A DNA stretch of 37,454 nt from Actinomycetota bacterium (GCA_017853815.1 JAFMIT010000003.1:1-37454); one strand, 5' to 3'; positions 1 through 37,454 are shown, counted from the stretch's first letter. The notes: generated by a model from the letters alone, not told the origin. Program-made: numbers and translations.

Positions 1-916
1 CACTAGGGATAGCTGACTGACCCCAACGCGCACCGAGCAAACCTCCCGCAATCGCCGCAACCGTGTCAGTGTCATTGCCGACTCGCACTGCACGCTCTAG
101 TGCAGCTTGAAAATGCTGAGCCGGGAAGATTCCCAGTTGTGGCAAATCTGCGGGAACTGGCGTGTGGAAAATTGCGGACCATGCAGCCTGGAATGCATGC
201 ACGACCCAGCCGTTGTTGGTGAACTCCCAGGCCTGTCGAGATTCCGCTTCATCGATGAGTGATGACCAACGCTGACGGCGAACGTCGTCGAGATACTCAA
301 GACCTACTCGTGGACCTTTGAGTTCGCCTGTCAAAATCGCATCTCGCATCGCCATGCACCACAGTGCACAGGCATCGGCAGCGTCCATGTCGCGATGGGT
401 GAGATCACTAATGGCACGAGCCGCACGCCATAGCTCATCGGGGGAGTCCAGAAATGCGAGCACCACAGGTGCGGTTCGCATCAGCGAGCCGTTGCCACCA
501 CTGTGCAAGTTTCGTTCGGCGAATGAAATTGCTGCCCTATTTGCTGCCTCCGCAGACAGTTCAGAGAGTCCACCCAACACAGCGCGAGTCTGATTGCCGA
601 CATCGGGAGCAGTCCTTGCCCACGTAGCCCAGGCGTTAACAATGTCGTCTTGAGCCTTCGAGTCGAGTAGGTCCGCACCGGTGGCCGCAACCTCCGCGAT
701 GCACAAAGCCATCGACGTGTCATCAGTCCATTCGCCGGCTTTGAAGCCGAAAGGGCCACCACCTTTCATGCGAATGGATTCGGTGTAGGGAACCCGCGGT
801 TGAAATTCGTAGCCCGCGCCAAGTGCGTCACCGCAGGCCGTGCCCAGTAAAAGTCCAATGGCACGATCCATTTGAGCGGTAGAAAGTTTTGGTCTGTGTG
901 TGTTGCGAAAGTTCAT
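1..916 (-). CDS. ADP-ribosylglycohydrolase (DraG/ARH family), 3' end beyond the window
   Basis: Manual translation from ATG 916 (RBS AAGGGGG): MNFRNTHRPKLSTAQMDRAIGLLLGTACGDALGAGYEF...GEWTDDTSMALC...GNGSLMRTAP...DLTH...GNDTDTVAAIAGGLLGARWG. These are the GDALG, TDDT, GNGSLMR and DTDT motifs of the family. No stop codon in the window, so it is absent from the ORF track. Confidence 0.93.
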   Translation of the reverse strand, partial: MNFRNTHRPKLSTAQMDRAIGLLLGTACGDALGAGYEFQPRVPYTESIRMKGGGPFGFKAGEWTDDTSMALCIAEVAATGADLLDSKAQDDIVNAWATWARTAPDVGNQTRAVLGGLSELSAEAANRAAISFAERNLHSGGNGSLMRTAPVVLAFLDSPDELWRAARAISDLTHRDMDAADACALWCMAMRDAILTGELKGPRVGLEYLDDVRRQRWSSLIDEAESRQAWEFTNNGWVVHAFQAAWSAIFHTPVPADLPQLGIFPAQHFQAALERAVRVGNDTDTVAAIAGGLLGARWGQSAIPS

Positions 917-944
917 GCTGAAGTCCCCCTTTAGTTGTGAACAG

Positions 945-966
945 AAACTACAACTCGAGCCTGACA
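945..966 (-). promoter_or_regulatory. PafBC-type (RecA-NDp) promoter of the ARH gene
   Basis: Minus strand TGTCAG(966-961)-N10-TAGTTT(950-945) fits the actinobacterial TGTCRG-N10-TAnnnT consensus, ~30 nt before the ATG. Confidence 0.65.
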
Positions 967-1018
967 TTTTGGCTCACGCTTGTCCCGTCACCTGCAATGC
1001 AGACGAGTTGTTGACACG

Positions 1019-1038
1019 TTTGTCTCGAACAAGACAAA
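1019..1038. promoter_or_regulatory. Inverted repeat, candidate operator upstream of xylA
   Basis: TTTGTCT-CGAACA-AGACAAA directly downstream of TTGACA (1011-1016). A XylR/ROK-type assignment is inference. Confidence 0.45.
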
Positions 1039-1051
1039 GCAAAGTTAAAGG

Positions 1052-1128
1052 ACAAGTCATCGCAGAAGGTGTCGTCCGTTGGGAACAAAAATGGCTCTCA
1101 ATTTCCATTGATGGCACCTGTGGCTTGT
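1052..1128 (+). ncRNA. Candidate structured RNA (5' leader of xylA or sRNA)
   Basis: 1052-1060 pairs with 1120-1128 and 1067-1076 pairs with 1110-1119: 19 bp, four G-U, no mismatches on the + strand. 1080-1085 can also pair with 1102-1107. Confidence 0.45.
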
Positions 1129-1205
1129 GCTAATTTCCTGACAAATGGTTGGCAATTGTGCTGACCCTGTAGACGAACTTTTTCGGCCGAACATTGGATG
1201 CATTC

Positions 1206-2366
1206 ATGACACAACTGACTCCTCGCCCAGAAGATAAATTCACGTTCGGCATGTGGACCGTCGGCTGGCAAGCGCGCGATCCATTCGGTGACGCAACCCG
1301 CAGAGCGCTTGATCCGGTGGAGATAGTTGAGAACCTTGCACAGCTTGGTGCGTATGGGCTAACTTTCCATGACGACGATCTCATTCCTTTCGGCAGCGAT
1401 GAAGCAGCGCGGGCAAAATCGATTGCCCGCTTCAAGGAATCCCTCGCGGCGACGGGTCTAAAAGTCCCGATGGTGACGACCAATCTTTTCTCGCATCCAA
1501 TTTTTAAAGACGGTGCCTTCACCTCGAATGACCGCGATGTTCGGCGATATGCGCTTTCGAAAGTAATGCGTAATCTGCACCTCGCGGCCGAGTTGGGTGC
1601 CGAGACTTACGTCATGTGGGGTGGTCGCGAAGGTTCCGAAATGGATGCTGCAAAGGACGTTCGGCATGCTCTCGATCGCTACAAGGAAGGCGTTGACACG
1701 CTTTGCCAATTCGTGATTGATCATGGGTACTCAATTCGATTCGCTCTCGAACCCAAGCCCAATGAACCACGTGGCGATATCCTGCTTCCCACCGTAGGTC
1801 ATGCGCTGGCCTTCATTAACGAACTGCAATACCCAGAAATGGTCGGTCTAAATCCTGAAGTTGGCCATGAACAAATGGCGGGATTGAATTTTGTCCACGC
1901 AATTGCTCAAGCTCTATGGCATGGCAAGCTCTTCCACATCGACCTCAATGGTCAGCGTGGTATCAAGTACGACCAAGACTTTGTTTTTGGTCATGGCGAC
2001 TTGATGAACGCCTTCTTCCTTGTGGATCTCTTGGAATCAGCTGGCTATGCCGGTCCAAAACACTTTGACTACAAGCCAATGCGCACCGAAAATCTCGATG
2101 GTGTCTGGGCATCAGCTGCCGCAAACATGCGCACCTACTTGCTCCTCAAGGAACGTGCTCTCGCGTTTCGCGCTGATCCGCGCGTTCACACGGCTCTCGA
2201 ATTCAGCGGTCTGAATTCGTTGCAGCAGCCGACGCTTGCGCCGGGCGAGAGTTATCGCGACATCCCAGGAGTCGACGGCTTCGACGTCGAGGAATTGGGC
2301 AAGCGCGGATATGGCTACGTGCAACTCTCGCAGCTGGCTCTCGAGCACCTGCTTGGAGTGCACTAA
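1206..2366 (+). CDS. xylA: Xylose isomerase, class I (actinomycete type)
   Basis: [57 protein letters not shown] motifs. ATG 1206 preferred over the track's TTG 1194. Confidence 0.97.
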
Positions 2367-3784
2367 TGCTCGTTGCTGGCATTGACTCCTCAACCCAGTC
2401 ATGCAAAGTGCTCGTCGTCGACGCTGCGACTGGGAAGATTGTTCGCCAAGGTTCGGCTTCTCATCCAGAGGGCACCGAAGTTCATCCTCATCATTGGTGG
2501 GAAGCGCTGAAGCGTGCGATCGAATCTGCTGGTGGGCTCAGTGATGTCGGTGCACTTTCAGTTGGTGGCCAACAGCATGGCATGGTCTTGCTCGATTCTG
2601 CTGGTGAAGTGTGTCGAGAAGCATTGCTCTGGAATGACACCCGCTCCGCAGAGCAGGCGAATCAATTGGTCGAGCGTTTCGGAGCCAGTTGGTGGGCCCA
2701 GAACATCGGAAGTGTGCCCGTGGCGTCTTTCACGGTCACCAAGCTGGCATGGGTTGCACAGAACGAGCCAGAGATCGCGAGCCGCACGGCCGCTGTCTGC
2801 CTGCCACATGATTGGTTGACATACAAACTTCGTGGTGGCGCAGAACTCGCTCAGCGCGAAGGTCTCGAGGTATCGCTCACCACCGACCGAGGCGATGCCA
2901 GCGGCACGGGCTATTGGTCAACCACTACCGAGAGTTACGACCTCAATCTTGTGGAAACTGCGTTTGGACATAGACCGGTACTGCCTCGAGTGCTCGATGC
3001 TTGGGCAAGTGCCGGAAACGTCGATAGCGATGTTGCTCGCGAATTGGGCATACATCCAAACTGCTTGATGGGTGCTGGCAGTGGAGACAACATGGCCGCG
3101 GCGCTCGGACTCGGTGCAACACCTGGTAAAGGAATTGTCTCACTCGGAACTTCGGGAACGGTGTTTGCTTCTTCGTCGACGTCTACCCATGACGAGTCAG
3201 GAATGATTGCTGGCTTCGCCGATGCAACAGGCAACTTCCTGCCACTAGCTTGCACTTTAAACGCCACGCAAGTGCTCGATCGACTTCGCACTCTGACGGG
3301 TCTCGACTACGCACAATTCGATGCAGCTGCCCTCAGCATGGAGCCGGGTGCACATGGTTTGACACTGATTCCGTACTTCCAAGGTGAGCGCACCCCGAAC
3401 CGCCCGAATGCCACGGGCACTCTGCATGGAATGCGTCTCGACAATGTCTCTGCGGCACACATTGCACGAGCCGGAGTCGAAGCAATCATCTGCTCACTCA
3501 ATGATGCTCTCCTCGCGATTCGAGATTGTGGAGTGGAAGTCACGTCGCTGTCGCTTATTGGCGGCGGTGCAGCCTCGATTGCAACGCAGCAGATTGCATC
3601 CAGCATTTTCGGCGAACCCATCGCGGTGCCACCCACGAGCGAATACGTTGCCTTGGGAATGGCGCGACAAGCGGCGCACGTGGCTGGCGTGGACACGCAA
3701 ACGTGGCAGCTGGTTGGCGAGAGCCTGGTGCACTCGCCGAGCGCACCGCACGTCTTTCAGACCTACCAGCAGCTCAGAGGTTAA
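2366..3784 (+). CDS. xylB: Xylulokinase (FGGY family)
   Basis: GIDSSTQSCK, GQQHG, LWNDTRS, TDRGDASGTG, GDNMAAALG, GERTP; TAATG-coupled to xylA. Confidence 0.93.
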   Translation: MLVAGIDSSTQSCKVLVVDAATGKIVRQGSASHPEGTEVHPHHWWEALKRAIESAGGLSDVGALSVGGQQHGMVLLDSAGEVCREALLWNDTRSAEQANQLVERFGASWWAQNIGSVPVASFTVTKLAWVAQNEPEIASRTAAVCLPHDWLTYKLRGGAELAQREGLEVSLTTDRGDASGTGYWSTTTESYDLNLVETAFGHRPVLPRVLDAWASAGNVDSDVARELGIHPNCLMGAGSGDNMAAALGLGATPGKGIVSLGTSGTVFASSSTSTHDESGMIAGFADATGNFLPLACTLNATQVLDRLRTLTGLDYAQFDAAALSMEPGAHGLTLIPYFQGERTPNRPNATGTLHGMRLDNVSAAHIARAGVEAIICSLNDALLAIRDCGVEVTSLSLIGGGAASIATQQIASSIFGEPIAVPPTSEYVALGMARQAAHVAGVDTQTWQLVGESLVHSPSAPHVFQTYQQLRG

Positions 3785-3793
3785 GGCGAGACG

Positions 3794-4618
3794 GTGCTGT
3801 TTATCAGTTCGGGCGAACACGAACTCTTCATTGATCCCACAAATGGCGGTCGCGTTGTGTCGTGGCAGATTGCTGGCGTCGATGTGCTCGCGCCAGTCGA
3901 AGAGGAACCCATCGAGGGCGGCTGGTATTTGATGGCTCCATGGGTCGGTCGACTCCGGGACCAGTCAGTGACTTTCGATAGTCACACCTTCCGGCAAGCA
4001 ATCAACTTCAGGGAATGGGCCATTCACGGCACTTTGCCGTTCGCCGAATGTCGAGTGCTGGCGCACTCTGACCGAGAAATAGTGATCTCTCACCAAACCG
4101 ATAAGCGCTGGCCAATTCCCGCAATGGTGACGCTTGCGTGGGAAGTCCATGAGTGGGGTGTGGAGACCAGAGCGAGCGTTTCAACGACAGAAGGAAGTTT
4201 TCCAGCGGCAGTGGGATGGCATCCGTGGTTTCGTCGAAATCTGGCGTTGGGAGACACGCCCGTCGGACGTAGTGCTGTTTACGGTTTCGATGCGAGTGCG
4301 CAGTTTGTGACGGATGAGAAATTTATCGTCACGGGTGAAACCGTGGACGTTGGCGTCAGTCCCTTCGACGATTCTTTTGTCGTACCCGACGGCAAGGCAC
4401 ACATCACGTGGCCCGGCTTTCGACGAATCGACATTGCGGCCGATGTGAAGTTCATGCATCTCTACGAAGCCAACGAATTCGTGTGCATCGAACCAGAAAC
4501 TGCCCCACCTAATGGCGTGAACTTGTTGGGCTCTGGCTACGGCCACATCGTCAGTCCTGGTAAACCACTCACCGCGCAAGCCGAATGGCGTGTGTCAGAG
4601 CATTCGGGACTGAACTAG
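3794..4618 (+). CDS. Aldose 1-epimerase (mutarotase) family protein
   Basis: PWVGRL, AIHG, GWHPWF, CIEP motifs; third gene of the xyl operon. Confidence 0.85.
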   Translation: MLFISSGEHELFIDPTNGGRVVSWQIAGVDVLAPVEEEPIEGGWYLMAPWVGRLRDQSVTFDSHTFRQAINFREWAIHGTLPFAECRVLAHSDREIVISHQTDKRWPIPAMVTLAWEVHEWGVETRASVSTTEGSFPAAVGWHPWFRRNLALGDTPVGRSAVYGFDASAQFVTDEKFIVTGETVDVGVSPFDDSFVVPDGKAHITWPGFRRIDIAADVKFMHLYEANEFVCIEPETAPPNGVNLLGSGYGHIVSPGKPLTAQAEWRVSEHSGLN

Positions 4619-6013
4619 TCAGTTCTCCGATACCGCTGGGAGGTGAGCCCGCGCCGCTTCACCGTGAAAGCGCTCAAGCACCAAATCTCGGACATCTACT
4701 GCTGCGACAGCATGTGCGTAACGGTTGGACGTCGCAGGATTCCACACAACCCGGCAATCCTCGAGTCGCACGTCCTCGGCTTGCATCAACTCAAACGCTG
4801 AGTGATCTCGGCGCAAGAAAGTTGTTTCGCCAGCAGGACGCAGGTCGATTCGAGGATCCCACTTCGACTGGGCCGACATCTCAACGCGAACGTGATTGAA
4901 GACGACTTCACGCACGAGTTCTGGGCGTTGCCCCCACACGAGTACACCAGCTTCAGAGCGGCACATAATGTTTGAGAAACAAATATTGCGGACTGAGCCA
5001 GCAAGTTTTCGTTCGGGATTGCCAGGATGAAGTTCTGATTCATCGTCCCATGCCGCCGCGGTTACGTGCAGAGGTTCCCCGTGACCCCACCAAGATTCGC
5101 TAAAGGTTCGAGTATTCACAATGCAATCGTTGACGAGCACATCACGAACTTGCCCGCCCTCACGTGGACGAATAGCAATACCGCGATGTGAATCCGTGAT
5201 GATGCAATCGCTGATGATCACTTGTTCAATGTCCGCGCAAGATTCTGTGCCAAGGGTGATGGCGCCGGACGTGGAGGTCATAATGCAGTGAGAAATCACG
5301 ACATTAGCGATAGGACCATACATGGCGGTTGCGGTACAAGTTTTGAGTGAAATGCAATCGTCGGCGGTGATCAATTCACAGTTAGTGATGCGGACGTTGT
5401 CACACCGGTCGATGTCAATGCCGTCGGCATTTGGCACCATCAGATCAGTCAAAATTCGAATGCCGTCGATGTTGCAGCCATCGCAGCCAGTCACTCGAAT
5501 GGCCCAAAACGCGGGATCCCTAAGAGTGAAGTCTCGCAGTACAACCGACTCACAGTCGATCAGAAAAATCGTGAAGGGCCGTTCTAGGTATTGGCTGCGT
5601 CCCCCCTCAGGTGCTCGCATTTCGTGAATGTACTGACCTCTGTCGAGGATAAAGCCATCCGCGTTACCTGAAATAGTTCCTTGACCCGTGATGGAAACTC
5701 CATGAGCTTGATATCCCACAATAAATGCGCGCTGGGGAAGAACTTCTTCAACAATCAGATTCTTTGTGATCGAAGGAACTGAGTGTTCAGGCAAATAGTC
5801 TGCATAGTTACTAGATGCATACAGTTCTGCACCCGGTTCGAGATGAAGTTCGATTCCAGCCTTCAGCTGCAAACTTCCGCTGAGAAAACGGCCGGCCGGA
5901 ATCGTGACTCGTCCACCGCCGCTGGCACTCACCGAGTCGATTGCCCGCTGGATAGACGGTGCATTGTTTGTTTCACCATCAGCAATGGCACCGAAATCAA
6001 GAATGGATGTCAT
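4619..6013 (-). CDS. Glycoside hydrolase family 28-like beta-helix protein, cytoplasmic
   Basis: DFGAIADG, IQRAID, IPAGRFLSGSLQLK, PNADGIDI, ADDCISLK, LGTES. Start ATG 6013 overlaps the upstream TGA (ATGA). No signal peptide. Confidence 0.8.
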   Translation of the reverse strand: MTSILDFGAIADGETNNAPSIQRAIDSVSASGGGRVTIPAGRFLSGSLQLKAGIELHLEPGAELYASSNYADYLPEHSVPSITKNLIVEEVLPQRAFIVGYQAHGVSITGQGTISGNADGFILDRGQYIHEMRAPEGGRSQYLERPFTIFLIDCESVVLRDFTLRDPAFWAIRVTGCDGCNIDGIRILTDLMVPNADGIDIDRCDNVRITNCELITADDCISLKTCTATAMYGPIANVVISHCIMTSTSGAITLGTESCADIEQVIISDCIITDSHRGIAIRPREGGQVRDVLVNDCIVNTRTFSESWWGHGEPLHVTAAAWDDESELHPGNPERKLAGSVRNICFSNIMCRSEAGVLVWGQRPELVREVVFNHVRVEMSAQSKWDPRIDLRPAGETTFLRRDHSAFELMQAEDVRLEDCRVVWNPATSNRYAHAVAAVDVRDLVLERFHGEAARAHLPAVSEN

Positions 6014-8457
6014 GAACCAAGCAATCTGTTGTGTGACCACACGATGTCCGCTAAGCGCGCCTTCAGCGGCTCGAGCGAAACCGGTGCAGTGATGTGGAAG
6101 GTAGTGGATTCATTCGGCAGGAGAGCAACAAACTGCTTATCAACTCTTGACCCTTCAACCACAATCTCTGGTAACAGGCACAGCTCGTGGATGAAATGAT
6201 CTGAGGTGACCGTCACGGTCGCCGAATTGCCAGTGACCTCGATTACTGACTGCACACGCTGAGGCAAGACGCCTTCCGCAGGTTGCATGGAGGCTCTGCG
6301 TGCTGTGCGGATGCCGTCAGCATCCACACAAACGAACGTGAGATTGTCAGCTGCAGCGAGACCAGGCAAGAGCTCATGAGTATCAAAACGCTTGGCTGAG
6401 TACGGTGGAACTTTGAGATGAACCTTTGCTTGTTCAGCCACGTCACCAGCGGAGTTGATAAGCCATAGATCGACTGGCGTGTCCCATTCATCCGCGGTGT
6501 CGTTGATGAGAGTCAGCGGCATACCGAAATCTGGCCTCGTCAAAATAACTGCCCTCGGACGGTAGGCCTCTTGCATCGCGTACCACGCAAGTTTGCGATG
6601 ACCGGTGTAATCGAGAACTGCCCAGCTGATTGCTGGCCACATGTCGTTGAATTGCCAGAGGATGGTCCCCGAGCACCGTTCATACAGGCTTCTAAAATGC
6701 TTCAAACCAGTTTGCACCGCACGTGCCTGAAGTAGCTGTGCGGCGAAGTACCACGCATGACCTTCGACTGGTGGGGTCTTCCATTCCCGATGAAGTCCCG
6801 CTGAAATCTTGTCCATGCCATCAAACGCTTTTTGGTGGATAGCTAAGTCCGGATCGCGCGAATCAAGATTGTCCTTGCCGATTGCCCTCGTCAGCATTGG
6901 CCATGAACCTGGCCCGTTGAAACCAAACTCGGCGGCGAAAGCGGGTGAATATTCTTCGTAACGCTCATAGCCGAGTTCGTTCCAGACGTCCCAAATGTGA
7001 TTGGTACCTGACTTGAAACTGCGAACGTCGTCAGAGTGCGACGAAAACGGCGAACCTGGAATGTAGGGACGCGTGCGATCGAGCCGACCGAGTACACCAG
7101 GGATTGTCTTGCGGTAAAAACTATCTCCCCAAGGTCGACCACCGAGGGGCTCTTGCCAACCCCAGTACTGGAATCCTTCGATGCATTCGTTACCTCCACA
7201 CCAGATGACCAAACTTGGGTGAGATTGCAGACGACGAACAGCCTCTTCGACTTCCAGCTCGACTTCTTCAAACATTTCGCTGGTCTCTGGGTACGCGGCG
7301 CAAGCGAAGAGGAAGTCTTGCCACACAACAACGCCTTCGGCATCACACAAGTTGTAGAAGTCTTCTGACTCATAGATGCCACCGCCCCAGACACGAATAC
7401 CGGTAATACCGACTTCGAGCATGTCATCCAAGCGCTGGCGGTAGCGCGCTAGCGTCACGCGAGTTGGGAACGGATCGTCTGGAATCCAGTTAGCACCGCG
7501 AATCCAGAGGCGTTCACCATTTACTTTGATGGCGAAAAGTTGGTCTTCGCCGATATCAGATGTATCGAGCTCAACTTTTCGAAATCCAACTGAGCGAGTC
7601 AAACTGTCGAGGACGTCCTCTCCATCAATCAGCTCTACAACGCAGGTGTACAGCTTCTGATCTCCACGTCCACGCGGCCACCACAACTGCGCTTGCGGAA
7701 CCGGCAGCGAATCAATCGTTTCTGACGTTGCGCTACTTTCGTTGGTCGCCAAGGTGACATCGCCATCACGCAGACTTACGCGAACCTTCAGGCCATCAGT
7801 CGATCCGTCGATCTTGAACGAGCCAGAAAGTACTGGCGTGCCATCGTGAACAGATCCAGCTACACCAAGGTCGGAGAACTTCGCACGCGACCACGTGTGC
7901 AACTCAACCGGCTTCCAAAGTCCTGAACTGATTGTGATGGGACCCCAGTCCCAGCCGTAGCTGCATGCCATCTTTCGTTGGTAGTTGTACGGCATGTCAT
8001 AAGGCCGCGGATACAAACCAAGCTCAGCAACATGCTTTTCAGCATCAGGCAAAGGCGCCTGAATTCTCACTTCAACATCGACATCGCCCACGGCAATCTC
8101 CGAGGAGATATCTACTGCATGTGTGCGATGCATGTTTTTGACCGACAAACGCGTGACACCATTAATCAAAATGTCTGCGACCGTATCGATTCCTCGAAAA
8201 ACGAGTTGCACAACATCGTTTCCGGGTCGGTGGTTGATTGTCGTTCGGTACGTTACGTCAGTTCGCCAGAGCCACTGCTGATCTGCTTCCCGACCGTCGA
8301 TAGAGATATCGTCGATAAGACCCGCCGAGATCAGATCCGTGTGAACACATCCAGGGACTTGAGCCGCGAGAACGGGCGGTAACTCTGGAGCACCTGCATC
8401 TTCATGCGGGCGCAGTGAAATCGTCCAAGATGAAGTAAGTGGCTCGCGCAAAACCAT
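6010..8457 (-). CDS. Beta-mannosidase (GH2)
   Basis: VPGCVHTDL, RKMACSYGWDWGP, RGANWIPDD, RVWGGGIYE, WQDFLFAC, WCGGNE, AEFG, WQFND motifs. Confidence 0.92.
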   Translation of the reverse strand: MVLREPLTSSWTISLRPHEDAGAPELPPVLAAQVPGCVHTDLISAGLIDDISIDGREADQQWLWRTDVTYRTTINHRPGNDVVQLVFRGIDTVADILINGVTRLSVKNMHRTHAVDISSEIAVGDVDVEVRIQAPLPDAEKHVAELGLYPRPYDMPYNYQRKMACSYGWDWGPITISSGLWKPVELHTWSRAKFSDLGVAGSVHDGTPVLSGSFKIDGSTDGLKVRVSLRDGDVTLATNESSATSETIDSLPVPQAQLWWPRGRGDQKLYTCVVELIDGEDVLDSLTRSVGFRKVELDTSDIGEDQLFAIKVNGERLWIRGANWIPDDPFPTRVTLARYRQRLDDMLEVGITGIRVWGGGIYESEDFYNLCDAEGVVVWQDFLFACAAYPETSEMFEEVELEVEEAVRRLQSHPSLVIWCGGNECIEGFQYWGWQEPLGGRPWGDSFYRKTIPGVLGRLDRTRPYIPGSPFSSHSDDVRSFKSGTNHIWDVWNELGYERYEEYSPAFAAEFGFNGPGSWPMLTRAIGKDNLDSRDPDLAIHQKAFDGMDKISAGLHREWKTPPVEGHAWYFAAQLLQARAVQTGLKHFRSLYERCSGTILWQFNDMWPAISWAVLDYTGHRKLAWYAMQEAYRPRAVILTRPDFGMPLTLINDTADEWDTPVDLWLINSAGDVAEQAKVHLKVPPYSAKRFDTHELLPGLAAADNLTFVCVDADGIRTARRASMQPAEGVLPQRVQSVIEVTGNSATVTVTSDHFIHELCLLPEIVVEGSRVDKQFVALLPNESTTFHITAPVSLEPLKARLADIVWSHNRLLGS

Positions 8458-8498
8458 GATGTTTCCTAACTGGAGATGGAATGGAAAATTGCGTACTT

Positions 8499-9404
8499 TT
8501 AAAGCGCCGCTAAGGCAGCGCCGATAAGGCCAGCCTCAGATTCAAGTTTGGCTGGTCGAATATCTAGTCCCGAGAGAAACTCAATTCCTTCGGTGCGATG
8601 TTTCAGAGCTCTGCGAAGTGGTTCCCAGTAAATGTCACCAGCGCGAGACACGCCTCCACCGATCACCACGAGGCTGACATCAACGGTCGCAGCGACGTTG
8701 ACGATTCCAACAGCCAGCGAATCTGCACCATGTGCGATTGCGGCAATCGCAATGGCATCGCCGGCGCGAGCAGCGTCAGCCAAATCCATAAAGTCATCAG
8801 AGTCAGAAACCCAGCCATTATTTTTGGCCTGACGAACCATGTGTGGTCCACTTGCATAGACCTCAACGCAGCCACGCCGACCGCAAGGGCAGAGTTCGCC
8901 ATCAATCACGATGGTTGAATGACCAAAATAGCCAGCGTTGCCGGATTCGCCGACTTTCAGCTCACCGTCGAGCACAAGTCCGCCACCAATTCCAGTGGAC
9001 ACCACCATGCCGATCATGTTGCTGCTGCCAGCACCAGCGCCATAATGAAATTCAGCGTTTGTCATTGCAATGGCATCGCCATGCATCTTGACGCGCTCGC
9101 ACTCAAAAGTGCTGCGCAGAGAGTCAACCAAGGGAAAGTCTCGCCACACAGAAATGTTGACTGGGCTGACGGTTCCCTTGTCTACGTTGATAGGACCCGC
9201 CGAGCCAATGCCGATTCCCGTCATGGTGCCCGTTGTTGCACCAACGACGGATTTTGCTTCGACAACCAGTCGGTCCCAGAGCTCGTGTGCAGAGTTAGCG
9301 ACTGAAGAAATGCTCGAGGACTCAAGAAGTCTTCCGGAGAAATCCATTGATCCGATAGCGATCTTTGTTCCGCCAACATCAATACCAAGGATGTATTCGC
9401 TCAT
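8499..9404 (-). CDS. ROK family sugar kinase (gluco/mannokinase)
   Basis: GIDVGGTK, STGIGGG, GH...CPCGRRGCVE zinc motif, IGGGVS, AGLIGAA; no N-terminal HTH. Confidence 0.9.
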   Translation of the reverse strand: MSEYILGIDVGGTKIAIGSMDFSGRLLESSSISSVANSAHELWDRLVVEAKSVVGATTGTMTGIGIGSAGPINVDKGTVSPVNISVWRDFPLVDSLRSTFECERVKMHGDAIAMTNAEFHYGAGAGSSNMIGMVVSTGIGGGLVLDGELKVGESGNAGYFGHSTIVIDGELCPCGRRGCVEVYASGPHMVRQAKNNGWVSDSDDFMDLADAARAGDAIAIAAIAHGADSLAVGIVNVAATVDVSLVVIGGGVSRAGDIYWEPLRRALKHRTEGIEFLSGLDIRPAKLESEAGLIGAALAAL

Positions 9405-10417
9405 GCCTCGCCGCCCTCCTTAACCCGAAGCTGCATCACCGTGGTGACAAAGTTCTCTCCCGCCGGGTTAGCAAATCGATCCAACAAAACTCCTGCAGCT
9501 ATGCGGCCGATGGTCTGTGGATCGTGATCAAGAGTTGTCACCCCCAAGAGCGATGCTTGTGGAAAATCATCAAAGCTAATGATGGGAATTTCGCGTCCAG
9601 CTGCGCGCAGGCCACGGAGTGCACCCTGAGCAATCAAGTCGTTCGCCGCAATGATTCCGTCCACACCAATTTGGGACTTAACGAGATCGGTGATTCTTAA
9701 AAATGCGTCGTTTTCGTTGTGCACGCCAGAAATGACTTGGCAATCTGATTTCGATAATCCCAAACGAGCGAGTGCGCTGTTAAAGCCTGCAATTCGCTGC
9801 CCGGCTGTCCAAATGGATTCGTGGTCTGCGATCAAAGCGATGCGCTTCAACCCCTTGTTGGCAAGGTATTTCACACATTCGTACATACCTCCGTTGTTAT
9901 CGACAAGAACATTGTCGGCATCAAAGAAGGGGGCTGGGCGGTCAACAAAGACAAAGGAGAACCCTCTGCGACGCTCAGCATGAAGATATGAATAGTCCTT
10001 GCCTGAAGGCACCACCAACAGCCCACGAACGCGACGGCCGAGCAGCGAATCGATGAGCGCACTCTCACGCGCTCCGTCATCTCTTGCAGTTGCAATAATC
10101 AAGTCGTGCCCAGCTTCGGTCAGACGCTCTTCAGCTCCTGAGGCAAGACCTGCGTAAAACGGGTTAAAAAGGTCAGAAATGATCATGCCCACGAGGTTGG
10201 ACATCGGGCCACCGCGCAATTCGCGAGCGATGGCGTTTGTCCGGTACCCCAACAGATTGGCAGCCTCACGCACTTTGGCTGCGGTTTTTGGCGTGACATT
10301 GGCCTGATCGTTGACCACGCGAGAGGCAGTTTTGATGCTCACTCCGGCCACGGCGGCAACATCAGCTAGCGTCGGGTGAGCGACGATTCCAGTCTGGTCT
10401 GTAGGCGGCGTGGACAA
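9401..10417 (-). CDS. LacI family transcriptional regulator
   Basis: PTLADVAAVAGVSIKTASRVVN HTH, LGYRTNAIAREL hinge, sugar-binding domain (FVDR, SFDD). Confidence 0.95.
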   Translation of the reverse strand: MSTPPTDQTGIVAHPTLADVAAVAGVSIKTASRVVNDQANVTPKTAAKVREAANLLGYRTNAIARELRGGPMSNLVGMIISDLFNPFYAGLASGAEERLTEAGHDLIIATARDDGARESALIDSLLGRRVRGLLVVPSGKDYSYLHAERRRGFSFVFVDRPAPFFDADNVLVDNNGGMYECVKYLANKGLKRIALIADHESIWTAGQRIAGFNSALARLGLSKSDCQVISGVHNENDAFLRITDLVKSQIGVDGIIAANDLIAQGALRGLRAAGREIPIISFDDFPQASLLGVTTLDHDPQTIGRIAAGVLLDRFANPAGENFVTTVMQLRVKEGGEA

Positions 10418-10513
10418 AAGTTCCCTCTCATGTGTATTCCTGCGTGGACCGAAAAGATGGTTCCTGCCCTGAGGTCATGAACCGACGTCGATTTCCTCAC
10501 GCCTGAGCACAAG

Positions 10514-10527
10514 GTGCAACGATGTCA
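10514..10527. promoter_or_regulatory. Degenerate LacI-type operator
   Basis: GTGCAACGATGTCA, 10/14 match to TGACAACGTTGTCA, just downstream of the predicted lacI -10 (TAGATT 10540-10535, minus strand). Confidence 0.5.
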
Positions 10528-10558
10528 ATCAGAAAATCTACACCACACTGTCCATGTT

Positions 10559-10572
10559 TGACAACGATGTCA
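10559..10572. promoter_or_regulatory. LacI-type operator between divergent lacI and acyltransferase
   Basis: TGACAACGATGTCA, 13/14 match. Overlaps the minus-strand -35 TTGTCA and lies just upstream of the plus-strand -10 TAGCCT (10575-10580). Confidence 0.75.
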
Positions 10573-10639
10573 GATAGCCTTGGGGAGCCGTCATCGATAC
10601 CCAATACAGGCTTGGAGCTCCGTCTTGAGCACTCACTAC

Positions 10640-12796
10640 ATGGACAATAGTCATCGCGTCTACCCGCACATTGAGGGGCTGCGCGCAGTGGCAATCCTGG
10701 CGGTGGTAGCTCATCACATCGGACTGCTTCCTCGGGGCTTTCTGGGGGTAGACGCCTTTTTCGTCATTTCTGGCTTTCTCATCACCAGCCTGCTCATCCA
10801 AGACTTCGCCGTTGCCGGCCGAATCCGCCTGCTGACGTTCTACGCAAGACGTGCCCGCCGAATATTGCCGCTAGCAGGTCTCGTCATTGTGACCACTTTG
10901 CTGCTTGTCGCCTCGCAGGGAAATGAAGTCAGTACGCAGGCAGCGGCCAGAGAAGGTGTCTCCGCCTCGATATTCATGGCCAACTTTCATTACCTCGATC
11001 TCAGCACGGACTATTTCTCAACTATTGAGCACCCCGTCTTGCGAAACTTCTGGTCGCTAGCAGTCGAAGAGCAGTTCTACCTCGTTTGGCCCGCGTTGCT
11101 TCTCGCACTAGGGCTGGTGGCCAAGCGGAATTGGAGCAAGTGGGCAGTCGTGCTGGCGTCGGTCGTCACAGTTGCTTCACTGGCTGTGGGTCTCATCGTC
11201 GGTAATGCCAATCCAAACGCTGCGTATTTCATGCCTCACACAAGAGCGTACGAGCTCGGGATTGGAGCGCTACTGGCATTCCTTTCACAAAACGACCGCT
11301 TGCCGCGCCTACCAACTCTGTGGCGAACGTTTGTCTGCATCCTGCTTCTCGCAACTTTTCTCGTCACCACCCCGACGTACAACCCCGCGCTCCAGGCCCT
11401 GCCGACTGTCTTAATCACCGCCCTTGTGATTGCTCTGGGCCTGAAAGACTCGGTCATCGTCTTCGAGAGTCGAGTGCTCACCTACATCGGAAATCGGTCT
11501 TACGGCTGGTACCTGTGGCATTGGCCATTGCTCGTGATTTTTGGTTTAAGCACAGAAACGCCAGCGTCCCTTACCGAAATGTTCCTGATTGTTCTTGGCG
11601 CATTCGTTCTCAGTGATCTGGCCTATCGAATCTTCGAAAATCCAATTCGCCGCAGTGCCGCACTGAACAACAGTCCTCATAAAGCAATCTCGGTTGGACT
11701 TGCGTTTGCTCTCACTGCGCTTTCTATCAGCTTGATATTTACTCAGGACCGCTCCGTCGCCGCATCGCCCGAGCCCGAGCCAACCGCATCATCGAGCAGT
11801 CCCAGTGCACCTGAACCAACGCCGTCACCCACAGAAAGTGCCACTGAAAGCCCTACCGCTTCACCATCATCGACCGTGGCAACAACACCTGCTGCTCCAG
11901 CGGATCCAAAAGTGCAGGAACTTGTAGGAAAACTATCTGGCACTTCGAGCGCGGCTTTGTTGGCGCAGGTACAAAGCGTAATTCAAGGTGCTATCGATGC
12001 CGAAGCTTTCCCCTACAAAACGCTGCCTCGACTCGGAGACATTGTGCGAGATCGCAGTGCGTGGTTTGAGAATGGATGTTCGGTTGACTTCCCCAACACA
12101 GACGTTCCGGAGTGCGTCGGCGGCGATGACACTGCCGCGCGCACGCTCGTGCTCTACGGCGACAGTCATGCCACTATGTGGATGCCAGCGTTTGATCGCA
12201 TCGGCAAAGCCGAAGGCTGGAAGGTAGTGCTATTCGCAAAGTTGGCATGTCCACTGGTCGAAGAAAACGTGTGGAGCTACCAGCTGAACAAGCCATTCAA
12301 CGAATGTCAGGAGTGGCAAGCACAAGTTCTTCCCCGCATCGAAGCTCTCGCTCCAGAAATGATTGTCGTCACGGATCAATGGAAACCAGCAGTCAATAAC
12401 GGTGCGATTGATGACGCAGGCGTGGTGGCGCTATGGCAGCGAGCATTTCAGCCAGCGCTCGCCCGCCTATCCACCTACACCGATAACTTGGTAGTGCTTG
12501 GAAATCTTCCAAACATGAGTTCCGATCCGGCAACCTGCCTATCAACCCGCGGCACCGACCCATGGATCTGCACCACTTTGAGAGACGATGCAGAGTTCAG
12601 TGCTGTGCAAAAGATTGAAAAGAATGCAGCGCTCGCAGTCAAAGCGAAGTACGTCAATGTGATGCAATGGGCGTGCACCGTGCAATTCTGTCCAACGGTA
12701 ATCGGTGGACGAGTCGCCTACTTCGATCAGTGGCATTTCACCGACACATATGTTGAGTGGCTCGAGCCCTTGCTTAAAGTATCCGTCGGACTGTAG
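10640..12796 (+). CDS. Acyltransferase-3 / SGNH fusion O-acyltransferase (OafA/OatA-like)
   Basis: IEGLRAVA, GFLGVDAFFVISGFLIT, RRARRILP, WSLAVEEQFY, SYGWYLWHWP; P/T/S-rich linker; SGNH domain with GDSH and DQWH. ATG 10640 preferred as start. Confidence 0.9.
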   Translation: MDNSHRVYPHIEGLRAVAILAVVAHHIGLLPRGFLGVDAFFVISGFLITSLLIQDFAVAGRIRLLTFYARRARRILPLAGLVIVTTLLLVASQGNEVSTQAAAREGVSASIFMANFHYLDLSTDYFSTIEHPVLRNFWSLAVEEQFYLVWPALLLALGLVAKRNWSKWAVVLASVVTVASLAVGLIVGNANPNAAYFMPHTRAYELGIGALLAFLSQNDRLPRLPTLWRTFVCILLLATFLVTTPTYNPALQALPTVLITALVIALGLKDSVIVFESRVLTYIGNRSYGWYLWHWPLLVIFGLSTETPASLTEMFLIVLGAFVLSDLAYRIFENPIRRSAALNNSPHKAISVGLAFALTALSISLIFTQDRSVAASPEPEPTASSSSPSAPEPTPSPTESATESPTASPSSTVATTPAAPADPKVQELVGKLSGTSSAALLAQVQSVIQGAIDAEAFPYKTLPRLGDIVRDRSAWFENGCSVDFPNTDVPECVGGDDTAARTLVLYGDSHATMWMPAFDRIGKAEGWKVVLFAKLACPLVEENVWSYQLNKPFNECQEWQAQVLPRIEALAPEMIVVTDQWKPAVNNGAIDDAGVVALWQRAFQPALARLSTYTDNLVVLGNLPNMSSDPATCLSTRGTDPWICTTLRDDAEFSAVQKIEKNAALAVKAKYVNVMQWACTVQFCPTVIGGRVAYFDQWHFTDTYVEWLEPLLKVSVGL

Positions 12797-12799
12797 TTC

Positions 12800-15340
12800 T
12801 TACGCAACCACTAAACGGACTGCAATATCGCCCGCAAACTTTGGTGTCGTGACTTTTACTTTGAGTCCTACAGATCTCACAAGACTCGTCTTGAGTATTG
12901 CACCAGTCTGAACATTGATGAGCTGAACCTTGTATCTGCCCGCAGCAGCAACAGGCACCATGAAACTCGCTGCAAGAGCAGTTGGAACTCCGACGGCTCG
13001 AGGCTTGCGATTTTCTTTGAGAGCTTTGATCAGTTCTGCGGTCAACAACTTGATGCGTGCGCTTCGACTGTAATCAGAATGACGTACCCACACCAAGGTG
13101 CGACCGGAGCCAACCAACGCCTGCGTAATGGTGTGCTTGGGGCCAGCAATTTTTCTCGGGGTCATTGATGGCAGGTCCGCACCCGCAATCAAAACGCTCA
13201 AACTCTTCGTAGCACCCCACAGCTTGAGTGGATCGATGTACTCGTCCCACCACCAGTACATAGCTGGAGAACCAAAGCCTGCGAAAACTGCTGCCCATTG
13301 ACTGTTGTGCATGTGGAGGCCGGTCTTGTCGAGCGTTGGATCCTCGCCCGCTGCACCTGATCCCATTTCTGCAACGATGGTTGGCTTGCCTGGCAAAACA
13401 GTTTTCATCGATGGCGCAAGATTGCCCAAAGTCGCAATGGGATCAGCGTCGTTGTACACGTGAATTGAGGCAAAATCGACGTTGGACCAATCACGAAGAC
13501 TTCCACCCGAAGACCAGGAGGTGGTGGTGGGGTGGTTGTACGCATCAAGAGTTCTCAACAATTGATCCGACTCACGAATCCAGGATTGAAGTTCACTTGC
13601 GCCCATGGGCGTGAAGTCAACTTCGTTCCACCATTCCCACGATACAAGTGACGACTGCGCTCCCCAGCGGGCAACGACGTAGCGAAGCCGCTGTTCCCAG
13701 AACTTCTTGGCGTCGGCGGACGTCACGAACTCACCAGGACTATTTAGTGGTCCGCCATTGAGTTTGTTGTAAGGGTTATCGCGCCATTCGCTGTTGGTGG
13801 TCTCACTAAAGGCACCGTGATTGAGCAGCACCAAATTGATGTTGATGCCGTACTTAGCACCAAGCGCAAAGACTTGGTCCAGCTTCTTGGCACGATCTTG
13901 CCGCTTGGAATAGTCACCAAGACCAGTGTCTTTCCATTCGATTCCAAATCCCCAGGATGCCATCCACACACGAGCCCAATTAGCTCCATTGCGGGCGGCT
14001 TGCTTGAACCACTTGTCGTAGTCGGCGAGCGAATTTTGTTTTGACCAAGCGATGTTGTACCCGATTGGTGTGAACGGCTTTCCGCCACGGCTAAATCCTG
14101 TGCCGTTCACTTGAATCTGCGGAACCGATGCCTCAGCAAAAGTGAGACTTAATGGCTGAACCACTTTGGATAGATCAAGCGATCGGATGACACCACTGAC
14201 TCGCAGCGTCCACTGTCCAGCTTCGGTCGGTTTGAATCGAACGCGGAACACACCTTCGCCTCGTGGGAGTGCACCCGTGTAATCCTGGAACCAGAAGAAG
14301 GGACTGCGCACGATTTGCTTCGAAGGACCTTCGAATTCGGCCCAGATATTCGCTTGGTCGATTGAGAATGGATTCGCTACCGACGGAGTTCCCAGCAAAT
14401 CAATCTCTGCAGGAGTTTTCGAGTCACCAGCAGAAACCATGCGAGTAACAATGTCCGTAGGAACAGGGTCACAGGCAGCGGCATCAAAGATATCTCCGAC
14501 TCCTGCGACAGCCTGGAAATCAATGCTCTGAGTGTGGGGCACCATCAATGGTGCAGTTTGGCCACCGTACTCCACCAGTGCATACGCAAGCGGTTCGATA
14601 TCGCGAGCGTCATTCCACACGCCGGTGTTCGCCTTCATTTCAAGTGAGTTCTCACCACCCGCAAAAAAGTTGTTGGGCTCCCCGGCGGCCCAATTGGTAA
14701 ACGTGAAAAGTTGCCCGGCTTCAGGCCCGGCCATCCAGCGCCATTCGCCATCTTTTGCGGCATCACTTCCACCGAGCCAACCGCCGACGCCAAGCGTCGA
14801 GAGAACCTCGACTTCGCTCGCCGATGTCACGGTTGCCAAGTAGCCAGACATTCCGTTGAACGTGGACGCCAACGCTGTGCTGCTTGCTGCCTGCCAATTC
14901 GCATAGGTCCCAGCAATCGCTGCATAGAAGTGGCCATTGCTCGAAAGGTAAGAAGCACCAGCTGGCGCAATCATGACCGTGACGTTGCCTGGGCCGGCAC
15001 TGGCACCCCGCACTCTCAACGATGCCAGTGCCGCGGCGACGTCGGCGGCGTCGCCTTCGAACGCAATGCGTCCAGAACCCTTGGTCGAAGGACTTGACCA
15101 CCCAGCGACCGCATCAAGCCGATTCCGCACTGCAACGGCACCTATTCCGTTTGCGATCTCGATGGTTGCGCGGATTCGGGTAATGCCAACAGGAATATCG
15201 CCGATTACAACGCCTGGTAAGGCATCACAGGTCGTCGTTGAGACTTCAGGTGTCACAGCGGCACTCGGTACAGCCAGACATGAAACGCCCATCGCAAAAG
15301 TGACGAGAAGAGTCTTCAGGACTTTTGAAAAGCGATTCAC
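12800..15340 (-). CDS. Secreted multidomain glycoside hydrolase: C-type lectin + DUF5060-like Ig domain + clan GH-A (GH5-like) barrel
   Basis: GTG 15340 with RBS AGGA and a signal peptide (MNRFSK...VPSAA). CTL motifs NGHFY, YLATVTS, WLGGSD, WRW, GEPNN, WND. DUF5060-like NPF...FRVRFKP. Catalytic WARVWM, WEWWNE, VAEMG. Basic C-terminal tail. Confidence 0.8.
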   Translation of the reverse strand: MNRFSKVLKTLLVTFAMGVSCLAVPSAAVTPEVSTTTCDALPGVVIGDIPVGITRIRATIEIANGIGAVAVRNRLDAVAGWSSPSTKGSGRIAFEGDAADVAAALASLRVRGASAGPGNVTVMIAPAGASYLSSNGHFYAAIAGTYANWQAASSTALASTFNGMSGYLATVTSASEVEVLSTLGVGGWLGGSDAAKDGEWRWMAGPEAGQLFTFTNWAAGEPNNFFAGGENSLEMKANTGVWNDARDIEPLAYALVEYGGQTAPLMVPHTQSIDFQAVAGVGDIFDAAACDPVPTDIVTRMVSAGDSKTPAEIDLLGTPSVANPFSIDQANIWAEFEGPSKQIVRSPFFWFQDYTGALPRGEGVFRVRFKPTEAGQWTLRVSGVIRSLDLSKVVQPLSLTFAEASVPQIQVNGTGFSRGGKPFTPIGYNIAWSKQNSLADYDKWFKQAARNGANWARVWMASWGFGIEWKDTGLGDYSKRQDRAKKLDQVFALGAKYGININLVLLNHGAFSETTNSEWRDNPYNKLNGGPLNSPGEFVTSADAKKFWEQRLRYVVARWGAQSSLVSWEWWNEVDFTPMGASELQSWIRESDQLLRTLDAYNHPTTTSWSSGGSLRDWSNVDFASIHVYNDADPIATLGNLAPSMKTVLPGKPTIVAEMGSGAAGEDPTLDKTGLHMHNSQWAAVFAGFGSPAMYWWWDEYIDPLKLWGATKSLSVLIAGADLPSMTPRKIAGPKHTITQALVGSGRTLVWVRHSDYSRSARIKLLTAELIKALKENRKPRAVGVPTALAASFMVPVAAAGRYKVQLINVQTGAILKTSLVRSVGLKVKVTTPKFAGDIAVRLVVA

Positions 15341-15380
15341 GATATTCCTGTCAGTGGATCCGAGCCTAGAAGTTTGGCGA

Positions 15381-16349
15381 TTACTTGATGCCCGAAAGCG
15401 CAATACCTCGAATGAAGTGCTTCTGAGCAACCAAGAAAAGCAAAACGGTCGGGATAGAGGCGAGAAGGCTGGCGCCCATGATGATGCCTTGCATACCGAT
15501 ATTGCCGGCACCGTTGTTTCGCAACATCGAAAGCGCCACTGGCAGGTTCCACATCTCAGGGCTGTTGGCAATAATCATCGGCCACAAGAAGTTATTCCAT
15601 TCGCCGATTGAAGCGAAGATCATCATGGCAATCATTGCTGGCTTAAGGAGCGGCAGAATGATTCGCCACCAAATCGTGAACTCACTGGCCCGGTCAATGC
15701 GAGCAGATTCGACGAGCTCATCCGGAATAGATGAAAGGTACTGAACGAGGAAGAAGACAATGAACGCTTTGGGAAGTGCCGGAATGATGTAAGCCCAGTA
15801 GGTATCGAGCCAGTTCAGATTACTCATCGTTAAGAAGTTGGGAATGATGCCGACCTGCCATGGAACCATCATCGAACCAATAATGGTCAAGTAAATCAGG
15901 CGCTTGCCCTTCATTCGATGCTTGCTAACAACGTATGCAGCGAGAGATGAGATGAGCATCGTGGCTACGGTGATGGTGACCACAATAAAGAGGCTGTTGA
16001 GAACGTAGTGGAAGAAGCCAAACTGGACTTCTTCAAAGCGTTGGAACAGACCGCGTTGATTGCTCGGATCAGTTGAGTTGTTGTTGACGTTTCCGAAGTT
16101 GGTATTGAAGTAGTTCACCAACAGCCATTTGTTCGGTACGACCGTGGGTGGAACTTTTTGAAGCTCTTGAACTGACTTAAAGGACGATGTAATCATCCAG
16201 TAGTACGGAGCAACCATGATGATGGTCGTGAGGTAGAGAGGAATTCTTCGGAGCTTGCTCCATTTGCTTCGCTTTTCGAAAGGACTCGAAAAGCCGCCAG
16301 CATCGAAAGTGTCTTTCGGTACAAACTCTTCTTGATCAATGATGGTCAT
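15381..16349 (-). CDS. Carbohydrate ABC transporter permease (MalG-type)
   Basis: EAA loop IPDELVESARID, WNNFLWP, QKHFIRGI. Confidence 0.93.
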   Translation of the reverse strand: MTIIDQEEFVPKDTFDAGGFSSPFEKRSKWSKLRRIPLYLTTIIMVAPYYWMITSSFKSVQELQKVPPTVVPNKWLLVNYFNTNFGNVNNNSTDPSNQRGLFQRFEEVQFGFFHYVLNSLFIVVTITVATMLISSLAAYVVSKHRMKGKRLIYLTIIGSMMVPWQVGIIPNFLTMSNLNWLDTYWAYIIPALPKAFIVFFLVQYLSSIPDELVESARIDRASEFTIWWRIILPLLKPAMIAMMIFASIGEWNNFLWPMIIANSPEMWNLPVALSMLRNNGAGNIGMQGIIMGASLLASIPTVLLFLVAQKHFIRGIALSGIK

Positions 16350-17320
16350 CGCAAATCCTCAAAACTCTTAGACAGCTTCAGGTTGATCAAACTGATGATG
16401 AAAATAATGCCGAAAAGAACCCATGCGATTGCCGACGCGTAGCCCAATCGGAAGTGAATGAATCCCTGGTCATACAAATACGGGACCAACATAAGCGCCA
16501 TATCCTGAAGGCCACCGACAGAGCCAACGCTGGTTGGGAAAAGAAGATAGACACCTTCGAAAATCTGGAAGGCGCCGATGATGCTTGTGATTCCGACGTA
16601 AGTCATCACGGGCTTGAGTAGTGGCAGTGTGATGTACCGGAAACGCTGGCGCGGATTTGCGCCATCAATCATCGCGGCTTCGTAGTAGTAGGTCGGAATG
16701 GAGTTGATGCCGGCAAGGAACAAGATCATGCCGTAGCCCGCCCCACCCCAGACAGACATGAGCACAAGAATCGGGACTGCGAGTGCGGGGGTAGCAAGCC
16801 ATTCGACTGGGGAGATTCCCATTGCAGCCAACACGCCGTTGAGCAGACCAACGCCATCGCCACGAAACACCCAGCCCCACACGAGGACTGTGGCAATGGA
16901 TGACGTCACAGAAGGTAAGAAGAAGACAACGCGCAAGATGCGATTCGATTTGGTGTCAGCTTGCAAAGCAATGGCCAACATCAACGAGGCAATAATTGTC
17001 AAAGAGACTGCGCCAACGACATAGTACGAGGTATTGAGAAGTGCCTTATGAAAACGATCATCTTCAAAGAAGAGTCGGTAGTAATTGCCAAATCGAACTG
17101 AGCCGCAGGGGCTGAGTTCTTCGTCGCAAATGGCGTTGTAACGCATGAAGGAGAGCCGGAAGCTTGCAAAGATGGGGTAGATGCTGAACGCAACGAACAA
17201 AAGAACGAAGGGAGCGAGCATCAGGTATGAACTCAGGCCAGAGTCGCTCCATTTGTAGAAGCCTTTGCGACGCTGCCGGGTGGGCTCTAAAGCGGTCACG
17301 GTTGGTGTCGACGTAGACAA
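16346..17320 (-). CDS. Carbohydrate ABC transporter permease (MalF-type)
   Basis: YYEAAMIDGA, ITLPLLKP, LGYASAIAW; ATGA overlap with the next gene. Confidence 0.93.
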   Translation of the reverse strand: MSTSTPTVTALEPTRQRRKGFYKWSDSGLSSYLMLAPFVLLFVAFSIYPIFASFRLSFMRYNAICDEELSPCGSVRFGNYYRLFFEDDRFHKALLNTSYYVVGAVSLTIIASLMLAIALQADTKSNRILRVVFFLPSVTSSIATVLVWGWVFRGDGVGLLNGVLAAMGISPVEWLATPALAVPILVLMSVWGGAGYGMILFLAGINSIPTYYYEAAMIDGANPRQRFRYITLPLLKPVMTYVGITSIIGAFQIFEGVYLLFPTSVGSVGGLQDMALMLVPYLYDQGFIHFRLGYASAIAWVLFGIIFIISLINLKLSKSFEDLR

Positions 17321-17381
17321 CCCAACTCACTCTCCTCGTTGTGGCCTCGTGGTAAGAATTTTTCGTGAGGGTCTTCCACCA

Positions 17382-17414
17382 CGTGAGGGACGGGTCTGGG
17401 ACCCGCCCCTCACG
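17382..17414 (-). terminator. Intercistronic stem-loop after the solute-binding protein gene
   Basis: Minus strand CGTGAGGGGCGGGTC-CCA-GACCCGTCCCTCACG: 15-bp stem with one G-U (an A-C mismatch on the plus strand). Confidence 0.65.
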
Positions 17415-17472
17415 CGTTCTTTGGAAGAAACGACTTGGCCTCGGTGAGGCATTCAGTCGAATGTGTGCGTAA

Positions 17473-18717
17473 TTACTGCCGAGACTTCATGGCAGCTGCA
17501 GCGGCGTCAAGAGCGGCCTGAGCCGACTTGCCGTCGAAGAGGAAGGCTTGGATTTCCTTCGTCACATCTGCCTGGCTGTCTTCCCAACCAATGCAGTTCG
17601 GTGGACCCTGAGCCGTTGCGAGCTGGCTCTTGATGGTCTTGAGAACTGAGCTTGGGTAAGAAGCGATTGAGTCTGCGAACTTGATGACTGGCGACAAGAA
17701 GATCGAGTTCTCAACGGTACCAACAGAGTTCATTGCTGTAACAGTGTTGACGTCGTAGAGAGAACGGATGAACTTGGCAGCAAGTGCCTTCTTGGTCGAG
17801 TACTTCATAACGGAGATACCACGACCACCGATGAAGGAAACGCTCTTTGCACCAGGAGCTGCAGGAACAGGAATTGCATTCCAGTTCTTGTAGTCGCGGT
17901 AGTAGGTGTAGAGCGAGCTAGCCTGGAAGTTGCCAGAGAAGCCGATACCGTACTTCTTGTTCTTCAGGTTGTCGTTCATAGACCAGTCAGCAACACCGGG
18001 CTTTGGAGCACCGAAATCTGAATACAACTTCTTGTACTGATTCAGAGCTGAAACACCCTTTGAGTTGTTGATCGTGACTTTGCACTTTGCATCGTACAAA
18101 GAACCACCTGATGAGTACAGCCAGTTGAACCAGCCGAGCCAGTCAGCATTGCCCCACTCGTTGTAGACAGGAACCTGGATGCCTGCATCCTTCAATTTCT
18201 GGGCAGCAGCATTGAATTCTGCAATGGTCTTAGGTGCAGCAATACCGTTGTCAGCGAAGACGGTCTTGTCATAGAACATCATCATGAGGGTAAGGTCGTA
18301 AGGAACTGCATAGACCTTGCTCGAGCCGTAGGCAATGAGTGAGCGATAGATCTGTGATGGAACCTTTGGCTGCACGAAGCTAGCTACACCGAGTGGACGA
18401 AGGTCAGCGAGTGCGCCCTTCTGGCCAAGTGAGATACCCCATGACAAACCACCGGTGATGACGTCTGGACCCTTGCGAGCTGCTGCAGCTGCAAGAACCT
18501 TTGCATAGCCGTCGCCCCAGCCGATTGTTTGGACAGTTACCTTGACGCCAGGATTTTGGCGCATGAATACCTTGGCAGCCGCTTGGGTCACCTTGGTAGA
18601 AGCATCATCGCCTGTGGCCCATACGACCAAGTTCTTGGTTGCGGCTGATGCTGGTGGAGCCATCAGCACACCGACGGCCATCATCAATGTGATGGCAATC
18701 GCACCGAGTCGCTTCAT
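17473..18717 (-). CDS. Sugar ABC transporter solute-binding protein (family 1), no lipobox
   Basis: GPDV, KVYAVPYD, FYDKTVF, GG.GISV motifs; RBS GGAGGA; signal peptide ends ASA|A with no Cys. Confidence 0.9.
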   Translation of the reverse strand: MKRLGAIAITLMMAVGVLMAPPASAATKNLVVWATGDDASTKVTQAAAKVFMRQNPGVKVTVQTIGWGDGYAKVLAAAAARKGPDVITGGLSWGISLGQKGALADLRPLGVASFVQPKVPSQIYRSLIAYGSSKVYAVPYDLTLMMMFYDKTVFADNGIAAPKTIAEFNAAAQKLKDAGIQVPVYNEWGNADWLGWFNWLYSSGGSLYDAKCKVTINNSKGVSALNQYKKLYSDFGAPKPGVADWSMNDNLKNKKYGIGFSGNFQASSLYTYYRDYKNWNAIPVPAAPGAKSVSFIGGRGISVMKYSTKKALAAKFIRSLYDVNTVTAMNSVGTVENSIFLSPVIKFADSIASYPSSVLKTIKSQLATAQGPPNCIGWEDSQADVTKEIQAFLFDGKSAQAALDAAAAAMKSRQ

Positions 18718-18785
18718 ATTTCCTCCAATTCAGAAACGAACATAGACGGCGACTATCGCCGCGGTGGCGGAACCATCGCAGCAAA

Positions 18786-18799
18786 TGTCAACGTTGTCA
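18786..18799. promoter_or_regulatory. LacI-type operator upstream of the ABC operon
   Basis: TGTCAACGTTGTCA, 13/14 match; overlaps minus-strand TTGACA (18800-18795), ~70 nt before the ATG. Confidence 0.75.
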
Positions 18800-18896
18800 A
18801 TAACTTTTTTCGGCGGTTTGCAGATGTCTTGCGGGACATTTTTGAGCGTGAATCGGACAAGTTGGGGACACAATCCCCATACTGCCTAGGGGGCTG

Positions 18897-19442
18897 CTAA
18901 GCCAACTTTCCGTCGAACTGAACTTGTTCTTTGTCGGTGATCGCAATCGTCACCGAAATCTTGGCGCCGGCAGTGCCTGGGCACGCCATTCCCCAGGGAA
19001 ATTCGACGGTGTCACCGGCTGCAAGGGGTTCGAAAGGCACGCCCATCAGGTTCTGGGACTCATCAAAGATATCCGCGCAGACGGCCTGCGTGTCTCCATC
19101 AATGTCGGTCTTCACGATGGCGACGCTAAACAAATCGATGGACTTCTTGGTGCCGTTTGTGATCGAAATGGTGAAAAGCTGTGGCAGTGCACCCTCTTCA
19201 AGGGCGCCCAAATCTGAAGGCTCGAAGGACTTCAGTTCCGTAGCCTGCACGCTGATGCCACCCTTGGTCTTCACGGGTTCGCCACCAAAGGTAGATGCGA
19301 GGGTGTCGAGCGGGTCTTCCTTCACCACGCCTGCGCCCACATCGCCATAGTCGTCCATGGGGACGAGTGGCCCACCAGTGAACAGGCCGTAAGCGAGCAT
19401 GACGGCAATTCCCAAGGGCACGAGGATGTAGCGCTTTTTCAC
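18897..19442 (-). CDS. Hypothetical protein with N-terminal membrane anchor and acidic beta-rich extracellular domain
   Basis: KKRYILVPLGIAVMLAYGLFTGG followed by an acidic domain with two Cys. GTG 19442 preferred because the track's TTG lies inside the -35/operator. Confidence 0.65.
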   Translation of the reverse strand: MKKRYILVPLGIAVMLAYGLFTGGPLVPMDDYGDVGAGVVKEDPLDTLASTFGGEPVKTKGGISVQATELKSFEPSDLGALEEGALPQLFTISITNGTKKSIDLFSVAIVKTDIDGDTQAVCADIFDESQNLMGVPFEPLAAGDTVEFPWGMACPGTAGAKISVTIAITDKEQVQFDGKLA

Positions 19443-19463
19443 GCCGCGAACTTTGGCAGCCTT

Positions 19464-19477
19464 GTCCAACGTTGTCA
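19464..19477. promoter_or_regulatory. LacI-type operator overlapping a leaderless promoter
   Basis: GTCCAACGTTGTCA, 11/14 match; minus strand TTGACA-N17-CAAAGT-N7-GTG(19442). Confidence 0.6.
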
Positions 19478-19515
19478 ATCTTCAAGTTGCAACGATTTGC
19501 GGACCCGAATCGAGC

Positions 19516-20523
19516 CTAAACCCGGCTGTTGACCATTAATTCGAGCAGCTGACGGTCAATCTGGAAGCCCTCAATCGTTTCGTAACTGGTGTTCGGGCGA
19601 CCGTGATTGGCGATTCCAAAGGATCCTTCGAACTCCCACATTGAGTAGCCCCAGTTCGACTTCTTGAAGATTTCAAACAAGTCGTTAAACCACGCCAACG
19701 CAACCTGGTTGTCGGTGTAGCGGTAACAGCCAAACTCACCAATGTGAATCGGACGACCCTGGGCTTGGACGTCGCGCCACGGTCCATAGAACTCCCACAG
19801 CGAGTCTCGGTCCCAATGAACACCGTTGTAGTCGCAAGGATAGGTCGGAACTGGCATACCAATGCTGCCGTCCCACCATTCGGCTTTGTAATGCGACACC
19901 AACATCGGCTGGTAGCCGCGGCCGCTATGCACCGCGTCGAGATCTGCGAGCTCTGGCATAGCCAAGTGGCCGCCAGCGAGGCCGTTGATCACGATGGTGC
20001 GGGCCGGATCTACAGCCCGAATGGCGTAATGGACTGACCTGATGACCTCTGCGTGAATCTCGCGAGTGAAGCCACGCTGGCCAAGATCTGGTGGTTCGTT
20101 GACTAGATCGAAACTCAGAAGATCTGGGTGCTGTCCTTTGAAGTATTCGGCTGCGCGTGTCCATAGGGTCTCGAAAGCAACTTGGGCTACTGAATCGCTC
20201 CACAGGTTGGTGGCTTCAGTTTCCCAGCCAGTAATCACGTAACCCGGCGCGCGGTGCAGGTTGATGCTGATATGGATTCCTCGATCTACTGCAGCATCCA
20301 CATAGGCCTGGATGGTGTCAAGAAAACGATCATGGATTCTCATCTGACCATCAGGCTGAAGAGCATCCATCCAGAAGCGATAGTCAATGGGAATGCGCAA
20401 GAAATTGAAACCGTATTGCGCCATGAAATCGAGCATGCGAGGGTTGAAAGGCGCAGGTGTTTCACGATTGTGTGAACTAAAAGCCCACTGTGCATTGAAT
20501 CCATAACCGAGATTCATATTCAT
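19516..20523 (-). CDS. Glycoside hydrolase family 5, cytoplasmic
   Basis: GFNFLRIPIDY, INLHRAPGY, FDLVNEP (acid/base), HIGEFG (nucleophile). ATG 20523 with RBS AAGGAG and ATGA overlap. Confidence 0.9.
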   Translation of the reverse strand: MNMNLGYGFNAQWAFSSHNRETPAPFNPRMLDFMAQYGFNFLRIPIDYRFWMDALQPDGQMRIHDRFLDTIQAYVDAAVDRGIHISINLHRAPGYVITGWETEATNLWSDSVAQVAFETLWTRAAEYFKGQHPDLLSFDLVNEPPDLGQRGFTREIHAEVIRSVHYAIRAVDPARTIVINGLAGGHLAMPELADLDAVHSGRGYQPMLVSHYKAEWWDGSIGMPVPTYPCDYNGVHWDRDSLWEFYGPWRDVQAQGRPIHIGEFGCYRYTDNQVALAWFNDLFEIFKKSNWGYSMWEFEGSFGIANHGRPNTSYETIEGFQIDRQLLELMVNSRV

Positions 20524-21491
20524 TCTCCTTTGAGAAGCAGTGAGCGCAACCATTGCGCCTGCTTAAGCTGTTGATCTACTCCGCCACCCTCATGGGTTGA
20601 GTACGGCCACACCTCAATCGACTTTTCTCCCTGCCAATGATTAAACGCAGCGAAGACAGTGTCCGGCGGGCAAATCGGATCATGCATACCGACTGAAAAG
20701 AGTGCGTGAGCATGTGCTCTGGCGGCGAAATTCATCCCGTCGAAAAATGCAATTGTGCCGAGCGTCTGCTCAACTGCATCGCGACGACCACGCAGGTAAG
20801 TGACGATTTCTTGATACGGATAACCGTCAGTCATTTCTATCGCTCGCGCAATGTGACTCAGAAAAGGTACGTCTGGCATCGCTGCATACACTTCCGGGCA
20901 GAGACCAGCAGCCGCAATAGCAATGCCTCCTCCCTGACTTCCGCCACCGACGATGATGCGAGCGGGATCGACGTTGGAGAGTTTCTGAGCTGCACGCACA
21001 AAGCAGACTGCATCTGTGTAGACGCGGCGATAAAAGTAGGTCTCAGGCGACTCAACACCATGAGTCATGAATCCTGGCGAGTGATTGCCTACTGGGTATG
21101 AGCCATCAGGTGTGTCTCCGCGCCGATGCCCGCTACCTTGTCCACGAGTGTCCATGACGAGTACCGCATATCCGCATGAGGGCCAAAAAAGCCACTCGTG
21201 AGGCAGGCCGCGACCGCCACCATATCCTTCGAAAATAACCACGCAGGGAACCCTCTTGTTGAGTTCCTTCGGTGTGATAAACCAGCCTTTGATGGGATCG
21301 TTGTTATAACCAGCAATCGTGATATCGAAAACGTCAACAGTTTCTAGCGGCCCGTCCCAACGCGTGAGAACTGGCTCTGATTCGTTGACGTAACGGTCAA
21401 GAGTGCTGGCCCAGAACGCATCGAAATCCGGTGCGACTGGAAGTGCGGGTCGATACGTTCGCAGTTCCTCAAGAGATTTTCCGAGCAGCAT
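20520..21491 (-). CDS. Acetylxylan esterase / cephalosporin-C deacetylase (CE7)
   Basis: DFDAFW, GYGGGRG, DTRGQG, GGSQGG, DPICPP, HE. Confidence 0.92.
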   Translation of the reverse strand: MLLGKSLEELRTYRPALPVAPDFDAFWASTLDRYVNESEPVLTRWDGPLETVDVFDITIAGYNNDPIKGWFITPKELNKRVPCVVIFEGYGGGRGLPHEWLFWPSCGYAVLVMDTRGQGSGHRRGDTPDGSYPVGNHSPGFMTHGVESPETYFYRRVYTDAVCFVRAAQKLSNVDPARIIVGGGSQGGGIAIAAAGLCPEVYAAMPDVPFLSHIARAIEMTDGYPYQEIVTYLRGRRDAVEQTLGTIAFFDGMNFAARAHAHALFSVGMHDPICPPDTVFAAFNHWQGEKSIEVWPYSTHEGGGVDQQLKQAQWLRSLLLKGE

Positions 21492-21499
21492 TCTTACTC

Positions 21500-23293
21500 C
21501 TAACCTGGTAACCGTTGGGCAGCGAATAGTCGTGAATACGTTCCACCAGCGGCAACGAGATCCGTGTGCTTTCCAACCTCCACAATCGCACCCTTGTCGA
21601 GAACAACCAGCTTGTCTGCCTTTTGTACCGTGGAGAGTCGATGAGCAACGATGAACGTCGTGCGATTCGCCATTAATCGCTCTAAGCCCTGCTGAATTAA
21701 GCCCTCAGAGTGTGAATCTAGAGCTGACGTCGCTTCATCAAGAATCAGAATTCGCGGGTCGCGAATAAGCGCACGAGCAATTGCGATGCGTTGTCTCTGC
21801 CCACCTGACAGTCGGGCGCCTCTCTCGCCCACAACAGTGTTGACACCTTGTGGAAGCGATCGAACAAATTCCCAGGCATTTGAGGCTTCGAGTGCCTCAT
21901 GAAGTTTGTCGGGCGACACGTCTACGAGACCGTACGTGATGTTGTCTGCAATGGTGCCTTCAAAAAGAACCGACTCTTGCGGTACTACAGAAATGAACGA
22001 GCGCATCGACCTTAGATCGAGCGCCTGCATGTCCCGCCCGTCCAGAATGATGCGACCAGATGTCGGCCTCAGAAAGCCAATCACCAAGTTGATAAACGTT
22101 GATTTTCCTGAACCAGACGGACCAACCAACGCAATCGCTTGGCCGTGCGACGCCCTCAGTGAGACGTGGCTAATCGCTGGCGTAGGACTTTCAGGGTACG
22201 TAAATGTGACATCTTGAAATTCAATTTCGCCATCGACTCGATCAATTCGAGGTTTTCCGCTGTTGCTCTCAATGTCAGGTGACTGAAGAACTTCACCGAT
22301 TGAACGAATTGATTCCAAACCTTTGCTGATGATTGGCATGAGGCTTGCAAACAAAATGACTGAACCCGTCAGAATGTTGAAGTAGGTTGTCAGCAAGACA
22401 ACTTCGCCCGCAGTAATCGGCGCGGTCTGTGTGTACGAGAGCCAGCAGGCAACTACAAGACAGGTCACGTTGCACACCTGGAACGCAACCCATGCCATGG
22501 CACTGAAGCGAGCATTGATCGCGTCCAACCGAAGCCCAGCAATTCTCACTTGAGAGAAAGCGTTCGAGACTCGCTCCAAGGCACTCGACTCGAGTCCATG
22601 AGCTCGGGTGACCGGAATCAGATTCGTCATTTCCGTGACGCGAGATGACATCCGTTCGACTTCTTGGCGGAATTCTTGATTTCGGTCATCAAGCGACGAG
22701 CGCAAACGCACAATCAGAAAGGCGCAGATTGGCACTAACACGATGAGGAAAGGCAAAAACTGAGGAACGCGCACCGCAGTAATGACAACAGCCCCGATGA
22801 GGTTATTGAGTGCTGCTAACCCGCCGTCACCGATGTTTTTCAGCATCTGTTCAACTGCTTCAACGTCTCTGACAACTTTGGTTTGCAAGACGCCTGCACT
22901 CGTGCGCAGGTAAAAGCCCATCGAGAGTTGTTGAAGTCGTTCGGCGATGCTCGAGCGAAGCGAGTTCTCGAGGCTGCGCACCGCTCTACTCAAATATTTC
23001 ACATACAGGAGATTGATGGGCAGGTTTTGAATGATGAGGAACGCCATTAACGCTGCATTGATAAACAGTTCTCGAAGAGGACGGTGTTGGACGAGAACAT
23101 CAATAATGTTTGCAGTAAGTAGGGGTAATACCCAGCCTGGGCTGTGTTTGATGACGAAAAACACAAGCGATATCGCTAGATCTCGTCGATGACCACGCAT
23201 CAAGAACCACAGTGTTTGTAAGGGCGCTTCGCCTTCAAATCTATGCTCGAGAAATTCATCCGAGTGAGTGGGCGATGGGTTTTTCGACATCAT
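21500..23293 (-). CDS. Fused ABC transporter, TMD + NBD (type IV, exporter fold)
   Basis: Hydrophobic N-terminal half; GPSGSGKST, LSGGQRQR, ILDEATS, IVAHRLST. Confidence 0.92.
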   Translation of the reverse strand: MMSKNPSPTHSDEFLEHRFEGEAPLQTLWFLMRGHRRDLAISLVFFVIKHSPGWVLPLLTANIIDVLVQHRPLRELFINAALMAFLIIQNLPINLLYVKYLSRAVRSLENSLRSSIAERLQQLSMGFYLRTSAGVLQTKVVRDVEAVEQMLKNIGDGGLAALNNLIGAVVITAVRVPQFLPFLIVLVPICAFLIVRLRSSLDDRNQEFRQEVERMSSRVTEMTNLIPVTRAHGLESSALERVSNAFSQVRIAGLRLDAINARFSAMAWVAFQVCNVTCLVVACWLSYTQTAPITAGEVVLLTTYFNILTGSVILFASLMPIISKGLESIRSIGEVLQSPDIESNSGKPRIDRVDGEIEFQDVTFTYPESPTPAISHVSLRASHGQAIALVGPSGSGKSTFINLVIGFLRPTSGRIILDGRDMQALDLRSMRSFISVVPQESVLFEGTIADNITYGLVDVSPDKLHEALEASNAWEFVRSLPQGVNTVVGERGARLSGGQRQRIAIARALIRDPRILILDEATSALDSHSEGLIQQGLERLMANRTTFIVAHRLSTVQKADKLVVLDKGAIVEVGKHTDLVAAGGTYSRLFAAQRLPG

Positions 23294-23298
23294 CTGAG

Positions 23299-24444
23299 CT
23301 AATGACTCGTCGTCTGAGGATTTACTCCGCATGCGTAGGCCTTGCCGTTACCACTGATGTCGCACAACTCAGCAGCAGCAATAAAGGCGGCACCGCCGGA
23401 CCTAACCGTGACAGAAGAAAGTCGGTTCGTGAGCGTGAGATAACCATCAACGCAGACTAGAAATGCGGCACCAGAAATGGTGCTCTTGCCTTCAGTAATC
23501 TCAAGATAGCTCAATGCGAAATACTCGCTATCGCTTGGCCAGGTAATCCAGCCACTTTCGCTCTGTGCACCCTGAAGAATGTGTGGCGGTGTCGCGTGCT
23601 TGTGAACCAAGTTCGATAGTTGACTCTGATCGATGTGTTTCGAAGTTAATCCTGCACGAACGACATTGTCCGAAGCTCCCATGACTTCAACAGCCAGCCC
23701 CGATAAATACGCGTGGATTAATCCGGCCCCCAAAAAGAGAGACTCATGGCGTTGAAGTTGGATGAGGTTGAGATACAGGGGCGCGAGGACTGTGATGTCT
23801 GTGGGCCGCTGTGCGTGGAGTGCGAAGACCCACTTCCACTCGTCGCTGACAACACCGTCAGCATTGAGGTCGGCAATCTCCTCGAAAATCTGCTTCTTGC
23901 TCGTGCTCTCCAAACCGAAGAGAGCCAAGAAGGCCTCGCCAGGTGTTTCAAAGTTGGTCGGAAGGTGAGCTGAAAGAGGAGCAGTCAGTTCACGGATTTC
24001 TTCAATGGAACGAAAACCGCAGAGTGCCGACACCTCGGTCAGCGCACAAATCTGTTCTGGCTTGTCGGAGCTATCCACGAAGACACGGGAGGATGAATCG
24101 ACGGGCACTCCCTGTGCGTTTTCTCGCTCAAAGCCTTCACGCGCTTGCTGCAGATTCGGGTGAACTTGAACCGACAAGGGTTTCGCGATGCCGAGGAATT
24201 TCAACAAAAAGGGCAGAGGCTCCGGCAACAGTTCGCTTAGTGGGGTCTGTCCTGAGGGGAGCTGAGCTACCGCTGTACCTCGCGGGTGAGTGCCCAACCA
24301 ATACTCAGCCCACGGGTGATCGTCTTTGGGACGGTTCAGGAGTGTGGGCAAAAGTTCCGTCGATCCCCAATCGTAGTTCTTCACGACACCGTCGATTAAA
24401 AACACGGATGAAGGATCGCTTTCGAACGGCATGTTTTCCAACAT
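23299..24444 (-). CDS. manA: Mannose-6-phosphate isomerase, class I
   Basis: NYDWGS, WAEYWLGTHP, LPFLLK, LSVQVHP, KPE, HAYLSG.AVEVMGASDNVVRAGLT.KH. Confidence 0.93.
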   Translation of the reverse strand: MLENMPFESDPSSVFLIDGVVKNYDWGSTELLPTLLNRPKDDHPWAEYWLGTHPRGTAVAQLPSGQTPLSELLPEPLPFLLKFLGIAKPLSVQVHPNLQQAREGFERENAQGVPVDSSSRVFVDSSDKPEQICALTEVSALCGFRSIEEIRELTAPLSAHLPTNFETPGEAFLALFGLESTSKKQIFEEIADLNADGVVSDEWKWVFALHAQRPTDITVLAPLYLNLIQLQRHESLFLGAGLIHAYLSGLAVEVMGASDNVVRAGLTSKHIDQSQLSNLVHKHATPPHILQGAQSESGWITWPSDSEYFALSYLEITEGKSTISGAAFLVCVDGYLTLTNRLSSVTVRSGGAAFIAAAELCDISGNGKAYACGVNPQTTSH

Positions 24445-24545
24445 AGCGACTCATCGCCAGCGGGCAAAGGCTTTTCTTGTCCTATTTCTTGACAACAACG
24501 CGGTTTCCTTGTCCAGTCGGTCAAGAACTGTCGAACCTGGAACTG

Positions 24546-25739
24546 TTAGTCGCCTAGACCGCATGTCACGAGATCGAACGGCAGTTGCCACGCATCGGGA
24601 AGAACGAGTGGGAGAGCGACGACTCCAATGCCGACCGTATGAGCCATTCGAACACGAGTAGGCGTCATCTTTTCAGCCCACTCCGGGTTTGCTGATCGCA
24701 TCTCTGCCACAAACCTCTCCAGTGCAGCGACTGTCTGCTTTCTCATCGATTCATCATTCATCGAAACGCGGAAATGTTCCAGCGTGAGTGCTCGACGGTG
24801 ACCGCGACCAGGTTGCATTGCTTCGCGGATAAAGACGGCGTCAGCAATTCCTTGGCAGTGTGATTGGGCAATCGTCTCTAAGAGTTGGTTATTTTGATGG
24901 AGTCGAGATTCAGTGTTTCGACGAATAATGTCAACAAACAGTTTCAGTTTTGAACTGTAGCGACTGAAGAGAAAACCTTCTGAAAACCCTGCCCGCTCCG
25001 CAATTCGCAATGTGGCAGCTCCATCAAAACCATGCGTACCGATTTCTTCAATAGCGGCGAGCATCAGTGCGCGCAACGCGGGCTCGTCCACGTTGAGAAC
25101 GATGTTGCCATCGAAATGTTCCGCGTCGATGGTTGGTAATCCAGACGGAGCAATGTCCGCCTGCAACGCATTAAAGATTCTTTGGGCCTGTTGCCGCAAA
25201 TCAAAGTCTTCGCCTTCGTAGATTCGCCATCCGAGAAGCAATCCCAAAACAATCGAGACTAGATAAGCCCGCCGCACTGCTTTTCTGGTTTCGGAAATGT
25301 CATTGCTCACCGCGCACAAACTCTGAATACGTTGCTGGCAGGTGTCGTTGATTGCCTGATGAAGTCTCGAATTGAATTGAGACATCACGAGCAGCTCAAT
25401 GGCGGCACGTAATTCGTGTGTTGGGTGAACGAACTGGTCAATCTGCGCCTGAAAAGCGTCGGCACTCGCATCAGCACCTTCGACGGTTTGAAACAGCGCA
25501 TCTAAAGCGTCAAAGAGTTCCTGTGCCGACTCAGATTTCCAGAGATCGAGCGCTACGTCCCATCGGTCCGTGAATCGATCGTGAACCGGACGGCGAGATA
25601 CCCCAGCCCGTTCCGCTATCCGCGTGAAGGCCAGCGCGGACCAGCCTTCAGTGGCCAGAATCTCGCGCGCTGCCTGCCGCAGACGCAGGTCAGTCTGTTT
25701 GACCTGCGCGATTCGGCGCTGCTCCATGACCTCTGACAT
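24546..25739 (-). CDS. Tandem two-module TetR/AcrR family regulator
   Basis: Two HTHs: RIAERAGVSRRPVHDRF and RIAERAGFSEGFLFSRY; leaderless TAGCCT-N6-ATG. Confidence 0.8.
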   Translation of the reverse strand: MSEVMEQRRIAQVKQTDLRLRQAAREILATEGWSALAFTRIAERAGVSRRPVHDRFTDRWDVALDLWKSESAQELFDALDALFQTVEGADASADAFQAQIDQFVHPTHELRAAIELLVMSQFNSRLHQAINDTCQQRIQSLCAVSNDISETRKAVRRAYLVSIVLGLLLGWRIYEGEDFDLRQQAQRIFNALQADIAPSGLPTIDAEHFDGNIVLNVDEPALRALMLAAIEEIGTHGFDGAATLRIAERAGFSEGFLFSRYSSKLKLFVDIIRRNTESRLHQNNQLLETIAQSHCQGIADAVFIREAMQPGRGHRRALTLEHFRVSMNDESMRKQTVAALERFVAEMRSANPEWAEKMTPTRVRMAHTVGIGVVALPLVLPDAWQLPFDLVTCGLGD

Positions 25740-25780
25740 GCGCAGAGGCTACTTCTTGATTCTGCCCATTAGAAGTGCGA

Positions 25781-25840
25781 TACACTTTTCGAACCAGGCT
25801 CTCCCTCTGCCCCCAGATCAGTTGGAGAGCTTGGCTTTTT
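25781..25840 (+). ncRNA. Candidate ~48-nt sRNA with its promoter
   Basis: TACACT -10 (25781-25786), then an 11-bp stem 25794-25804/25824-25834 (one G-U) with a C-rich apical loop, then TTTTT, opposite to both flanking genes. Confidence 0.35.
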
Positions 25841-25843
25841 GGT

Positions 25844-26515
25844 TTAGAGGGCGGATGCGGCGCGAGCGATAAGCACCGTCAACATCAAAATCGCAAGCAA
25901 GACTTGCAATCCCATAATCAACTTTGTTGGTCGCGACATCACCGCTTCGGATGTTGGGCCATAGGTGGAGTTCACGTTGAGCGAGATGAATAGGTAGTCA
26001 AAGAGATTCGGCGTTGGCGCGGGCTCACCATCACGTGCCGGCCAAATAAATGCGCCGCCTGGGGTTGAGAGATCCATCAGCACGTACACGAACATGAATA
26101 CCGTGACGCTCATGAGGTACATGGCACCGATATCCCACAGACTGCCGAGTCCGTCGCCGGAAAGCAGATGTGCCGAGCTCACCATTTCCAACACGTTTGC
26201 AACAACTTGGACAGCGGCGAACGCAATGTAGGCAGCGGCAAAGCGGAAAACCAAGTGCGGCAGTGGTCGCCACAGCGCGTACAGCAACGGCAATGAAGTG
26301 AAGATGAAGACGTAGGCGCTTACTGCGTCGAGAGTCGTGGCGAACTGACCAGTGCCGCCCGCGAGAAGTCCAACCTCAGCCAAGCGATTGTGCAGAAGTA
26401 AATCCATCACCCAGATGACAGTCGTGGCCGCAAGAACCGTAAACCGCCCATAACCGTTCAGGATTTTGTTTCGAAGTCGAGTGGCGGGCGGTATCGAGTA
26501 ATCAGTTTCTTCCAT
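25844..26515 (-). CDS. Membrane protein, DUF1345-like
   Basis: Several TM segments; C-terminal PNLFDYLFISLNVNSTYGPT...SRPTKLIMGLQ. ATG 26515 with RBS AAGGAAG. Confidence 0.65.
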   Translation of the reverse strand: MEETDYSIPPATRLRNKILNGYGRFTVLAATTVIWVMDLLLHNRLAEVGLLAGGTGQFATTLDAVSAYVFIFTSLPLLYALWRPLPHLVFRFAAAYIAFAAVQVVANVLEMVSSAHLLSGDGLGSLWDIGAMYLMSVTVFMFVYVLMDLSTPGGAFIWPARDGEPAPTPNLFDYLFISLNVNSTYGPTSEAVMSRPTKLIMGLQVLLAILMLTVLIARAASAL

Positions 26516-26528
26516 AACCAAACTTCCT

Positions 26529-27224
26529 TTAGGCGGGAATTGCTGGCAGTTGAACAATGAGGCTTAGTGCCAAGCCCAGCAGAGCCATGCCCACACCGAT
26601 GAGACCTACGCGCACGCTTGGCATCGTGAAAGTGCGCCCCATGCCGATGAGGAACAGCACGCCAGCGAGAACCACTGTGCTCCTCACAAATTCGTCGCCA
26701 GTTTGGCCAGCTCGTACTCCCTCTTCATGAAGCTTGACAGCTTCAGCTTCCAACGCTTCAGCTTCCACTTCGAGGGCAACGTTGTATTCAGGCATGAAAG
26801 TTGGACCTTCAGGAGCATCTGTGTTGTTTTCAGGATCAGTTGCCATCCACGCATCAAACGCCACCTTCATCTCGGGGCGAAATCGTTCTTCAGCAAACTT
26901 CATCTTGGTTGCATCACCTGAGACGTAGGCTGCAAACCACGAGTTAAAGGTTGACTCATCGAAATTGCGAAGCAATTGGGCGTCAAGATCTGCTCGACTC
27001 GATTGCACGCCCACGAGCGCGCTTGACGAAAGTAGCTGTTGGCTCTCGGTATTCCACTTGGCTGCGGCGAACCCCGACCATGCGACTGTCATCGTCACAG
27101 CGGAAAGCAGTAGAGCTTCGGCTACCGTTAGCCAGCGTCCGAGGCGGCCACGAGATTCGTGTCCAGAACCCTCGTGCTCACCAAATTCGTGGTGCACTTC
27201 CGCAAAGTTCAAACCTTCAGGCAT
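26529..27224 (-). CDS. Conserved hypothetical membrane protein (DUF4337-like)
   Basis: His/Glu-rich N-terminus, TM ...AWSGFAAAKW, soluble loop, two C-terminal TMs; RBS GGAG. Family name is recalled, not searched. Confidence 0.6.
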   Translation of the reverse strand: MPEGLNFAEVHHEFGEHEGSGHESRGRLGRWLTVAEALLLSAVTMTVAWSGFAAAKWNTESQQLLSSSALVGVQSSRADLDAQLLRNFDESTFNSWFAAYVSGDATKMKFAEERFRPEMKVAFDAWMATDPENNTDAPEGPTFMPEYNVALEVEAEALEAEAVKLHEEGVRAGQTGDEFVRSTVVLAGVLFLIGMGRTFTMPSVRVGLIGVGMALLGLALSLIVQLPAIPA

Positions 27225-27285
27225 TTACAGCTCCAGCCGTGTCAAAAAGATGCGTGGAGTCTAAAGACTGATCTAGACGACGCAT

Positions 27286-27328
27286 AGAAAGAAAGATGGG
27301 TGGGGTGCCGAAGCACTCCACCCATCTT
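27286..27328 (-). terminator. Intrinsic terminator of the repeat-protein gene
   Basis: AAGATGGGTGGAGTGC-TTCG-GCACCCCACCCATCTT followed by TCTTTCT; C(UUCG)G loop, one mismatch. Confidence 0.8.
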
Positions 27329-27368
27329 CTCTCTGGAAGAAACCGCGTCAGCGGTTATCTGTGGGACG

Positions 27369-29819
27369 TTACGAGACCTTGACGGTGAACGTAACGTTCT
27401 TGATGCCCACACGAACGGTGACCTTGAAGGTGCCCTTCGTGCGAGGGTGCATAACGATTGACTTAGATGAAGACGACGCCATGCGGGTCAGCTTGAGCGA
27501 ATCTGCGCCGTTCTGACGAACCACGTAGATCTTCTTGCCTTCCACACCACTCAAGTTCACCTTGATCATGCCAGCGCTGCCAGTCACTGAGATCGTGATT
27601 GGAGCCACTACCGCAGCCGCACGAGTGACCGTCAGGGTGTACGTCCGGGTGGTAGTGCCGTCAGCTGCTGTCACCACAACGTTGATGACGTTTGCTCCGA
27701 CAGCAAGTGCGACCGGAGTTGCAGTGTCGCTGTCAGCGGCCACGTTGTTGATAGTGATAGTCGCATCTGCATCAGAAGTGACAGCAGTGATGTTGAGAGA
27801 ATTCACAACATTACTTACACCCAGCGAGTGCTCCGTCATGTCGGTGTCAAAGTCGCGAGTGATGAAGTTTGAGGAGACGCTGAGCCCACTCAAAGCTGCA
27901 TTCGCCGACCGGACAACAATGTGGCTCCAGATGCGGTCACGGTTGATCGAGACTGCGCCTGTAACGCTTGGTGTCATGTCGAACTTGTACTCAGGGGACA
28001 CCGTACGGCTGTCATCCCAGTAGTCCATCGAACTTGGAGCAACCGGACGAGGTTCTGCATCCGTGTTGGTGTTCGTGAGAGTGAAGGTAACTTCACCGCT
28101 CGCGTTGGTGGTACCAGTCAGAGAACCCGTGAACGAGCTGTTCTGAGTTGGCGAGACCGCATCGAGAGTGACTTCGGCACCAGCAACTGGAGCGCCTCCA
28201 TCAGCCATGGTCACCGTGTAGGTGAATGTCAGTGTCCGTCCCTTTTCGGCGAACTTGACGAGGCTGCGTGAGCCATTGCCTTCGTTCCACCAGTACGACT
28301 TGTCAGACATGTGTGCAACATCCGCTGCACTGAGCTTGATGTTGACCAGCGGCTGAACGATGTGACCCCAGATGCGGTCACGGTTCGTCGAGACTGCGCC
28401 GGTAACGCTTGGCACAATGTCGAACTTGTACTCAGGCGACACGGTGCGGGTGTCGTCCCAGTAATCCATCGTGCTTGGAGCAACTGGACGTGGTTCAGCA
28501 GCGCTGTTCGTGTTGTTTAGAGTGAAAGTCACTTCGCCACTTGCATTTGTGGTGCCGGTGAGCGATCCAGTGAAGGAACTGTTCTGGGTCGCTGAAGTTG
28601 CATCAAGAGTGACCTCGGCACCCGCGACTGGCGCATTACCTGCGGCAGCTTCGGTGACAACGTAGGTGAAGGAAAGAACTCCACCCTTTTCGATGAACTT
28701 CACGAGGCTGCGTGAGCCATTGCCTTCGTTCCACCAGTACGACTTGTCCGACATGTGTGCAACATCAGAATCCTTGAGCTTGATGTTGACGCCTACTGCC
28801 TCCACCGTGTGTGTCCAAATGCGGTCACGGTTGGTCGAGGTTGCACCAGTGACACTTGGAACAATGTCGAACTTGTACTCAGGCGACACGGTACGGGTGT
28901 CATCCCAGTAATCCATGGTGCTTGGAGCAACTGGACGTGGTTCGGCAGCAGTGTTGGTGTTAGTGAGATTGAAGGTCACCAAACCATTTGAATCCGTCAC
29001 ACCTGTCAGCGATCCAGTGAAGGAGCTGTTGGTCGTTGGCGACTGCGCATCGAGAGTGACGGTTGCACCGGCCACAGCTGCGTTTGGTGCAGTTGCGTCA
29101 GTGACCTTGTAGGTGAATGACAAAGTCGAACCCTGAGAAACAAACTTCACCAAACTGCGTGAGCCATTGCCTTCGCTCCACCAGTACGACTTGTCTGACA
29201 TGTGTGCAACGTCAGCATCGCTGAGCTTGATGTTGACAGATGCTGGAATGACTGGCGCGGCCGTGTTGACGATGTGCGTCCACAGGCGATCGCGATTGGT
29301 CGAGGTTGCACCAGTTACTGACGGCACCATGTCGAACTTGTATTCGGGCGAAACTACGCGGGTGTCATCCCAGTAATCCATCGTGCTTGGAGCAACTGGC
29401 CGAGGCTCGGCAGCGCTGTTCGTGTTCGTCAGGCTGAAAGTCACTTCGCCGTTGGCGTTGGTAACTCCCGACAACGAGCCAGTGAAAGAGCTGTTGGTCG
29501 TTGGAGACAAAGCGTCGAGGGTGACGGTGGCGCCTTCAACTGGTGCGTTTGGAGCGACGGCATCGGTGACTTTGTAAGTAAACGAAAGCACCGAGCCTTT
29601 CTCAACAAACTTCACGAGGCTGCGAGAACCGCCACCTTCGTTCCACCAGTAAGACTTGTCTGACATGTGAGCCAGATCTGCATCCGACATCCTGATGATG
29701 ACGTTTGCGGGAACTACTGCCTGGGCGGTAGTTGGGACAAGAGCGCTCAGGCCAAGTGCAAGTGCACCGGAGAGCACAGCGGCGAGAAACCGCTTGCCAC
29801 GAGTGGCGATAGCTGTCAT
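27369..29819 (-). CDS. Secreted surface protein: four ~150-aa repeats + cadherin-like beta-sandwich + basic C-terminal domain
   Basis: ATG 29819 (RBS AAGGAAG), signal peptide ending AQA|V. Repeats HMSDKSYWW...RDRxWxH; then SANAALSGL...VTAADGTTTRTYTLTVTR; Lys-rich tail. Confidence 0.85.
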   Translation of the reverse strand: MTAIATRGKRFLAAVLSGALALGLSALVPTTAQAVVPANVIIRMSDADLAHMSDKSYWWNEGGGSRSLVKFVEKGSVLSFTYKVTDAVAPNAPVEGATVTLDALSPTTNSSFTGSLSGVTNANGEVTFSLTNTNSAAEPRPVAPSTMDYWDDTRVVSPEYKFDMVPSVTGATSTNRDRLWTHIVNTAAPVIPASVNIKLSDADVAHMSDKSYWWSEGNGSRSLVKFVSQGSTLSFTYKVTDATAPNAAVAGATVTLDAQSPTTNSSFTGSLTGVTDSNGLVTFNLTNTNTAAEPRPVAPSTMDYWDDTRTVSPEYKFDIVPSVTGATSTNRDRIWTHTVEAVGVNIKLKDSDVAHMSDKSYWWNEGNGSRSLVKFIEKGGVLSFTYVVTEAAAGNAPVAGAEVTLDATSATQNSSFTGSLTGTTNASGEVTFTLNNTNSAAEPRPVAPSTMDYWDDTRTVSPEYKFDIVPSVTGAVSTNRDRIWGHIVQPLVNIKLSAADVAHMSDKSYWWNEGNGSRSLVKFAEKGRTLTFTYTVTMADGGAPVAGAEVTLDAVSPTQNSSFTGSLTGTTNASGEVTFTLTNTNTDAEPRPVAPSSMDYWDDSRTVSPEYKFDMTPSVTGAVSINRDRIWSHIVVRSANAALSGLSVSSNFITRDFDTDMTEHSLGVSNVVNSLNITAVTSDADATITINNVAADSDTATPVALAVGANVINVVVTAADGTTTRTYTLTVTRAAAVVAPITISVTGSAGMIKVNLSGVEGKKIYVVRQNGADSLKLTRMASSSSKSIVMHPRTKGTFKVTVRVGIKNVTFTVKVS
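27915..29705 (-). repeat. Four in-frame tandem repeats, periods 465, 447 and 444 nt
   Basis: Anchor GACTTGTC at 29653, 29188, 28741 and 28297; in conserved blocks, differences are mostly at third codon positions. Confidence 0.92.
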
Positions 29820-29942
29820 GTTCTTCCTTTCGCAACAGCGATGATGTAACTCGGTGTGCGAACAGGAATGTGCGCACGCTCGAGAAGACGTTTGTTTGAG
29901 CGCGCACACGCTCGGGGACTTGCGGTTGCCTGAGAGAGAGGC

Positions 29943-29964
29943 GTCGTGAAACCGATTTCACGAC
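29943..29964. promoter_or_regulatory. 22-bp near-perfect palindrome (LacI-type operator or leader hairpin)
   Basis: GTCGTGAAA-CCGA-TTTCACGAC, with central CG and A/T flanks as in LacI-family operators. Confidence 0.6.
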
Positions 29965-30091
29965 AGGCAGAAGGAAACCATTAGGACGACTGGTGAACAA
30001 CCCCAAAAAGTCTGTGAATCCGAGTTGTGACCGATTCGTTACGGTCCCGCAGGGCGGAATCGCGGCCCCTGCGCGACCGGGAGAATCTGCG

Positions 30092-30147
30092 AAAAATAGA
30101 GAGCTGGATTGATATCCCCCCGAATGGGATACCAAGCCAACTCTCTA
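30092..30147 (-). other. Long hairpin plus U5 tract directly after an extended -10 promoter
   Basis: Minus strand TAGAGAGTTGGCTTGGTATCCC-ATTCGGG-GGGATATCAATCCAGCTCTCTA-TTTTT (two G-U, one mismatch); TGCTATGTT at 30163-30155. Confidence 0.55.
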
Positions 30148-30179
30148 GGCAGAAAACATAGCATTCCTTAACCGTTTCT

Positions 30180-30195
30180 TGGAAATACATTTCCA
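30180..30195. promoter_or_regulatory. Palindromic candidate operator
   Basis: TGGAAAT-AC-ATTTCCA between divergent promoters. Confidence 0.45.
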
Positions 30196-30253
30196 GAGAT
30201 TTTTGTCCCCGAATCGCGCCAATTTCACCTCGGGCTGTCGTTAGCCTCAAGGC

Positions 30254-30976
30254 GTGCGAGTGATGAGCTGGAATATCCAACATCTTGAGCCGTATGCCGA
30301 AGGCTGCGAGCCTCACGAGGAGTTCAACCGCGCCCTATCAGACCTACGGCCAGACATCCTCCTGCTGCAGGAAGTAGATCGTCACCAGGAACGATCAGGT
30401 GGCGTCGACCAGACCGCCCTGACCGCGGACCTGCTTGGAGCTAGCGCCCATTACTTCAGGCCAACTCCCGAGGCGCCCGGCAATTACGGCATAGCAATCG
30501 TCTCAACTCTTCCTGTCATCAAGTGGCATCAGAAGTCTCTGCGCCGCTCTCCGATTGGCATGCGACTCACTTTCATGATTCAGGGCAAACCCGAGACGTT
30601 CTATTGCGCGGACCATGAGCGTGCGGTTCTTGCCGCCGAACTGGAGAACGGTTGGTTCGTCGCAAACATGCATGCATCGTTTGTGCCCGGCTGGTCGCAC
30701 TTAATGGTCTGGCGAGCGGCGCGATGGGCGCGTAAGGAAGCAAAGCGCGCAGGCTGCAACTTGCTGTTGTGTGGCGACTTCAATCTGTCATCGCACGCTT
30801 TCTTGAAGCTCATCGGTTTGCGAAGTCTCAATGATGGCGTGACTTTTCCGACGTGGACGCCCGAGCGCCAGATTGATTTCATTGCGGTCGACAAACATAA
30901 CTCGGCCAAAGCGACCACCGTTGAGGTTCGGTCCTACGGCATTAGCGATCACTGTGCAGTGGTCGTTGACTTATAG
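30254..30976 (+). CDS. Endonuclease/exonuclease/phosphatase (EEP) family protein
   Basis: SWNI, LQEVD, GDFN, IDFI, SDH; leaderless TAGCCT-N6-GTG. Confidence 0.9.
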   Translation: MRVMSWNIQHLEPYAEGCEPHEEFNRALSDLRPDILLLQEVDRHQERSGGVDQTALTADLLGASAHYFRPTPEAPGNYGIAIVSTLPVIKWHQKSLRRSPIGMRLTFMIQGKPETFYCADHERAVLAAELENGWFVANMHASFVPGWSHLMVWRAARWARKEAKRAGCNLLLCGDFNLSSHAFLKLIGLRSLNDGVTFPTWTPERQIDFIAVDKHNSAKATTVEVRSYGISDHCAVVVDL

Positions 30977-30990
30977 TTTTTGATACAGCA

Positions 30991-31016
30991 ATGGGGTGGT
31001 CCGAAGACCACCCCAT
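30991..31016 (-). terminator. Hairpin between the convergent EEP and rhodopsin genes
   Basis: ATGGGGTGGTC-TTCG-GACCACCCCAT: perfect 11-bp stem with a C(UUCG)G loop on the minus strand. Confidence 0.75.
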
Positions 31017-31035
31017 CACTAGGAACTACTTGCGA

Positions 31036-31818
31036 TTAGTCACGGAATTCTGATTCGGCGAATTCAGCGCTGTCTTCAGCAGACTTCATGCGCGCAATCT
31101 TGAAGATGGTCAGACCGTAGGCGCACTTTGCGAGCACGTCAGCGATTGAGTAACCAATTTCGCGGTTAACGAATGCCATTGCGTCAAAGCCTTCAGCATT
31201 CATTGCGAGGATAAAGGTGATTGGGTACACGCCCCAGGTTGCAATCAAGAGCAAGCGCAAGCGGCTAACAGTCGCGCGAACCTGATCTGACTGACGCTCC
31301 AAGCTCTTGGTCAATTCAACGAACAAGATGTAGAGGATGTACAGGAATGGGATGGTCGAAAGAGCGCCCCACACTGGTGCACTGATGCCGAACAAGTCGA
31401 GATGCGCATCGCCTGGGTAACCGAGAAGGATCATGGCGGCAGCGGCCGGCACGAGACGGCCAAGAAGGGCCTTCTGTGCGAGGCGACCGATAGCAAGAAC
31501 TGCAACAGTCTCAACAAGCAGCAATGGAACAGTCAACAGCCAGTCGACGTAGCGGTAGCCAACGTTGTATGCGTATGGATTGTTCGCTGGACCTGCGAAT
31601 GCATGGTTGAACGAATCAAAGATGCGGAAGTAGTGGTACGCGGCGATTGCGGTCACCGTGCCCGAGATGATCACTGCCATGCGGTAGCGGGGCAGAACAC
31701 GATCACGTGAGATGTAAAGAAACACGGACGTGAAAAGCATGCTGGCCAAGCCCAATGACAGCATGTTGTAAACGGCGTTGAACTGATTGTCAGTCAACAG
31801 CTGCGACAGGTTGTTCAT
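31036..31818 (-). CDS. Microbial rhodopsin, xanthorhodopsin/actinorhodopsin family proton pump
   Basis: Seven hydrophobic segments; AAYHYFRIF; YRYVDWLLTVPLLLVE (DTE motif); WGVYP; DVLAK Schiff-base lysine; RBS AGGAGG. Confidence 0.95.
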   Translation of the reverse strand: MNNLSQLLTDNQFNAVYNMLSLGLASMLFTSVFLYISRDRVLPRYRMAVIISGTVTAIAAYHYFRIFDSFNHAFAGPANNPYAYNVGYRYVDWLLTVPLLLVETVAVLAIGRLAQKALLGRLVPAAAAMILLGYPGDAHLDLFGISAPVWGALSTIPFLYILYILFVELTKSLERQSDQVRATVSRLRLLLIATWGVYPITFILAMNAEGFDAMAFVNREIGYSIADVLAKCAYGLTIFKIARMKSAEDSAEFAESEFRD

Positions 31819-32000
31819 TTTTCCTCCTGTTCACGCAGACACTCACTGACTGCGTGGGCTCGCGTCGTTGCGAGTGATACGAGAGTCCTCTCAATCGTTG
31901 CACTGAGCGACTTGAACAACCTTTGGCGCGGTTTTCGTTGCACAATCGTGACCGAATATCGTGCGAGAAGGGACATTTGCGAGTTGCTTAGGCTTCATCC

Positions 32001-32375
32001 ATGCCCAATCTGGTGAGTGAAAAGGTTCGCGTAGATGTATGGACTTGGGCTGTTCGACTATTTCCCTCACGTTCGGCTGCCACCGCGGCCGCCCGAGGGG
32101 GCCACATCAAAATCAACGGCAAGAGCGTCAAGCCCGCGCAAACAGTCAACATTGGTGACACCATCGCGACCCGCTACGCGGATGTCGAACGAATAGTTGT
32201 TGTGAAGTCGCTCATCAGCCGACGAGTCGGAGCAGACCTTGCGCGAACCCATTACGAGGACCACAGTCCAGTGCGCGAAAAGGTCGCGGACACATTTACT
32301 GCGACGCGAGACCGCGGCGCTGGTCGACCGACGAAGCGCGACCGCCGACTCATTGATCGCCTTCGCGGCTACTGA
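32001..32375 (+). CDS. S4-domain RNA-binding protein (Hsp15/HslR-like)
   Basis: RVDVWTWAVRLFPSRSAA...GHIKING, RGAGRPTKRDRR; leaderless TAGGCT-N6-ATG. Confidence 0.9.
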   Translation: MPNLVSEKVRVDVWTWAVRLFPSRSAATAAARGGHIKINGKSVKPAQTVNIGDTIATRYADVERIVVVKSLISRRVGADLARTHYEDHSPVREKVADTFTATRDRGAGRPTKRDRRLIDRLRGY

Positions 32376-32737
32376 TTTACCGCCACACCTAACTGGCGAA
32401 GCACGAAGGTGTTCATTGACATCTGGTGCTCGGCTGCAGCGAGCGCAACCTGCTTATGCAGTTCGCTGCCTAACCGTAAATTGAACTTTCCTGAGAACTG
32501 TCGTTCGTCCCATGGCTCTGGCACAGGTTCCCCTTGTTTGAGTAAATCATCGAGAACCTCCTCCACCAGCGAAGTCGCACCCGACAATGCTTGAGATCTA
32601 GAGCGGGCCACCCAGCTCAAGGATGGAAATTCCAAAATGGTCGCAACGTATTCATCACTTGCCGCACTCCAGAAAATTCGATACGTATAACGATCCGCTT
32701 TGGGCTTCACTTTCGATGCGCTTTTACCCACGATCAC
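32369..32737 (-). CDS. hicB: HicB family antitoxin
   Basis: YTYRIFWS...EYVATILEFPSLSW, C-terminal RHH FSGKFNLRL...LH; start codon uncertain. Confidence 0.85.
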   Translation of the reverse strand: MIVGKSASKVKPKADRYTYRIFWSAASDEYVATILEFPSLSWVARSRSQALSGATSLVEEVLDDLLKQGEPVPEPWDERQFSGKFNLRLGSELHKQVALAAAEHQMSMNTFVLRQLGVAVNQ

Positions 32738-32978
32738 TCTCCATCAGCTTGTCAATCGCCTGCAGTACCTGCTTCACCTGATACTCCTTTGCTTGCCCGC
32801 TTTCATTCTGGATATTGATACGCGGATCACCTATCCAGGGCGTTCGAAAAACAGCGTGCGACCCTCGAGTCAATCTCGGAGCGCCGAAATAGTGCTCACA
32901 GACCTTTGAGAGGTGTGCAAACTTGATGTTCTTCGGAGTGCTGCGCATCTGTTCGATGATTTTTTCTACCGACGGCAT
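32724..32978 (-). CDS. hicA: HicA family toxin
   Basis: PKNIKF.HL, RGSHAVF, INIQ...AKEYQVKQV; overlaps the hicB start. Confidence 0.85.
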   Translation of the reverse strand: MPSVEKIIEQMRSTPKNIKFAHLSKVCEHYFGAPRLTRGSHAVFRTPWIGDPRINIQNESGQAKEYQVKQVLQAIDKLMESDRG

Positions 32979-32984
32979 TTCTTG

Positions 32985-33003
32985 ACGGTACCGAATATGG
33001 TAC
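32985..33003 (-). promoter_or_regulatory. hicAB leaderless promoter with overlapping inverted repeat
   Basis: GTACC-N6-GGTAC (32988-33003) overlapping the -10 TACCGT (32990-32985)-N6-ATG. Confidence 0.55.
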
Positions 33004-33064
33004 TGACTTAATAGTCACATTTCCAGACTGTGGAAAACTCCTTTGTTGAGTAGTCGTTCAGAAG

Positions 33065-33610
33065 TTACGGACGGAGCAGTCCGTGCACATGTTCATCGTG
33101 AAGCTCACCGTCGGGATAGCGCCATGACTTTCGCAACGTTCCTTCGTATTCAAAACCTGCCTTGGTCGCCGCCTTGCAAGACGCTTCATTCATCACTGCA
33201 TGAAAGAGACCAATGCGTGCGACCGGAATGTTCGCGAAAGTAAATGCACTTGCAGCTTTGGCGGCGCGAGCCGCGACTCCCCGACCGCGTGCGTGCGGCG
33301 CGACCCAGTAACCCAGCATCACGTTGGCGTTGTGAAAGTCGAACTGAAAGACCGACACTCCACCAAAAATCTGGTCGTGATCATCAACTGCCCACCAAGT
33401 CATGTGACCATCCCAGTTGAGCCTCTGTGAAATCCAATGGGCAACATCGTTACCGCCACGGCGCATTGGGGCCCACTGCACCGTCAGTGGGTCATCAGCA
33501 AACTTCTCGGCCTGTTCGAGATCATCCATCGAGTACGGGCGAAGCAAGAAACCTTCAGCCTCCACAGTTTGTGGCTGTGGAATATCGAAACTTTGCCCCG
33601 GCTCACTCAT
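33065..33610 (-). CDS. GNAT family N-acetyltransferase (RimJ/RimL-like)
   Basis: LLRPY, LGYWVAPHARGRGVA, NEASCK..TKAGFEYEGTLR; ATG 33610 preferred. Confidence 0.88.
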   Translation of the reverse strand: MSEPGQSFDIPQPQTVEAEGFLLRPYSMDDLEQAEKFADDPLTVQWAPMRRGGNDVAHWISQRLNWDGHMTWWAVDDHDQIFGGVSVFQFDFHNANVMLGYWVAPHARGRGVAARAAKAASAFTFANIPVARIGLFHAVMNEASCKAATKAGFEYEGTLRKSWRYPDGELHDEHVHGLLRP

Positions 33611-33685
33611 GGCACACACTCTCGAATCATCTATGCGGCTGTGCACTTCGTTGGCGCACTGCAATGCTCCATTGTGTCAGCCAGG

Positions 33686-34504
33686 TTAGCCCTTAACCGA
33701 ACCTTGCGTCAGGCCAGTGACAATCTGGCGATTAAAGACAACGTACAGAACAATCATTGGCAGTGTGACCATGCTCAAGGCAGCGAACAGCATCTGGTAA
33801 TCCGTTACGTACTTAGAGGAGAACGCCAACAAACCGGTTGGAATCGTCTTCAAGGCATCGTCCTGGACATAGAGCAGTGCCAAAAGGAATTCATTCCATG
33901 AGGAGAGAACCGAAAAGATTCCGACCGTGACGAGAGCTGGGCGAATAATCGGAACCATCAGCAGCCGATAGACCGCCAAGTCACTCGCCCCATCGACGCG
34001 AGCTGATTCAAATATCTCTTTTGGCAGTGAGTCGATGTATGACTTCAGCAACCATACGGCGAGCGGAATCCCCATTGCGGTGTAAGGAACAATAAGAGCC
34101 CAACGGGTGTCTTTGAGATACACCAGCTCGAATAATTCATTTTGAGCGATGAAATACGCCTGAATAGGAAGCAGCAGTCCGAGGGTGAAGATGCCCATGA
34201 CGACACCGCGGCCTCTGAAGTTGAGTTTGCTCAAAGCAAAACCAGCCATCGAGGACACCGTCAGTGTGATTGTCGTCGCCGTGAAAGTGACGATGGCGCT
34301 GTTAATGGCGTACGTGCCGAGGCCACCCATTTCCCACGCTTCGGCAAACACCGAAAAATCAAATGTTGTGGGAAGTCCAAGCGGACTCTTGGCGATCTCA
34401 GCGTTGGTCTTGAGCGAGCTCATAAACATCCAGAGCATGGGAAGTAAGTTGAGCGTCGCGTAGAACCAGACGACAAGAGTGCTGAACGTGGGTTTGCGAT
34501 TCAT
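33686..34504 (-). CDS. Carbohydrate ABC transporter permease (MalG-type)
   Basis: LPKEIFESARVDGA, WNEFLLAL; TGATG coupling to the upstream permease. Confidence 0.92.
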   Translation of the reverse strand: MNRKPTFSTLVVWFYATLNLLPMLWMFMSSLKTNAEIAKSPLGLPTTFDFSVFAEAWEMGGLGTYAINSAIVTFTATTITLTVSSMAGFALSKLNFRGRGVVMGIFTLGLLLPIQAYFIAQNELFELVYLKDTRWALIVPYTAMGIPLAVWLLKSYIDSLPKEIFESARVDGASDLAVYRLLMVPIIRPALVTVGIFSVLSSWNEFLLALLYVQDDALKTIPTGLLAFSSKYVTDYQMLFAALSMVTLPMIVLYVVFNRQIVTGLTQGSVKG

Positions 34505-35382
34505 CAGTACTCCACGTCTTCCTGACGAGTGCTGCGCCACTTCCTGAAGAAGATCGCAATGACGAGGCCAACAATCGTCAGAATGACAGAAAGAGACGAA
34601 CCGAAACCGATTTCCATATCTCTGAACACCGCTTTGACCATGTATGTCGTCGGCACTTCAGTCGAGTTGTACGGCCCGCCGTTAGTCATCACGTAGAAGA
34701 GGTCAAAGCCCTGAATGCCGCCTGTGATGCACAGCAACATGGCGACCGACGACACCTGTCGAATCATGGGCACCTTGATACGCCAGAAGAGTGTCCTCTC
34801 GTTCGCACCGTCGAGTCGAGCCGACTCGATCACATCCTGAGGCAGTCGTGCAAAAGCGGCGTTAAAGATCGCCATGTAAAAGCCAGCGAAAATCCACCCA
34901 GAAACGAGACTGATGGCCGGCAGCGCAGTCGCAGGGTTACCGAGCCAGACCTGGCGCCAATCCTCTCGGCCGATGGCACTTAAGAACGCGTTCATCGCAC
35001 CGAAGTCCGGATTAAAAACTGCTCCCCAGAGGACAGCAATCACGACCATAGGCAGCATGACCGGGATAAACAGTGCCACACGGGGATAACCCATAAAGCG
35101 GCCTGACGAGATGACACCTGCTAGCAGCAGTCCCATCGCCACTTCAACAACCAAAGTGGTGGCGATGTAGAAGAGCATGTGTCCGAATGAACTAACGAAC
35201 ACCGTGTCATGAAAAGCACGGATGTAGTTGTCGAATCCCGCAAACTCAGGAGTGCCGAAACCATTCCAACGCGCGAAGCTCAAAGCAATAGTGCCAACGA
35301 ACGGCAGTAGAACAGCGAATGCATAAATAAATACAGCAGGCGCAACAAGGATGAGAACACCAAACTTCGAAGTTGGCTTCAA
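34504..35382 (-). CDS. Carbohydrate ABC transporter permease (MalF-type)
   Basis: IESARLDGA, FDLFYVMTNGGP. Confidence 0.92.
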   Translation of the reverse strand: MKPTSKFGVLILVAPAVFIYAFAVLLPFVGTIALSFARWNGFGTPEFAGFDNYIRAFHDTVFVSSFGHMLFYIATTLVVEVAMGLLLAGVISSGRFMGYPRVALFIPVMLPMVVIAVLWGAVFNPDFGAMNAFLSAIGREDWRQVWLGNPATALPAISLVSGWIFAGFYMAIFNAAFARLPQDVIESARLDGANERTLFWRIKVPMIRQVSSVAMLLCITGGIQGFDLFYVMTNGGPYNSTEVPTTYMVKAVFRDMEIGFGSSLSVILTIVGLVIAIFFRKWRSTRQEDVEY

Positions 35383-35423
35383 TGTGGCATTCCCATCCTT
35401 GTTAGCGACCGCTGCGGATTAAC

Positions 35424-36701
35424 TTACTGAGTCTCGACCTTAGCTTGGGCTTCGTCGAGAGCTTCTTGAGGCGTTTTTACGCCATCAAGAACTTGAGCAA
35501 TCGCCGTATTCAGAGCGTCTGCCATCTTGAGGTCATAACCCGTGTCAGGTGGTGCGACGATGGAAGCGCCGGAGTTGAGCAGGTCAACCATCGACTGGGT
35601 GACAGGGTCGAGAGTGCCAGCATCAGCGGACTTCGCTACGACTGTGAAACCTGCCGCGTTCCAAGCGCCGACAAGATCAGCCGAGAACGCATCCTTCAAG
35701 AACTCCACAGCTTTGTCCTGCTTGGTGCTCTTTGCGTTGACGATGTAGCCGGTGGTCACACCCATGATGCTTTCTTGACTGCCAGCCCCACCATCAATCG
35801 CGGGCAGATTGAACCAACCCAAGTTGATGTCTGGAGCTTGCTCCTGGGCGATACCAATCAGCCACGAGCCGATCGGCAACATGGCAGCGCTTCCCTGCAA
35901 GAACAGGTTGTAACCCTCATTGTCTGGAATCGTGTTTGCACTCGCATTGACGTAGCCACCTTTCTGAAGATCGGTCAGATACGTCAGGCCTTTGACGAAC
36001 TCAGGTGAGTTCATCGGCATCTGCTTGCTCATCACTTTGTCGTAAACCGACTCACCAGCAGATCGAGAGATAAGGTGGCCAATCCAATTGCCAGCAACCC
36101 AAAGGTCTTTGTTGCCCACTGCGAGAGGGGTAACACCCTCGCTCTTGAGCTTCTCACAGAGAGTCAGGAATTCGGCCCATGTGGTTGGAGCGCTGAGACC
36201 CTTCTCTGCGAACATGTCTTTGTTGTACCAAATCACGTTGGTGACATCAGACGTGAAAGGCACCATGTAGACCTTGCCGTCTACCGAAGTCGTGCCAAAG
36301 GCACCTTCCGCGAATTGCTGATCCAGTCCAGATGATGAAACCAGGTCAGTGATGTCTGCGGCATAACCCGCATTCACTTTGTTCACCAAACGAGCGCCAG
36401 CCCACTCGAAGTAGACGTCGGGCGCGTTGTTGCTCGTCAACAAGTTTTGCAGACCAACTGTTTGATACAAGTCATCGTTTTGGACCTGGAACTCAACCTT
36501 CCAGCCTGGGTTGTCCGCCTCAAATTTCGCAGCAGCTTGATCCCACACCTTCTGGCCATCCGAACCATTGCTGCCGAATGCGATGCGAAGCGTCTTGTCA
36601 CCCTCTTCAGAAGATGAACCACATGCACTCGTGAGAGCAACGGACATGGTCATAACAACTGAGACAAGTAACCGACGCAACTTTTTTGGATCTATTCTCA
36701 T
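35424..36701 (-). CDS. Sugar ABC transporter solute-binding lipoprotein
   Basis: Lipobox LTSA|C, APDVY, DGKVYMVP, WYNKDMF, PTTWAEF. Confidence 0.92.
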   Translation of the reverse strand: MRIDPKKLRRLLVSVVMTMSVALTSACGSSSEEGDKTLRIAFGSNGSDGQKVWDQAAAKFEADNPGWKVEFQVQNDDLYQTVGLQNLLTSNNAPDVYFEWAGARLVNKVNAGYAADITDLVSSSGLDQQFAEGAFGTTSVDGKVYMVPFTSDVTNVIWYNKDMFAEKGLSAPTTWAEFLTLCEKLKSEGVTPLAVGNKDLWVAGNWIGHLISRSAGESVYDKVMSKQMPMNSPEFVKGLTYLTDLQKGGYVNASANTIPDNEGYNLFLQGSAAMLPIGSWLIGIAQEQAPDINLGWFNLPAIDGGAGSQESIMGVTTGYIVNAKSTKQDKAVEFLKDAFSADLVGAWNAAGFTVVAKSADAGTLDPVTQSMVDLLNSGASIVAPPDTGYDLKMADALNTAIAQVLDGVKTPQEALDEAQAKVETQ

Positions 36702-36717
36702 GATTGTTCCTTTACCT

Positions 36718-37454
36718 TCATAGTGCCTTCACTCGACCTTGAAATTGTTCAATGAGTGATTGATTGTGTTCATCTCCACCGGCGATGTTGGCGCTAGTGA
36801 AAACTGCTGGGCGACAATTGCGAGCTGCGAGCTTCTCTGCAGCGGCAATGGCAAGGGCGTTGACGATTGCGGCGTTGATGGCGGTGGACGTCGGACCCAT
36901 CGTGAGTCCGGTGTTCGCAATTGAGACACTTGCATCGCCTGGCTGGCCATGATTGTCAAGAGTGACATCAACAATGTCGTTGAGCTTTTCTGTCTTCGAT
37001 CTCGCCTGACTGGATTGGGCATGCGCGAGGCTGGTCAGTGCAATGGTGGGAATCCCTTGTCGTTTTGCTTCCCAGGCGACATCGATGGTGGCTTGGTTTC
37101 CACCCGAATTCGAAATCAGGAGCATGACATCGCGAGACGTGATTTTGTGCTGCTCAAAGAGCTCAGCGGCATTGAGATGAGTTCGTTCTCGTTGAGAACT
37201 ATCGGACGCAGATTCGTGCAACATCAGTTCAGGAATCAGAATCGGATTGATATTTGCAAATCCACCAGCGCGATAAAACAGCTCGAGTGCGATGACATGC
37301 GAATGCCCCGTGCCAAACGCATGCAGCATGCCACCGTTCTCAAACGCGTCAGCCATCATCTTGGCAGCAGAATCAATCGGGCCTTTGAGATCGGTTTCAA
37401 CAAGTTTCAAGAGCTCGATTAAGCGACCGATGTAATCAGAGGATGAGTTGGTCA
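36718..37454 (-). CDS. SIS-domain sugar-phosphate isomerase family protein, 5' end at the window edge
   Basis: FGTGHSH, ELFYRAGG, ISNSG, IALTS, DNHG..GDA. The frame stays open to the edge (xTG ACC AAC TCA...), so the start is probably at position 37455. Confidence 0.85.
   Translation of the reverse strand, partial: TNSSSDYIGRLIELLKLVETDLKGPIDSAAKMMADAFENGGMLHAFGTGHSHVIALELFYRAGGFANINPILIPELMLHESASDSSQRERTHLNAAELFEQHKITSRDVMLLISNSGGNQATIDVAWEAKRQGIPTIALTSLAHAQSSQARSKTEKLNDIVDVTLDNHGQPGDASVSIANTGLTMGPTSTAINAAIVNALAIAAAEKLAARNCRPAVFTSANIAGGDEHNQSLIEQFQGRVKAL

Follow-up and report, generated by a model that had tools for sequence, protein, structure and literature searches.

A rare fusion of a Cys-free C-type lectin-like domain to a predicted secreted GH5-type β-mannanase in an actinobacterial sugar-utilization operon

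The gene studied here occupies positions 12800..15340 on the minus strand (stop codon 12800-12802) of a 37,454-nucleotide stretch of DNA from an Actinomycetota bacterium (GCA_017853815.1, JAFMIT010000003.1:1-37454), hereafter the window, and codes for an 846-aa predicted secreted modular GH5-type β-mannanase (P0001; record P0002 holds the identical protein). The open reading frame extends over 12800..15571, and its plausible start is the GTG at 15340, which has AGGA 7 nt upstream and lies 40 nt past the stop of the upstream permease gene. This 40-nt spacer (15341..15380, minus strand) holds the AGGA and the hexamer TAGGCT (15363-15368), which the first-pass annotation had read as the -10 element of the gene's own promoter; the hexamer exists, but a consensus promoter scan of the minus strand from 12500 to 19000 found no promoter-like site, and the short gap to the permease gene suggests co-transcription. 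Directly upstream on the same strand lies an ABC sugar importer (15381..18717) composed of two permeases (15381-16349 and 16346-17320; Pfam BPD_transp_1 twice) and a solute-binding protein (17473-18717; SBP_bac_1), whose nearest solved relatives bind maltose/acarbose-type ligands, with a weak match (E 2e-18). Farther upstream, again on the minus strand (19516..21491), are a second GH5 gene (19516-20553), for a Man5B-like enzyme that matches 3w0k, 'bifunctional endomannanase/endoglucanase' (E 4.4e-110), and the CE7-type acetyl esterase gene AXE1 (20520-21491; Pfam E 8.6e-101). On the other side of the enzyme gene, Pfam assigns GH28 (4619-6040), GH2 β-mannosidase (6010-8457), ROK kinase (8499-9404), and LacI regulator (9401-10417) genes, all on the minus strand (4619..10417); the GH2 protein matches the β-mannosidase 5n6u (E 2.1e-115), and the GH28 protein is exo-polygalacturonase-like (E 1e-23 to 4e-27). 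A phosphomannose isomerase gene is also present at the locus.

The gene order is conserved in 11-14 loci of the Ca. Planktophila type, in which the operon runs ABC exporter, AXE1, GH5, small unknown gene, solute-binding protein, two permeases, enzyme, LacI, ROK, GH2, and GH28; the permease-permease-solute-binding order also recurs in L087, a metagenomic contig described below. The window differs from the Planktophila loci in an AT3-SGNH acyltransferase gene, which lies on the opposite strand between the enzyme and LacI genes. The Planktophila-type orthologues (P0009-P0035, loci L001-L018) possess the same enzyme core (42-49% identity), but they are only ~590 aa long, and their signal peptide leads straight into the DUF5060 domain without the first ~295 residues of the present protein.

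The N-terminus of the 846-aa protein resembles a signal peptide (residues 1-28; 15257..15340, minus strand), with a basic start, a hydrophobic core, and PSAA, and the enzyme is presumably exported; residues 1-27 are modeled at pLDDT <50 in the N-terminal AlphaFold2 (AF2) model. This model covers 310 residues, was built from a 7-sequence alignment, and has a mean pLDDT of 70.8. It contains an N-terminal β-sandwich (residues ~29-125; 14966..15256, minus strand; pLDDT 79-93) that holds an invariant C38 and has no Pfam family. In VIA-align, the sandwich is superposed on residues 149-254 of B4GALNT1 (Z 9.5, rmsd 2.2, 98 aligned) and on cohesin modules (Z 6.7-6.8). Both alignments cover model residues 28-278/281 and thereby place a return strand (residues 269-278) with the N-terminal sandwich; this strand and the following linker with the invariant C290 (14408..14554, minus strand) are the region where independent contigs differ most. 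Between the sandwich and its return strand lies a domain of the C-type lectin-like kind (CTLD; residues ~126-262; 14555..14965, minus strand). We propose that the first ~295 residues form a movable cassette, in which a Cys-free CTLD is inserted before the last strand of a small β-sandwich. The whole protein holds only three cysteines (21, 38, and 290), none of them within residues 122-265, and matches no NCBIfam family.

Beyond the cassette, the protein consists of a DUF5060 β-sandwich (residues 312-382; 14195..14407, minus strand), a (β/α)8 catalytic barrel assigned to GH5, clan GH-A (residues ~409-720; 13181..14116, minus strand), and a C-terminal β-sandwich (residues 721-846; 12803..13180, minus strand), whose strands are seen in the AF2 model and which has no Pfam family. 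DUF5060 (PF16586) scores 38.1 bits (E 1.8e-9) against a gathering score of 27.2, and all seven orthologues match it. The catalytic model (pLDDT 94) is closest to the PDB entries of ManDH5, a GH5 β-D-mannanase of Dictyoglomus thermophilum (9gmj, 9gpa, 9gpc, 9gpe, and 9gpg). ManDH5 is described here from the titles of these entries, which were released in 2025 and some of which contain mannobiose, mannotetraose, or mannopentaose; no paper on ManDH5 and no relevant paper on DUF5060 was found in the literature search. The match is strong both in phmmer (E 3.9e-50 over residues 314-715; profile E 1.9e-75) and in Foldseek (9gmj/9gpa/9gpe, E 8e-45 to 1e-44, TMq 0.83-0.84), the next structural match being at E 4e-18. 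Because the Foldseek alignment spans 585-591 columns including gaps, compared with a 551-residue model and a 561-564-residue chain, the C-terminal sandwich is probably covered by it as well. ManDH5 (568-residue chain) thus shares the DUF5060 sandwich, the barrel, the C-terminal sandwich, and both catalytic Glu residues with the present enzyme, from which it differs in lacking the sandwich and CTLD cassette, in sequence (identity about 23-30%), and in coming from a thermophile instead of a mesophilic freshwater actinobacterium.

The predicted acid/base is E573 (in WWNEVD; 13622..13624, minus strand). N572-E573 is aligned to N302-E303 of ManDH5, and E303 is changed in the E303Q entries (chains 9gmj and 9gpc differ there, E versus Q). 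The predicted nucleophile is E658 (VAEMG; 13367..13369, minus strand), whose aligned counterpart in ManDH5 is the Glu of LVGEFG and whose role is assumed from GH5 enzymes in general. R457, H508, N572, E573, H627, Y629, E658, and W696/W698 are invariant in 43/43 aligned homologues, and we take this set of Arg, His, Asn-Glu, His, Tyr, Glu, and Trp residues to be the GH5 hallmark residues. Pfam Cellulase (PF00150) does not match P0001 at E ≤ 1, and its matches among distant homologues are P0037 (E 5.7e-8) and P0038 (E 7.8e-4). The enzyme group is at the edge of the PF00150 model, and the GH5 label consequently rests on the PDB entry titles; as identity to ManDH5 is ~23-30% and GH5 is polyspecific, the substrate assignment rests partly on gene context. 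ManDH5 homology and the GH2, GH5, and CE7 genes of the locus together support a mannan-related enzyme, for which mannanase activity is predicted.

The CTLD is supported as a genuine member of its family, with a complete EPN/E/WND site, by sequence, profile, and predicted fold. The lectin match goes beyond chance: a phmmer search of the PDB with the protein returned 101 distinct sequences at E ≤ 1, and 58 of the 60 listed could be recognized as C-type lectin domains from their names or on inspection, the other two being ManDH5. The best lectin among the matches listed is langerin (E 2.6e-7, residues 122-246), and CD23 has the same E-value of 2.6e-7. A profile of the seven orthologues raised these similarities to E 1e-11 for CD23, 4e-10 for the mannose receptor, and 1.9e-8 for MBP-C, and 95 different sequences of the PDB reached E ≤ 0.001; the top two are ManDH5, and the other 58 of the 60 listed were recognized as C-type lectin domains in the same way. 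In Pfam, Lectin_C scores 16.6 bits on the protein itself (E 0.013), below the gathering score of 22.6, but it matches 7/7 orthologues at E ≤ 0.1 (best 3e-8), and a precomputed table lists PF00059 for the orthologue P0008. Since the curated threshold fails for P0001 alone, membership rests on sequence similarity and fold. The AF2 model matches the C-type lectin fold, which is defined by two helices, two antiparallel sheets, and a long loop region: in VIA-align against 48,161 chains, 47 of the 50 rows listed are C-type lectin(-like) by title or recognition (Z 6.7-9.1, 90-133 aligned), including SP-A, CL-K1, codakine, and langerin at Z 7-9.1. Foldseek was less clear than VIA-align for this model: it gave TMt 0.55-0.67 against CD23, DC-SIGN, SP-D, and MBP-A, and a search of the PDB with the 310-residue N-terminal model found no match at E ≤ 0.001 (best CTLD 3e-3). 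The fold that the first-pass annotation had expected is thus adopted in the model, with the caveat that residues 215-245, which form the Ca2+ loop, are modeled at pLDDT <50, so that the geometry of the Ca2+ site is tentative.

The predicted Ca2+/sugar site comprises E221-P222-N223 (14672..14680), E230 (14651..14653), and W242-N243-D244 (14609..14617), all on the minus strand and all confirmed at these coordinates by a script. EPN and WND are in register with langerin, and E230 aligns in phmmer with the langerin Glu that follows EPN, so that the usual site-2 set (EPN or QPD, Glu 6-7 residues on, and WND) is complete. E221, N223, E230, N243, and D244 correspond to the complete set of five residues through which animal C-type lectins coordinate the sugar-binding Ca2+. 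Across the seven orthologues, which share only 39-56% identity over the first 310 residues, the residues of the site do not vary (7/7). The conserved helix 1 Trp and a WIGL-like core motif, WLGG, are likewise in register with langerin. Overall, the domain shares its predicted fold and significant sequence similarity with the animal mannose-type CTLDs (langerin, CD23, DC-SIGN, mannose-binding proteins A/C, and macrophage mannose receptor). Unlike these, which have two or three disulfides, it has no cysteine (S232, the next residue but one after E230, stands where langerin has Cys), has one extra residue between EPN and Glu, and is embedded in a bacterial β-sandwich and fused to an enzyme; its binding is predicted. 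Because the two conserved disulfide bridges of animal carbohydrate recognition domains are absent, it was filed in the bacterial Cys-free CTLD branch. The first-pass annotation had described a Cys-free lectin domain with EPN, a downstream E, and WND, followed by DUF5060-like and GH-A domains with both catalytic Glu candidates, and this architecture was borne out in every part. Its description of the glycoside hydrolase group as poorly characterized did not hold, given ManDH5 as the closest solved relative.

The direct family of the CTLD is formed by the Lectin_C (PF00059) domains of bacteria and phages, which occur in giant surface proteins, T9SS cargo, autotransporters, dockerin proteins, and flagellins, with tandem copies on adhesins in place of the single copy on a predicted secreted enzyme found here. 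A search with the cassette matched 9016 protein clusters, mostly giant surface proteins, and the sandwich and CTLD unit recurs at TM 0.74-0.77. EPN is present in 84/109 related bacterial segments, and EPN..WND in 109/144 proteins; 67/109 segments are Cys-free. A Cys-free EPN domain is thus not exotic in bacteria. An Atlas hint of phage relatives was not confirmed in the viral models (BFVD), where Foldseek found no match at E ≤ 0.001. It is the pairing with an enzyme that is rare: the sandwich/CTLD and enzyme fusion was found in six other protein clusters only, and among 51 sampled cassette homologues, all of which have Lectin_C at E ≤ 1e-5, four carry dockerins and none is fused to a glycoside hydrolase. 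Within the organism's family, 92 other genomes yielded none with the enzyme at E ≤ 1e-10 and four with the lectin part only, but many of them are only 56-90% complete, so this does not prove absence of the enzyme from the family. In a FastTree phylogeny of the catalytic part, six fusion proteins formed one clade (support 0.96), and P0008 joined the short forms with a support of only 0.59, so that the cassette may have been either gained or lost. The tree contained 43 sequences and left out the near-duplicates P0013, P0015-P0020, and P0027, the query-identical P0002, and the lectin-only P0043.

The fusion itself is real. Positions 13859-15123 are covered by a DNA contig of independent origin (run X2) that shows 4 differences, and L087, the one orthologous contig found by an alignment-based metagenome scan together with 58 other CTLD loci, carries the P0003 orthologue behind the matching two permeases; a scan that used one N-terminal sequence as query gave no hit. 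In RNA libraries, two runs from two studies yielded 151-nt contigs that match parts of the gene exactly; only 4/30 bins were covered per run, the uncovered parts carry no information, and contigs from RNA libraries do not prove transcription. The organism, with a genome of 1.73 Mb, was found in open-water metagenomes.

On the basis of these features, the CTLD is proposed to be a Ca2+-dependent lectin-type binding module of the enzyme. In the model it is a separate domain, as expected of a carbohydrate-binding module (CBM), that is, a discretely folded non-catalytic module in a carbohydrate-active enzyme. A point against the proposal is that the orthologues in Planktophila, active-type proteins of ~590 aa, do without the cassette, which is therefore dispensable for catalysis. 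Modular mannanases with CBMs, including the distant homologues P0037, P0038, and P0039, follow the same plan of signal peptide, binding module, DUF5060, and GH5 barrel, and these three carry a PF21253 module ('Mannanase, galactose-binding domain-like') at the N-terminal position taken here by the CTLD. Furthermore, membrane-anchored surface proteins encoded in genomes of the organism's family (G082, 1906 aa; G003, 846 aa) have the cassette after their signal peptide, at the end remote from the membrane, where a ligand-binding head belongs, and we count this, together with the dockerins on four of the 51 sampled CTLD proteins, in favor of a binding role. To our knowledge, the CTLD fold is not among the CBM families of CAZy. 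Sites of the EPN type recognize sugars whose equatorial 3- and 4-OH groups are free, and they favor terminal mannose, glucose, or GlcNAc. In β-1,4-mannan, this pair of hydroxyls is available only on the non-reducing end residue, and a classical EPN site could thus bind mannan chain ends only, since internal residues have no free 4-OH. As EPN is the default motif of bacterial CTLDs and such sites recognize 3,4-diols in general, it does not establish mannan specificity, although it had been taken as a pointer to mannan. A literature search on bacterial C-type lectins, or on CTLDs with glycoside hydrolases, CBMs, or mannanases, returned nothing relevant and no measured ligand; the phrase 'bacterial C-type lectin' in PMC8092209 refers to LecB, which is unrelated.

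We consider it somewhat probable that the gene codes for a secreted modular endo-β-mannanase of the ManDH5 type with a lectin-type Ca2+-dependent binding module. The enzyme would probably cut mannan or glucomannan outside the cell and, from its own N-terminus, which is the one on which this reading relies, may be the sole operon enzyme with an export signal. The adjacent ABC importer could then take up the oligosaccharides, and the Man5B-like GH5, the GH2 β-mannosidase, the CE7 esterase, and the ROK kinase could finish degradation inside. The CTLD may tether the enzyme to glycans through mannose, glucose, or GlcNAc residues whose equatorial 3- and 4-hydroxyls are free, either at non-reducing mannan chain ends or in the particle or cell-wall matrix around the mannan, and may thereby raise the local enzyme concentration.

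The target of the lectin might instead be the producer's own envelope glycans, such as mannose-rich lipoglycans or actinobacterial wall polymers, which would keep the enzyme and its products near a small planktonic cell. Reading of the sequence revealed no C-terminal anchor, sortase, or lipobox motif, Pfam found no tail family, the termini favored by EPN sites are displayed on envelopes, and loss of products would matter to an open-water organism with so small a genome. We nevertheless regard this as unlikely, because the Planktophila orthologues lack the cassette and show no obvious anchor either, and a cassette at the membrane-distal end of already anchored proteins fits foreign targets better. 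It is similarly improbable, in our estimate, that the CTLD binds no sugar and is a structural or spacer module, or has a non-carbohydrate ligand, with the acidic residues holding only a structural Ca2+. Many CTLDs do bind proteins, ice, or minerals, and type II antifreeze protein, ovocleidin, and struthiocalcin are among the matches; the low-confidence loop and the Lectin_C score below the Pfam cut-off fit this too. Such non-sugar-binding CTLDs, however, usually lack the EPN/QPD and WND set, all five ligand residues here are invariant despite the divergence of the orthologues, and the domain is part of a carbohydrate-active enzyme, in which it occupies the position of a mannanase-associated binding domain found in relatives.

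The doubt may also concern the barrel, which could act on another polysaccharide (a β-glucan or a mixed or decorated glycan), the glucose or GlcNAc termini of which the lectin would recognize. The polyspecificity of GH5, the bifunctional mannanase/glucanase as best solved relative of the neighboring GH5, the GH28 gene, and the weak maltose/acarbose-type relatives of the solute-binding protein all leave some room for this, but among the solved relatives a mannanase is closest by a wide margin, and the β-mannosidase and phosphomannose isomerase genes are part of the locus, which makes another substrate very unlikely.

For the proposed lectin-equipped mannanase, a bolder reading is possible but tentative: this would be the first bacterial disulfide-free CTLD to use the animal-type EPN/WND site as the CBM of a polysaccharide-degrading enzyme, would found a new CBM family for non-reducing mannose/glucose ends, and would give a first handle on the ligands of thousands of bacterial and phage Lectin_C domains, because the attached mannanase and its operon name a likely ligand. 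Both parts, mannanase and C-type lectin, are already known kinds, and it is their pairing that is rare. The undescribed system that the first-pass annotation had envisaged is therefore better described as a domain fusion in an ordinary sugar-utilization operon, although its view of a mannan-related enzyme stands, and the understanding of mannan utilization is unchanged. CTLDs that possess the complete Ca2+/sugar site abound in the surface proteins of bacteria and phages, and the literature searched gives none of them a measured ligand. The present enzyme is a small, soluble, single-copy example whose partner and operon suggest mannan or glucomannan ends, mannose, and glucose as ligands; it could decide if the CTLDs of bacteria genuinely act as Ca2+-dependent lectins, and could extend the carbohydrate-binding modules by one fold. 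For the organism, it suggests that in one streamlined planktonic actinobacterial lineage the mannanase, which from its N-terminus appears to be the only one exported, bears a lectin head, whereas that of Planktophila does not, a difference that may reflect the use of particle-attached versus dissolved substrates.

The enzyme gene is read from the minus strand within an open reading frame (12800..15571) whose range overlaps the terminal part of the permease gene upstream, and the GTG at 15340 is a credible start codon, with AGGA 7 nt upstream and 40 nt past the permease stop. Its product, P0001, is a protein of 846 aa, the residues 1-28 of which, judged by eye, look like a Sec signal peptide, and it possesses only three Cys residues: C21 in the signal peptide, C38, and C290. 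Pfam recognizes DUF5060 at residues 312-382 (38.1 bits against a cut-off of 27.2). Residues 314-715 match PDB entries 9gmj/9gpc at E 3.9e-50 in phmmer and at E 1.9e-75 with a profile, and a model of residues 296-846 based on 43 homologues (pLDDT 94) gave 9gmj, 9gpe, 9gpa, 9gpg, and 9gpc as the best Foldseek matches (E 8e-45 to 3e-43, TMq 0.83-0.84), followed by the next match at 4e-18. These entries are titled "ManDH5, a beta-D-mannanase of GH5 family from Dictyoglomus", and one is an E303Q mutant with mannotetraose; the activity of ManDH5 is taken from the PDB titles alone, a literature search for it having found no paper. The two ManDH5 sequences in the PDB read WNEVD and WNQVD, respectively, and the variable position, chain residue 303 by count, lies opposite E573 of P0001. 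E573, E658, and the other residues of GH5 type show no variation among the 43 sequences compared. The Pfam GH5 model gives no match to P0001, while more distant homologues do match it.

The N-terminal cassette (residues ~29-292) ahead of DUF5060 contains a domain of the C-type lectin-like kind (CTLD). The positions of EPN (14680-14672) and WND (14617-14609) and the Cys-free state of this domain, all reported in the first-pass annotation, were found to be exact by a script check. An NCBIfam search of P0001 returned no family, and in P0001 alone the CTLD falls below the curated cut-off of Pfam Lectin_C (residues 163-249, 16.6 bits against 22.6, E 0.013), which is matched at E<=0.1 by all seven orthologues, at best with 3e-8. 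A phmmer search of all PDB sequences yielded 101 distinct sequences at E<=1, and among the 60 matches listed 2 are ManDH5 and 58 are C-type lectin domains, as labeled by entry name or by the analyst's recognition. Langerin and CD23 each match at E 2.6e-7; in the alignment, E221-P222-N223, E230, and W242-N243-D244 stand opposite the EPN, Glu, and WND of langerin, and S232 is aligned with a lectin Cys. A profile of the seven orthologues gave stronger matches than the single sequence, namely CD23 at 1e-11, macrophage mannose receptor at 4e-10, and MBP-C at 1.9e-8. The exact motif and the sequence, profile, and fold matches thus assign the domain to the CTLD superfamily, with the full sugar-site motif kept by sequence. 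In contrast to animal C-type lectin domains, which possess disulfides, the CTLD of P0001 is without them.

An AlphaFold model of residues 1-310 from a 7-sequence alignment (mean pLDDT 70.8) is confident at 30-180 and 250-280 and poor in the loop 215-245 holding the EPN and WND motifs (pLDDT <50). In a VIA-align search of 48,161 chains, which is independent of Foldseek, 47 of the 50 rows listed are C-type lectin or lectin-like by title or recognition (Z 6.7-9.1, 90-133 residues aligned); agreement in Foldseek is weak (TMt 0.55-0.67, best CTLD E 3e-3). Residues ~29-125 form a beta-sandwich that matches residues 149-254 of human B4GALNT1 (Z 9.5, rmsd 2.2, 98 aligned) and also resembles cohesin modules (Z 6.7-6.8). 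These B4GALNT1 and cohesin alignments extend to model residue 278-281 and take in the post-lectin strand 269-278, ranges which suggest that the lectin may interrupt the sandwich ahead of its last strand. C38 and C290, invariant in 7 of 7 orthologues, may form a bridge between the cassette's two ends. A structural search of the ESM Atlas, the matches of which serve as leads only, placed residues 28-292 at TM 0.74-0.77 to Lectin_C-bearing autotransporter, Bacteroidota, and phage protein clusters. In two proteins (1906 aa and 846 aa) from genomes of the window's family, the cassette lies directly behind the signal peptide, with a membrane anchor at the end.

The fusion of lectin and enzyme is genuine. 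The whole architecture, with invariant site residues, recurs in six further 90%-identity clusters (P0003-P0008, 842-847 aa, 46-63% identical), the P0003 form stands behind the same two permeases on the metagenome contig L087, and 13859-15123 is covered, with 4 differences from the window, by a contig of another, independent run. Freshwater, estuary, and other aquatic metagenomes contain near-identical DNA; at least part of the stretch is present in 20 runs from 13 studies, and in 9 runs, one of which is possibly the source, half or more of the sampled words are found. Contigs of 151 nt from two RNA-library runs in two studies are identical to 13207-13357, 15015-15164, 15024-15174, and 15200-15350, which is compatible with expression, short of proof. 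Between L087:122-2903 and window 12800-17320, the ABC permeases are 89-91% identical, against 62% for the P0003-type enzyme and 55% for its first 310 residues; by these sequence identities, therefore, divergence of the secreted enzyme is much faster than that of its operon neighbors, for which relaxed constraint, diversifying selection, or recombination may be the cause. In the independent freshwater run X6, differences cluster at 14360-14477 in the cassette-DUF5060 linker, 17 of them on one 337-nt contig, and the EPN and WND codons are unaffected.

The enzyme gene is directly preceded, on its own strand, by two ABC permease genes and a solute-binding protein gene. A private -10 element (TAGGCT) had been proposed for the enzyme gene; the hexamer is present, but a consensus scan of the minus strand (12500-19000), which covers actinobacterial promoter types poorly, gave no promoter-like site. 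The gap between the permease and enzyme genes is 40 nt in the window and 23 nt in L087, and the enzyme gene is more likely co-transcribed with the importer than transcribed from an own promoter. Further upstream are a GH5 gene, whose best solved relative is the bifunctional endomannanase/endoglucanase 3w0k (E 4e-110), and genes for a CE7-type esterase, an ABC exporter, and phosphomannose isomerase. A 193-aa ORF without a Pfam family (18897-19478, minus strand), between the solute-binding protein and GH5 genes, is conserved in 11 Planktophila-type loci, where its counterparts (26-33% identical) occupy the corresponding position. Downstream, an AT3-SGNH acyltransferase gene (10580-12796, plus strand) is convergent to the enzyme gene, with stop codons 3 nt apart, and LacI, ROK, GH2 (a beta-mannosidase by 5n6u, E 2e-115), and GH28 genes are also found. 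Among 84 related loci, 11-14 of Planktophila type show near-identical gene order; their acyltransferase homologue lies at the far end, after GH28, and the window locus is therefore rearranged. The Planktophila-type enzyme, of ~590 aa, begins at DUF5060, whereas P0001 carries the cassette ahead of it, and of the 80 genome loci retained from the homologue search, not one matches P0001 before residue 251. The enzyme was found at E<=1e-10 in 0 of 92 other genomes of the window's family, many of which are incomplete, and in 0 of 12 further species from the window's genus; the window's own genome (1.73 Mb, 194 contigs) is 88% complete. The whole mannan locus may have been recently acquired in this lineage. 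A second ORF of 846 aa in the window (27369-29909, minus strand), a size shared by coincidence, matches Cadherin-like, Big_1, and bMG3 and probably encodes another surface protein.

When residues 28-292 were searched against 1.84 billion cluster representatives, 9016 proteins matched at E<=1e-3, 2274 of them at <=1e-10 and 85 at <=1e-30. They include many giant proteins with up to 27 matched stretches each, such as P0122 (6674 aa, 27 stretches); other giants of 2000-6000 aa hold 5-14 copies. EPN..WND occurs in 109 of the 144 new matches listed (262 occurrences) and QPD..WND in 33. The 109 lectin segments of a first search, from 77 of 121 proteins and including the lectin-enzyme fusions themselves, comprise EPN (84), QPD (9), and other or none (16), with WND in 90 and no Cys in 67. 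All 51 of the 144 listed matches that are <=1130 aa contain Lectin_C at E<=1e-5; a glycoside hydrolase family was found on 0 of these 51, and their partners include dockerin (4), flagellin, NlpC/P60, amidase, RTX, and T9SS and PEP-CTERM signals. By these counts, a Cys-free EPN lectin is thus ordinary in bacterial sequences, and its fusion to a glycosidase is not. In the flagellins P0163, P0069, and P0120, Lectin_C is inserted between the conserved helical regions of the two termini (Flagellin_N + Lectin_C + Flagellin_C), suggesting lectin-displaying flagellar filaments. P0136, P0144, P0220, and P0265, which combine Lectin_C with type I dockerin and in one case also an amidase domain, resemble components of the cellulosome type that bear C-type lectin modules.

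The reading that we somewhat favor is a secreted ManDH5-type mannanase in which the N-terminal cassette would act as a Ca2+-dependent lectin-type binding module. This role is favored because the site is invariant although the region has diverged to 39-56% identity; a non-lectin role of the CTLD is considered improbable. The binding-module reading is further favored because the cassette is the distal head of anchored surface proteins; that it retains the enzyme on the producer's own envelope is judged just as unlikely. The binding-module reading also draws on more distant homologues, in which this position is taken by a galactose-binding-like module associated with mannanases. Action of the enzyme on a non-mannan substrate is the least probable of the alternatives. 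As for the ligand of such a binding module, EPN is the default state of the bacterial CTLD family and does not by itself point to mannan; the EPN site of C-type lectins selects free equatorial 3- and 4-OH groups, and internal beta-1,4-linked mannose is without a free 4-OH, which would make chain ends or other Man/Glc/GlcNAc glycans of particles or cell walls more likely ligands than the mannan backbone.

The literature search found no measured ligand for this bacterial lectin type and no bacterial CTLD on a glycoside hydrolase; subscription journals lay mostly outside this search, and an earlier description is possible. The mannanase and the CTLD each belong to a known kind, and it is textbook knowledge that modular mannanases carry binding modules. 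To our knowledge, the CTLD fold is not a CAZy CBM fold, and what is new here would be a CTLD as the binding module of a mannanase.
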